Source of the DNA: Eledone cirrhosa
Taxonomy: Eukaryota
Direction of reading: 5' to 3'
Length of the DNA stretch: 64,000 bases
Assembly (NCBI GenBank): GCA_964016885.1
Contig: OZ024743.1
Coordinates: 341,062,001 to 341,126,000 of the forward strand
A program made the translations under genes and the position numbers. Shown piece after piece: positions 1 through 64,000 of this stretch; the first letter of the stretch is position 1; every line of letters begins with the position of its first letter. The notes under the pieces were generated by a model. The model had not been told where the DNA came from, did not search any database, and saw only the letters and a program-made list of their open reading frames with translations.

Positions 1-628
1 CCAGTTCCAGCTCGCTTATCCACCCATTAGTTCTTATTACCCGAGCCTGCCCGGCCAATTTTTGTTCATCTAATTTAAATAAACCAATCTCGTTCCAGAT
101 GTTATGCATCCGTCTCCTGTAGCCCCTCTCCTTGGGGTTACTTTTCAGGTAGCATTGCATAACAGTTCTATTCAATTCTTTCGTCCAGTTGGTTCTGGCC
201 CCTTTCCTTCTTCTTCTTCCTCCAACATCAGCAGTATTTGGTTGACAGTCAGGTTCCTGCTGCTGAGCCAGGGGGCACCTGTTGGGTGAGAGTCTGTCAC
301 ATGACGTTCTAGTCTCCATTTCACCGTTATTCGAACTGTTTATGTTCGATATTTAAACACTCTTATCGAGGAATGGCGAATGTATGGTTACATAGCCATC
401 TGTGGATCCGCCATCCCACTTGGCCCTTGTGTGGCATTATCACCACGCTGTATACGAACACACATAAACAAACAAACACACAGGCAGAAAGGGCCCCAAA
501 AATGAATAAGCATAAGTTTCATTGTAATGTAGTGTTCGAATGTCTGACTTAGTTTTTGTTTTTTAAGTTTTACTCCCCCCCCCTCTTCTCTGTCCGTCCG
601 CCTGCTTCTCTCTTCATTCCTATTTTCT
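1..628 (-). mobile_element. 5' part of an R4/Dong-clade non-LTR retrotransposon; continues off the left edge of the window
   Basis: Close paralog of 4568-5160 (ccagttccagctcgcttatc... to ...tattttc), which encodes the N-terminus of the RT-RLE ORF of the neighbouring element. Confidence 0.85.
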
Positions 629-1396
629 TTACGTTTTTGGGGTTTCTTTTTTTGTTTTTGTTTTTCTCTGTTTGTTTTTCTCGTTTTTGCTGTTGTTGCT
701 GTGCTGCTTTGGTTTTGTTGTTTGTTTTTTCTTTTTTCTTTTGAGTCTATCTATATATTTTGATGCCTTCCTCTTTGTTAGTAGTAGGAATTCTATAATG
801 TGGAAGTAGCAGCCAGCAGGGAGAAGTGGGAGACTGGCGGCGGTAGCGATACTGAGACAGTGGTGGTGGTGATGTCGATACCGAGGCAGTGGTGGCGGTG
901 ATGCGACCGTATTACTGTAGTGATGGTGCTGTAGCGGTGGCAGCAGTGAAGGAGTCAAGGGGTGGTGGCGGCGGTGATGGGATAGTGGTGGTAATGATGG
1001 CCGTAGTGAGCGGTGGCGGTGAAGGTGAAAATGTCGTTATCTGGCTGTTGTGTTTAGTGTACACAGATGATGGGGTGGGTGGTGTATCTAGTTTCTGGTG
1101 TTGGTGAGTTTAGCTGTCCTATATAGTGTAGCCAGAGGAGAGGAGGGGGGGGGGGGTTCTTCTTCTTCCATTTATAGCCATTTTCTTTTTTGGATATACA
1201 GTGTACAATACAAAGTTGAATATTTGAATATTTGAGCCTTATAACAATATATTTTGGGTCCGAATTTTTTGGGGCTCAAGCCGGGTGCTTTACGTAGCAT
1301 TTGTACTAAGAGTTGTTATTTCACAAATGATTTAAATATGTTAAAAATTCAAAACTTACGGGAGCGATTTCATGACCTCCGTCACCTCGTGCGTCT
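629..1396 (-). mobile_element. Putative retroelement 5' head plus low-complexity segment (a Tx1-like head, or a long Dong 5' UTR)
   Basis: On the minus strand it follows an (ATT)n run and begins aagacgcacgaggtgacggagg...tcgctcccGTAAGT. This shares gacggagg with the head at 5530 and tcgctccc(a)gtaagt with the head at 5656. Confidence 0.45.
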
Positions 1397-1419
1397 TAAT
1401 AATAATAATAATAATAATA

Positions 1420-1458
<39 letters not shown>

Positions 1459-1464
1459 GTTATT
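1397..1464. repeat. (AAT)n followed directly by (TTA)n: a back-to-back microsatellite at an element junction
   Basis: Directly visible; the (TTA)n half is the (TAA)n tail of the minus-strand Dong element. Confidence 0.95.
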
Positions 1465-4400
1465 ACTCTTTGAGTCTGGAAAGTTTGAAATGAATATCAA
1501 GCCACTACCTGCAGCCTCAGATATTCAGGACGTATCGGAAGGTTCTTGCTGTTCCCAGCAAGAATGCCTTTTGAAGCGTTCCAAAAAGCGCGAAGGGGCC
1601 AATTTTCTTTAACCATCCCTGGAAACATTTTGACATAGTCCCTAGTGCGCCTATGACAATCGGGATCACTTTGACTTCATGGCAGTTCCAAATCCTTTTT
1701 ACCTCCCACTTTAAGTCTTGGTATCGGTTAATTTTCTCCCTCTCCTTCTCTTGCACCCTCGTGTCGAATGGGCAGGCCACATCCACAATCAGGCACGTTC
1801 TTTATCCTTTGTCCAAAACCACCAGGTCAGGCCTATTGTGTTCAAGTTTCTTGTCCGTCTGTATCCTAAAATCCCACAGCACCTTCACCTGATCGTTTTC
1901 TATTACCGCCTCTGGCTTATGCTCATACCACTTCTCAGAATGTGGTAAATTGTTTACTTTGCATAGGTGCCAGTGGATCACCCTGCCCATCACATCATGT
2001 CTCCAGCCCTTATACTGAGTCTGGGCTATGTGTTTACACTCGGATACAATGTGAGCCACAGTCTCCTCTCTCTCTCCACAGATCCTGCACAGTGGGCTAG
2101 CCTCCTCCTTGTAAATATGGTGTTTCAACGACTTCGTTTTGAGGGCCTGCTCTTGCGCAGCCATTAGCATTCCTTCTGTAACCTTTTTAAGGTCTCCTCT
2201 TTTCAACCAGTTCCATGTCTATGGATCTCTGAATTCAGTTTTCTCAAAGAAGGTTCTATGAAGGGATTTTTCATTTAGGCTGCTCTTTCACCTTGTTGTT
2301 ATTTCCTCCTTGGACATCTCCTGGTCTATTGTCCTCTCCTTCAGTACAATTCTGAGATTTGGCTCCTTACTATCAGTCACGTATTTGTGTAGGTTGTTTT
2401 TCTCCATCTGAACACAGTCTTCTATGCTGATAAGACCTCTTCCACCTTCAGATCTCCTTAAGTAGAGTCTATCGACATCACTCCTCTTGTGGAACATGTT
2501 GTAGATAGTCAATAGCTTCCTAGTCTTCCAGTCGATTTCTTTTTGTTCAGCAACATTCCATTTCAGAATTCCCGCACTGTACCTAATAATAGACACAGCT
2601 CGGGAATTTACTGCACTTATGGCATTCCTACTGTTCAGATGTGACTTTAATACGCTCCTTACTCTCCGAATGTATTTAGATCTTATCAATTCCTTCATTT
2701 TTTGTTCTTGATGTCATCAGCCTCCAGAACACCCAAATACTTGTATCCTTCTTCAGTGTCAATTTCCTTTATCATCTCACCTGTTGGTACCTGGATTCCG
2801 TTGCTTCTGCTCAATTTACCCCTCTTCATCACAAGGACTCCACACTTACTAATACCAAATTGCATACATAATCATTGCTGAAAATACGAACAGTGTCAAC
2901 AAGCACATCCAACTCCTTCTCACTTTTCCCGAAGAGCTTAAGATCGTCCATGAAGAGGAGGTGATTGATGGTAAGCTCTCCCTTTCCCAACTTGTATCCT
3001 GCTCTCACTTTTCGCAGTATAATGATCAAGGAAAGGACAAACAACAGAGGGGACAGGCTATCTCCCTGGAAGAACCTCTCTTGATCTTCACGCCTCCCAA
3101 GGATTCTCCAGCTGATGTTTCCAGGACTTCATACTTTTGCCCAACAACTGTCTGATGTTATCTGCCACCTTGAAGATCTCTAGGCTTTCGGTGATCCAAG
3201 AATGAGGCACCATGTCAAATGCCTTTTTGTAGTCTATCCATCCCATGGCAAGACCAGTGTGTCTCCTCTTGAAATTCCTTATTATCATCTTATCAATAAG
3301 TAACTGGTCCTTTGTACCACGGGACTTCTTTCGGCATGCTTTCTGTTCGTCCGGTAACAAGTTGTTTGTGTGGAGGTCATGGTAGATTTCCTCAGACATA
3401 ATGCTTGTCAACAGTTTCCACATTACGGACAGACATGTGATAGGTCTATAGTTGGAAACATCATTACCCTTGATTCGGTCTTTCATTACCAGAACTGTGG
3501 TACCCTTTGTCAACCACTCTGGTACCTCACCTGACATCAAGCAGTCATTAAACATGGTTGTCAGCTTCGGGTGGAGGGATGTTATATTTTTAATCCATAC
3601 CCCTGCACACCATCTGGGCCTGGTGATTTCCAGTTGGTTAGTTTTTTGGCTTGCCCCTTAAGAGTTTCAACTGTGATACTCAAATCAGTTTGTTGGTGTG
3701 CCTGTTCACTAATCTCCTTTTGTACTGTCTCAATGCACACTGCCTGGTCATTATGTTTAACATCCTGCTCCCATATTCCTCTCCAGAATGTCTTAGTTTG
3801 TTCCGCCTCAGGGATCAAGTCGTTGCCTCTTTCTTTCCCTTCAAGCTGTCCAAACAGCATCTTCTGGTTGTTGTCAAACATGCGGTTCTGTCTATACTGA
3901 CTGACTCTGCTCTCGTATCGCCTAATGTTTGCACTCTTTGCTACAATGCGTTGCTTCAGTTCCTCTATGATAATATTTAGCTTTTTCCTCCTAGTTTTGT
4001 ACTTTATTTCCAGTCTATTTTTAGTGTCTATGTTTTTTAGTGTCCCATTCAGTATGGACTCAAGCTTTCCAATGTCATTTCTCATTTCCCTGATTTGACT
4101 ATTCAGTCGTTTCTTCCACCAAGGTTCTGATCTTTCTTGTTTGTTGTTTCCTCTCACTTATATGCCAAGTAATTTCCTCACCGCATTTGTTGTTGCTTTG
4201 AGGATATTGTTGCACTGGTGAAGGCTCCTTGCCTCAAGGTATGGGATGACTTTGTTTACCTTAACTGTTGTTTCTTTTAACTTTTTCCTGTCTACAAATC
4301 TTAGGTTCATAGGTTTCCCACTATCATTGCTCAATTCATCTACCACTAAGTTCAGGATATCAACCAAATCTTGTCCTAGCCCGTCAGCATTCATCTCCTC

Positions 4401-5160
4401 AATGGCCGTATCTTTGTTCCAGGTATTACTTATTTCAGCATTCAGATCATTGTCTACTTCGGATGGTTCCTCCGTTCTCTCAACCTCTTCACCTTCATTT
4501 CTCACTGGCTAGTTTGCCTGGCATACTCCACTCTCCATTTCCAACCTAATCTCTCTGCTCAGTTCCTCCAGTTCCAGCTCGCTTATCCGCCCATTAGTTC
4601 TTATTACCCGAGCCTGCTCGGCCAATTTTTGTTCATCTAATTTAAATAGACCAATCTCGTTCCAGATGTTATGCATCCGTTTCCTATAGCCTTTCTCCTT
4701 GGGGTTACTTTTCAGGTAACACTGCATAACAGTTCTATTCAATTCTTTTGTCCAGTTGGTTCTGGTCCTTTTCCTTCTTCTTCTTCCTCTGACACCAGCA
4801 GTATTTGGTTGACAGCCAGATCCCTGCTGCTGAGCCAGGGAGCACCTGCTGGGTGAGAGTCTGTCACATGACATTCCAGTCTCCACTTCACCGTTATTCG
4901 AACTGTTTAGGTTCGACATTTAAACACTCTTATCGAGGATTGGTGAATGTATGGTTACATAACCACCGGTGATTTCATCACACCCGGTGATTTTAGTGTG
5001 GCACGCTGTAGACGAACATAAATAAACAAACAAACAAATAGGTAAAAAAAAACCAAAAGAATAAGCATAAGTTTCATTGTAATGTAATGTTTGAATGTCT
5101 GACTTAGTTTTTTTTTTTTTCCTTCTCTGTCTGTCTGCTTTTCTTTTCATTATTATTTTC
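1465..5160 (-). mobile_element. R4/Dong-clade non-LTR retrotransposon with (TAA)n tail, degenerate
   Basis: Single-ORF architecture: N-terminal W..ELN...Y..S.P domain, RT, CCHC finger and restriction-like endonuclease. A short 3' UTR ends in (TAA)n. Confidence 0.92.
1517..4919 (-). pseudogene. Frameshifted RT/RLE polyprotein
   Basis: ORF fragments carry KSPGPDG, NYRPITCL, DYKKAFDMVPH, HLLFMDDLK, CRIC..EETVAHIVSEC, RHD, NRPDLVVLD and DVACPFD...EKINRY. Confidence 0.92.
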
Positions 5161-5483
5161 CGAGCAGTTTGTTGAAAGATGGGTGAGAGAGGAAAGAATG
5201 GCCCGAGTGAATGGGCCTACTCTGAGTATGTGTCTGTAAATTAAAGGTGGAAAACTGGGAGAGGGCAATTGCCCTGGTGGTCACTGTGGCTTTTTAATGG
5301 GCTTTCTCCACGAATGTCCCTCGGAAGTCTCCCCCCTATTGGGGAATTTTTTCATTGTTCTATTATTACATCCTCTGTTTCTTGTTATTTTACACGCAGA
5401 AATGCCCATTTGAACCGTCCTGTATTGTCCTGTACTGTCCTTAATGTCTACTTTATGTAAACCCTTGTGGTTAATAAAGAAAG

Positions 5484-5484
<1 letters not shown>
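5161..5484 (+). mobile_element. 3' fragment of a Tx1-type LINE (end of ORF2 plus 3' UTR), followed by (ATT)n
   Basis: Near-identical to about 34652-34977. Confidence 0.9.
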
Positions 5485-5529
<45 letters not shown>

Positions 5530-5640
5530 GAATGCCATGGTTGACGGAGGCTCGGCTCTGTAAGGTATAGTAATTTTTAACCGCTATAACAATTGTAAAT
5601 TGTTTAAAACTTTAACCAAATTGTAGATAAAAACACCCTC
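5530..5640 (+). mobile_element. Isolated 5' head of a Tx1-type LINE
   Basis: Near-identical to 35026-35131, the start of the element there; cut off by (TAT)n and the next element. Confidence 0.85.
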
Positions 5641-5871
5641 TATTATTATTATTATCGGTCTGTTCGGACGCTTTTTGCTCGCTCCCAGTAAGTCATTTTA
5701 TTTGCCTGTAAACATTATTTGTTGTTGAATATTTCTTGTTGTTTAAGGGATATATAATATTTTGCCCTGTGAAGGGGAAAGTAAAATATTTGGGCCTTTT
5801 GGCCCAAATATTTGAACATTTTACTTTAAAAAAGCAAAAAACAAGGCTGAGCCACGTACCCCAGCTGTCTG

Positions 5872-7788
5872 TTGTCATCTGACAACGGCGTAAAGTTTGA
5901 GCGGAGGGTTACAAACATTGTTACAACAGACACCACCACAAACAACGTGAACAAAGACAACACTGAGAACACTAATTTCGAAAAAAATACCACACCAACT
6001 ACAACAATAACAGCGTCAACCAAAATACAGACAACAAAAAAAAGTAACTACAAATGCAACAACGATATTAACACCACTAACAAGAAAATAAACAACGACA
6101 ACACCAACAGCAACAATACAAATTCCACCGAAATCAACAACAACGGTGGCACCAAAAAAAAAAACACAACCAACTACAACAGTGATAACAGCAACAACAT
6201 CAACAACCCCGTTCGTAGCATTTGCAACAGTAACAACACCAACAACAAGACCAGTAGCGGCAGCAATAATGGTGCCGCTGAAAAAGGGGCCCCTTCTTTC
6301 GCAGGTGTGGCCCGAAATATGGAAACAGTGCTAGTCACTGAGGAGGAGATGGCAGTCGCAAGAGCCATGGTGTCGAGAAACGACAACAGATTTTCCCTGA
6401 AACCTCCACCCGATTTCTTGAAAGACCAGCCAGTGCGCACGGTGATTTACCGCACCGTAAGCAAAATGTCGCATCGGGTGGAGAGAGTCACGGAGGCTCA
6501 AATCCCAAAGGCCTTGGGGTGCATCTGGGCGCGCAAAACCCACATCACCCGAGGCAAAAAGTACGGCACAGTAGACGTACTTTTCGCCACCCCGCAAGAG
6601 GTGAAGTCTCACTCTTTGGAAATGTTAAAGAGTGAGGAGATAGCCTTGGTGCCCTCCTACTGCGGGCAGAAAATTGTGAGGGTCAAAGTGAACTAGGTCC
6701 CGCCCGACGTGCCCATACTTTGGCTGGCCGCGCCTGTACTGGCTGGAATCGAGGAGAAAACCACCATACTACAAATACAGAGAATGGGAAGAGAGAACTG
6801 GTCAGGAATAGGCATGCAAATGCTAATACAGACTGACCAGGAAAGCATCGAGGCCATCCCAGACCTCAAAGACCTCGAAGAAGGGCTCTATCTCCCAATA
6901 AGCGTGGAGGGAAGGCGCCTAAAGTGCTATCTCTGTGGCAGAATACATCCAAGAAGAGGGCCCCCCTCCTTCCGACACCTGATTCGCTGCTACCAAGAGC
7001 AGGGCAGGCAATAGAGGCAGAAGACCCTTCCATGGTGAATAGGATGGCAACATCCGTGGCACCCATACCAAGGCCACGGACAGCTAAAGCAGCGGCAGCA
7101 GTGGCGGCAACACTAACAGTCGCAGTAGCTACGCCGGCGGTAAAATCGCCGTAGCGGGCTTCACTACCACCTCCAACAGGAGTGGAGCTTATGCCCCCTG
7201 GACGCGGCGGGGTCCGACATGGAGAGTGGGGCGGGAGGGAAGTGGCAAACGGTCTACCACAAAAAACAAAAAAACAAAAAACCCTTAGCTTAACCCTCCA
7301 AAAGCTGCAAGGAAATTTGCAGCAACACCATCACCATCACTATCACCACCACGAGCATCAACACCGACAACAACCACACCACCACCAGCATCACCAAAAA
7401 CACCAACATCGCAAACACAACAAAACACACACACCCAACAGCAACGACAAGAAAACAACAACAAAATCGCCCCTCACCCTAAAAAGTACACAGCCATAAA
7501 CATGGCAAATAAAGAACTCACACAGCACTTAAAGCAGTACACAGACATCACAAAAAAAAAAAAAACTACTACACCCGACCAACACGAAGAACTCTCCCGA
7601 CAAACATAAGCATCATTGAAATCTCAATAGAACATTACTAACTTTTAAAGCAAAAATTCCCCAAAGCAGTTGGAGACATCAGAGGGTCGGTTACCAAGAG
7701 GATATACACCGGCCTCCTCTTGGAAACACCCTTGACCAGCCAAAGTGACGGTCCTACTGTCCCTTCACCACACAATCAAGGTAAGTGA
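5872..7788 (+). pseudogene. LINE ORF1 (Asn/Thr-rich N-terminus, partial zinc knuckle), interrupted
   Basis: SFAGVA and VEGRRLKCYLCG motifs; homologous to ORF1 segments at 12418 and 35206. Confidence 0.75.
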
Positions 7789-7820
7789 TCCTTTCTCACT
7801 TACACCCTTTCTCATCCAAC

Positions 7821-10800
7821 ATGGCCGTACTTAGAATAGGCAGTATACATGTACGTGGCCTGTGGTCATCTTGGAAGCAGGGTCACCTGCTCAATGACCT
7901 CAGCTCACTAAACATAGATGTGGTGGTCATCAGCGAGACCAGAATCTCCGAAGCACGAGCCTTCGCACCGATCTTCGGCGGTTACGATGTATACGCATCT
8001 CCCAGCCGTCCAGGATCGGGGGGAGGGGTTGCCGTGCTTTTTCGGAGAGGCTTGGATCTCGCCATACGGGCCATCTTCCTGGACCCAGAAGGTAAGTCGG
8101 TGGTGCTGGACGTGACCGGCAGCGAAGGCAATGCTTTCAGGCTAGTAACCATCTACGCCTCAACAGGGGCAGGACGGCCAGATATCTTCAGACGTCTAGG
8201 GACCTTTCTCGGAACGTCCCGCTCTTTAGTGTTAGTAGGGAAACTGATAAGGCGAGTGTAGGTTGTACACAATTTAAAGTAGTCGACTACACGGACCACA
8301 AATTTGTGATATGTGAAGTTGATTTAGATAGAATACATAGGCAAGGGCTCGCCTACTGGAAGCTGAACGCGTCGTTCCCAGCGCGCAAAGGTTACAGAGA
8401 CCGGATTAGCGAATTAGTTAAGCGTGCATTGTCGCGCGCGATCGTCAACAGCAGGTGGTGGTTTACCCTGAAAAGGGCTATTAGAGTAGAATCGATAAGG
8501 TTTAGCAAAGGAGTAGTGATAGAGGAAAATAGAGTAGAGCGAGAGTTAGTTAGAAAGCTAGAAGGGGCGTTTAGGACAGGCATCGCAACCGACGTGCTTG
8601 CGGCGAGATTGGCACTCAACCAGTTCTTCCACGCAAAGCATGAAGGCTACGTTGTCAGAGCTAGAACGCGTGCTCTAAGTCACGAGGGGATGAAAGCCGT
8701 TCTATGGGCCCGTGTGGTGGAGGCGCGACGTGGCAACAAGTCCACAATTCGGTTTTTGCTTGATCAAAACGGGCGCATGTTGCTCGAAACCGAGCAGATG
8801 TGTGCGGCTGTTCAACAGCACTTTGCTCAATTGTTCGGGAGTGGCGGCGGGCCGGATCGGAGTATGGACTTCGGTGCATACCTCGACGGACTGTCGCGGC
8901 TCTCGACGACCGCAGCGCAGTGCTGCGAATAGCCGATAACAGCAGGTGATATACGGGGCGCGATGTCTGACTGCACGAGGGGTAAATCGCCAGGTTTGGA
9001 TGGTCTGCCATACGAGCTTTATGCGTATATGCCAGACTTGTTCGGCCACCTCTTGGCAGATGTCTACTGCAACTGGCAGCAGAAAGGGAGCATTCCCAGT
9101 TTTGTGAGCGGTGGCACTGCTGAGAAAAGATCCGAACAAGGTGGACGTTATAGACAAATTCAGACCCATAACTCTGCTCAACGCAGAGTTTAAGATTGTG
9201 GCGAAGGTGTTAGCAAAGATATTGACGCTTGTCGTCGGTGATCTGGTGCGAGAGGCGCATATATGCGCCATCTCGGACAGATCCATCCACGACAACCTCC
9301 ATCACTGCAATACATCATAGGGTGGTTAAGGAAGCTGGCACGGGTGGGGCCCTGATCAACTTGGATCAATCTAAAGCATTTCATAGGGTCGACCATTGGT
9401 ACCTGGTTGCGGTCATCGAGGCGGCCGGTTTCGGGCCCGTTTTTAGGGGCTGGATCGCTGCGTTGCACAGTGACATCTGTTCGATTGTGAGGGTGAATGG
9501 TCACCTGTCGCAGCATTTCAGCACCATGCGCTCGGTCCGCCAGGGTCGCCTCCTCTCGTCCCCCATGTACGTACTGGCCATAGAGCCGTTACTACACAAA
9601 TTGGAGACGATGAGGGGGGGGGGGGGGGGTCCCACGCGAACTGGGATGCGGGGGATCTGTGTCAGCTTACGACGACGACGTCACCGCGGTGGTGTCGACC
9701 ACCAAACACGTCCAGATGCTCGGCACCGCTCTCAAGGAATACGAAGCGGTGACAAGATCAAAGATAAACCAGGAAAAGTCGGTGGGCTTGCAACTCCGCA
9801 CCTGGAGAGGCAAGTCAATGCCCGCCTACCGCGACGTGGGGCGCTGGACGGAAGGACCGGTTAAATTGCGCGGGGTCTGGTTCGGTCCGGACCTCCAGAT
9901 GGAGAAAAACTGGAGCGAGGTGACGAACAGGGTGGCCTCTCTCACCCAGAAATGGGCCAAGAGGAGGCTGTCTCTGAAAGGTCGGGCGGAAGTGGCGAAT
10001 GCGTACATAGCGTCCGTCATCTGCTACAGCCTGACCGTCGTACCTTGCCCCCGCCCAACTCTGACCAAAATGGAGCGCCTTCTCTTCCGCTTTTTGTGGA
10101 AGGGACGTGCTCCCATGGTCAGACGATCCATTTGCTGTCAACACCCGTTGCGTGGAGGACTAGGCATGTCGTGGCTGATGATGCGCAAACATGCGCTGAG
10201 GCTGCGACATCTCTGGTGTTTCCTTGACGGTGAACAGGTGTGGTCACCGTTTGCCAGACGCGCTTTTCCCCAGCTCGTCTCCTTGACGGAGCTGCAGTCC
10301 TGGATCAGAAAAAGGCCGAGGGATAGCGCTTGGAAGCTGGAATGTCTCCAAACTCTCACCGCTCCATACCGGTTAGGCACTAATATCGGTGGAACATCCA
10401 CCTCGGCGTTCTATAGAGGGCTAGTGGAGGGAAAGAGCGACGAAGTTCTCGGAGAGACCCTGGGCGTCGAAGACGATCAGCTGTTCGCTCTCTTCAAGAG
10501 AACTTTCAGACCGGGGCTTATGGACAACTTCCCGAAATCCCTGGCCTGGCAGTGCTACCGGGGAGCGTTTCCGGTTCCGGATAAGCTCTACAGGCACGGA
10601 GGCGCAGGGCGACGAAACCGTCCTGCGCGCACTCGTTCACTGCCCGAGGATTGCTGACTTGTGGAGCTGTATCGAACAACTGCTGTCGCGTGTAGGACGG
10701 ATCCGGTTATCAACTGAGTCCATTGTGCAGATAGCCCCGTCATCCTCCTTTAAAGAGGAGGAAGGGCAGGCAGTTTCCATCTGCCTGGTGGCCATGGCGA

Positions 10801-11009
10801 AAGAGATTGTGTGGTGAACAAGATTGAAAGGGTTGAAGACGGACACTTTCTCCTCCGGCCAATCCCTGATTAACTTTTTGAAGTTTCACTTGAAGAGGAA
10901 AATCAGGGCGGAGAGCCAAGTGCTGTCTTCTAGTAAGTTTGTTGAAAGGTGGGTGAAAATGGTGAGTCTGGTCCGAGTGAACGGGCCCGCTCTGAGTATA
11001 CGCCTGTAG
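7821..11009 (+). pseudogene. LINE ORF2 (APE endonuclease plus reverse transcriptase), with frameshifts and a deletion in the APE domain
   Basis: IGSIHVRGL, ISETR, KSPGLDG, FRPITLLN, DQSKAF, SVRQG and SAYDDD motifs. Confidence 0.92.
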
Positions 11010-11292
11010 ACTGAGGAGTGGGAAAAGTGAGAGAAAGCGCTTGCCATGGTGGTCAGGGTGGCCGTGGTCTTTTGTTTGGTTTTTACCACGAGTGACCCTC
11101 GGAGGTTTCCCCCTTTCGTTTGAATTTTTGTTGGTTGAATTTTTTTTGGATTTCTAACCCGATTTTGTTATAACCTGTTTACACGACCAAAACCCACTTA
11201 GTATCGTCCTGTACTATTCTGTGCCGTCTCTAATATTTTTCTTCGTGTCATCCCTTCTGGCCAATAAAGAAACCATTATTATTATTATTATT

Positions 11293-11346
11293 ACCAGTAA
11301 TACATTGGAATAATTGCTGGCCTTGTGCCAAAAGAAGAAACAATTA
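11293..11346 (+). mobile_element. 3' fragment of the tRNA-SINE lodged in the (ATT)n between two LINEs
   Basis: accagtaat...ctggccttgtgccaaaagaagaaacaattat matches the SINE 3' end seen elsewhere in the window. Confidence 0.85.
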
Positions 11347-11571
11347 TCATTATTATTATTATTATTGGTCTAATCGGACGTATTTTGCTCCCTCCCAGTA
11401 AGTCGCTTTATTTGCCTTTTAAAATTATTTGTTGTTAATTATTTCTTGTTGTGTAAGGGATATAAGCCCTTAGACTTTGCCCTGTGAAGGGGAAAGTATA
11501 ATATTTGGGCCTTTTGGCCCAAATATTTGAACTTTTTTTACATTTTAAAAAAATTACGGAGAAAAAAAAGT

Positions 11572-13540
11572 ATGGCTGTGTCACCCACACACACCAGCGA
11601 TATGTCTGCTGTCGTGCGACAACGACGTAGAATTTGAGAGGAGCGCTACGGCGAAATTAACACAAATTGATAACAGAAACACCACCTCAAACAATGTAAA
11701 CAAAGACACCAATGATACCAAAGAGAACTCTAATTTTGAAAAAATGACACTAACAGGGACAACGAAAATACAGATAACAAAAACAAAATGACAAATGCAA
11801 CAACAATATCAACACCACTAACATGAAAACAAATAGCGACAACACCAACAGCAACAATACCAACTGCACCGAGAACAACGGTGGCAACAAAGACAACAAT
11901 GATAACAGCGCCAGTGATAACAACAACACCAACAAGAACAACGACAACGACAACAACACCCCCAACGAAAACAAGAACACTTTCGCTGCGGCAGCAGCAA
12001 AAAAGAGGCCATGCTTCAACATGGACCTCTCAAACAAAGATGAAAAGTTGGCCCAGGCATGGAAGCTCATCAAGCAAGAGCAAACCTGGGCCAACTTAAC
12101 TGTCCCGGTAGAAGCTATTGAGGCAGTGGAGCGCAGAACGGTGCATTATAGATGCATCTCAGCACAAACCAAAAGGGCAGTTTTAATCCCACAAGCAGAT
12201 GTCGAAGTCGCGCTGAGGTGCATCAGGGAAGACACGGAATACATAGCGAGGGGCAGACAATAGGGCACCATTTCGGTGTTGTTCAAGTCAGAAGCCCTCG
12301 CTATGACTCCTTGCAAAACCAGCAAGGTCATAATGTACCCCTCCCACATGGGAAAAAGAACGTCTCCGCATTCCCAGAATCCCACCAGTACTTGACATGT
12401 GGTAGCTTCTGGGATGTGTGATTGTGGAGGGGATGGATACCGTCCCTATAGAAGTGACCAGAACGACCAGAGAGGACTGGTCCGGGGTTGGCCTGGAGAT
12501 CCTTCTCCAGATCAGGCCGGAGAATGTGAAGACAATCCCGGACCACATCCGCCTTCAGAATGGGACAGTCATTCACATTATGACCGAAGGCAAAAGGCCG
12601 CATTGTTTTGTTTGTGGGCAAAAAACCCATTTGCGAGCCTTCTGCCCTCAGCTGTTGAAAGAGGCAAAGGGTCGAAAGGCTCCACTGCTGCCGACGCCGG
12701 GAGGACCACAACCAACACCAGCACCGGAAAAACCACCAACAGCAACACCAATAGAAAGACCACCACCAACATTGACCACCCAGGGGGGAAACGAGGAAAG
12801 CTGTCAAATCCCCCCCCCCCCAAAAAAAATACACACACCAATAAAACCATAAACATACACACAGACACACTTACAGACACAGACCCCTCATATACCAGTA
12901 GTGAAGATGAGGGAAAACCCAAATCCCCCGAAATACAAAAAAAAAACGAAACACAAAAAGAAAAAAAAACTCAACAAAGCACAAAATCACCCACAATAAA
13001 AAACGCAGACAACACCCACGCAAACATCTCTCCAATAACACCAACATTAACACCACCATCACCATCACAGAATCCCCCAAACGCAAACAACCTAAACAAA
13101 CGAAAGAACAAATATACACACAAACATCTGAAACCACAGACACCGCACTCACAACAAACACAGACACAACCGAAACACCACCACCAAAACCATCACTACC
13201 ACAGCCACGCAAACAAATAAAATCCCACCAACAAAACATACAAAACTTCGTGCTCGTCATGAGGGCCAACAAGGAACTGATTGCCCTCGTAGCACGAAGT
13301 GAAAATATACAAAAAGAGGAGGAAATTTTTAAATCGAGCACATTTCTCGTGCCGGAAGATCTGGTTCTGGTGCGAATGTCGCTCGATTTATACAAATAAA
13401 TACGAGACAGCTTTCTTCGGGACGTGGGAACCCCGAACGTAAAACCCACTTCAAGACTTTTAAAGGGGTTCCCAAAAGAAACCCCACCAACTATGGAGGT
13501 CAAACAACCCGACCTTCACAAGAGCCCGGAAGGTAAGTAA
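11572..13540 (+). pseudogene. LINE ORF1 with CCHC zinc knuckle, interrupted
   Basis: TFAAAA and CFVCGQKTHLRAFC motifs; ends at gaa ggt aag taa. The start position is approximate. Confidence 0.75.
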
Positions 13541-13570
13541 ACCTTTCCTCTCTCTTTTTAACCTGCCAAC

Positions 13571-16500
13571 ATGGCCGTATTAAGAGTAGGATGTTTAAAT
13601 GTTCGAGGCCTGGGATCGTCCTGGAAGCAGGGTCACCTGCTCAACGACCTCATGTCTCTAGAAATGGATGTAATTGCCGTCAATGAGACCAGGATTTCCG
13701 ACACGCGCGCACTAACCCCCCATTTTCGATGACTATCAGATCTTTGCATCTGTTAGTCGGCCGGGAAGGGGAGGCGGGGTGGCAGTGCTGTTTAGGAAAG
13801 GCCTGGATCTCGAGGTAAGGTCGATCTTCCGGGACCCGGACGGGAAGTTGGTAGTCTTGGACGTGAACAATAACGAAGGTGGTGCCTTTACTGTTAGCGG
13901 GGGACTGGAACGGCATCTTAGACGCACGCTGGGACTGTATGGGAGTATCCGATAGGAGCGGGGGGTGCGAAAGTTTCAAGAACCTGATCAGCCAGTTCCA
14001 ACTGGCTGACAGGTACCGACTAGATTTCCCTAATGCGCCAGTGTGGACCTGGACTACCCGCATAGGGTCATCTAGATCGTATATAGACAGGATATTCATT
14101 AGGAAAATAGACAAAAATAGTGTAAGCTGTCCACGTTTTGAAACGGTTGCCTATTCAGATCACAAGTTTGTGATCTGTATGGTCGACCTAGATAAGACGC
14201 GTAGGTTAGGACCTGGCTACTGGAAGCTAAACATGTCATTTCCGGCACGTAAGGCTTACATGGACCAGGTCAACAATTTAGTTAAGAAAAGGTTGACAAG
14301 GGGAGTCGTCAACAATAGATGGTGGGGGGCTCTCAAAAGAGAGATTAGAGCAATCTCGATAGCGTTTAGCAAAGAAGTAGCGTTAGAGTAAAAAAAGAAA
14401 GGAGGGGGAGTTGGTAGATAAGTTAGACGAGGCTATTGGTAGTGGCATTGCAACTGATGTTCTAGCGGCGAGAATGGCATTATACCATTTCTTCAATACG
14501 AAACACGAAGTTAGCATTGTCAGAGCTAAGGCGCGTGCTCTGAGAAACGAGGGAACCAAAGCTATTCGATGGGCCCGCGTGGCAGAGGCGCAGCGTGTTA
14601 ATAAAACCACGATTCGGTCTTTGACGGACCGAGGCGGACACGAGCTGAGCGATTTCAAGCGGATGTGTGAGGCCTTTCGCCAACATTTTGCTTGGTTGTT
14701 CGGGGGAAATAGCGGGTCAGAGATGGTGGCGGACTTCAGTCCCTACCTCGATAGCTTGCCGCAACTCTCGACGGCTGACGCTAGGCGCTGCGAAAGGCCA
14801 ATTACTTATGCCGAGATTCAGGATGCCCTTTTCGGCTGCATGAGGCGCAAGTAACCCGGTTTGGATGATCTACCCTACGAGCTTTACGAAAATATGCCAG
14901 ACTTGTTCTCCAATCTCCTCGAAGCCCTCTACTGCAACTGGCAGCAAAACGGGAGTATTCCCAGGTCTGTGAGCCGGGGCGTAGTGACGCTGATAAGGAA
15001 AGACGAGAACAAGAGTGACACATTAGACAAGTTCAGGCCCATAACTCTGCTCAACACAGAGTTTAAGATTTTGGCCAGGGTGTTAGCGAAGAGGTTGGCG
15101 CTTGTCGTCGGGGATTTGGTTGGGGAGGCGCAAACTTGCGCAATCCCAACCAGGTCCATACACGACAACCTCCACCTAATGCGAGACATCATAGAGAGGG
15201 TAGGGTGTAAACCTGGCTTCGGTGGGGCTCTGATCAACTTATATCAATCGAAAGCATTCGATAGGGTCGACCATCGGTACCTGGAGGCTGTCCTCAAGGC
15301 GGCTGGCTTCGGCTCCGTCTTCAGGAGCTGGATCGCTGCAATGCACAGTGGCACCTGCTCGATGGTCAAAATTAATGGCCACCACTCACAACCGTTTCGA
15401 GTCTTCCGATCGGTCCGTCAAGGGTGCCCTCTCTCATCCCCTCTGTACGTATTGACTCTCGAGCCTTTACTGCGGAAGCTGGAGCTGTTGCAGGGCATCC
15501 CGCTCGAACTGCGACGCGGAAACGCTGTGTCGGCTTATGCGGACGACATCACAGTCCTGGTGTCGGACACCTCAGAAATCGAGGTGGTCGGCAACTTATT
15601 GGAGGCATATGAAAGGTTGACGGGAGCAAAACTTAACCCGGAAAAGTCGGTGGGCTTGCAACTCGGCACCTGGAGAGGCAAGTCCATGCCGTCCAACAGC
15701 GTCGTGGGGCGTTGGACGGACGGACCGGTAAAGTTGCTCGGGGTTTGGTTCGAGCCAGACCTCCAGGTGGATAAGAATTGGGACGAGGTGACGGGCAGGG
15801 TAGCCAGTCTCACCCAGAAATGGGCTGGGATGAAGCTATCACTGAAAGGTCGGGCGGAGATGGCGAACGCGTACATCGCGTCCGTCATCTACTACCGTCT
15901 GACCGTCGTCACTTGCCCCCGTTCGTGCCTCGCCATCTTGGAGCGGCTCCTCTTCAAATTCTTGTGGAGGGGTCATGTTCAGTTGGTGAGGCGGTCCATC
16001 TGCCGCCAGCACCCTCTACGTGGAGGGCTGGGCATGCCGTGGCTAATGATGCGCATGCACGCGCTGAGGCCACGGCATCTCCAGATATTCTGCCTAAACG
16101 GTGAACAGGTGTGGTCGCCGTTTATCAGACAGGCCTTTCCGCAGCTCGTTTCTTTGACTGAGCTGCAGTCCTGGGTCAAGAAGTGACCGAGACTGGGTGA
16201 CTGGCATCTGGAATGTTGCCAGGCACTCACTGCCCTCTACCAGGTGGGCAATGCGGTCAGTGGAACTTCCACTCTCGAGTTCTATAGAGGATTTGAGGTG
16301 GGAAAGTGCGAAGACGCACTCGGAGAGGCTCTGGGAGTCAACGATGTCGAACTAAGCAGTCTGTACTGGAGGACTTTCGAGCCGGGGACGATGGATAATT
16401 TCCAAAAATCCCTCGCTTGGCAGTGCTACTGGGGGGCACTGCCGGTTCGAGATAAACTCTACAGGCACGGAAGTGCTGTCAGACGGACCTGCCCGAGATG

Positions 16501-16894
16501 CGCGCAGAGCGATGAAACCGTTCTGCACGCACTCGTCCAGTGTCCGTGCATTACTGACTTGAACGGCTGTTGTCGCGTGTAGAACGGATCCGGCTATCGG
16601 CTGAGTCCATAGTGAAGATCGACTCGCCGCCTTCTTTTTGCCAGGAAGGGCAGGAAATTTTCCTCTCTCTGGTGGCAGTAGCGAAAGAGGTTGTATGGTG
16701 GACGAGGTTGAAAGGACTTAAGACAGAGACTTTTCTCTTCGGCCAATCACCTCATCAACTTTTTCAAGTTTCACTTGGAAAGGAAGGTGAGGGTGGAGAG
16801 AGAAATGCTTCCCCCCAGTACATTTGCTGAAAGGTGGGTGAATGTGGCGAGAATGGCGCGTGTGAGTGGGCCTACTCTGGTCATGCGGCTGTAG
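13571..16894 (+). pseudogene. LINE ORF2 (APE-RT-CCHC), interrupted
   Basis: LAGDWN, SYIDRIF, YSDH, FRPITLLN, SKAFDRVDH, RQGCPLS, AYADDI and CPRC..SDETVLHALVQC motifs. Confidence 0.94.
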
Positions 16895-17170
16895 GTAGGT
16901 AAATTTGAGGAGGAGGAGAGGGGTGCCCTTCCAGGGTGCTCTCGAAGCGTCAGGTCGTTCAGGATTGGTGGGGTACCTGAGCGAACCCTGGGTTGTCATC
17001 CCCCCCTATTGGGGAATTTTTTCTTGTAATTTTATTGTTACTTTGTTATTGTTATTCATATTGTTTACTCAATTTTTCTGTAAAACCCCACTGTCGCAGT
17101 CTTTTGTATTGTTCCCTATATGTCGGCCCTTGTGGCCAATAAATGAAATCATTATTATTATTATTATTAT

Positions 17171-17345
17171 TATCGGTAGAGGATCGGACGCCATGCTTTG
17201 TAGCACAGTTATGTCCCTTTATGGACTGAGTTCAAACCCCGCCGAGGTAAACTTTGCCTTTCATCCTTACGGGGTCGATAAAATAAAGTACCAGTAATGT
17301 ACTGGGATAATTGCTGGCCTTGTGCCAAAAAGCAGAAACAATTAT
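17171..17345 (+). mobile_element. tRNA-derived SINE (family 1, (ATT)n tail), 5'-truncated
   Basis: B-box-like gagttcaaaccc; conserved core gcctttcatccttacggggtcgataaaataaagtaccag (Deu/Nin-like from memory); many copies in the window. Confidence 0.9.
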
Positions 17346-17374
17346 TATTATTATTATTATTATAATATATACTT

Positions 17375-17655
17375 GGAGGCTCATGCCCTAGTGGTAAGGG
17401 CGTTAGCCTTGCGATCATAATGTGGTAGGTTCGATTTCTGGGTTGCGTTTTGTGTTCTTGAGCAAAACACTTCATTTCACGTGGCTTCAGTATACTCAGC
17501 TGAAAATAAGTACCAGCAATAGCTGGAGGTTTAACCCGGTGGTGGACTGGCGTCCTGTCCTAGGGGAAATCTTGTACTCTCATTCTATTCACGCTATGAA
17601 ACCGGGATAAGCACCGCCCAAAGGAGCCTTCTGGCTTAAGACGGATTGTAAATTT
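17375..17655 (+). mobile_element. tRNA-derived SINE (family 2, V-domain-like core)
   Basis: A-box-like tgccctagtggt, B-box ggttcgatttc and core gtgttcttgagcaaaacactt. Confidence 0.75.
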
Positions 17656-17661
17656 TATAAG

Positions 17662-17701
<40 letters not shown>

Positions 17702-17802
17702 CAGTCCGTCGTCATTCTTGCATGGCAGTATCAGAAATGAACTCAATTTCTTCCACTAAACATTATGTTTACTCTTAATCGACGTATATCTTGACTTCAT
17801 CA

Positions 17803-18124
17803 AACAACTATGAGTAAAGTATTTCCCTTGGGAAACAAATGTTCTTCATTATATAAGACCGGCTCATGTTTTGTTGCACCGTTAGCTCTTCCATGCAGCC
17901 TGCAGCATTACTATTGATTGATTTGAGAATTTCTTTGACCCTAAATGGAATCTCTGCATGACTAACAACTGTGAGTAAAGTATTTCTCTTGGGAAACAAA
18001 TTTTCCGCATTATATAAAACCGGCTTATGTTTTGTTGCATCGTTAGCTCTTCCATGCATCCTGCAGTATTGCTATTGATTAATTTGATAATATCGTCGGC
18101 AGTAAATCGAATCTCTGCACGACT
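17803..18124. repeat. Two-copy tandem duplication, period about 161 bp
   Basis: aacaact(a/g)tgagtaaagtattt... begins at 17803 and again at 17964. Confidence 0.9.
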
Positions 18125-19861
18125 CGTTTCACAACATTAAAGTGTACAGAACATGAGTTTATCTGAGTGGCCTAATCTTTTATGCCACTGTACGAAGATT
18201 ATCATATTAATGGAATTTCCCGGACTTCCTGATCGTTGATGGTGCTATCAAATTTCCAATGAGGTTATACATCACTAGCCTCGTATGAGTTCAGCAGCAT
18301 CACCTAGTGGTGACATCTAATGAATCTATTTTTCCCAAGTTCCTCATACCATCAACGCCAACACGTCATTTTGGCCAACCAAATATCTTCCTTTAATATA
18401 AAATTGGTATGATACGTCAAATTTTTCAAAGAGATTTTCTTCTTTCGTCATACATTTGTACATTGAGAAATAATTGGGCATTTTCTGTAAAGCAGTCGAC
18501 CATCTTTTATTTACCTGTTTGGAACATTGTTAATGCATCAACTGACCTCAGTTGATTAGCATACATCTTCAGTGAAATCAGCAGCAGCAGTATGAAGCGC
18601 GACCATTTTGTTTCTTCCACTACTTGAATGTTACGATGTTGCAGTTTCCTGATGGTTTCTTTGAATTCAGCGAGATGACTGAGTGTTGAAGGCATTTCAG
18701 GCAAGCCTGATTGTTCAGCTCTAACTGTGAAGTAAATGTAATATCCTCGAACCGGCTTTGATATTTACTCGTTAGTTTATCAAACACAGCTGTCGTAATA
18801 TCATCAATGCGGCGTTTGATATTGTTTTCTTTTGATTCCTGACACTATTTATATATCTCAGAATAGCCTTTATTTCCTGTTCACCAACTTCAATGAAGTT
18901 CAGAGGACTGTGACTGTCATCTTTGGAGACTACTGTGATACATATTTTTGATCGAAGCGATTGTTGATCTGTGCAGAGTTCGTTTGATATATACATGACC
19001 TCTCTCCTGCTGTCCAGTTATAATATCTAGAAAATGCAAATAATTTTAGGGCCGATGCATTCAGGTCATTGTTCTTTTTTTCAATCTTATTTGGTTGTAG
19101 TTAAATAAGATGTTTATTTTCACATTATCAATTCATTGTCAGATTGTAATTATTTGTGCGTGCATTTATAAATTATATGCGTTTATAGATTATGTGTTTG
19201 TTTGTGTATGTGTATGTCTTTACGTATGTGTCTGAATATGAGCGGGTATGTGTTGAAGTGTGTGTGTGTGTGTATGTGCGCGTGTGTGTGCGCGGCTGTG
19301 TCTGTGTGATTATATGCCTCTGATGAATATAACAGGTTTGAGATGATATGCCACCCAAAAGGTTACCGAAAACATGCAGGTATGTCAAGCTCAATATTTA
19401 GTGCTTATATATATACATATATATATGATGTTGCAGAAGTGCAATGAAAGAATTTTGTTAGACTATATATGTGTTTATATCTATATGATATCTGTATTTT
19501 TGACCGTTGGTCAGTTAATGATAAACATTGAGCACCAAATGAATTAACTGTGGAGATATAAAAGATACAGAAGCGAAAACCAAACAAACAGTGAGTGTGT
19601 TCTGTTATTATTTCTGGCAATATTATTACAACAATATGACCCTCCGCAAGTATAACAATATATATATATGCCCACAGGCCGACCATTGCTCTGCGAAATA
19701 GGTTTTACTTCGAGATATATATCGACATTAGAGGTAGATAATATATTTTTTGTACATCTCAGAGGAAAAATATTTTAACTTATGTAATTTCTTATTTTTT
19801 ATGAAAACTAATTTCCAACAAGTACATATATGCATATAGACTAACATCCAGTGATGTATTC

Positions 19862-19915
<54 letters not shown>

Positions 19916-20152
19916 GCAAAAATCACGAGCACTTTATCTCAAAATTATTTATAGCATAAAAAAAAAGGTAAAAACTTAAAACAAAAACTGAATAATAACT
20001 AATACATATTACTAATTTATACTTATTCCTAATTAAACTATTTTTCACTGGGAAAAATTTGTCAGCATTTTCTTTCCCTTTTTGCTAATATATATATATA
20101 TATATGAATATCCGCCCGATAAGGTTGAATCTTCATGAGTATGTAAAATTTT

Positions 20153-20218
20153 GTATTTTATCTGATGAAAGCGCACCAAGTTTGGGTTGGTTGCTCTTGA
20201 AATATATATAATAATATA
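20153..20218 (+). ncRNA. Minimal type-I hammerhead ribozyme (Penelope-like)
   Basis: tattttat-CTGATGA-aagcgcaccaa(gtttggg)ttggttgctctt-GAAA-tatata-TA-ataatata; stem III is palindromic. Confidence 0.7.
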
Positions 20219-20350
20219 AATATGGTTTTATAAATATAGTTTCCATTTATTTAATATCATGAAATATTTACTCCAGTAAACTGTTGAGTGCTCTAAATCA
20301 GGTATAAACATTTACGTTTGTCGGAATTCCAACAAATTAAATACAACTTC

Positions 20351-20413
<63 letters not shown>

Positions 20414-20473
20414 CGTTTCTGAATTTGGTGCGTGTGTTTCTTATTGGCAACATGACCCTCCCAAAGTATAAGA

Positions 20474-20506
<33 letters not shown>

Positions 20507-20549
20507 GACACGCACATATACATATACACATACATCTCTCTCTCTCTAA

Positions 20550-20583
<34 letters not shown>

Positions 20584-21029
20584 GTGTGTATGTGTGTGTG
20601 TGTGTATTTGTATCGGTGTGTGTGTATGCGTCTGTATTTGTATATGTGTCCGTTTGCGTTTGTGTGTGTGCGCATGTGCTTGTGTACGTGTATGTACGCT
20701 CACATGTGTTAGTTCATGTATCAGTATCGGGGATTGAATGTGTATGGGTTTGTCTATACACGTCTATGAACGTATTTTTAAGTATGTCAGCCAATACTGA
20801 CATACGGAGAAAAACATATATTACACATATTACAGAGAATTACAACCTGCACATTATATGTTTCCTTATATTACCACATATTTGCTGGGTTCATGATTTC
20901 CTATCGATTTTTCCATAAACAAGCATATGAAAATTACATGTTTTCGTGTGAAGCGTGTGGTTACTTAAAAATTATGATTTTTATAATAAACTTGCATTTT
21001 AGTCTAGATTCAAGCACATCATAACTTAA

Positions 21030-21186
21030 CGTCATCGAATGGTTAAGAAGTTCGCTTCGCATTCATCAGGTTCTCAGTTCAATCCTGTTGCGTCGTATCT
21101 TGGGAAAGTATAATTTCCATAACCTCGGGTTGACTTGTGTCTAATGAGGATGATTGGGTTGAGAAAAACTATTTTAAAACCCGTCG
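21030..21186 (+). mobile_element. Degenerate tRNA-SINE (third family)
   Basis: tggttaagaagttcgct...cagttcaatcc...cttgggaaag...cccgtcg layout. Confidence 0.55.
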
Positions 21187-22810
21187 GATTGACTGTACCT
21201 GTAATTCAGAATATCTCCCCTAATATTCTGTTAAGGGATGTGTGTGTGCCTTGTTCAACATCATAAACGTTAATTTCATGAGTAGGTTTACCCATTGACC
21301 GAAAAACCTGAGCATTCATCGTCGAAACTGACTGAGTCAGAGATGGGGAGGCATAGTAAACAACGTGCTGCTTCGTTCGTCTCTGGGACAAAAACATAAA
21401 CACAATTTATTTTCTCTTCTCTGCTTTTTCTTTGCTTGTTTCCTTAAAGTTTACCATCATTTCGTTGGTATACATCTATTACACAATGTATAGCCTAAGA
21501 TATCACCAGGCCACTGACCTGTCTATAGTGTTCAATATATTTCACTTTATAATCCACTTACACTAATTTCACTTTATAATACACTTACTCCGTTCCCGCA
21601 CTATTAACATGATTCAACATGAAAAATGGATGACTTGCATAACGTCGCGTGCTTTTTTCCATATTACGTGATTATAAACCTTGCTGAATGACCAATTGTA
21701 CCCAGTGGTAAACCACCAAATTTAAACGTATATATATAAATATAAATATATATATATATTCATACATATACACACGCATACACACATACACACACACACG
21801 CACAAACGCACACACACAATATATAAACATATACACATGTACAGATCCATACATATATAAACGTATGTACGGAGACAGCAGTGCTTGCCCTTAAAATCTA
21901 TATATAAGTTACATTCTTTCTTTAATTGTTTGGAATATTGTATGGAAGGACATGGACGTGAAAAATTTGTAGAGTGGCACATATAGAGCGTCGTTATATT
22001 TCTTGGTACGAAATTTAGCCGGGGTCAAGTAGGTATTTTATTCAGGGCTAGATGAAATAAATACTATGCATCATATAATAGAATGCGTATTCTACGAATT
22101 GTGTAGCCTTGTGTCTAACATAAAAACCAATATAATTGAATTGTGTAGAGAATGTTATTTTAAAAGTTTACTTAACATTCGTTTTCCAGAAGTTCTAATA
22201 TAACGTAATTTAACATAAAATGTCTTTTCTGTCGTTTTTATTGCATACATCTAATCCAATATATAGTAAGAGAAGAACCTGATATTGACAGATGGAAGTC
22301 AAATTTTGGAATAAAAGCATTTTAGAAACACACTGTTGATCTGGCTAACATGTATGTATTACATGATGCTATTAGATGTAGTAACCAAAATCACCCTCAA
22401 ATCATTTCTTACTCTCGTAAAAATAACAGGGAATTAATTTATACATTCCTAGATACTCAAACGCATACATGGATCAACCCTTTCGTCATAGATCTAGTTG
22501 ACCTGCAATAAAATCGGAATACACAAGACTTATAGCCACTAAAAGATACATAAACAGACTTATAGCTAGTAAAAGATAAAATCAGACGAGGGTCTTCAAG
22601 GGTCGAAGAGGCATTTCATTGTGTTACTAAATATTACAAGTATGCATTAAAACCAATGCAATTCAATATGCAATATGTAATGGACAATATTATACTAAGA
22701 AAAGAGAAAGAAATCAGCGCATTTACGGTAATTATAGGAGTGGTGTTGCCGACAAGAATGGATGGGTGTGTTGATGGTAAGTCTTATAAATGCATTTGTA
22801 AATATATATC

Positions 22811-22844
<34 letters not shown>

Positions 22845-23012
22845 TATAGATAGGTAAATATACACGGGTGTATATGATTGTGTATAGAAGATTATATTAA
22901 TAAGAGGAATTCCAACTTTGTCTGATTTACTCGTTTTATTTACAATCCTTTAAAATATATAATGGTATTATAATGAAATAGTATGATAGAATATTAAATT
23001 CTAAGTGTTAAT

Positions 23013-23051
23013 TGAACAAGTACTTTCATGCTTTTGCAATCTTCAGGTTCA
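23013..23051 (-). ncRNA. Minimal type-I hammerhead ribozyme
   Basis: Minus strand reads tgaac-CTGAAGA-ttgc(aaaa)gcat-GAAA-gtac-TT-gttca: perfect 5-bp stem I and palindromic AGTACT stem III. Confidence 0.7.
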
Positions 23052-23145
23052 TAATATGTGGTGACAGTCGAGTTTGCAATTTTCAACAATATATATATAT
23101 ATATTAAAATAACAGATTAACGTTTAAGTCTTATAAATGCATTTG

Positions 23146-23180
<35 letters not shown>

Positions 23181-23187
<7 letters not shown>

Positions 23188-23602
23188 TAACAGATTAAAG
23201 TTTAAGCAAAGAATCGCTGCTTTCACCCTAACGGGATCTTCTGAAACTAACAAAGTCAATCTGTAAACGCAGAAGTGGATATTTCAAAAAACGTTGCAAC
23301 CAGAGGAAGACAGGAAGATGATACTTTGGTTCGTGGAAACGTTTCCTGGCAAAGAACGGGAAAAAACGAATAATACGTCATTAATAGGAGCGGTGAAAAA
23401 CAATTACGTGCAAAGACAGAACCACGTTTATGGTATAAAAGAAGTCGTAGACTAATATTCTATTAGGTGGTTCATAGAGACGTTCTCTAGCAATGAACGG
23501 AAAAAACGAAGATAATACGTCATATGTGGAGCGTGAAGAACAATTGCACGCAAAGACAAAACCACGTAAATGGTATAGCTGAAGTCGTAGACTAAAATTC
23601 TA
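23181..23602 (-). mobile_element. Non-coding dispersed repeat carrying a CAGAAGA-core hammerhead (23199-23248) and an internal ~140-bp tandem duplication
   Basis: Paralogs at about 46425-46608, 55776-55860, 56013-56083, 56773-56843 and 62725-62876. The repeat ends about 25 nt after the predicted cleavage site, usually running into TA-rich sequence. Confidence 0.8.
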
Positions 23603-23869
23603 ACTAGGAAACCGAATGATTCTCCGCTTCAGAGTTAAGAATAAAGTAAATAAAATACAATACAGAGGTAATTGATATTAAATAAATACATACACGCATC
23701 GAAATACGTACATACACAAGCATACGCGAAAACACTCGCCATATGTATACAAAACCACGCACATATAAATATGTGTGTGTGCGTGTGGGCGTGTATACAA
23801 ATAAATAAGTAATTAAATAAACGTATATAAATAAATAAATACGTATATGACAAGCGAACACACATACCT

Positions 23870-24012
23870 ACATATAAATATATGTATTTATATATATATA
23901 TATATATATATATGTACGTATGTATGTATATATATGTATGTAAGTATATATATGTATGTATGTATATATATATGTATATATATATATATGTATGTATGTA
24001 TGTATATATATG

Positions 24013-24044
<32 letters not shown>

Positions 24045-24080
24045 TATATATATATGTATGTATATATATATATATATGTA

Positions 24081-24135
<55 letters not shown>

Positions 24136-24661
24136 GTATATATGTATATATATATATATGTAAGTATATATGTATATATATATATATGTATGTATATATG
24201 TATATATATGTATGTATATATGTATATATATATATGTATGTATGTATATATGTATATATATATATGTATGTATGTATATATATATATATATATATCAGGG
24301 TTGCAGGTGTTATATCAGAGTTTTCCTTCTCCTAGAATGATGTTGACTTGTTCTTCTTTTTGGTAAATATCATCTTGGTTAAGAGAGTGGGACTGGCTTT
24401 GTGCAGTGCCTTTGCTCACTATAAAAGCTTCACGGCACAGGCATTGCTTTATATCTGGAGATCTCTCTGCACTTGTCGTCACATGGTACCATGGGCCCAG
24501 CACTATGTGTCAATAATTGTCACAAGTGTAGTGTTTGTTACAGAGTTTTCAAGTCGCTGGCTGGACTAAAAAGTCACACCCGTTCGGCGCATCGGTAGGG
24601 GTTCTCCTATATGGATATAAAGTAGTGGCCGTACTCGAAAACGAGTTGGCAGCCACCATAT

Positions 24662-24693
<32 letters not shown>

Positions 24694-24877
24694 GTATATA
24701 AATATATATATATATATATATGTATGTAATATATATATATATGTATGTATATATATGTATATATATATATGTATGTATATATATGTATATATATATATGT
24801 ATGTATATATATATATATATATATGTATGTATATATATATGTGTATATATATATATATATGTATGTATATATATATG

Positions 24878-24912
<35 letters not shown>

Positions 24913-24939
24913 ATATATATATGTATGTATATATATATG

Positions 24940-24985
<46 letters not shown>

Positions 24986-24991
24986 TGTATG

Positions 24992-25022
<31 letters not shown>

Positions 25023-25031
25023 ATATGTATG

Positions 25032-25064
<33 letters not shown>

Positions 25065-25095
25065 ATATGTATGTATATATATATATATATATATG

Positions 25096-25186
<91 letters not shown>

Positions 25187-25197
25187 ACATATATATG

Positions 25198-25290
<93 letters not shown>

Positions 25291-25326
25291 ACATATATAT
25301 GTATGTATATATATATATATATATAT
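23870..25326. repeat. Long compound (TA)n/(TATG)n microsatellite interrupted by one retroelement
   Basis: Directly visible; source of the many YIYIYI ORFs. Confidence 0.97.
24294..24659 (+). mobile_element. Non-autonomous RTE-like element, 5'-truncated with an inverted 5' segment
   Basis: 24336-24659 matches the 3' half of the 56113-56723 element; 24294-24338 is the adjacent upstream part in reverse orientation. Confidence 0.88.
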
Positions 25327-25746
25327 GAAATATAAGAATCAAAGAACTGTTCAAAACATTATTATGTTTACCTACCTAAGTGCCTCCACTACACGTATCT
25401 CTCTGCCACACTATATAAACAAGACGCACGTGCTTGCCACACATATAACATTTGCACTATATAACCGCTTATCTTCATCTTGTATTTTAACCTGTATTTT
25501 TGATTTTTGATTGTACCTTTTAATATGAATGTAATCTCGAAGTGTGTACTGCCACTCTAAATTCTGTAATGAATGTTGACCCACAATATTTGCATATGTA
25601 TCGGTATGTCTCTTGGCTGAAAAGGAGGTCATATAACTGTCCATTCATTAATAAATTGCTCCGAAGAATCCAAACCTCGGTTTGGAGGAAACAGCTGTAA
25701 GCACAATAATGTTTTGAACAGTTCTTTGATTCTTATATTTCATATA
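25322..25746 (+). mobile_element. Penelope-like non-autonomous unit with ~42-bp terminal inverted repeats and a hammerhead
   Basis: tatatgaaatataagaatcaaagaactgttcaaaacattatt at the left end is the reverse complement of 25705-25746. Confidence 0.75.
25657..25703 (+). ncRNA. Minimal hammerhead with variant core CCGAAGA
   Basis: tgct-CCGAAGA-atccaaacc(tc)ggtttggag-GAAA-cagctg-TA-agca. Confidence 0.7.
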
Positions 25747-25956
25747 ACTGCTCTGTAAATCATCTGATGTTTTTACATCGAGCTACTTAACTTACTGGTA
25801 ATAAGGTAGTAATACATTACTGCCTACCACTATTTAGGGTTTGTATAAAAAATACATATAACTGCATAAGGTTTCTGTATTTACATAACCATAAATAGTA
25901 TAATTAATACTATATATATATATATGTATACATATATATATATGTATGTATATATG

Positions 25957-25989
<33 letters not shown>

Positions 25990-26592
25990 GTATGTATATA
26001 TATATGACAAACTCACTGACACACCCATACACACACATATGTATAGAGATAGATAGGTAGGTAGATAGATAGATAAATAGATATGTAGATAGACGTATGT
26101 TAACGTATGTATATATGAGTGTATGCAAATAAACAATAGATCATCTGTTATATTTCAGGTTTTACCAGTGCACAGATGTAAAGAAGAAATAAAAGACCAT
26201 TGTTGTGTTTCCGGAGATTTAGAAATAGCAGTAAGTCTTTCTATTTCATATTTTGTTTAAAACCTATCCACAATTTTACTAATGACTTTACTAATGACTC
26301 CTTAAGGTTTCACATGTGGATAACTTCTGTTCTACCACCTGCACAGATCAATTCAAGCAGATTTCAAATAGTATTTTGTAAGGCTCACTAAAGGCTTTAC
26401 CATGAAGCTGACTGACATAATGCATATGATATAAGACTGCTCCACCTACAGGGATGTGCAGCTGAATTCTATACGATAGTAGTCTATAATAAACATCTTC
26501 GTTATATACAGTTTTTGTGTGATAATGTCGTAAATATCGTATATTATAAGTTAACACGATATATATATATACAGGTATTAGTATATATATAT

Positions 26593-26644
<52 letters not shown>

Positions 26645-26800
26645 TTAAGGATACTATTTATGGTTATGTATATAATAAAACCTTTTATGGTTATATATTT
26701 TGTATATACAAACCCCAAATAGTGGGTCAATATATGCATATGTTTTTATAAGTCTCTTGTGTTGAAAAGGAGGTCAAGTATGTTATAGATCACTAAATAG

Positions 26801-26849
26801 TTGCTCCGAAGAAATCAAACCTCGGTTTGGAGGAAACAATTGTAAGCAA
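26801..26849 (+). ncRNA. Minimal hammerhead with variant core CCGAAGA (second copy)
   Basis: ttgct-CCGAAGA-aatcaaacc(tc)ggtttggag-GAAA-caattg-TA-agcaa. Confidence 0.7.
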
Positions 26850-26880
26850 ATAAATGATTTAAACTGAACTTTGGTTATTG

Positions 26881-27016
<136 letters not shown>

Positions 27017-27186
27017 ATATATATACTAATACCTATATATATATATATATATATTGTGTTAACTTGTAATATACGATATTTACGACATTATCACACAAAT
27101 ACTGCATATAACGAAAGATGTTTATTATAGACTACTATCGTATAGAATTCAGCTGCACATCCCTGTAGGCGGAACATTCTCATATC

Positions 27187-27227
<41 letters not shown>

Positions 27228-27233
27228 TATTAG

Positions 27234-27295
<62 letters not shown>

Positions 27296-27356
27296 CATAT
27301 ACATATATACACACATACATATATATATATAAACACGCACAAACACAAACACACAC

Positions 27357-27454
<98 letters not shown>

Positions 27455-27737
27455 TATCAAGACCTGATTGGTTCTTTCGTTGTTTTCGTTTCATGTGGTT
27501 GGGCTCACCTGTCGCAGTTGTCAATTTGTCAAGCTATCTAACATATGTTATTACTCTAAGGTGACACAACCTTATCGAGTGCTTTGATGCACATTCCTAA
27601 TTGTATATCGTTAGCGTGGCCACAACCAAAACCTCGATTTTACTAAACTTCCATTTGTATATATATAATATATACAAATAAAAGGCATATTGATAGCCTG
27701 TAATTAACAAGCTCAAAGTATAAATACTGAGCATTAT

Positions 27738-27915
27738 GGATTGGCAGTATCGGTAGAGGGTCGGATGCCATGCTTTCCAGCATAGTTATGTCCCTTTACG
27801 ATCTGAGTTCAAATCCCGCCGAGGTTGACTTTGCCTTTCATCCTTACGGGGTCGATAAAATAAAGTACCAGTAATGCACTGGATAATTGCTGGCCTTGTG
27901 CCTAAAGTAGAAACA
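27738..27915 (+). mobile_element. tRNA-SINE family 1
   Basis: Same core and tail as 17171; lacks the first few bases. Confidence 0.9.
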
Positions 27916-28053
27916 ATTATATAATAATATATGTAGTAATAAACACAGTAAATCGTGTAAAACGGGGGTTGAAATAGCACGTTGGTTTGACAAAGTTAAC
28001 CTGAAGCAAACGAAAATACAGAAAATAGATTGACTGTCTCAATAACTATTACA

Positions 28054-28139
28054 TCTCCCGGACAGATTAGAGATTTAATCTGTTTCGCCCTGAGGATTGT
28101 GTTTGTAACAGATAATCCGGGGGCATCATCAGCGAGAGA
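28054..28139 (-). ncRNA. Canonical type-I hammerhead ribozyme with a GUC cleavage triplet
   Basis: tctctcg-CTGATGA-t-gccc...gggc-GAAA-cagatta(aatctc)taatctg-TC-cgggaga; all three stems pair. Confidence 0.88.
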
Positions 28140-28388
28140 ATTAGATTAAATGTGACAAACACATAAAGCTACAAACCACACGAATGAACATTTCACCTCG
28201 TGCGCCAGAAGTCAAAAGTGGTGTGAGTGGATAGGCTAGAAACAATAGCCTTAATACACCCAACTTATAAGCTCACCTAGTAGGGAGCCGAAATACAAAT
28301 AAAAGGCAGAGTTAATAACTCATATTGATACCCTGTAATTAACAAGCTCAAAGTATAAATACTGAGCATTATATAATAATATATGAAG

Positions 28389-28573
28389 GCGGTGGATTGG
28401 CAGTATCGGTATAGAGGGTGGGACGCCATGCTATCCAGCATAGTTACGTCCCTTTACGGTCTGAGTTCAAATCCCGCCGAGGTTGACTTTGGCTTTCATC
28501 CTTACGGGGTCGATAAAATAAAGTACCAGTAATGCACTGGATAATTGCTGGCCTTGTGCTAAAAGAAGAAACA
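28389..28573 (+). mobile_element. Full-length tRNA-SINE family 1 with ~21-bp TSD
   Basis: attatataataatatatgaag occurs at 28368-28388 and 28574-28594. Confidence 0.92.
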
Positions 28574-28671
28574 ATTATATAATAATATATGAAGTAATAA
28601 ACACAGTAAATTGACTTCTGGCGCACGAGGTGAAATGTTCATTCGTGTGGCTGTGTCACATTTAATCTAAT

Positions 28672-28757
28672 TCCCTCGCTGATGATGCCCCCGGATTATA
28701 TGTTACAAACACAATTCTCAGGGCGATACAGATTAAATCTCTAATCTGTCCGGGAGA
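28672..28757 (+). ncRNA. Inverted copy of the canonical hammerhead with GAAA mutated to GATA (probably inactive)
   Basis: Same stems as 28054-28139; GATA at 28725-28728. Confidence 0.75.
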
Positions 28758-28884
28758 TGTATTAATTATTGAGACGGTCCGTATATTTTCTGTATTTCCG
28801 TTTGTTTCAGGTTAAATTTATCAAACCAAGTGGTATTTCAACCCTCGTAATTTTAGACACACGATATACAGTGTTTATTACTAC

Positions 28885-28953
<69 letters not shown>

Positions 28954-29035
28954 TTTAACGGTTGAACGTGTTTAATTGAGAGATTTTTCTTGGGATCTGC
29001 ATACACACATACCCCCCCACACACACGCACACACG

Positions 29036-29162
<127 letters not shown>

Positions 29163-31349
29163 ATATATATATTGGGTGGTAAGTAATTCTTAAGTGAGCT
29201 GGACATTAGTAGGTCTTCAGAGAAGAAACGCCACTCAAGCAAGTATTTCGGCTCTTTATCCTTTTACTCTAAGAGGGCCAAGCTGCATCCACCTTATAAC
29301 TCCTGGGTGCCCTTCTGCTGACATTTAGACATTCGGATATTGGAGACTTGTGTATTCAAACCTATGGATATTTTGTTGACAGGATCGAGCTAGATCATCT
29401 CGTGATTGGGTCTGCAATCAAACTTATATTCAAACGCATTTTTGAATTTGGAAAAATAACATTGGTATTCATGGTAACGGTGAACTGTTAACAGCATTAG
29501 CACCACCACGAATACTACAACAGTGACTCAAGGTTAATTCCCTGAGTTTGCGCAAAAATACAAACATGGTGCCCTGAAACCCTTTTACGATGCCCTCAAA
29601 CCATTTACGAAGAAAATTCGGATTGTATGGTTTCAAATGTATTTTAAAGTACTCGTCAGTAAATACCTACTCTCTCTTGACTCTTTAGTGATTCAAGTTT
29701 TGGGAAATGAAGATAAGATCAGCAGGAACTTAATTGTGTTTGCATGTCATTGAAAAGTTGACCACGTATATTGATTAAAAGGATTCCCTTATAGTGCATT
29801 CGAAATGAAATTTACAAATATTGTTACTACCATAAATTCAAATAACCATATATATAAAGAATTTTTTGTCTATTCAATCTAAATACTACTAAAATTGTGT
29901 GATTGTGTTGTGTTAATAATTTAATACAGCAAAAAAACAGTGCATAATGGAAAAATACTTTGAAAGGAGGTTGGCTCTGAAATGGTAATACAAATGGCGT
30001 AAAATAAGTTTCGCGTTAATCTGCGCATGGGTTCTCGAGATACGGGTTTTTTCCAGGTACCTTCATAAATAGAAAGAGAGAAAGAAAGATAGGGAGAAAG
30101 AGATAGTGGTTGTGAAATTGAAAGAGAGGTAGAGAGAGGAGACAGAGTGAGTGAGAGAGCGAGAGAGAGAGAGAGAGCTGTAAAAATTATGTTTAAGTGA
30201 ACGTAACCCAATGGGTCACGTGTGGTCTAGTATATTATAATTCCAAGTGATACATGTTAGGCGAAGGCAGACAAACCTACACCGCCCTACATACATACAC
30301 ACACACACACGCGCATATATATATATATATATACACTCACACACACGCATACACACACGCACACATACACACACACTTATATACATATATCACTGTATCT
30401 TTTGTTAGGCAGGATTGTATTAGGGCATTAAGTATAGTATATGCTTCGATATAATCAACTGGTATCCTTAAATATAATAACTCAGCTTCGTCCCATTCTA
30501 ACACCACAACTAAAATTTTATTTCAGATACGCTATGTTTTTGCAAATGTAACAATGAAATTGATTAGAGATATTTTAAGATTCCATTGAAAATAATTCGT
30601 TTAAATCGTGATAAATTTCATGTCAATATCGCTGTTTTATCTCTGCGTGAGTATGTCAGTATAGTTTAGTGTTTCATTACCAAGGGCGGAACTTCTCTCT
30701 ATTATACATTCTCGTATATTGATAAATGTGCATGTCTATTGGAATTGAATATTCGTATTCTACACAATTAGTGGCGTAGCTTCATTGTAGCATGCAGATA
30801 GTGGGTAGTTTAGTTTCAAGTTGACATACGTGACAAGAAGGAGGATTATTAGCAAGGAGAGAATTATGATATATTTAATATTCTATTCCATTATTTATAA
30901 TCGCTGTTGTTTTTGGTGTTGTTAAATTTTCAAGCATGACAGAAAAGACCAATTATCAAATAATGTTTCAGCTCTGACTATTAGCGTATATTCAGACGTA
31001 ATATATCCCAAACTACTTTAACTGTGCCCTAGGTTGTAGCGGTCAAGCCCATGTCAACTAATAATCTCAGATGGTGATGGTGAAAATCATGGGGCTCATC
31101 GATTAGAGTTGACAAGGGTTTCGACAGCGACAACAAAAAACAAACAATTAATGTAGTCCGAGGTATATTATGGCTGAATACAAGAGAATGAAACGTTTCG
31201 CTACTATTTTAACCAAAAAACACTTATATGCTTAGTCGTTCCTCGATACCACTGTTTGAGAAGACTTCCAAAAGCCTGCTTGTGGCAGTGTACGCTAGGG
31301 TTAGATTACCCTTTATCCTACGAACTTCAGTTATGGCTTTCTTGGTTAG

Positions 31350-32710
31350 AATTTTATTTCTATAACCATATATGCGTTTGCAGCAATTCTTCTAGAAATA
31401 AGTTGATTTTTACATATAATTGGTAATCTTCTACTATAATATTACTGCCAAATTTTTGTACGGTATAGATAGATATTTTAATGGTCTAGAGGATTTGTGG
31501 TACTTCTGTTTATATATATTTTTTTTTTCGGTGGGGAGTAAGGTCCTTTTCACTAGATTATTAAGTATTTTTGTCAAGATTTTATGGGAACCTGTTAAAT
31601 ATACTTGGCAGGTATTGGGAACAATATTACGTCTTAGCGCTTTCCAATTGATACATTTATTGTAGCAACTGTACTAATTTTAAAGTTTATATGACCTTTC
31701 ATCCTTAATCATGTTTTGAAAAAGCTTGACTAATAGTTGTTGGCACTGCATTGGTTCCAGTTTGGTTTCTACTTCGTTGGTAATTTCGTTTTGAGCTAGA
31801 ATTGAATTTTATATTTTTCAAATAATGTTTATGATTTTGCGAAACTTTTGTTTTATAGGTATATTTATTTAAGGTTATTTTTTGTTATGTTGCATTTGTT
31901 CGATATTTATCTCACTATCTGTCCTGTTTCATTTCTGATTTTTCGTTGTTGATTTCATTAAGAGTTGCTAGATATTTTCAATATTACACTTTATATAGCT
32001 TTCGTGCGCTCAAATGTTTCGAAATAAGTACTTTGAAAGAATAGCTAGTTTTCTATCTGACTATTGAAATTGTTTCACATTAATCTGTCGATGTTGATGT
32101 TTGCGTCAATTTTTATTAGGTCTTTGCTTGCCAACTTTACGTTTTTCATTTGTGTTGCTGTGTTGTCGTTAAGTTTATTTTGGATGGAGGGATTTATAAG
32201 AGGATCTTATATTGATTTAAATTCTTGAACTATTTCCACCTATAGATTAATGTCCTTTTCAAAATAATCCTTTTAGAGTGCTCCATTGTTAAATATTTCC
32301 AATCAATGTATTCACATTTTCTTTCTTTTGTGTAGTTTGGGTTTAGCTTTTGATGGTTAATATCCTGCTTGGTATGTTAGGGGGTTTGTTTGCTATGTTT
32401 GTTACATATTTGGTTTGTTTTCATATGCTAGATATATATATTTCATATTTTCATTTTTAATGGTTTTATATTTAATGTTTTCCATGTTTGAAATTGTTCT
32501 TTATTTGTACATTTAATATGTATTCTTTCTTAGTGATATTTTTATTGATAAGTCTAATATTTCGCTTTTGAAATTGTATCTTTTTAAGTCAGTCTGTTGG
32601 AATACAATGTACAGGAGAGCAATTTTTTCTAGCTAATATATACGTATGTTGTATTAGTGTCATTCAAATCGGGTAGTTTATTTTGAAAATGTGCATATAG
32701 TGCATATGAT
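31350..32710 (-). mobile_element. Very old AT-rich L1-like ORF2 remnant
   Basis: My hand translation gives IVFQQTDL (like APE LQETHL) near 32590 and HKILTKILNNL (like RT YKILTKIL) near 31570; no open frame remains. Confidence 0.35.
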
Positions 32711-33313
32711 ATCTTGTTGTTGTTGTTGTTGTTCTTGTTCTTGTCCTTGTTGTTGTTGGTGTTGGTGTTGTTGTTGTTCTTCTCTTCTTCTTCTTCTTCT
32801 TCTTTACATTATTGGTTGGTTTGTACATATGTGATACGCACGGAGAAATAATCAGAGAGAGCGAGAGGGGGGGGGGGGGAGAAAGTGTTTGGGAGGAGAG
32901 GCAAAAAGGCAAGGTAAAAGAGACAGGACCGTTAATTATAGACATTTGTTATCAAAGACATAAACACATGTGATATATAACGAAGTACAGCTAGTGACGT
33001 TATCGGGAAGAATATTGATTAATGCGGGTGGTGATAGTGATAGTAAAGAGGGGGAAAACAAAGACTCTAGTCATTTTAAGTAATGACTAATCTTTTTACC
33101 CGTCAATTATTTAACGCATGCACTTTAGGGTCACCTGATAGCCTGAACCTTTAACAAAGGATTCAGATTCCAGTTACATTAGCTTATGCAATGACAATTA
33201 AGAAAACACAGGATGAAGCATTTAAGAAGGTATGGGATCACTATCTACAACCAATAGTTATGTTACATTCTCTTGGGTTAGGAAATAAACAGATGTTTTT
33301 CTTAGTGTAATTA

Positions 33314-33502
33314 ATTGTTTCTAATTTTGGCACAAGGCCAGCAATTATACCAGTGTATTACTGGTGCTTTATTTTATCGACCTCATAAGGATGAAAGGCA
33401 AAGTTAACCTCGGCGGTATTTGAACTCAGACTATAAAGGGCGAAACTCTTTGCTGAAAAGCATGGCGTCAGACCCTCTACTGATACTGCCAATTCACCGC
33501 CA
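33314..33502 (-). mobile_element. Full-length tRNA-SINE family 1
   Basis: Reverse complement of the family; TSD about attaattac(a/c)ctaa. Confidence 0.9.
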
Positions 33503-33702
33503 TTAGGGTAATTAATATCAACAAGGAAGGCCTGCAAATGTGTGTCAGAGTAATTATTGAGTTAAAATTATCAACAAACGCGGAATCTCCAAGGGACCAG
33601 CTTGTAGTTGTTGTTGTTGTTGTCGTCGTCGTCATTATTGTTGCCGTTGCTGTTGTTGTTGTTGCTGTTGTTGTTGTTGTTGTTCTTCTTCTTCTATTGT
33701 TG

Positions 33703-34976
33703 TATCGCGGCCGTCATCTACTACCGCCTGACCGTCGTACCTTGTCCTAAGCCCCGCCTGACTGCGCTGGAGCGTTTGCTCTTTCGCTTTTTGTGGAAGG
33801 GACGCACTCCGATGGTCAAACGGTCCATCTGCTGTCAACACCCGCTACGTGGAGGGCTGGGCATGCCGTGGCTGATGATGCGCAAACACGCGCTCAGGCT
33901 ACGACATCTCCACCTCTTCCTCTACGGTGATCAGGTGTGGTCGCCGTTTGCTAGACACGTCTTTCCCCAGATCGTCTCCTTGACGGAGCTGCAGTCCTGG
34001 GTCAAGCGAAGACCGAGAGGGAGCGCTTGGAGACTGGAATGTCTTCAGGCGCTCACAGCCCTCGACCAATCGGGCAATATGATCGGTGGAAACTCCACCT
34101 TGGCGTTCTATAGAGGATTAGTGGAGGGAAAGAGCGACGACGTACTTGGAGAAACTCTAGGCGTCGACGAAAATCAGCTAGCCAATCTCTTCGGAAGGAC
34201 TTTCGGGCCGGGGCCTATGAACAATTTCCAGAAATCTCTGGCCTGGCAGTGCTACCGAGGAGCTTTGCCAGTTCGGGATAAACTCTACAGGCATGGAGGT
34301 GCCGTCAGCCGGGCACGTCCGAGATGCGCGCAGGGCGACGAAACCGTCCTTCACTCACTCGTCCAGTGTCCGAGCATTCCTGACTTGTGGGTTTATGTCG
34401 AACACCTGCTGTCACGTGTAGGACGGATCCAGCTATCAGCTGAGTCCATCGTGAGGATGCCCCGCCCCCTTCCTTTAGCCGGGAAGGGCAGGCAGATTTT
34501 ATCTGTCTGGTGGCCATGGCGAAAGAGATAGTATGGTGGACACGTTTGAAAGGGCTGAAGACGAGCACTTACCTCTTCAGTGATGCCCTGATTAACTTTT
34601 TCAAATTTCATTTGAAAAGGAAAATGAGGGTAGAGAGGGAAGTGCTCTCTTCCCAGCATTTTGTTGAAAGATGGGTGAGAGAAGCAAGTATGGCCCGAGT
34701 GAATGGGCCTACCCTGAGTATGTGTCTGTAAATTAAAGGTGGAAAACTGGGGGAGGGCACTTGCCCTGGTGGTCCGGGTCACTGTGGCCTTTTAATGGGC
34801 TTTCTCCACAAATGTCCCTCCGAAGTCTCCCCCCTATTGGGGAATTTTTCATTGTTATTTTTTATTACATCCTCTGTTTGTTTTACACGCAGAAATGCCC
34901 ATTTGCACCGTCCTGTATTGTCCTGTACTGTTCTTAATGTCTAATTTATGTAAACCCTTGTGGTTAATAAAGAAAG

Positions 34977-34977
<1 letters not shown>
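33703..34977 (+). mobile_element. 5'-truncated Tx1-type LINE (3' end of ORF2, stop at 34731) with (ATT)n tail
   Basis: Homologous to 10005-11009 and 15873-16894; preceded by (GTT)n. Confidence 0.92.
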
Positions 34978-35025
<48 letters not shown>

Positions 35026-35205
35026 GAATGCCATGCTTGACGGAGGCTCGGCTCTGTAAGGTATAGTAATTTTTAACCGCTATAACAATTGTAAATTGTT
35101 TAAAACTTTAACCAAATTGTAGATAAAAACACTCTCCTCCTCGTGAGAGGGGTCTTTCTGCCCATTATTTGGCCCTTCCGGGTTAAATAACCTCTTATTG
35201 GGGTT

Positions 35206-36528
35206 TTGTGCCCAATATTCATTTTAACCCAAAAAAACATGGCTACAAAAAGGAATTTTCACAAGTCACTCCCACTCATTCCGTCTTCTACTACCTCAAT
35301 CATCACTACATCAGACAGAACATTGTCTCTCTCAATCCATTCTATAAATGTGTCTTTCTCACTCCCTTCTCTTTACTGCGGGCCAAACATTGTGAGGGTC
35401 AAACTGACCCACGTCCACCCCTGGATGGCCCCTTCTTGGCTGGCCGCGTCTGTCCTCGTCGGAATCGAGGACAAAACAACTGTACTGCAAGTACAGAAAA
35501 AAGTACGAGAAGATTGGGTCGGCACCTCCATTGAGATGTTAATCCAAATCAACCAGGAGTGCATCGAAGCTATCCCGGATGTGATAGACTTCGATAACGG
35601 CACTCAACTGCCCATAAGTGTTGAGGGCAAACGCTCGAAATGCTTTCTCTGTGGATCGAAGACTCAACTCAGGGCCTTCTGCAATGAGAAGACCCTGAGA
35701 AAGGAGAAAATTCCCCTCCTTCCGAAACCGGCTCCACTGCTACCAGCAACAGGACAGGTGGCAACCAAGAAGGATAGGTCCATGGCACCCATACCCACGC
35801 CACGGAAATCAAGAACCGCAGCAGCAGTGGAAGTATTAACAACAACAAGAGTAATACCAACTGCAGCTGCAACAGAGACTCCACTGCAAACATCACTAAC
35901 AACAACAAGTGAAATAGTGGAGCTGGTACCCCTGCCCGACCTTACACAATCGGACATAGAGTGTGAGGTGGGAGAGGGATGGCAAAAGGTCGCAAGAAGG
36001 TACAAACGCAGAAGCAGCGCATCGTCGCCTTCGAAAAGGGAGGAAAGAAATGAAAAAAGGGTAAAGAGACTTACAGCAAAGAGACTTGCAGCAAAGAGAA
36101 TTACAGCAGCAACACCACCAACACCATCACCACCCACACCGGCACCACCATCACCGCCGGCGGCAACCCTACCGCAAACAACAACAACACCTTCAACACC
36201 ACCACCGCAAGCACCAACATCGCAAATACAACAACAAAACACACACACCCAGCAACAACGACAAGAAAATAGCAGAACCACACCCCAACCCCAGAAAAAC
36301 AAATGCGCAGCAATAAATACACACAACAAGAAACTAATGACTTACATAATTGAACACACAGACATTTCACAGCACGACTACATAATACCAGCACCAACCA
36401 AAACACCAACGAACATAAGACTGGTAAGAATAGCACAGCAACAATACACAAACATTAAAACGAAATTCCTCAACGCAGTTGGTGAGTTCAGAGACCTAGG
36501 AGGGACACTCAATCAGAGAGTATATTAG
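35206..36528 (+). pseudogene. LINE ORF1 remnant (440-codon open frame, mutated knuckle CFLCGSKTQLRAFC)
   Basis: From YCGPNIVRVK onward it aligns with ORF1 at about 6658-6940; the N-terminal region appears deleted or replaced. Confidence 0.75.
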
Positions 36529-36678
36529 GATATATTCACAGAAGAGCCGACGACCAGCCGAAGGGACGATTCAACGGTCCCTTCACCAGACGATCAAATG
36601 AAAAGGATGGAGAAACCATCTTTCCTCTACGAGAAGTAAGGTAAGTGGTCTTTCCCATCTATTACACTCCATTTCAAC

Positions 36679-38576
36679 ATGACCTCACTCAGAATAGGCA
36701 GCATAAATGCGCGTGGCTTGGGTTCGTCATGGAAGCAGGGCCACCTGCTCAACGACCTCAGGTCACTAAACATACATGTAGTGGCCATCAGCGAGACCAG
36801 ACTCTCCGAAGCACGGGCCTTCGCACCGATCTTCGGCGGCTACGATGTGTACGCATCTCCCAGCCGTCCTGGATCGGGGGGGGGGGGAATTGCTGTGCTT
36901 TTTTATGGATCTCGCCATACGGGCCATCTTCCTGAACCCAGAAGGTAAGTTGGTGGTGCTAGACGTGACCAGCGGAGACACGCAAACTTTCAGGCTAGTG
37001 GCCGTCTATGCCTCGACAGGAGCAGGGTGTCCTGATTTCTTCCTGCGTCTGGAGACCTTTCTTGGAACGTCCCGCTCTTTAGTGTTAGTGGGCGACTGGA
37101 ACGGGATCTTAGATGCACGCTGGGACTGTGTGGGATTAGCGGATAGGGGAGGAGGGTGCAAGAGCCTCACCAACCTGCTCAGGCGTTTTGAACTGTCTGA
37201 CAGGTACCGATTGGATTTCCCGAATGTGCCAATGTGGACTTGGACAAACCGCATAGGGTCATCCAGATCATATCTCGATAGAGTATTTTGTAGGGAAATA
37301 GATAGGTCTAGCATAGGCTGTCCACAATTCAAGATAGTCAGCTACACGGACCAGAAATTCGTGATCTGTGTGCTTGACTTAGATAGGCTTCATAGACGAG
37401 GATCCGGCTACTGGAAGCTAAACGCGTCCTTACCAGCGCACAAGGCCTACAGAGACCGGATTAGCGAACTAGTTAAGCGGGCTTTGACGGGGGCCATCGT
37501 CAGCAACAAGTGGTGTTTTGCTCAGAAAAGAGCGATTAGAATAGAGTCCATTAGGTTTAGTAAGGCTTTAGCAATAGAGAAAAATAGAGCAGAGGGAGAA
37601 CTAGTTAGAAAATTAGACGAGGCGCTTAGCAAAGGCATCGTGACCGACGTACTTGCGGCGAAATTGGCCCTTGACCAATTCTTCAATGCAAAGCACGAAG
37701 GCTGCGTTGTCAGAGCTAGGGTGTGTGCTCTCAGACACGAGAGGACGAAAGCCGTTCAATGGGCCCGAGTGGCGGAGGCGCGTCGTGGCAACAAAGCCAC
37801 GATCCGGTCTTTGGTGGACCACGACGGGCGCATGCTACTCGATCCCGGGCAAATGTGTGAAGCTTTTCAGCGACACTTCGCTCAGCTGTTCGGGGGCAGC
37901 GCGGACCGGATCTAGGGATGGACTTTAGTGTCTACCTCGACAGACGGCCACGGCTCTCGGCCACTGAGGCGGAGTGTTGCGAAAATCCTATAACAGCCGC
38001 TGAGGTACGGGAGGCAATGGCTGGCTGTACAAGGGGTAAATCGCCTGGTTTGGATGGTCTGCCCAATGAACTTTACGTACAGATGCCAGACTTGTTCGGA
38101 GACCTCTTGGCGGACGTCTACTGCAACTGCCAACAGAACGGGAGAATTCCCAGCTCTGTGAGCCGAGAAGCGGTGGAGGTGGTGAGAAAGGCTCCGAACA
38201 AGAGGGATAACATAGATAATTTCGGGCCCATAACTCTGCTAAACACAGAGTTCAAGATTTTGGGCAAGGTGCTAGCAAAGAGGTTGGCGCTTGTCGTTGG
38301 TGGTCTGATGGGAGAGGCGCAGACATGCGCCATTTCCGACAGATCTATCTACGACAACCTCCACCTCATGCGATACATCGTAGAGAGGGTAGCTAGAGAA
38401 CCTGGCACGGGTGGGTCCTTGATCAATTTAGATCACTCGAAAGCTTTCGATAGGCTTGACCATCTTTACCTAGCGGCAGTCCTGAGGGCGGCTGGCTTTG
38501 GGCCCGTCTTCAGAGGCTGGATCGCTGCCATGCACAGCGACATCTGCTCTGTGGTGAGATTGAACGGTCACCTTGA
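36679..38576 (+). pseudogene. LINE ORF2: APE domain plus N-terminal half of the RT
   Basis: INARGL, ISETR, VGDWN, SYLDRVF, KSPGLDG and DHSKAFD motifs. Confidence 0.9.
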
Positions 38577-40333
38577 CATATATATGCTGTCTTCAGCAGA
38601 CAGCATGTATATGTGAAAGTATGTATATTTCCTCTGATAATTTGTAATATTTTTACATAGATCTATATGATATACATACCAACACACATATACATCCTAG
38701 AAACGATCGTAAAATGATGATTTTTTAAATATAAGGAACTTATTCTCTGTTTTCATTTCATTGTTTTTGTTAATTTAACTTGATTCTGTTTTCCTATGAT
38801 TTTCATCGACAATTTTTGAATGCATCTTCTATTGTCATGATATTTGGATTACATTGAGTTCTTCATACGGATTGGACACTACCGTATATTTTGGTAGAGT
38901 TATCTACACCCCCCCCCACATATATATATATATATATATATAATTAGAATTGTATACTTATATATATATTGTCTGGTGCGTTTTTCTATAAAACTATTTA
39001 ATGCAGATCGACATTGCTGACTTATTTTTATGTCTTAGTTAGGGTAGTAAATGCAGTGGGTACAAGAACTTCAGGGGCATTAGACAGGTAGGAGGAAATC
39101 GAAAAAGTATCAAGGGCGTCTGTTTTACCGTTGCTTAGCTCAAAGTCAAATTTCATTGTACTGATTTGGATTCAATGTATTCTAAAGATGGGATGCCCCA
39201 TCTTGTTCAGTAATATATCATTTCCGTATTTAAGCTGATATGGTATGACATAAGGTAGGTTTGTTTGCTATTTGAAGCAGAGAGAGAGAGCAGCAATATT
39301 TAGGGATAACGTGTTGCTGTAGTTAGAAAGAATGGAAAGAAAAGATGCCGATAGTCAGATCGGGTAAATGAAACTGTTTCCTCTGGATGTAAGCGGGATT
39401 TAAATTTAGAATGCAGAGTACAAACAAATTTTGCAAATCATTCATTCGGACAATATAACAATTCCTTCTATCCGCGGTCTCTTGAATAGTACTTTATTTA
39501 TCGACTCCCAAATAATGAAAGCTAGGTTGATCACTATGGGATTTGTATTCACAACGTATAGTCCGAGAACAAGTACAACGTCATTTAGACCGACGCTCAA
39601 ATATCCGTCAGTTTCAGCGCTATGTAGCAGGAAACAGATATTCAAAATGTCGGAGATCTGTTCCGAATACATGAAAAAGGAATACATTACTGACGGCATC
39701 CAAGTGTCAGGCAGTGCTGGTTACTAGAACGCGAGATTAAGACTATTACGCAAGATATTCTTTAGTTCATACCATGGCTCTCACCAAAATATCCACTACG
39801 CAATTTCACTGAAAATGCTTTGTTTGTCCAGAATCTATTAAAGAAATGATTAGTCCATGTGCCACGCTGTAGGATCGAATCCTAAACCACGTAAGTGCCA
39901 AGAGAATGTCTTAACCTTGCTCTTACGCTTACACACACATAAGGCACATAAATGATCTTAAATAAATCTCCTTAAATGGTTGGTCTTCAAATACAGCTGT
40001 GACTGCATAAAGAGAATAATTACATCGATTTGAACTTAAACAGTAATTACTACACAGAAGAAAAATATATCTACAATTTTCCAACATATTTTTTTGCCAA
40101 TCTCAAAATAATTATTAATTTAAATGCAGAAAACAAAAATTACCCTATTAGTTTGCGAGAACATATCAATTTTTTCCACCTTATCTCTCACTATGTACGC
40201 CCCCCGCTCACTCCCCCTCTTTCTATTTTCTATCTATTTGGATATCTCCTCTTCTGTTTTATTTGCTTCAATACGTGTATGTGTGTGTGTATATATATAT
40301 ATTTTGCTGTCCTTGTGCTAAAAGTAGAAATAA

Positions 40334-40384
<51 letters not shown>

Positions 40385-40388
<4 letters not shown>

Positions 40389-40917
40389 TGTTTCTACTTT
40401 TGGCACAAGGCCAGCAATTACCCAGTGCATTACTGGTACATTATTCTATCCACTCCCTAAGGATGAAAGGCAAAGTTAAGCTTGGCGAGATTTGAACCCA
40501 GATTGGCAAGTAGGCACAAGGCCAGTAATTTGGAGGGAGGGGAAAGTCGATTAAATCGACCCCAGTACGTTACTGGTACTTTATTTGATCGACCCCATAA
40601 GGATTAAAGGCAAAGTCAACCTCGGCGGGATATGAACTTAGATCATAAAGGCCGTAACTCTATCTTGCAAAGCATGGCGTCCGACCCTCTAACGATATTG
40701 CCAATCCACCGCCTAATATAATATTAATAATAATTGTTTCTACTTTTGGCACAAGGCCAGCAATTATATCAGTGCATTACTGGTACTTTATTTCATCGAC
40801 CCCGTAAGGATGAAAGGCAAAGTTAACCTCGGCGGGATTTGAACTCAGAATGGCAAGGGCCGTAACTCTATGCGTCAAAACATGGTGTCCGATCCTCTAC
40901 CGATACTGCCAATCCAT
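40385..40917 (-). mobile_element. Cluster of three tandem tRNA-SINE family 1 copies
   Basis: Units at about 40385-40510, 40513-40713 and 40733-40917. Confidence 0.88.
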
Positions 40918-43440
40918 GATAATAATATGGTCGAGGAGTCAAATTTTCATTACGTTTATTCAGGTGTGACGCGCGCTTTGCGATTGATTAGCTCAAAGTT
41001 TGATCTTGGAATCAAAAGCTCATCAGACTTCTGTTAGCGCAATGACGGAAGGATTCCCGTACAGCGTTAGGGCGTTAAGAAAAAAAGTATATGTATATAT
41101 AAGGGAGTGCAATGGAGTATTTCACCATTACTTTTGATAAGGTGAGAGAAGCTCAATACACACTAAATGTCCTCAGCGTGTAAGGAATTCAAAATGTACG
41201 AATATATTCTTCGAAATTTAAAGTTCTTGTTGTTGAGGACAGTACTGGTAGCAGGAAGTTAATATCTAAAATGAAGAAAAACTAAGCTTAATAACTTAAA
41301 TCCATTCTTTAATTTCTATGTACGTTTCTATACAAGGGACGTTTCTATAATGGTACATACATTAGCATAGTTCTCGTCAAAATAAGGTAGACCATCGCAA
41401 AATAGCATTCCATGTAATAATGTCTTGATTGGAATTTTATATGCCAAAGCATGATCATCATCTTCTTCTTCTGTTCATCTGCCCGGGTGTGTACGCAGTG
41501 TGTTTGTACATATGTGCGATGATGTTTGTGATTTTATGTGAATACCTGTGAATACCTGTCTATGTGTGTACGCTTAGTCTTTGTTCGCGTCTATGTGAAT
41601 GGGTGTGTTGATGAATACTGCCACATGGTACGTGTCGGTGTGCAAGTGGACTGAAATAGTGTGTGGGATGTTTGGAGGTGTGACATGGAGAGTCGCCCAA
41701 AAGAAACGCAGTGGTGCTGTTTCCTCTGAGAAAGTTACTTATTAAAACCTCCATCATATATACGGAAGCAAGCGTTTAACAGAAGAAAATTTTACTCTTT
41801 TAGCGACAAAAGAAAATTGAAGTACATGAAACTGAAACTCTCTTCTCTAATCAATCATCATAATTTAATTCCTTTAAACATGTTCTTAGCGTTCGAACTA
41901 ATTAAGCAGTTCTTGTGACGGTCTACTTAAGCTTGCACTGCTCTCAGTCCTTTTGAAGAGTTTCGATAGCAAATGAAAAGATCCTTTTAAAGTATGACAA
42001 AATTACTTACCTAGAAGGGATCTACGGATATCTTTGATGTTTCCGTTTTTGACTGAAAATAACGGTCGTTTTATATATGCGCAAGGAAACGAATTAATAG
42101 CTACCTCTTTGTATTCTAAATCATTCCATAATATATAGAAGCTCACATAGCTTTGATCATAAGTCTGTTTAAATAAAATACGCAAAGAACAAAAACAGTT
42201 GTCCATATTGCACAGTAGAAAGAAATAACGAAATATATTTTACCTGTTTATATACTTGTTTATTTTTCAATGTGTAATTGCTACATTTACATAATTAGAT
42301 GTAATCTTATATGCATACTTATACTTACATACACCCAAACCGGGACACCCACATCCACGCAAAAAGACAAACAAACACACACAGATACACATATATCCAT
42401 TTGTACATGCATATATGTGTGCATATAGTTTCGAAGATGTATTTCGAAGTATTTTTTCTTTTGAACGTGTTCATAAATGCAGTAAAGAAATCTCAACGTT
42501 TCCTTGATCGTAATTGTTTCTGTATACTAAGATAACCCATGATATTTTGTAGTTAGTGTGTCTCTCCTTTAGTCGTCATACATAACGCTGTGGCATTCGC
42601 TTACCTTCCATATATTAAAGTACATTTGTGATTCGTGTAACGATAATTATAGTATACCTAACATATACCCTTCTAAGATTTAGTGCATTTCAAATGTTGT
42701 TGGAGTTAATTGACTGCGGCTTCATATAACTTTAGCACAGTTTTAGCATTACAACGTTAGGTTTGTTGATGTTTCTTATATAAATTTTTGTAGATGGACG
42801 ATTATTGCCTTGGTTACCAGGCATAGTGTCTATTAACTCGGCGAATGCATGCTAATTACGAGCTAAAATTCAGTGTGATTACTATTTGTAATAATGCCAG
42901 CGACGCTGGAAAAAAAAAAGAAATTATATTTTAGTATACGGTTTGATGCAGACAGGGAAATGTTTGGAAATTAAATTTTTGAATATTTTAATGTGGGTTG
43001 GAGTTAAGCCAGGTGATATTTCGGGTATGGATGCCCCGTTATTTTGTATATTGTCTTCGGTTTTTGGTTAGATCTTTTCGTGTATGAAAGTATTTATTTC
43101 TATGAAACCATTTTCCTATGGCTATTATTTTCTAAAATGTATTCTACAATCAAATGTGGTTTGCCTGAAAATACAAGGAATTTTTATATAATTTATAATT
43201 ATTTGCACATAAATCTACGGTGCAATCTGAAAAGATGACCATACTTATATCAATGTTTTTAATAACGTTAATTTCTATTTATTTGAATGTATTTATTAAG
43301 CTTTTCTCGCATCATCGGAATATATTTATATATGTATAAGGTCTTCTGTACTAAAGCGTAGAAGACTTATATATATTGAATTTCTGATGGTTCGGTAAAG
43401 GCTTAATATATACGTTTAAAGAAATAGAACTTAACAATAG

Positions 43441-43537
<97 letters not shown>

Positions 43538-43650
43538 AAAATTAAGATAAATTAAATGAATTTAATCTAAATCGAAATTGTGGGTGTCATGTCATAACGG
43601 CATGCGCCATATCGCCTGGAAAATAAGCTCAAAGATAAATCCGAGCATTT

Positions 43651-44226
43651 TATAATAACTAGAAATTGATTAACATATAAATATACATGACTAATCACAG
43701 GAGATAATTTTTACACGCGTGTAACCACGCATAGCTAGTTTGGGTAATAATTAAATTTATACCTTTAAGTATGATTAACCTTCCTTGTATATATCCCATT
43801 AAAGAAATATATTTCACCAATTAATCAGATGGTAAGTCACGGAAAGTGGATATTATTGGATTGTCAACAAGGAAGAATAATAATGTTCAGCTATCCATCC
43901 TTACACAACGAGTTTAAATCCTCATCTGGCCGCTACCACGTGTTGTGTCTACACATGACAGCAGCTTCGTTTCAGTGGCGTTGTGTAAGGATGGATAGCT
44001 GGACATTATTATTCTTCCTTGTTGACAATCCAATAATATCCACTTTCCGTGACTTACCATCTGATTAATTGGTGAAATATATTTCTTTAATGGGATATAT
44101 ACAAGGAAGGTTAATCATACTTAAAGGTATAAATTTAATTATTACCCAAACTAGCTATGCGTGTAAAATTATCTCCTGTGATTATTCATGGTATATTTAT
44201 ATGTTAATCAATTTCTAGTTATTATA
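43651..44226. repeat. Near-perfect long inverted repeat (~250-260-bp arms, 68-bp spacer)
   Basis: 43651-43910 is the reverse complement of 43979-44226, apart from one ~12-bp indel and a few mismatches. Confidence 0.93.
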
Positions 44227-46101
44227 TATATACATATTGTTATACTTTATGAGGATCATGTTAGTTTTCTCTTCATGTTGTTTTTCTCTCGTATTAGTAT
44301 TCTCTCATGTTTGTTTTTTCTTCAATTTCTAAACTTCCAGATTATTGTTTATTTGTTTATTGTCAAAGCTCTTTCATCACACATTCTGTGATCTCGCCGG
44401 TGACGAATTTCATATTCTGTGTCTCTCCTTTGTTCTATCCTGCACTATCTTGTTTTCATGAACTGTCTTGCAGGCACACAGACACATACACACACACACA
44501 TATATATATGTAGATCCCGAATAATATCGTGGGTTAACTGCAGCTAAAAAGCTTGCTCAATACATTAGTAGAGTCTAAGCATTTTTACTTCATATGCACA
44601 TGACTTCTACAGAACAAGAAATGTTTCATTCGTTTGAAAGCATTATACTTCCCTGATGATTTCACAAAAATAAATATCATAAATAACAGAATAAGTCTGT
44701 TTTTATTTGGCTAACACTGCCTGAAACAGATATATGTAAATCACATATCTTTATAAATAATACCATGGACAGAAAAATGGGGCTGAATTCTATTCTGGAA
44801 TTACATCAGCGACCGAGTAAGCTCTGAACCGTACATGATGTCACTGCTTATCCATCCCACATTGGTTTGGTAAACTAGATAGTATTTATTTGTGGTCTGC
44901 CTGTCGAACATAATTAAGTTACAGCAATTATACTGCATCATATCTAGTTTAGATAGTATAGTAATATATTTTGATAATATCTTAATTACTATTGCAGAAA
45001 AACTCATCATTACAATTTCTGAGTTGTTTTGAAATTTTCTTTATATTCTTAATAGATACCATAGATAATTGTGAAATGGCACTCTATCCATTCTAATACA
45101 ACTGTAATTTCTTTCTTTTTATAATTAAAGTTTTCTTAAATTTGTTTTATAAATTTGACATTGATTTCTAGTTTCAAATTTAGCAGTTGAACCACTACGC
45201 ATATTACTTCATTTTTCATCGACTACAGTTTGATGAAACACAAATAATTCCCCTCTTGGTTTGAACTCAAAGCGCGTAAAATCGCAGCTAAATACTGCGA
45301 AGTATGCTGTCCATCATTTTGCCAAATCGTTCACTCCACCATCTTAATGAGTTCTAAATTAAGATTAAAACCAAAGCACTGGGGAATGAAATAGACGAAT
45401 AAAGTGACTATGGTTTTCCACAAGTATACATTTCATCGTTGTCGAAGAAGGAAAGGCAAAGTCGACCTCAATCGCCGTATGATTTGAAATCAGGACGTAA
45501 CTGGTTTCAACTGGATATGACAAGATATTTTACATGAATCTTTACCGAGTCTGTCAAAGCAGAGCCCGGACTGAATTGAATAATCCTGTGTTATGCCTTG
45601 ATTAAGTTTATTTAATGTTTTGCTTTGTACTTTGCCAGTCATTCAATTTGTTTCAAAAGATTATTATCATTTGACTAGCTTTTCATTTCAACTATCTTAG
45701 TTGTTTGCGGGAGATTGAGAGAACGATGTTTTAAATTGACGAAATATTTTAGGTTACAGCAACAGCACTGCAATATAACCAGATTAGATAATGTAGCAAT
45801 GTATTTTGATAACATCATAAATATTAACCATCAAAGTGAAACTAATGATTATAATGTGTAAGAAGTTCTTCAGCAATTGTTCATTTTCTTATCTGATATT
45901 TTGATATGCCACCCTGTTGTCTGACATCCAACTGTATATACTATATTTTCTATTTTCTATTAAAACATGTTTTGCTTTTTTTTATATATATTCAGCAAAG
46001 AAATATAATTTCAATACAATTGTTTCTACTTTTGGAAACGACAATGTTTTTCAACAAATATTGTCGGATATGATAGAGACACATTGAAATCGAGATTATT
46101 T

Positions 46102-46912
46102 TGTATATCTAAAACAGAGAATGTCTGTCTGTCTGACTCCCTAAAACTCGAGAGCCACCCAACCGATTGTTTTCAAACTTTACACATGTAATACTTATGG
46201 TCGTGTGAGTGTTTTGAGCATATACATATCAAATATTCAATGCCATAGGGACCGCATTAGGCGCCGGAACGTCGCGTCCTAATAATATCTATCTGTATGT
46301 CTGGTGTCTGCATTACGGCATTATGATATCGCTATCTGTGTGTGTATATATATATATATGTATATATAGTGTGTGGGTATATATATGTATATTCTTCTCA
46401 TTACTGATGTATTATGTTAGCTATTTTCCGTTCATTGCCAGGAAACGTCTTACCGAACCAAAGTATCGTCTTCCTCTTTTCCTTCGGTTGCAACGTTTTT
46501 CGAAATATTTACTTCTGCGTTCACAGATTGATTTTTTTAGTTTCAGAAGATCCCGTAAAGGGTGAAAGCAGCGATCCTTCGCTTAAACTTTAATCTGTTA
46601 TTTTAATATATATATAAATATATATAAATATATATTCGTGTCCAGATATTTTTGCATACACAATAACAAAATATAAACAAATGTATTTATTTCACGAGGC
46701 TCGGCAGCAGCAAAAACAACAACATAAAAGAAAGGGAACGCAAATACATGCTTTTGAAAAATCTTAATGGAAAATGATTTGCCTATTCACCCAAGGCGAC
46801 TTCACTTTTTATTAGGACTTCTGCATCAATTGATGAACATACGACGAAACTGTTTCAGAAAGGAGAGATAAACATGTTTAGAATCCCGAGCAACGCCGGG
46901 CCATTCTGCTAG
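46102..46912 (+). mobile_element. Non-autonomous Helitron containing a nested hammerhead-repeat copy
   Basis: 5' ...tatatctaaaacagagaa(tgtc)n...aaccgatt; 3' hairpin cccg-agcaacgc-cggg followed by CTAG|T at 46909-46913. Confidence 0.75.
46539..46589 (+). ncRNA. Hammerhead with variant core CAGAAGA
   Basis: agttt-CAGAAGA-tccc(gtaaa)gggt-GAAA-gcagcgatccttcgc-TT-aaact. Confidence 0.6.
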
Positions 46913-47471
46913 TTATAACTATAAAATAAAGTACCAGTAATGTACTGGGTTATTGCTGGCCTTGTGCCTAACGTAGAAACAATTATTTCAGCCGTAAGAA
47001 GCAAGGCATCATTATCTCGACTTATCCTCAAACGACATATCATCTATTTATCAGATAGATAGATAATCTATCTATATATCAACATAAATCAAAATATCTA
47101 TCATTCTATATATATTAACACATGTACAAACACATACATGCATTCGCTTTTACACATACACTTATTCATGTGTATGTTTAAATATATTTATATATATATA
47201 TATATATATATGCATGTAAGTATATGTTAAGGCACACACGCACACAAATATTTATATATATATTGTTACATATGGGGAGGGTTATGTCGTTATAATATTG
47301 CAAGACATATAAAATAAAACAGACTCACTGTTTGGTTTGGGTTGGTTTATATATACATATCATATATATATATATGTGTATATATATAACGGAGATGTGG
47401 TAAGGAACCAGATGGACCATAACGCCCCAGAGTACTCAATACTTAGGGTAGTAGAGTGGGTAATAAAAAAG

Positions 47472-47568
47472 TATGACCCCCGAGGGCAGAGCTCAAGCCG
47501 TTTCGACGGCTATTTCTGGACTCAGAAATAGCCGTTGAAACGGCTTGAGCTCTGCCCTCGGGGTCATA
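47472..47568. repeat. Near-perfect hairpin with ~46-bp arms and a 4-nt loop
   Basis: tatgacccccgagggcagagctcaagccgtttcgacggctatttctg-gact-cagaaatagccgttgaaacggcttgagctctgccctcggggtcata. Confidence 0.95.
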
Positions 47569-47598
47569 TATATATATATATATATTTATACAAACACA

Positions 47599-47629
<31 letters not shown>

Positions 47630-47632
47630 CAT

Positions 47633-47692
<60 letters not shown>

Positions 47693-48081
47693 GTAAGCAG
47701 AAATAACAATGAAAATGACACATACGTTGAAAAAATGTTAGTTTAACGCTTGAAATAACCGGAAAACGTACTTCCCTTTCGGACACTCACTAGTCTTTCA
47801 TCAGAAGATGAAAATCGGTGTAAAATGTAAAAACTGAGAAGAGGGAAGAACATCAGAAAAAAGAAGGGGAGGGGGGTTGACGCGTGCTCGACGGTTTCGG
47901 CTAGTTACCTCTTCTTATATATATATATATATAAATGAGCGTGTGTGTATGTGTACCTGAATTTATATCTGTTTTTGTGTCCCTATATTTGCTTCTTGGC
48001 AGCCCTTTTTGTCGGACATGGTTGCCACCGTCGATAGTATTAATAAAATTGTAGTTACAACTGAATGCTATTAATATTCTC

Positions 48082-48250
48082 AGTAGAGGGCCGGACACCA
48101 TGCTTTAACGCATAGAGTTACGGCCCTTGCCATTCTGAGTTAAATCCCGCTGAGGTTAACTTTGCCTTTCATCCTTACCGGGTCGATAAAATAAAGTACC
48201 AGTAATACACTGGGTATATGCGGCCTTGTGCCAAAAATAGAAACGATTAT
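48082..48250 (+). mobile_element. tRNA-SINE family 1, 5'-truncated
   Basis: Family core and tail. Confidence 0.88.
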
Positions 48251-49242
48251 CATTATTGCTGTCCTTGTGCCATGGGTGGTAGGGAGGGTTGTCATGATTA
48301 CTATGTTAGTACTGTTATTAATGTAAGAATTTGTTTAAGGCGACCCGCACCACCAGGCCTTTTTGTTGCCGTCGTCACCGTGATGGGTTCATTACTAGTG
48401 TGGTTGTTGTTGTTAATGTTGGCGCTGTCTGGCTTTAGGGTAGTTGTACTCGCTGCCATTAACTTGGTACTAATATCATTAATATCACTACTACTGCGAT
48501 GACCAGTGTGGGCGTTCGGCGGTGTTGTTGTTGTTGCCGTTGTTGCTGTTGTCGCTGTTATGTTGTGGATGGATGCCAACAAGTATGTTTATCGCCCTAC
48601 CACAGAGTTCCGTTTGTTTGGCTGTTGTTATCATTGATGTTGTGAGCGGGGTATTACTATCACTACGACTGCTGCGGCCAGTGTAGGCGACGTTGGTCGG
48701 TGTTTGCTGTTGTTGTTGTTGTTGTTGTTGTTGTTTTGAATGTGGGTGTTATCAAAATATATACATCACCCTACCTCAGAGTTTCGTTTATTGTTTCCAC
48801 TATCTACTGCATTCTGGCTACGCATAGACTATCATTTGATACAGATCAACACAACATACTTGAAGGGTTACCTTTCTGCTCATTTACGACCTCAATTCCG
48901 TGGGGGATGCGTGAATCCTGATTTCGATAATTGACACGTGGATAATACTTTACTCCAGATAGTACTTTACTCCAGTAAACACGACGGTTGGCGACCCTTT
49001 CAGGAACTCATATGTCTGCTGGACGCACGAGCAGAAGGACGTGTGTCTTTTTTTCCTGTCGGCTGCATATCATAAAATCGAATTTCATCTGAGGATACTG
49101 TTCTCATAACACTCAAAACAGCAACAAATGCATGAATGACATCTGGATTGCATGGGAGAACCGTTGAAATATTTATAATGAATAAACAATTTATGTTACA
49201 TCAGCATCTTTATTAATGTTATTATATATATTTATATATATA

Positions 49243-49317
<75 letters not shown>

Positions 49318-49373
49318 TATGGGGGGGGGGGTATGTATATATGTATGTATATATGTATGTATATAAATATATT

Positions 49374-49830
49374 GTGTCAGGTCGTTCTCGAGTGCTACTT
49401 GTAACATGTAACCCAGTACAACCCGCACCAAGCTAGTTTGGTCAGGTGGATGATATATGGACGCCCTGCGGGATAAAATACAAGACCCGGCAATGTAGAA
49501 GGAACTCAGCAGAGTCAATGGCCATCCAAATAGTACTTATTTTTTAACCTGGGAGTGAAAGGCCCCCAGTTGTTGTCACAACACCTTTCTAGGAGAGGGA
49601 AACTCTGAGGCCTCGGAAGCATCCGATCATGTTGACTAGTTCTCCTTTTTGGGTAGTGTTTGCGAGTGGAATTGGTCGACGGCAAGGCATTTCCCCACTT
49701 AAAAAACCTTCAGAGCACAGGAATTGCTTGTTCAGGGTCTGTTACAGGTTCGTGTCACTGGCCGTAACCTAAAAGTGCACAAAACTCTATAACCTGACAA
49801 GCGATTGAAGTATTCTTAGTAGAGTTTACA

Positions 49831-49838
<8 letters not shown>
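49374..49838 (+). mobile_element. Divergent subfamily of the non-autonomous RTE-like element
   Basis: Shares the 5' gtgtcaggt...gtgctact.gtaacatgta, the internal tctaggaga.ggaaactctga and the 3' cagcca(t/c)cat(AT)n with 56113-56723. Confidence 0.75.
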
Positions 49839-49875
<37 letters not shown>

Positions 49876-50758
49876 TGCGTGCGAATGTGTGCGTGTGTGA
49901 TGGAAATGAATAGTATGAACAATTTCTAAAGACGTTTTTAGAATATGTACCGATGAAATAAAATTACAGCAAATATATAGCTACACGTAGAGAAAAAAAA
50001 TATATATAACTAAATTTATTTTTATGAATTTATCTATTACTTTAACCTTGGTTTGCTTAGCAGCAAGCATAAAGTCATACGTAGTATTCCTATATCTTAT
50101 TAACGACAATCCCTCCGTCCATAAGAGAGGTTCTTTTCATTTGATTAGAAATAAAATTGTTTAAAATTGTTTCTCTATTTTGCCCTTATGTTTTCTCACT
50201 TTTTCTTTTCCCCACTTCTCATTCTTCTTTTATTTTAATATTTCAAACATATTAATTTAGTTGTTTGCTTATTCTTTTTAAAACTCCTATTCAGAAACCA
50301 ACTGTCTCGTTCGTCAGATTCACACCAAACCACAATACATGAATATTACATGCTAACATTCAACTTCATCTTAAACTGAATTAAACCTTACCCTAAACCT
50401 TAGTAATAAGTAGAAAAATAGTCAATGCTTTGTAAATAATAGCCACAGCAAAATCTTTAAATAACCCTTCTCTCATGCTTGCACAATTTCACCTTCAAAA
50501 CAAAGCGATCTAAATAAATATCATATATACATTCTTCGTTGTTACCAAATACTCTTACTAAGAATAATTACAGGGTTAAATAAATAGTTTAATACATAAG
50601 ACATGGCTATATATTAATTTATTTATCTATACAACTAACAATATATTATTTATCCATTTAGTTATGCCCTTCACTCGAACATTGTCTTCCTTGTCTTGTT
50701 TCATTGGGTATTTACTGTCGTCTAATAAAGTTTATATTTCCATCAATCCATTATACAC

Positions 50759-50829
<71 letters not shown>

Positions 50830-50868
50830 TACACACACACACACATATACATATATATATATATATAT

Positions 50869-51427
50869 ATGGTGGCTGCCAATGCGCTGAACGAGTGTGA
50901 CTTTTTAGTCCAGCCAGCGACTTAAAAACTCTGGTACAAACACTACACTTGCGACAATTATTGACACAGAGTGCTGGGCCCATGGTACCATGTGACGACA
51001 AGTGCAGAGATATCTCCAGATATAAAGCAATGCCTGTGCCGTGAAGCTTTTATAGTGAGCAAAGGAACTGCACAAAGCTAGTCCCACTCTCTTAAACAAG
51101 ATGATATTTACCAAAAAGAAGAACAAGTCAACATCATTGGATACCATCAGGGTTGCAGGTGTTATGTCAGAGTTTTCCTTCTCCTAGAATTCTGCCTTGA
51201 CAAAGGCTAAGGGGTCATCTCTCCCGGTGATTTTGGATGGCTATTGACTCTTAAGAGCTGCTTTGCCCTTTGACAGGTTTTGTTTTTAGTCCTGCAGGAT
51301 GTCCAAAGTCACCCTCCTCACCAAGAAACCTTGGTGGGGTTGCCAGTTTAGTCGCCAACGACCCGACCATAAGACAGGTTGTACTTGGATACATGTTACC
51401 AGTAGCACCAACTGGTTACCTGACACA
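50869..51427 (-). mobile_element. Non-autonomous RTE-like element with (AT)n tail
   Basis: Paralog of 56113-56723 with a ~55-bp deletion; its 3' part encodes a C2H2 finger remnant, [22 protein letters not shown]. Confidence 0.85.
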
Positions 51428-52132
51428 ATGTATATATATATATATATATATACATACATACATACATACATACATACATACATACATACATACATACAAT
51501 GGCGACCGTTGTGGTCAGTGTCCGATAATTGGACGTGTGTAATTACGGCTTACATGAAGGCAACATACCATATATTGGAAAAAGTTGAGCTACATTACGC
51601 GGTAAGATTACATACAATAATTCTACATAAGTGTTTGAACTGTAAGTGTGTTGTAAAACACCTATTTATATGAACGATACATACACTTATGATATATGAA
51701 CGATACATACACTTTAACATATAAATGCAACGTTGTTATATTACATTTATAAAGAAATATAAAAGTAACGTTTTCGATTCAGAAACAAAAATATAAGTGT
51801 TTGAACTGTGAATGTTGTGAATATGTTGTAGAACACCTATTTATATGAATGATACATAAACTTTAACATATAAATACAGCATTGTTATATTATATTACAT
51901 TCGTAAAGGAATATACTAAGTAACGGTTCTTTTTGTTCTCGATTCAAACGATTCAAGAACAACGTTTAAAACACAGTTGTAGAATTAAAAACTAACTGAA
52001 AAGAAATATTACCCAAGCTGTGAATAACTTTAAATTTGATTCTGACAGAACTTTGTCGTAACTTTTAAAGAAGATCATCGACTATTTAAAAAAAAAATAA
52101 ATACAAAATATTAGTGAATAGACGAACTCATC

Positions 52133-53443
52133 ATGGCAAAAAGTACAAGTCTCCTTCGACCAAATCGCAATTACAACCGTTGTATACAGTGGAGCTACGA
52201 GCTTAACAAAGAATTATATGAAGCATACAAACAATCTGAACCCCAAAAGTTCGGTTTTATGCAAAGGCTAAAAACTTTATGGAACTCCAAACACCCAGAA
52301 TTAGACTTTTCTCCAAAGCATCTAAATGAACAGGCAAAACGTATCATTAGATGTAAATTGATACATCTAACGGAATCGAGTGATACTACAAATACAGCCC
52401 TTGTAGACAACCACCCCACCTCCACTGACAGACAAAGAGAATGGCCGGCTAAATCTAACAGTGAACAGCTCACCAACAATTTTGCTGAAATCCATCCCAC
52501 TTCCACTGAAGAACAGCGAGAAAGGTCAGCTGACTCTAGTAGTAATTGTCACCACATCAACAACGAGGCTGCAATTCATGACTCTACTGAACAAACAGAG
52601 CACCAAAAACTTGTGGGCACCCTACAAGTGATATGGAACGATATGTTTCAAGAGATACACAGCCTTAATGTGAGTGACAGACCATACAACACTAGAGTCA
52701 GTAAAGAACCCACTAAATTGGAATTGGAAGCGGTGAACGAAATAGCTGGCAATTATCTGAAGGCTATACGATCTAAAGGTGTAGAAACGACATTTGAAAC
52801 GCTCAATGTTTTGTTATATGTTTCAGCTGTGACATTGCTATCATATAACACACATCTAAAACCACGCAATCAAGATACAAACAGAAAGCCTGAACCAGCG
52901 TGGATGCGAAATTTAAAAACCAAAATTTTGTCCCTGAGACGAAGTATCTCACACATCGCAGTCGTTATGAAATGCAACATAGAGAGAAACTTCACACGAC
53001 ACCAGGAAGACCTAAAGAAAAAGTTAGAGAGACGATTTGGAGATACCAAATTTAAAACTTTGAACTCCAAATTACACCAGTTGAAACAACAACTCACAGC
53101 TACAACAGAAAGACTAAAATATAAGTCAACAGCCCATAAACGACAAGTGCTAAATAGATTGTTTGCCAGAGATCCTAAATCAGTTTATCGCAGCTTCGGT
53201 GGCAAAAGCTCAATCCCTGTAAACGACACCCCTTCAAAAGAACAGGTTGAGAACTACTGGAGATCTGTATGGGAAACGGATGACGGATTCAACAGACAAG
53301 CTAATTGGCTAAAACAACTGGAACAGGACTACTGCCAACATGTCCAGACAAAACAATATGACATAGATGGGTCAATACAGCTCTACAGAAAATGTCGAAT
53401 AGGAAATCGCCAGGCCCAGACCTCATTACAGGATACTGGTTGA
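52133..53443 (+). CDS. N-terminal part of the R4/Dong polyprotein (frameshift near 53370-53400)
   Basis: WSYELNKELYEAYKQSEP...RLKTLWN is homologous to WTKELNRTVMQCYLKSNP...RMHNIWN at 4509-4919; also EPAW, NRLF and YWRSVWE. Confidence 0.85.
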   Translation: MAKSTSLLRPNRNYNRCIQWSYELNKELYEAYKQSEPQKFGFMQRLKTLWNSKHPELDFSPKHLNEQAKRIIRCKLIHLTESSDTTNTALVDNHPTSTDRQREWPAKSNSEQLTNNFAEIHPTSTEEQRERSADSSSNCHHINNEAAIHDSTEQTEHQKLVGTLQVIWNDMFQEIHSLNVSDRPYNTRVSKEPTKLELEAVNEIAGNYLKAIRSKGVETTFETLNVLLYVSAVTLLSYNTHLKPRNQDTNRKPEPAWMRNLKTKILSLRRSISHIAVVMKCNIERNFTRHQEDLKKKLERRFGDTKFKTLNSKLHQLKQQLTATTERLKYKSTAHKRQVLNRLFARDPKSVYRSFGGKSSIPVNDTPSKEQVENYWRSVWETDDGFNRQANWLKQLEQDYCQHVQTKQYDIDGSIQLYRKCRIGNRQAQTSLQDTG

Positions 53444-55635
53444 AGAATTTCACTTTCTATCGGCAAGATCTCATACGGCTGTTTACAGAAACCATTAAGG
53501 GCACACAAGAACTGCCCAGATGGTTATCAACTGCCACTACTCTCCTCATTCCCAAAAATAGCCAAACCACCCTTGCTAAAAATTACCGCCCAATTGCCTG
53601 CCAAAACATCATGTATAAATTATATACTGGGTGCCTTAACCTGTTCTTACAGGATCACTGTGCTACCAACAACATCATAACACCTGAGCAAGCTGGTGGA
53701 AAGAGGGAGGTGTGGGGTTGCATAGATCACCTACTAACTAACAAAATGATTCAGGAAAAAACAACAAAGAATCGCAGAAACATGACTGTCGTGTGGCTGG
53801 ACTATCAAAAAGCATTTGATAGTGTACCTCATGGGTGGATTATTAAGGCTTTACAGTTAGCTAAAGTCCCACAACCATTAGTAGCTGCTGTTGAACGCCT
53901 GACCAAGAACTGGTACACCAATTTGATCCTTAGAGGTGAGAAGGAGCAGGTTAAGACTGATAGGATACATTACCAGAAGGGCATCTTTCAGGGTGATAGC
54001 TTGTCAGTACTACTCTTCGTTCTCTCACTGAATCCACTATCTTACCTACTCAGGAAACAAGGTGGACAAAGAAGTGGGCCCAGAAGTATCTCCCATCTTT
54101 TCTTTGTTGATGACCTGAAGTTGTATGGGCCAAATATCAATGACATCAAGAAACAATTGGACCTCATTACACAATTTTCAACCGACATCAAAATGAAATT
54201 TGGTGAGTCCAAGTGTGCATATTTGGCAGTAAAACGTGGAAGAGCTGTGCCCTCCTCTAGAAATCTAGATATGAACGGCCTGACAATACAACCTCTGCAG
54301 TCAGGTGACAACTACAGATATCTTGGACAGGATGAGAATGTCAGATATGATGGACCCATAAATAAGGAGAGAACCAGAACTGAATACCTCAGAAGAGTAA
54401 AAAAAATATGGTCATCAGAACTGTCAGCATACAACAAATACATTGCCCACAATACCTATGCTGTGCCAATTATAACGCCAACATTTGGCCTATTGAACTG
54501 GTCATTGCAAGAACTAAGTGAGATGGATGTTAGAACTCGTAAACTTCTCAGTGTTACTGGGAACTTTAACATCAATGGTGATGTGGATAGGCTATACTTC
54601 TCACGCAAGGAAGGTGGCCGGGGTCTAAAATCAATATTAACAACATATGAGACCCGGATAGTAACACTGAAGCAACACCTTCAACAGAGGAAAAAGGTTG
54701 GCGACCATCTTGCTCAGGTTTATGAGCATGAAAAAAGAAATATCATTAGAATAGCGACTGATCTGGAGGAGAGATATGGAATAAAGCCTGATATAAATCT
54801 CTCACCCAGAGAAATCGGAAGATCCTATTCAATGTTCAAACAAGAAAAAAAAATTGACCAATTTACAGAGAAAGTTGTGCATGGATACTTGAGGCGTAAA
54901 ACACAGACCATAGAGGGGATAAACCACTCAAAAAGCCTGGCATGGAGTTCCGACAAGTTTATGACATCACACCTTGAGGGATATCTCTATGCAATACAGG
55001 AACAAGAACTCCCTACCAAATATCTGCTGCACAAAAGAGGAGGGCCAGCAGCTGACAATAAATGTAGGCTATGTAAAACAAAGATCGAGGATGTAAGCCA
55101 CATTGTTGCCAGCTGCGAAAGAATGTCATCTCGCTACTACCTCCCCATGAGACACGATGGGATAGCTAGAACTATCTGGAACGCACTTCGGAAAACAAAA
55201 TTAACAACAAACGAGGAAGAATATATTGAGACAGATGGCACTAAGGAATACTGGTGGAACCTGAAAATAAAAACTGCCACCAAATTAAAGCACAACCGGC
55301 CTGATATTGTAGTTTGGGACCACACATTGAAAACGTGTTCTGTTGTGGAGATCAGCTGCCCACTTGATGTAAACGTTGTCAGAAAAATACAGAAGAAGGA
55401 GGACATCTACGGACCATTGATGAGGAGCTTACAAATCCAGTATCCAAGATACACCTTTAGCTTCATACCCATCATTATTGGTGCTACGGGTTATATACCA
55501 ACCCGCTTGGACCAAAGTATGACCGAACTTGGATTTGCGGACAAAAAGCGCAGCTCCCTAATTCATAGTCTACAAATGGCTGCGATAGCTGGCACCTTCA
55601 AAATATGCAAAACATTCTTGCGATTCAAGGGATGA
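53392..55635 (+). CDS. Reverse transcriptase, CCHC finger and restriction-like endonuclease (C-terminal part of the same polyprotein)
   Basis: KSPGPD, NYRPIAC, DYQKAFDSVPH, GIFQGDSLS, FFVDDLK, YLG, CRLC...HIVASC, RHD, NRPDIVVWD and VEISCP motifs. Confidence 0.95.
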   Translation: MSNRKSPGPDLITGYWLKNFTFYRQDLIRLFTETIKGTQELPRWLSTATTLLIPKNSQTTLAKNYRPIACQNIMYKLYTGCLNLFLQDHCATNNIITPEQAGGKREVWGCIDHLLTNKMIQEKTTKNRRNMTVVWLDYQKAFDSVPHGWIIKALQLAKVPQPLVAAVERLTKNWYTNLILRGEKEQVKTDRIHYQKGIFQGDSLSVLLFVLSLNPLSYLLRKQGGQRSGPRSISHLFFVDDLKLYGPNINDIKKQLDLITQFSTDIKMKFGESKCAYLAVKRGRAVPSSRNLDMNGLTIQPLQSGDNYRYLGQDENVRYDGPINKERTRTEYLRRVKKIWSSELSAYNKYIAHNTYAVPIITPTFGLLNWSLQELSEMDVRTRKLLSVTGNFNINGDVDRLYFSRKEGGRGLKSILTTYETRIVTLKQHLQQRKKVGDHLAQVYEHEKRNIIRIATDLEERYGIKPDINLSPREIGRSYSMFKQEKKIDQFTEKVVHGYLRRKTQTIEGINHSKSLAWSSDKFMTSHLEGYLYAIQEQELPTKYLLHKRGGPAADNKCRLCKTKIEDVSHIVASCERMSSRYYLPMRHDGIARTIWNALRKTKLTTNEEEYIETDGTKEYWWNLKIKTATKLKHNRPDIVVWDHTLKTCSVVEISCPLDVNVVRKIQKKEDIYGPLMRSLQIQYPRYTFSFIPIIIGATGYIPTRLDQSMTELGFADKKRSSLIHSLQMAAIAGTFKICKTFLRFKG

Positions 55636-55717
55636 CAATTTCTTTTCTTTTACAACCTTGCCACCAGGAAGGTGGCCGGTCAAAAAAATATACTCGAAAT
55701 TAAGAGAAAGAGAAAAC

Positions 55718-55777
<60 letters not shown>

Positions 55778-55787
55778 TGACCTTGTT

Positions 55788-55838
55788 AGTTTCAGAAGAT
55801 CCCGTTAAGGGTGAAAGTTGCGATTCTTTGCTTAAACT
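55788..55838 (+). ncRNA. Hammerhead with variant core CAGAAGA (stem III partly mutated)
   Basis: agttt-CAGAAGA-tccc(gttaa)gggt-GAAA-gttgcgattctttgc-TT-aaact. Confidence 0.55.
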
Positions 55839-55858
55839 TTAATCTGTTATTTTAATAA

Positions 55859-55950
<92 letters not shown>

Positions 55951-56080
55951 GTACATATATACATACATACATACACATATATATAAATATATTTTTATTA
56001 AGATAAATCTTCTTCAGGAGATCCCGTTAAGGGTGAAAACAGCGATTCTTTGCTTAAACTTTAATCTGTTATTTTAATAA

Positions 56081-56112
<32 letters not shown>

Positions 56113-56116
<4 letters not shown>

Positions 56117-56723
56117 TGGCTGCCAACTCATTTTCGAGTACGGCTACTACTTTATATCCATGTAGGAGAACCCCTACCGATGCGCTAAACAAGTGTGACT
56201 TTTTAGTCCAGCCAGCGACTTGAAAACTCTGCTACAAACACTACACCTGTTACAATTATTGACACTTAGTGCTGGGCCTATGGCACCATATGACGACAAG
56301 TGCAGAGAGATCTCCAGATATAAAGCAATGCCTGTGCCGTGAAGCTTTTATAGTGGGCAAAGACACTGCACAAAGCCAGTCCCACTCTCTTAACCAAGAT
56401 GATATTTACCAAAAAGAATAACAAGTCAACATCATTGGATACCATCAGGGTTGCAGGTGTTATATCAGAGTTTTCCTTCTCCTAGAATTCTGCCTTGCCA
56501 TAGGCTAAGGGGTCAACTCTCCCGGTGATTTTGAATGCCCATTGACTCTTAAGAGCTCCTTTGCCCTTTGACAGGTTTTGTCTTTAGTCCTGCAGGATGT
56601 CCAAAGTCACCCACCTCACCAAGAAACCTTGGTGGGGTTGCCAGTTTAGTCGCCAACGACCCGACCATGAGACAGGTTGTGCTGGGATACATGTTACCAG
56701 TAGCACCAACTGGTGACCTGACA
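56113..56723 (-). mobile_element. Most complete copy (~610 bp) of the non-autonomous RTE-like element
   Basis: Bipartite: LINE-like 5' UTR plus 3' C2H2-finger remnant and (AT)n tail; flanked by long direct repeats. Confidence 0.87.
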
Positions 56724-57870
56724 TATATATACGTACATATATATAAATATATATTTATTAAGATAAATCTTCTTCAGGAGATCCCGTTAAGGGTGAAAGC
56801 AGCGATTCTTTGCTTTAATTTTAATCTGTTATTTTAATAAATATTTGTTCTACATTTCTTATATATTTGATATATATTTATCCTTATCGATCCCTCTTTA
56901 GATTTTAGTCTTCAAATTTATTATTATTACTATATAAATATATATATACACTCTAGTATTTTAATTCTTAAATATATATATATATACGTATATATGTGTG
57001 TATGTCTATACACACCACACACACTAACACATTTATATATATATATATATATATATATTTGTATTCCTTTGTGAATGAGTGTTTGTGTGTTAATGGTGAT
57101 TTTTTGTTGTTGTTGTGGTATTTTCAATAGTGAAAGAATATATCAAATGCGTCGTTTATCTGACGCCTCGTAAATATAAAATATTTCCAAGTAAGCTAAA
57201 TGTATATAGTGACTCCAAAACATAAATTCAAAACTATCTCTTTTATTCAAAGAAGTTTCATTTCGTATGGAAAGTAATTCTACCAGACTAATCAATAAAT
57301 CTTGACGGATTTAGTCGTCTATAATATAAAAAATACATAAGGTTCAGGTCAAATGCCTTCGTAGCAAAAATGAGATTATCACATTATATTTACAAATATG
57401 AAAATAGTAAAGTTTACCTTTAACTTTTAGCAAAAACAAAACAAAAACATAAATAAACTTGAAAGAGTTAATGTGTATGGGATAAACAATATAGATACAT
57501 GAAATAGCAGACGAGTGAAAATCACTTGACAATTTATATTCTGCGTGTCAGACAAAAAAAAATCTATATTTGCTATATTTTCAAATAGAGAAAGTAAGTA
57601 ACAGGAATCAAATAATAACATTTAAGTGTATATATAACAGTTAAAAACCAAATAGCATGCGAATGTAAACAGATGAAAAAAGCTAACTAAGCAGTTATTG
57701 TACGCTAAGTATAATTTACATGCGTCATAGTGTTAGCTGTCATATGTGTTGTTATTTTTATGGCGAATAAACTGGAGAAAGTTTGTAAAGAAAATACGCC
57801 ACAAGGATGAGCAGAAATTAAAATATTCTAAAATAACTACATTTTGTCACCATAGGGAAACATTGGTGGA

Positions 57871-58478
57871 GTGACAAACATAGTTTCTGAAATAGGCAAT
57901 TGGCTGCTGACTTCAGGTACTTATTTGTTGGGTGAAATCGAATGCTAAGATTCAAGAATTTAACCATTAATTGTTGCTGGGCTAGCTCTTTAAAAAGTAA
58001 ATTGGCATGTGTCGATCTGTTATATATATTCGGGCAAAGAGATTATTTCTCAGTGGAATATATGGGAAATATCTTGTTTTAATAATTGTTTCTACTTTTA
58101 GCACAAGGCCAGCAATTATCCAGTGCATTACTGGTACTTTATTTGCCACTCTGAGTTCAAACCACGCCGATGTTAACTTTGCCTTTCATCCTTACAGGGT
58201 CGATAAAATAAAGTACCAGCAATGCACTGGGTATTTGCTGGCCTTATGCCAAAAGAAGAAACAATTATTAAAACAAGATATTTCCCATATATTCCACCGA
58301 AGAAAAGTTTCGTTGCCTGAAGAGATATCACGGATCGAGACATGCCAAGTTACCTTTTTAAGAGCTAGCCCATCAACAATTAATGGTTAAATTCTTGAAT
58401 CATACATTCAATTTCACCCGACAAATAAGTACCTGAGGTCAGCAGCCAATTACCTTTTTCAGAAACTATGTTTGTCAC
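57871..58478. repeat. Diverged inverted repeat (~275-bp arms) whose inner ends are SINE 3' parts; the arms hold a decayed hammerhead-like motif
   Basis: 57871-58144 versus 58206-58478; CTGAAGA-gat...atc-GAGA-catg near 58316-58344. Confidence 0.85.
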
Positions 58479-59342
58479 AATACCAATTTTGCTTGTTTCA
58501 GACGGTAGGAACATACGACAAAAGCTTTTAACTCGGTCATTAATGATTGGGCAAAGTTTGCTGCAGAAGTGGTTCTTTTTAGTACCAGTCTAAATTAAGA
58601 AATCTTAAAAGGTTTTGTTGGACATTCTGTTGATTCTGCCAATTCTCGACTCTTTTGAATCAAAGTGCGTCTCTGAGTTCAATCGACCAAATAGAAATAG
58701 AAGCAAAACATATCCCCCCGTATCAGGGCTCTGTCCTAAGGTAGAGAGTAAAGATAAACTCCTTTTATCTCGTATTAGTCTCATGTTATTGGCGCTATTT
58801 GACCCCAAAATTATACTTCATGAAGCAGACTAAAGCGTTACAACCGGAAATATCCTTTCATGTTGATAGTAGAGTGCATGCAGGACTGTATTATTCATTA
58901 CGCTTTTTTCTTAGACAGTAGACTTGTCATTTGAGGCAGATTCCGCTGTCTTGTGACGGTGTGTACGTACCCTAAAAACACAACCAACGTTGTACGTTGT
59001 TTGCCGATTGAGTGTAAAACTACACATTGTAATAAAATAGAAACAGAACATAGGAGAAATTGTTCAGCTGTCAGGCAGAGTGTATATTGTGTTGGTCAGT
59101 AAATTGATAACCTTGGCTTCTAAGAAAGGTATCCTGAATCCTGTACCGGAAAGACATTATTTAATGCAGGTTTATAATTGGAAGATTCTCTTCAAATTTG
59201 CATATAGGTTTATCGTAGTGGGAATCCATTCAGATTTATTACAAATGCCATAAACACTAAAGTGTATAAATCTTCTTATACATATGCAAAATTATTCTTT
59301 TCGTTTTCTCTTCTGATTCCAATCTATTATTAATATTGATTT

Positions 59343-59554
59343 GGGCGGTGCATTGGCAGTATCAGTAGAGGGTCGGACGCCATGCTTTCCAGCATAGTTA
59401 CGTCCCTTTACGATCTCAGTTCAAATCCCGCCGAGTTAACTTTGCCTTTCATCATTAGAGGGTCGATAAAATAAAGCACCAGTAAGGTACTGGGGTCGAT
59501 TTAATCGACTTTACCCTCCTACAAATCACTGGCCTTGTGCCTCTACTAGAAATC
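59343..59554 (+). mobile_element. Full-length tRNA-SINE family 1 (long variant) with 17-bp TSD; older SINE copies follow to about 59880
   Basis: attattaatattgattt occurs at 59326-59342 and 59555-59571. Confidence 0.9.
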
Positions 59555-60149
59555 ATTATTAATATTGATTTATTACGTGCCTTTACGTTCTGAGTACAAA
59601 TCACGCCGAGGTTAGATTTGCTTTTGTTCTTACGAATTTGATAAAATGAATACCAGTAACACACTGGAGTTCGTCTAAAAGACTTCCCCTCAACTCCACA
59701 ATTTAGGCAAGGGGATTGAATTCGTACCTTTACGTTCTGTGTTCAAATCCCGCCGAGCTTAGCTTTCCATTTCATCCTTATGAAGTTGATAAAATGAAGT
59801 ACCAGTAACACACAGGGGTCTATTTAATGCCCTCTCCCAAAATTGTAGGCCTTGTGTCTAGATCAGAAGCCAATATCATTTCACTATTTATCAAGACCAA
59901 CTTTGATGTTACTTGGCATGATGAAGGTTTCTCCTTTGGGTGCCACGTCTTCTGACACCTGATCAAAAGCGTGACAGGCTGATCAAATCACGGGAAAATT
60001 TGACATTGTTTGAGGCAATGCAATGATGTTTATAACCTGTGGAAACAGAGACATCCAAGTATTGGAAATATATCGGAAATATTCAAAGAAATATTTGAAA
60101 TTTGGTTTTATTATTTCCATCATAAATGAGGACTTTGTTTCTCATTCCC

Positions 60150-60224
<75 letters not shown>

Positions 60225-60424
60225 GCTCTCTCTGTCCTTACTTCCCTACTTGAATGACTATAGGAAAAAGAGATAAACAGATTTCTTTCCTCAAGTGCAA
60301 CATAGAAAAGAAAAAAAACAAAAACAAAACGAAATGAAAAGAGACGCACTCCTCTTTTCTTTCTCTCTTTCTCTTACTTTATTTATCTATTTGTCTGTCT
60401 CTGACTTTATCTAACTCTTCTCCC

Positions 60425-61000
60425 ATACATGGAAAACGTTCAAATAGGTCTGTTAAACCATACTAAAGAGTTATTATCAAACTGGAAACGAACTCTTTGA
60501 CTATGAATATAGATTTTAAAATTTTATTACGGGAACAATAATTTTGATAATAAAGATATATGAAAATATGATGTAATACTTTCCCTTGCATCAAACAAAG
60601 AAAATATACAGAACTGGTAGCCACCGAGAGGCAGACGTTTATTTAATTCCTGTGAACATAAACATACTACCAAGTGAAGTACACTCAAATAAATACGACG
60701 AGAGTTGGTCGTGGTGTATGGAAAGTTATGAAAGACGTTCGTATTTCAAACATGAATATTTATTCCACGTGATTTCTCTTCGCTCGCCTATATAGAATCA
60801 CACAGAAAATTCCAAGATAGATAATGTTAGGATAGAAAAATAAATCCCTAACGAGGAATTCACCTCCACTAAAAACGTAGTTTAAGTGTGAAATAACATT
60901 TTAGAAATGTCGCAATGAAGACAACGAATATAAAAGGACATTTCGAGATTATGTATTCAGATGAGTAAAACAAAGATTTTCAATATTTTAAGAGATCGAA
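60425..61000 (+). mobile_element. Highly decayed R4-like RT fragment
   Basis: My hand translation gives LLSNWKRTL, IYRTGSH...INIL and YLFHV, in the order expected for NW.T.L / IFQGDS / HLFFVDD. Confidence 0.3.
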
Positions 61001-61262
61001 GAAAAATTTCGGAAAATGCCGAACCTTAAAGTTGGCAACTGTCTAGAAGGTCGCGTAACGAATAAATGTTCCTTGCATCGCTTCAAAATCATTTAAACGG
61101 GGATGTGGGTCAAATATGATTAGAAATTAAAAAGGTTGCGTTATTATTAATACTTGGCAGAACCATGCGAAGGTCAGGCAAAATGCTTGTTCTGAATCTT
61201 TACATTCTAAATTCAAATCCCACCGAGGTTGATTTTATATTTCCTTATTCTGGGACCGATAA

Positions 61263-61437
61263 GGGCGGTGGATTGGCAGTATCGGTAGAGGGTCGGACGT
61301 ATAGAGTTACGGTCCTTGTCATTCTGAGTTCAAATCCCGCCGAGGTTAACCTTGCCTTTCATCCTTACGGGGTCGATAAAATAAAGTACGAATAATGCAC
61401 TGGGTAATTTCTGGCCTTGTGCCAAACGTAGAAACAA
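61263..61437 (+). mobile_element. Young tRNA-SINE nested in an older SINE (about 61155-61520), with 18-bp TSD
   Basis: ttattctgggaccgataa occurs at 61245-61262 and 61438-61455. Confidence 0.92.
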
Positions 61438-61768
61438 TTATTCTGGGACCGATAAAATAAAATACCAGTTAAGTACTCAGGTCGATTTAAAATGGTGGCC
61501 TTGTGCATAAGGAAAAATTATTATTGATTTATTCATTTCTTCATTTTTGTCTCGATCATTACATATGAATATTAATAAAATCGGAATTTTACACCGAATT
61601 ATTTTTCACATTTCATGAGAAACTTGGTCTGTTTCTGATTGATATATATAGAGATAGAACGATGTAATATAATACTTGTCAAGGAAATTGTTTGTAAATA
61701 TATACTTTAATGATATTGCTAAAATTAGGTTGGAAAGCGTTCAAGTCTATTTTTAGTAATTTCATATC

Positions 61769-61810
<42 letters not shown>

Positions 61811-62511
61811 CTATGTGTGCTTGTGTATGTGCGTATGTATATATATATATATATAGCTTAAAATGGAATGAGAATAAAAAGAAAGTAAGAACGGGGGGGG
61901 GGGGGTCCTCATCAGTTGTCTACTGGAGGTCCCGGATATTTCAACGCTTTAAAGACGAGATATCTACCCCCAGAGCGTTCAATAACTGGATACGTTATTG
62001 GGACACGGAGGAGAAAGGGAAGGAAAATATAAGGGAAAAGTAACGAAAAGAGAATATAGCGAAGAAAACAACAAACAGAGCAATGTGCGAGCAACTTAAG
62101 ATAAGAAAATCCAAGACCACATGAGACCGAAAACAGAACTTAAGTCCAAGAGCGTGTGGGCGAACGAAAAGACACGTCTGACCCCAGCGAGTGTAAGGGA
62201 GAAAAGGACTGCTAGGGGGTCAGGCGAGGGAAACAATGAGGTGGCTACAGAGAGAGGATGAGTGAAAGTGAGAGGGAGAAAGGGAGAGGAAGAAAGAGGG
62301 GTAAGAGTAGATAGTAACGAAATAGGAGAGAGAAGAATGATCACAGCTAAACATGATAAAATATATGGAGAATAAGACACTTTATTTCACGTTGCACCCT
62401 CTACCTGGAGTTGCGACTGATAGATATTATTAGCAATTGAAAGACCAACGGAAACATTGTTTCCTCGGTCGGATTTGACGAAAGTCGATCGACTGTCGAT
62501 ATATATATATA

Positions 62512-62700
62512 TCTATACTATAAATCTGACGGCCGTGTGTAAGAAACAAACTTTCCGCCAAGTGGCTGGAACAAACGGCACCAAATTTGCACCATAGGTG
62601 TAACATTTTCCAAGTAAGAAAGTGAGGGTATTTTTGTCTACTGAATTTTGTTAAAAGATTAAAGACATTATTTAAATATTCACTTCTTTAAATTTTCAAA
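62512..62700 (+). mobile_element. Possible 5' end of a non-autonomous Helitron
   Basis: A|TCTATACTATAAA start and accaaatttgcacc motif; no clear 3' hairpin found. Confidence 0.4.
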
Positions 62701-63475
62701 TGTGAACACTTCAGGTTATACGACATTCCTAACGTCTTCACGAACCAAAGTATCATCTTCCTGTTTTCTTTCGATTGCAACGTTTTTCGAAATATTTAAT
62801 TCTGCGTTCACAGATTGAGTATTTTAGTTTCAGAAAATCCTGTTAAGAGTGAAAGCAGCGATTCTTTGCTTAACCTTGATTTTACTTTTGACCGGCCACC
62901 TTCCGCAATGGAAGGTTGTAATGTAAAGAACATTTTCGTTGTTCCTTGTTTAATCGTTTATCCTTTGATTCGCAATTTTGAAGGATCCAGATATCGCTTT
63001 CATTTATAGCTTATGAATTACTTAGCTACATTCCTTTTTTACATTTCCAAGTTCAATCATGCTTTGGTCCAAGTTGGTAGTTATAGTTACAATAATAATA
63101 GTTATGAAGCTGAACATGTAGTTTTCGTACTGAATCTGTACACTCACCAATGATCTTTAGGTATCTTCTGGATTTTTCTTACTAAATTGACATCGAGTGG
63201 GCAGCTTATCTACAACATCTCTAGTAGAGATTAAAGGAGAGACACAAAATAATTACAAAAGTAATCACTTAGGAGGTCAAAGAATGTGTGACGAAAGAAA
63301 TGTGACAATCAAAAACCACTAAACACACATTTGGTTATTAAACTAACCGTCTGGTGAATCCAAGAAGTGCGTGTGTTTTATTGTCACCATGAATTTCCCA
63401 AACTATAACAGTATCTATTTCTACACAGTATCTATTTCTAACAAATATTGCAACACCAATACGAAACGAAGTAAA

Positions 63476-63555
<80 letters not shown>

Positions 63556-63581
63556 ATATATATATGTGTGTGTATATATAT

Positions 63582-64000
63582 ATGATGGCTGCAAACTCTG
63601 CTATAAGCACTGCAATTGCTTGTCAGATTATAGAGTTTCGTGCACGTTTAGGCAACGGCCAGCCATACAAACCTTTAACATATACTGAACGAGCAATGCC
63701 TGTATTTTGAAGGTTTTTTAAGTAGGGAAAAGCCTTGCACGCGACCAATCCCACTCTCTGAGCATCGAAAACACTACCCGAAAAGGAGAACTGGTCAACA
63801 TCATCAGATGCTTCCCAAGCCGCAGGAATTTTTTTTTTCAGAGTTTCCCTCTCCTAGAAAGGTGTTGTGATTAAAACTGTGGGCCTTTCACTCCCAGGTG
63901 AAAAAGAAAAATACTATTTCGATGGCTGTTAACTCTGCTGAGTTCCTTCGCCCATTGCCGGGTCTTGTATTTCATCAATGAAGGGTGTCCAAATATCACC
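63582..64000 (-). mobile_element. Divergent non-autonomous RTE-like element running off the right edge
   Basis: Matches 49374-49838 in reverse (atgatggctg.aaactct...tcagagtttccctctcctagaaaggt...ctgctgagttcctt). Confidence 0.78.

What the first reader, a model, noticed from the sequence alone, without database searches (positions are those of the whole stretch)
23199..23248. Dispersed repeat family with an apparently fixed CAGAAGA (U4A) hammerhead core
Seen: the minus strand reads agttt-CAGAAGA-t-ccc(gtta)ggg-t-GAAA-gcag(cgattct)ttgc-TT-aaact. Stems I, II and III all pair, with a T.T mismatch closing stem II. A at position 4 recurs in every copy (46544, 55793, the decayed copy near 62830, and CAGGAGA in the 56013 and 56773 copies), so it is ancestral to the family rather than post-insertion decay. 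Copies end about 25 nt after the predicted cut. Inference: a successfully amplified element with a variant or attenuated catalytic core.
Basis: partly seen in the sequence, partly recalled or inferred. Interest (0 to 1): 0.72.

Follow-up and report, generated by a model that had tools for sequence, protein, structure and literature searches.

The report
Penelope-like retrotransposon hammerhead with A4 core
The motif is the hammerhead-ribozyme module at the tail of a very abundant Penelope-like jumping gene, with A in place of the usual U at core position 4 in about 99% of intact copies, so it is likely a weakened self-cutter that the element did not need in order to spread.

Summary
Window 23199-23248 (-) reads AGTTT-CAGAAGA-T-CCC-GTTA-GGG-T-GAAA-GCAG-CGATTCT-TTGC-TT-AAACT, and the listed copies exist.

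The repeat is the 3' end of an autonomous Penelope-like element (PLE). The element is about 3.2 kb, has a 713-726 aa ORF (RT plus C-terminal GIY-YIG) and inserts into (TA)n. It shows 5'-truncated copies, inverted 5' fragments and a roughly 28-nt tail after the predicted cut. Its protein motifs match the published Hydra clade.

Genome census of the 28-mer core: A4 20,170; T4 93; C4 or G4 123.

All 33 published Hydra hammerhead rows I read have U4. Most also carry the same U...U flank around stem II, so the "T.T mismatch" is a clade signature and not a defect. A sister family in this genome (43-47% protein identity) carries a canonical hammerhead at the same place. A third family has C4 fixed.

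So the motif is a true hammerhead homologue with a fixed U4A. Cleavage is untested: no RNA run is on record, Rfam models do not match, and the lowest-energy fold is not the hammerhead junction.

The two CAGGAGA copies are one local duplication. The scan had noted other PLE hammerhead repeats in this genome, but not this family.

The parts
23175..23880 (-). 5'-truncated copy of the PLE. It covers element positions 2458-3157 of a roughly 3.2-kb full copy, which is 3' UTR only.
   Evidence: blastn of the full copy L049 against the window gave 91.5% identity over 707 nt. The 5'-truncation staircase was seen among 30 loci.
23199..23248 (-). Hammerhead-type motif, type I topology, core CAGAAGA (A4 at 23242), U.U at 10.1/11.1 (23236 and 23225), GAAA 23224-23221, A15.1-U16.1 (23221/23205), U17 at 23204.
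   Evidence: Direct reading and descriptor hit. Layout is the same as the published Hydra-clade hammerheads, CUGANGA-U-stem II-U-GAAA-stem III-U.
23203..23204 (-). Predicted cleavage site, CUU|AAAC, between U17 (23204) and A1.1 (23203).
   Evidence: Inferred from hammerhead numbering. No RNA data were available to test it.
23176..23203 (-). Tail: the roughly 28 nt between the predicted cut and the common 3' end of the insertions (...TTATTTTAATA).
   Evidence: Common 3' end in 37 aligned copies and in the window copies. It corresponds to the PLE 'tail' at the internal reverse-transcription start described in PMC11167929.
23256..23264 (-). 5' strand of a 9-bp closing helix (ACAGAUUGA) that extends stem I beyond a 7-nt bulge. 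It pairs with 23190-23198.
   Evidence: Present in the lowest-energy and centroid folds of the 83-nt family sequence.
23190..23198 (-). 3' strand of the closing helix (UUAAUCUGU), inside the tail.
23327..23602 (-). Two tandem units of about 140 bp inside the element's 3' UTR.
   Evidence: Tandem Repeats Finder: period 140, 2.0 copies, 81% matches. Also present in full copies.
23149..23182 (.). (AT)17 target microsatellite on the 3' side of the copy.
23872..24295 (.). (AT)n / (ATAC)n microsatellite on the 5' side of the copy.
46400..46613 (+). Older 5'-truncated copy (85.6% identity) with A4.
55776..55861 (+). Short 86-nt copy (motif plus tail) with A4, flanked by (TA)n on both sides.
56013..56083 (+). 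Copy truncated at the last base of stem I's 5' strand, core CAGGAGA.
   Evidence: It is one of only 2 such copies in the genome.
56773..56948 (+). Local duplicate of the 56013 copy, with the long-tail 3' variant.
62731..62877 (+). Decayed copy (86.4% identity), core CAGAAAA, A4 kept.

Best explanation
The motif is the hammerhead-ribozyme module of a very abundant Hydra-clade Penelope-like retrotransposon whose source copies carry A instead of U at core position 4; it is likely a slow or protein-dependent self-cleaver, and the element's spread likely did not depend on efficient cutting.

Shown:
- The repeat is the 3' end of a roughly 3.2-kb element with one ORF (RT, then C-terminal GIY-YIG endonuclease).
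- The element inserts into (TA)n, is usually 5'-truncated, and often has an inverted 3' fragment at its 5' side.
- The motif lies 28 nt from the common 3' end.
- A4 is fixed in the family.
- The rest of the core and the layout match the hammerheads of this clade.

Inferred:
- Reverse transcription starts at the end of the tail, downstream of the cut site. Every inserted copy therefore came from RNA that was uncut at this hammerhead.
- A weaker core would then cost the element nothing and could even leave more template intact.
For: Element identity:
- The full copies L049:2401-4542(-) and L048:2696-4876(-) hold ORFs of 713 and 726 aa with YRDD and GIY...YIG motifs.
- Four Hydra-clade signatures from PMC8557442 section 11 can be read: DKT (SDKTGN), a CxCX5C linker (CNCRNRADC), CxxC and CxH around E/N (CDLC...CKH), and (TA)n targets.
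- The Atlas top hit for the C-terminal 107 aa is a 'GIY-YIG domain-containing protein' cluster, score 0.96.
- There is a 5'-truncation staircase, inverted 5' fragments and (TA)n flanks.

Hammerhead homology:
- A sister family has a Hammerhead_1 match over Rfam's cut-off 55 nt from its own 3' end.
- That family's ORF is 47% identical over 232 aa (E 2e-69) and 43% over 140 aa (E 6e-40) to ours.
- The published Hydra hammerhead table shows CUGANGA-U-[stem II]-U-GAA-A[stem III]U-U/A/C in most rows. This is the same A7, U10.1.U11.1 and U17 layout as here, at about 30-120 nt from the consensus 3' end.
- Stems I and II have different sequences in the three families of this genome, yet all pair.
- Chance gives 1 descriptor site in 60 shuffles of 64 kb.

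A4 is fixed: 20,170 A, 93 T, 123 C or G. No alternative letter reaches 10% at 23242 in contigs of two species labels.

Constraint on the motif: among 57 copies, the upstream 100 nt hold 5 sites with 12-23 deviating copies, while the motif plus tail (69 nt) holds none. In run X1, only the window's private indel reaches 10% within 23194-23250, against about 10 sites in 23251-23310.

Literature:
- The U-U pair at 10.1/11.1 is a natural, best-tolerated mispair, and a U4C viroid variant cuts poorly in vitro yet is infectious (PMC3088659, section 8 and discussion passages).
- Single mutants in the CUGA turn have low activity (PMC9901934, passages).
- In a Poseidon PLE the hammerhead needs protein to cut, is dispensable for insertion in vitro, and uncut RNA is the main template (PMC11167929, main text).
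Against: - No cleavage evidence exists: no RNA run is on record, and contigs cannot show RNA ends.
- Rfam finds no hammerhead at gathering score in the window, none at E<=10 around the motif, and none in a full copy.
- The lowest-energy fold of the motif pairs UUUC with the core GAAA and uses a shifted stem III register (AGCGA/UUGCU). Its z-scores are -0.06 to -0.66. The canonical sister folds as a hammerhead with z -2.24.
- Stem III here (5 bp, 7-nt loop, not palindromic) differs from the short palindromic stem III of published Hydra hammerheads.
- Pfam finds neither RVT_1 nor GIY-YIG in the ORF at E<1. Domain calls rest on motifs, the Atlas and likeness to the sister family.
- The lower variability of motif plus tail could reflect a role in RT recognition rather than catalysis.
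- 'Slow' cannot be told apart from 'dead' with these tools.
Confidence: 0.7

Rival explanations
1. It is a hammerhead-derived fold that is catalytically dead and kept for another job. Under this reading the last 70-90 nt (closing helix, two hairpins, tail) would serve as the platform that the element's RT/EN protein binds to start reverse transcription, and the hammerhead letters are historical baggage.
For: - The motif and tail are the least variable part of the 3' UTR.
- The strongest predicted helix is the 9-bp closing helix, which reaches into the tail.
- The hammerhead junction is not the lowest-energy fold.
- CUGA-turn mutants have low activity (PMC9901934 passages).
- Naiad PLEs proliferate without canonical hammerheads (PMC8557442 passages).
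Against: - Eleven of the 13 conserved core positions (counting the 10.1-11.1 pair) and all three helices are kept. This holds in this family and in a C4 sister family, across 43-47% protein divergence from the canonical sister. That is not expected if only hairpins mattered.
- In the Poseidon PLE the RNA needed for insertion lies downstream of the hammerhead cut site (PMC11167929).
Confidence: 0.2
2. It is a fully competent hammerhead in which A4 is tolerated. The stable monomeric stem III, the long bulged stem I and the element's protein would compensate for the U-turn change, so the family cuts its RNA at normal rates.
For: - Position 4 is U, C or A in three related families of one genome, while all other core letters stay the same.
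- Natural core variants can keep biological function (PMC3088659).
- The PAc hammerhead is protein-assisted (PMC11167929).
- This family's stem III is longer than in its relatives.
Against: - All single mutants of the CUGA turn were low in a comprehensive mutational scan of a type III hammerhead.
- None of the 33 published Hydra rows I read has a non-U4 core.
- The fold prediction does not favour the junction.
Confidence: 0.08
3. It is a chance resemblance: two unrelated 3'-end hairpins of a retroelement that happen to spell a near-hammerhead.
For: No Rfam hit. Weak thermodynamic support. One core mismatch.
Against: - The descriptor finds 1 site per 60 shuffled windows.
- The motif sits on the sense strand, at the place where this clade's hammerheads lie.
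- It shares their A7, U.U and U17 peculiarities.
- A protein-level sister family has a canonical hammerhead at that place.
Confidence: 0.02

Closest known systems
Hammerheads of Hydra-clade Penelope-like elements (Craig, Yushenova, Rodriguez, Arkhipova 2021, PMC8557442; section 11 and supplementary files S1/S2 read)
   Same: - Type I topology on the sense strand, tens of nt from the element's 3' end.
- Layout CUGANGA-U-[stem II]-U-GAA-A[stem III]U-H, including N7=A in several rows, U.U at 10.1/11.1 and U17.
- Host element: short, single ORF, RT plus C-terminal GIY-YIG, DKT motif, CxCX5C linker, (TA)n target.
   Different: - Position 4 is A here; all 33 Hydra rows read have U.
- Stem III is 5 bp with a 7-nt non-palindromic loop, against 3-4 bp with a 1-3-nt loop.
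- The element has a roughly 1-kb 3' UTR with a 140-bp tandem unit, about 3.2 kb in all against under 3 kb.
- The copy number is very high.
Minimal hammerheads of metazoan PLEs (Cervera and De la Pena 2014, PMC4209133; parts 1-2 of the text read)
   Same: - The motif lies in the terminal repeat region of PLEs.
- There are thousands of dispersed, mostly truncated copies, and inverted pairs occur.
- Low intrinsic activity is expected.
- A core variant fixed in a family has a precedent (U3-A8 in Schistosoma).
   Different: - Those motifs keep U4 and G10.1-C11.1.
- They have a near-absent palindromic stem III and are thought to act as dimers.
- This one has a stable stem III and a non-compensated single change at position 4.
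Natural hammerhead core variants: the U4C viroid variant and U10.1-U11.1 (Perreault et al. 2011, PMC3088659; section 8 and passages read)
   Same: - A change at position 4 that lowers activity in vitro can still be biologically sufficient.
- U.U at 10.1/11.1 occurs in nature and is the best-tolerated mispair.
   Different: - The known position-4 variant is C, in a viroid.
- Two full-text searches found no natural U4A hammerhead described. Of the 11 listed papers that hold 'hammerhead' and 'U4A', I opened none; by their titles they concern other subjects.
Hammerhead of the Poseidon PLE of Anolis (Frangieh et al. 2024, PMC11167929; main text read)
   Same: - The hammerhead lies upstream of an internal reverse-transcription start that defines the 'tail'.
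- The target is AT-rich.
- Both DNA strands are cut and extended, which fits the inverted 5' fragments seen here.
- Cleavage is not needed for insertion in vitro.
   Different: - Different clade.
- Canonical core.
- That hammerhead overlaps the ORF start, and the RT start lies about 85-92 nt after the cut, against about 28 nt here.

Membership tests
Hammerhead ribozyme, type I | Three helices around the core, with stem I open and stems II and III capped | tested here: met
   Direct pairing: stem I 5 bp (plus a 9-bp extension beyond a bulge), stem II 3 bp, stem III 5 bp counting A15.1-U16.1.
Hammerhead ribozyme, type I | The junction is the thermodynamically preferred fold | tested here: not met
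   The lowest-energy fold pairs UUUC with GAAA and shifts the stem III register. z-scores are -0.06 to -0.66. Many natural hammerheads depend on tertiary contacts or protein, so this is weak evidence.
Hammerhead ribozyme, type I | Core strand C3-U4-G5-A6-N7-G8-A9 | tested here: not met
   The core is CAGAAGA: 6 of 7 positions, with A at position 4 in 20,170 of 20,386 otherwise exact copies.
Hammerhead ribozyme, type I | G12-A13-A14, the A15.1-U16.1 pair, and H17 not G | tested here: met
   GAAA at 23224-23221, U16.1 at 23205, U17 at 23204.
Hammerhead ribozyme, type I | G10.1-C11.1 pair | tested here: not met
   It is U.U here. This is the usual state in published Hydra-clade hammerheads and a known tolerated variant.
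Hammerhead ribozyme, type I | Match to the Rfam covariance models | tested here: not met
   No match at gathering score, none at E<=10 around the motif, none in a full copy.
Hammerhead ribozyme, type I | Site-specific self-cleavage after H17 | not testable with these tools
   No RNA run is on record. Contigs show no RNA ends.
Penelope-like element, Hydra clade | Single ORF with a reverse transcriptase followed by a C-terminal GIY-YIG endonuclease | tested here: met
   YRDD and IVYKCKV...AYIGLT can be read in the 726-aa frame. Atlas hit to a GIY-YIG cluster at 0.96. 43-47% identity to the sister PLE. Caveat: Pfam gives no hit at E<1.
Penelope-like element, Hydra clade | DKT instead of DKG; CxCX5C linker; CxxC and CxH around the conserved E and N | tested here: met
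   SDKTGN, CNCRNRADC and CDLC...E...N...CKH are read against the description.
Penelope-like element, Hydra clade | Insertion into (TA)n | tested here: met
Penelope-like element, Hydra clade | PLE insertion anatomy: 5' truncation, an inverted 5'-truncated copy at the 5' end, an optional tail | tested here: met
   Truncation staircase, inverted fragments, short and long tail variants.
Penelope-like element, Hydra clade | Canonical hammerhead near the 3' end | tested here: not met
   The place and layout are the same, but position 4 is A.
Penelope-like element, Hydra clade | Placement inside the Hydra clade in an RT/EN phylogeny | not tested
   The reference proteins appear only in a paper's supplement.

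The most novel reading that the evidence does not exclude
Position 4 of the hammerhead core is free to vary in the protein-assisted hammerheads of Penelope-like elements, and weakening the ribozyme raises the element's success.

In one genome, three sister families carry U4, C4 and A4, with 2,463, 3,749 and 20,170 intact motifs. Reverse transcription starts downstream of the cut, so only uncut RNA can be copied. On this reading the hammerhead acts as a brake, and U4A has released it.
Probability: 0.15. Interest if true: 0.65.

Novelty: new variant of a known kind. Interest (0 to 1): 0.45.

Why it matters
What hammerheads do for Penelope-like elements is still open. They are nearly universal in these elements, cut poorly in vitro, and were dispensable for insertion in the one reconstituted system.

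This genome offers a natural comparison. Three related elements have the same architecture and differ at one core letter (U, C or A), and the two non-canonical ones are the more abundant.

Cleavage assays on these three natural RNAs, with and without the element's protein, would show directly whether the ribozyme helps, hinders or is irrelevant to spread. If the A4 form cuts, it would also add a natural U4A to the short list of tolerated hammerhead core variants.

Tried and rejected
- **SINE or LINE 3' hairpins:** my first reading was dropped once the ORF (RT plus GIY-YIG) and the sister hammerhead were found.
- **Helitron-like 3' hairpin:** considered because of the AT target. Rejected because of the ORF and the 5'-truncation staircase.
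- **LINE partner:** I asked whether the LINE at 52118-55635 (RVT_1, zf-RVT) is the partner of the 55776 copy. It is not. That copy is a separate 86-nt insertion in a (TA)n run.
- **CAGGAGA subfamily:** rejected, only 2 copies in the genome.
- **A U4 'revertant' lineage:** rejected as an amplifying subfamily. In 10 T4 loci, 7-8 have a 5' end or a head-to-head junction within about 10 nt of position 4. There TTC-A-GAA reads TTC-T-GAA on the other strand. T4 (93) is on the scale of C4 plus G4 (123).
- **RNA evidence:** no RNA holder is listed. Contigs of X1, X4 and X5 were laid and show no starts or ends.
- **10 kb upstream of one long copy (L031):** no ORF, because that copy is a 1.3-kb truncated form behind an inverted fragment.
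- **Alignments:** a MAFFT alignment of long flanks timed out. MAFFT on the three families' motifs put the cores one column out of register. Cross-family pairing is therefore by direct reading only.
- **Papers:** Lunse, Weinberg and Breaker (RNA Biol 14:1499) is not held, so I could not check whether it lists position-4 variants. Ruffner et al. 1990 values for U4A are recalled only and are not used.
- **Rfam scans:** searches gave only microsatellite-type weak hits.

Full report
**1. Observation**

The minus strand of window 23199-23248 reads AGTTT CAGAAGA T CCC GTTA GGG T GAAA GCAG CGATTCT TTGC T T AAACT. In hammerhead numbering:
- C3 is at 23243 and A4 at 23242.
- G12-A14 is at 23224-23222.
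- A15.1 is at 23221 and pairs with U16.1 at 23205.
- U17 is at 23204. The predicted cut would fall between 23204 and 23203.

All are on the plus strand and all have A at position 4.

A relaxed hammerhead descriptor of my own allowed any base at position 4, stems of at least 4, 3 and 2 bp, and an optional extra base on either side of stem II. It finds 4 sites in the window and 1 site in 60 dinucleotide-preserving shuffles of the window.

**2. What the repeat is**

A 216-nt query gave 2,862 first-look candidates in the 3.0-Gb genome. The 40 that were scored were 97-100% identical.

Copies share one 3' end and have staircase 5' ends. That pattern fits target-primed reverse transcription.

Long copies lead into an open frame whose last 107 aa gave 56,105 first-look candidates. 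The 150 that were scored were 95-100% identical, with open frames of up to 713-726 aa.

The full copies L049 and L048 show this order:
- a short 5' leader
- an ATG and an ORF of about 713 aa
- a 3' UTR of about 1 kb that contains two 140-bp tandem units
- the motif
- a tail of about 28 nt
- then (TA)n

The ORF has YRDD and GIY...YIG motifs. It also has the marks that Craig et al. 2021 give for their Hydra clade of Penelope-like elements (PMC8557442 section 11):
- DKT in place of DKG
- a CxCX5C linker
- CxxC and CxH around the conserved E and N
- (TA)n targets

Pfam finds no domain at E<1. The Atlas places the C-terminal piece next to a GIY-YIG cluster at 0.96.

Many copies have an inverted 3' fragment abutting their 5' end. 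This is described for PLEs (PMC8557442 passages). It also fits the finding that a PLE protein cuts and extends both DNA strands (PMC11167929).

That note was a lead. The evidence above is my own.

**3. Is the motif a hammerhead?**

Three lines say it is a homologue.

First, position. PLE hammerheads lie in the terminal repeat just upstream of the tail, and the tail marks the internal start of reverse transcription (PMC4209133; PMC11167929). Here the motif ends 28 nt before the common 3' end.

Second, a sister family in the same genome:
- It matches Rfam Hammerhead_1 over the cut-off.
- Its sequence is ATTGCC CUGAUGA GUCC-UAAAUA-GGAC GAAA C-AUU-G UC|GGCUAAU, about 55 nt from its own 3' end in (AT)n.
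- Its ORF is 47% identical over 232 aa (2e-69) and 43% over 140 aa (6e-40) to ours.

Third, the published table of Hydra-clade hammerheads (supplementary file S2 of PMC8557442):
- Most rows show the layout CUGANGA-U-[stem II]-U-GAA-A[stem III]U-H.
- Several rows have N7=A and H17=U. Examples are Hydra-1_aJap, Hydra-1_cRog and Penelope-5_HM.
- The hammerheads lie about 30-120 nt from the consensus 3' end.

Apart from position 4 and a longer stem III, the window motif is that layout letter for letter. Perreault et al. 2011 also report U10.1-U11.1 as a natural variant and the best-tolerated mispair.

Across the three families of this genome the strands of stems I and II differ in sequence but all pair (direct reading):
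- stem I: AGUUU/AAACU, UGCU/AGCA, AUUGCC/GGCUAAU
- stem II: CCC/GGG, UCCAAAC/GUUUGGA, GUCC/GGAC

I could not formalise this, because MAFFT put the cores out of register.

**4. Position 4**

Genome-wide count of the 28-mer TTTC-N-GANGATCCCGTTAAGGGTGAAAG:

| Base at position 4 | Count |
|---|---|
| A | 20,170 |
| T | 93 |
| C or G | 123 |

Further points:
- Old copies in the window (85-87% identity) have A.
- Among contigs of two species labels laid at 85% likeness or more, no other letter reaches 10% at 23242.
- All 33 Hydra rows in the published table have U.

So A4 is a fixed, derived state of this family's source copies.

The few T4 copies are not a revertant lineage:
- In 10 T4 loci, 7-8 have a 5' end or a head-to-head junction within about 10 nt of the site.
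- There the near-palindrome TTC-A-GAA reads TTC-T-GAA on the other strand.

The two CAGGAGA copies are the only two in the genome. They are one truncated copy duplicated locally.

**5. Is it still under constraint?**

Among 57 copies (59 unique, 2 dropped as duplicates of the window region):
- The 100 nt upstream of the motif have 5 sites where 12-23 copies deviate. Their overall mismatch rate is 3.2%.
- The 51-nt motif has a rate of 1.1% and the 18-nt tail 1.3%. No site there has more than 3 deviating copies.

In run X1 (11,355 contigs laid):
- The only variant at 10% or more in 23194-23250 is the window copy's own loop deletion.
- About 10 such sites lie in 23251-23310.

This fits selection on the last 70 nt or so in the source copies. 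It cannot say whether the selected property is catalysis or protein binding.

**6. Against activity**

- Rfam models do not match.
- The lowest-energy fold pairs UUUC with the core GAAA and prefers a shifted stem III. Its z-scores are near zero, whereas the canonical sister folds as a hammerhead with z -2.24.
- In a comprehensive mutational scan of a type III hammerhead, all single mutants in the CUGA turn had low activity (PMC9901934 passages).

On the other side:
- A U4C viroid variant cuts poorly in vitro yet supports infection (PMC3088659 discussion).
- The Anolis PLE hammerhead cuts only with its protein and is not needed for insertion in vitro.
- Naiad PLEs thrive without canonical hammerheads.

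**7. Mechanism proposed**

Shown: all inserted copies contain the motif and the tail in one piece.

Inferred: reverse transcription starts at the end of the tail, as in the Anolis element. An RNA cut at this hammerhead would then lose its start site. Weakening the ribozyme would carry no cost and might spare template.

Counts of intact motifs in the three sister families:

| Core at position 4 | Intact motifs | Pattern length |
|---|---|---|
| U4 | 2,463 | 30-mer (position 4 left open; 98 of the first 100 listed were T) |
| C4 | 3,749 | 35-mer |
| A4 | 20,170 | 28-mer |

Three families, unequal pattern lengths and unknown ages make this suggestive only.

**8. Verdict**

The finding is real. 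It is a known kind of thing, a PLE hammerhead of the Hydra clade, in a new variant with a fixed U4A and a longer monomeric stem III. It has a very large copy number. Whether it cuts is the open and easily testable question.

Noticed in passing
window 25657-25705 (+): A second hammerhead motif with C at position 4: TGCT CCGAAGA a TCCAAAC ctcg GTTTGGA g GAAA C-AGCT-G T A|AGCA, with a palindromic stem III.
- It belongs to a young family: 1,293 candidates, and the 40 collinear matches are 99-100% identical (3 further rows are partial inverted copies).
- Genome counts are 3,749 intact motifs with C4 and 52 with another base.
- Tandem units of 4.15 kb lie on C12.
- Its ORF is a related Hydra-type PLE (DKT, FSLKDHK, YRDD).
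   Followed up: partly
L050-L059 (T4 loci), e.g. L053 1362-1700: Clusters of very short (about 78-nt) motif-plus-tail units in alternating orientation. The head-to-head junctions are centred on the near-palindrome TTC-A/T-GAA, which flips position 4 between A and T. Most 'canonical-core' copies of the family arise this way.
   Followed up: partly
window 56773-56948; L049 (minus strand) downstream of the motif; L031 9940-10000: A minority of copies run about 115 nt past the usual 3' end (AAATATTTGCTCTAC...TTATTACTATATA). This gives a second, long-tail end. Its first roughly 25 nt resemble the element's own 5' leader, as expected if templates are tandem or read-through transcripts.
   Followed up: partly
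L060-L071, L074-L076: A sister PLE family with a canonical type I hammerhead (Rfam RF00163 over cut-off). It has 2,463 intact 30-mers, the same (AT)n targets and inverted 5' fragments, and a 3' UTR of about 1.9 kb.
   Followed up: partly
window 52118-55635 (+), 14855-16186 (+), 33608-34531 (+), 36782-38616 (+), 9226-9864 (+): Several non-LTR (LINE-type) retrotransposon remnants. Pfam hits are RVT_1, zf-RVT and a weak Exo_endo_phos. They are unrelated to the PLE family.
   Followed up: no
window 55664-55674 and 62878-62888; also about 56115: GGTGGCCGGTC and its reverse complement GACCGGCCACC abut repeat ends at two places. They probably mark the terminus of another interspersed repeat.
   Followed up: no
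L008, L035, L026 (bystander hits of my descriptor): Further hammerhead-like motifs from other families. One is a diverged relative of the C4 family that also has C4 (TGCT CCGATGA ...). Another is a long-stem-II family seen once with CCGATGA and once with CTGAGGA.
   Followed up: no

Follow-up and report, generated by a model that had tools for sequence, protein, structure and literature searches.

Minimal hammerheads of Penelope-like retrotransposons (PLEs) have been described as cleaving poorly even with U4 (PMC4209133), and a model in which they act as dimers has been proposed for them (PMC4209133; PMC6765202). The core variant described among these min-HHRs is U3-A8 (Cervera and de la Pena 2014, PMC4209133). 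The hammerhead of Poseidon-Ac, a PLE of the green anole, is reported to cleave only with the element's protein, while in vitro the element inserted without this cleavage and the site was not an end point of any RNA read (Frangieh et al. 2024, PMC11167929). For the Hydra clade of PLEs, a canonical hammerhead was stated to be universal (PMC8557442), and the Hydra hammerheads of File S2 of that work all carry CTGA (Craig et al. 2021, PMC8557442).

The U4C change itself is already known in viroids and viroid-like RNAs. It lowers in vitro activity yet permits viroid infectivity (PMC3088659), had no effect on PLMVd cleavage and was found in four CtaHVd-LR1 variants (PMC9608096); a mutational scan reports low activity after single changes in CUGA (PMC9901934). 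ZV1 and bvdl786 each have one CCGA ribozyme, and both strands of each cleaved in vitro (bioRxiv 10.64898/2026.09.16.752053). As these sources describe it, the same core change occurs in a PLMVd variant, CtaHVd-LR1 variants, ZV1 and betaviroid-like RNAs, that is, in circular RNA replicons whose hammerheads are monomeric (type III in ZV1 and bvdl786), and only as a variant or on one strand (PMC9608096; bioRxiv preprint cited above). Unlike these cases, the change considered below affects a type I motif of the dimer type, and more than 5,600 copies in the genome carry it as a fixed state.

The window, a 64-kb stretch of the 3.0-Gb genome of Eledone cirrhosa, contains two hammerhead motifs on the plus strand. 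A sequence-only reading had described both as minimal hammerheads with a self-complementary stem III and with C at core position 4. Re-reading of the sequence confirmed its coordinates and both of these points, C4 being located at 25662 and 26807; the stem III forms counted genome-wide (see below) bear the former point out as well. The features are as follows; those of the hammerheads were read from the sequence.

24658..25326, (TA)n-type microsatellite left of insertion A, the target repeat (repeat analysis)
25322..25363, minus strand, inverted arm of insertion A, 42 nt, covering the element between 5 nt past the predicted cut and the short 3' end
25365..25913, plus strand, forward arm of insertion A, a 5'-truncated PLE comprising part of the 3' UTR/pLTR (blastn to full-length L084 and L001-L030)
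25657..25703, plus strand, hammerhead copy 1, subfamily A
25657-25660/25700-25703, plus strand, copy 1 stem I, TGCT/AGCA
25661-25667, plus strand, copy 1 core CCGAAGA, with C4 at 25662
25669-25675/25680-25686, plus strand, copy 1 stem II, 7 bp
A25668 and G25687, plus strand, copy 1 unpaired bases bordering stem II
25688-25690, plus strand, copy 1 GAA
25691-25698, plus strand, copy 1 stem III palindrome ACAGCTGT
A25699, plus strand, copy 1 N17, predicted cut after 25699
25911..26005, (TA)n-type microsatellite right of insertion A (repeat analysis)
26559..26641, (TA)n-type microsatellite left of insertion B (repeat analysis)
26642..26724, minus strand, inverted arm of insertion B, long 3' end of the element (blastn against L033)
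26722..26888, plus strand, forward arm of insertion B, 167 nt, to the short 3' end (blastn, 3' end classes)
26801..26849, plus strand, hammerhead copy 2, subfamily B
26806-26812, plus strand, copy 2 core, with C4 at 26807
26814-26815, plus strand, copy 2 damaged stem II base (sequence compared with the family form)
26836-26843, plus strand, copy 2 stem III palindrome ACAATTGT
A26844, plus strand, copy 2 N17, predicted cut after 26844
26884..27450, (TC)n then (TA)n microsatellite right of insertion B (repeat analysis)

Read from the sequence and aligned, copies 1 and 2 are genuine minimal hammerheads of type I layout, with three helices around the core and the ends in stem I. C3-G8, G5, A6, A9, G12, A13, A14, A15.1-U16.1 and H17 are all present in both, whereas the canonical U4 of the CUGA turn is replaced by C, and stem III is possible solely between two copies, not inside one. 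The canonical G10.1-C11.1 pair closing stem II is also missing from both motifs because an unpaired base lies on either side of this stem; across copies, the bases opposed at that place are A·G, C·A, C·C, C·U or U·U. Compared with the PLE min-HHRs as described in PMC4209133, our motifs share the type I form, the long stem II and short stem I, the extra base after A9, the palindromic 15.2-16.2 region and the proposed dimer action; they differ in that C4 replaces U4, the G10.1-C11.1 pair is missing and G12 is preceded by a second unpaired base. The Hydra-clade hammerheads of PMC8557442 resemble them in that stem III has 4 bp and hardly any loop, if any, and in that stem II is often bordered by unpaired bases, one per side; the U·U facing at the stem II base that is common there is also found among the copies here. 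The stem II base of copy 2 shows two changes (TC to AT) relative to the commonest family B form, which was found in 25 of 38 CAATTG segments; the AT form was found in two, both being the window's own copy. No Rfam hammerhead model scored above its gathering threshold across the whole 64-kb window, and none was found at E up to 10 within 25500-27000. The motif is not a chance one, since the C4 core combined with the stem II pattern has 5,612 genomic matches and the reversed control none.

A 141-base stretch around copy 1 was 100% identical at 40 of 40 scored places out of 1,271 candidates (the window being one of the places), and the stretch around copy 2 showed 98% identity at at least 39 other places, with 1,777 candidates. 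Between the two stretches, similarity is only about 77%; therefore, copies 1 and 2 belong to two young subfamilies, A and B. Each insertion consists of two arms in opposite directions, one leading to a short 3' end (about +47) and the other to a long one (about +214); the forward arm of insertion A stops at the element's long 3' end, about 214 nt past the cut site. The same two endings prevail elsewhere, with copies terminating about 47 nt (23/35) or about 214 nt (10/35) past the cut. Opposite arms with different 3' ends suggest that both start sites were used in one event. Each window motif lies in a 5'-truncated insertion of its own, from one of two sister subfamilies of a Hydra-clade PLE.

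The earlier reading went further and supposed a dimer between tandem repeats, with the window copies cleaving each other. Indeed, they lie on the same strand, 1.15 kb apart, and have an identical core. However, they belong to different subfamilies, arrived in separate insertions, each with its own inverted arm and microsatellites, and no known transcript spans both; the stem II base of copy 2 is damaged, and their stem III heteroduplex, with a C·A mismatch, is predicted at -2.2 kcal/mol, hence a poor dimer. We consider this supposition highly improbable: the window copies are by-products without an ORF, not partners. Likewise, we rejected an identity with non-LTR retrozymes, described as head-to-tail, ORF-less hammerhead repeats of 150-450 bp (PMC7229834), given that the repeat analysis of the window found no tandem array across the motifs and that copies map to PLE ends.

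In L081, L082, L083, L084, L311, L312, L313 and L318, the motif flanks one ORF on both sides, and the spacing between motifs is 4.17-4.26 kb in the full-length copies L081, L082, L083, L084 and L313. The ORF encodes 832 residues in L084 and L082. It begins some 250 nt past the cut site and stops about 1.4 kb short of the following motif; the 3' UTR is about 1.4 kb long. Its protein has the RT motif YRDD at 354 and, C-terminally, the GIY-YIG-type VIY...YVG at 697. The described marks of the Hydra clade are an RWK-type motif, DKT for DKG, a CxCX5C linker, and CxxC plus CxH in the endonuclease (PMC8557442, section 11); here, we found RVRWR at 36, ADKT at 122, CNCRANRTC at 678, CNLC at 776 and CQH at 804, matched by eye to File S4 and Fig. 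S7 of PMC8557442. Pfam gave no match above threshold for this protein, and thus the clade assignment stands on motifs. A homolog search returned 304 matches with 31-46% identity among the 120 listed, one of them from Argonauta hians; a metagenome scan with a single protein query gave no match, and the related metagenome loci used below came from an alignment-based scan. Compared by eye in this way, the protein motifs identify the element as a putative Hydra-clade Penelope-like retrotransposon.

The Hydra-clade trait of a (TA)n target is likewise present, both window insertions being (TA)n-flanked, so that protein motifs, (TA)n targets and inverted 5'-truncated arms are all shared with the elements of Craig et al. 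2021. In contrast, all Hydra-clade rows of their File S2 have CTGA, including Hydra-1_oBim, a separate 2.5-kb family, while the lineage described here has CCGA and a 4.2-kb unit with its 3' UTR of about 1.4 kb (PMC8557442). With Poseidon-Ac as described by Frangieh et al. it shares the pLTR hammerhead, AT-rich targets and two downstream reverse-transcription starts giving two 3' ends; however, Poseidon-Ac belongs to another PLE clade, and its ORF starts inside the hammerhead (PMC11167929). We also discarded the possibility that an overlapping reading frame dictates C4, as the motif lies outside the ORF.

Genome-wide, CCGANGA was found at 5,612 places and CTGANGA at 70 with the same stem II (reversed controls 0). 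Thus, 98.8% of the copies have C4, which is fixed, and the family consensus is not CTGAAGA. G5A is a standard inactivating change of the core. We used its count of 80 copies genome-wide as a neutral control in place of a CpG argument; a special CpG effect was not supported, CpG and GpC sites being kept at similar rates between lineages. The comparison of 70 U4 with 80 G5A copies shows that U4 revertants are no commoner than a damaging change at the adjacent base, and the number of U4 copies fits neutral decay. The 20 U4 loci that we examined were spread across all subfamilies and formed no subfamily of their own.

To the older lineages we turned with a search that left out the main stem II and produced 114 matches, 100 of them listed. 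Among the matches listed, these lineages have other stems and loops, with N7 = U or G and N17 = C or U, and C4 was counted by eye in 33 of 35 older-lineage rows. One older element has 69% ORF identity to subfamily A, corresponding to 1.1-1.2 substitutions per fourfold site. Among the outgroup relatives, 63 of 78 metagenome loci possess a sense-strand hammerhead, and 63/63 of these have U4 (62 CTGANGA, 1 U3-A8). With U4 in the outgroups and C4 in the older lineages, C4 is therefore derived, old and lineage-wide. An antisense scan of the 78 related loci gave four matches, one of them CCGATGA (reversed control 0). A CCGATGA hammerhead-like motif with a weak stem I lies antisense to a related ORF at L277:2417-2466, minus strand, as a single copy on a metagenome contig. 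Other hammerhead families of the E. cirrhosa genome have canonical CTGANGA; they were seen near L013, L023, L024, L027, L028 and L085, and more of them near L118, L132, L149, L167 and L185.

Stem III was represented in the genome by CAATTG (3,319 copies), CAGCTG (2,110, i.e. 2,124 less 14), CAGTTG (781) and CAACTG (14), so that AU, GC or GU forms make up 99.8% of the 6,224 counted copies. The self-duplexes are predicted at -11.1 kcal/mol for GC, -6.4 for AU, -3.4 for GU and -1.0 for AC. A tree built from the ORFs of 12 natural copies, with its root on the old lineage, showed CAATTG as the ancestral form, followed by CAGTTG, with CAGCTG (subfamily A) nested within the latter. Taken together with the 781 G·U copies, this topology indicates the path CAATTG to CAGTTG to CAGCTG in two single steps. 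The double change from CAGCTG to CAATTG supposed from the window pair must thus be replaced by single steps in the reverse direction through a G·U subfamily. Variation is confined to one of the four stem III pairs and so records a single evolutionary path. Preservation of the palindrome, also claimed at first, holds for pairing in RNA but not strictly for the DNA, where the palindrome is imperfect in 12.6% of copies. The sequence-only reading had regarded common non-palindromic variants as evidence against its proposal, and, literally taken, these 12.6% of copies are such variants; they still pair in RNA, however, which supports dimer pairing at the RNA level.

In 19 natural copies across lineages, all core bases including C4 were invariant, although the search patterns had fixed most core bases; what varied was N7 (A/U/G), N17 (A/C), loop II and the two unpaired bases. 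N17 was U in a few older-lineage rows, and G at N17 was barred by the search patterns. Pairing was kept in 95.8% of cells, with three pairs changed on both sides, in these 19 copies, whose kinship inflates the test. Core and stems were thus conserved over about 1.2 substitutions per neutral site. Selection acts on the hammerhead structure as a whole; that C is preferred over U does not follow.

The base of stem II behaves differently on its two strands: changes of the closing U occur in 398 copies and changes of the A that it pairs with in 27, and insertions of 1-4 nt cluster at the 5' base (in the window, 25669 and 26814-26815). Most likely, this one-strand hot spot arises during transposition, and it may be where the PLE reverse transcriptase pauses or errs on folded RNA. 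The closing U is still the commonest base in the main subfamilies, which therefore points to selection on source elements. The 5' base of stem II often differs between the two motifs of one insertion (L311, L312, L313).

The first reading of the window called the motif a selected natural U4C variant. One part of this claim stands, namely that U4 revertants are without advantage. As for the other part, a C found in any of six lineages was C in all of them at 11 of 60 fourfold sites, or at 11 of the 26 sites with C/T only; because that many neutral C sites remained unchanged, one unchanged site is compatible with C/U neutrality. A strong advantage of U4 is unlikely. Most simply, C4 is a tolerated change, fixed once in the lineage ancestor and costing the element nothing. 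One could instead imagine C4 itself being selected as a brake: U4 would cut too early, before protein binding or before reverse transcription had passed the site, and revertants would be purged. Such an explanation could draw on revertants arising as often as other transitions (the 70 U4 and 80 G5A copies) while the examined U4 loci stay scattered without their own subfamily, on C4 in 33 of 35 older-lineage rows (by eye, among the matches listed), and on nearly all copies having been reverse-transcribed through an intact site, with 291 failing a marker 51 nt upstream versus about 2,900 whole A/GT copies. Nevertheless, the neutral sites just mentioned imply that one fixed site proves little, and among related elements every sense-strand hammerhead functions with U4 (63/63). 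Hence, we regard a selected brake as unlikely.

On the whole, the window motifs are pseudo-LTR hammerheads of a PLE whose entire lineage has C4, and the motif probably retains a slow self-cleavage, acting as a homodimer within the element transcript. The full element would carry the same hammerhead at both ends of its 4.2-kb unit, and two motifs of one transcript, or of two transcripts, could swap their 8-nt palindromes and so build stem III. This exchange would form two active sites, with a slow cut after N17 that would probably be aided by the element's RT-endonuclease protein. In favour of this reading, N7 and N17 vary while the other core bases hold, the stem III forms keep pairing in RNA, CCGA hammerheads cut in vitro in ZV1 and bvdl786, the anole PLE hammerhead is reported to cleave with its protein, and 5' ends of the A/GT subfamilies peak at the predicted cut (see below). 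Against it stand two weakening features stacked in one motif, C4 and the missing G10.1-C11.1 pair, as well as the poor cleavage of PLE minimal hammerheads that do have U4, the findings on the anole element in vitro, and the low activity of CUGA mutants in the mutational scan. Folding predictions lend the active dimer weak support, as its value (-33.7) about equals that of the best alternative dimer (-34.3); as a monomer, copy 1 is predicted to prefer a non-hammerhead fold (-11.7) to the hammerhead (-8.9). In most copies, reverse transcription passed a site that was uncut or had been rejoined.

Cutting was examined indirectly, through where truncated copies have their 5' ends relative to the predicted cut. 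For the A/GT subfamilies (CAGCTG and CAGTTG), 68 matches were obtained, of which seven ending at the anchor and one internal duplication were dropped and 60 were tallied by eye. Twelve of these 60 5' ends fell exactly at the predicted cut, versus 3.4-3.7 expected from nulls that used AT-rich filler (P 1-3 x 10^-4); with microhomology cases and paired arms removed, about 9/52 remained (P 0.002-0.004), and a script check of the first 30 loci placed 6/30 at the cut. The peak did not replicate in the CAATTG subfamilies, where 5 of 76 ends fell at the cut against 4.75 expected (comparable span, among 100 of 141 matches listed) and the script check gave 1/30. Over a wider span, among 100 of 291 rows listed, about 5 ends lay at the cut, while six positions around loop II had about 18 in all; the latter clusters are of similar size, and the cut site is therefore not the sole cluster of 5' ends. 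Overall, the 5'-end signal at the cut is suggestive and limited to the young A/GT subfamilies. Head-to-head insertions in which both arms begin with the first base after the predicted cut were seen at G000:C4:75128897, C7:16447108, C10:25359107 and C13:32669695, their arms being separated by 2-7 A/T-rich bases. We rejected them as independent proof of cutting, as symmetric junctions occur elsewhere too.

It is tempting to combine these observations and to suppose that selection keeps C4 to slow a dimer ribozyme assisted by the protein, with those copies of the youngest subfamilies that start exactly at the cut site, some of them head-to-head pairs, being a genomic record of in vivo cutting by a PLE hammerhead in which cut RNA served as the template; we consider this combination rather unlikely. 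The failure of the 5'-end signal to replicate would also suit an element whose motif no longer cuts and whose fold is retained as a binding or priming signal for the element protein. The location of both reverse-transcription start sites just downstream (about +47 and +214) is compatible with such a role, as are the dispensability of cleavage in vitro reported for the anole PLE (PMC11167929) and the Naiad PLEs, which thrive without canonical hammerheads (PMC8557442). However, N7 and N17 vary exactly as catalysis allows (N17 being A, C or U, with G excluded by the patterns), the palindrome shifts only among pairing forms, and CCGA hammerheads cleave elsewhere. A motif kept purely as a signal thus seems to us quite unlikely, and slow homodimer cleavage in the element transcript remains the reading that we prefer.

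What seems to be new here is a U4C change fixed in a large, active animal retrotransposon lineage, and a dimer-type PLE hammerhead with lineage-wide C4. We found no report of a fixed C4 core in a PLE lineage in the literature searched or in the portions of the PMC8557442 supplement covered; most subscription papers and Lunse et al. 2017, which may list core variants, lie outside this scope. For the role of hammerheads in PLEs, the sources consulted report poor cutting in vitro and dispensability in one reconstituted system (PMC4209133, PMC11167929). A young lineage with more than 5,600 copies, intact ORFs, stem III occurring naturally at three strengths (GC, AU, GU) and a fixed C4 lets cleavage rate, dimer strength and genomic 5'-end footprints be compared directly. 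If the C4 variant still cuts slowly in pairs, it offers a natural test of what hammerheads do for the element. It is also important to note that searches demanding CUGANGA would miss whole abundant PLE lineages; this affects reports of hammerhead-less PLE groups, in which the core was detected with 'cuganga' (PMC8557442).

Finally, we would like to comment on the rest of the window. No host gene is evident in it, the long frames resembling, by eye, LINE-type fragments or microsatellite frames; those at 8096-16186, 33608-38616 and 52118-55635 resemble fragments of LINE-type retrotransposons. A repeat of about 200 bp has two window copies, at about 27735-27935 and 28390-28585, and recurs in many of the examined loci. 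Insertion B is bracketed by a 133-bp inverted duplication (26426-26558 and 27056-27188), whose halves are 94% alike and which occurs nowhere else in the genome.
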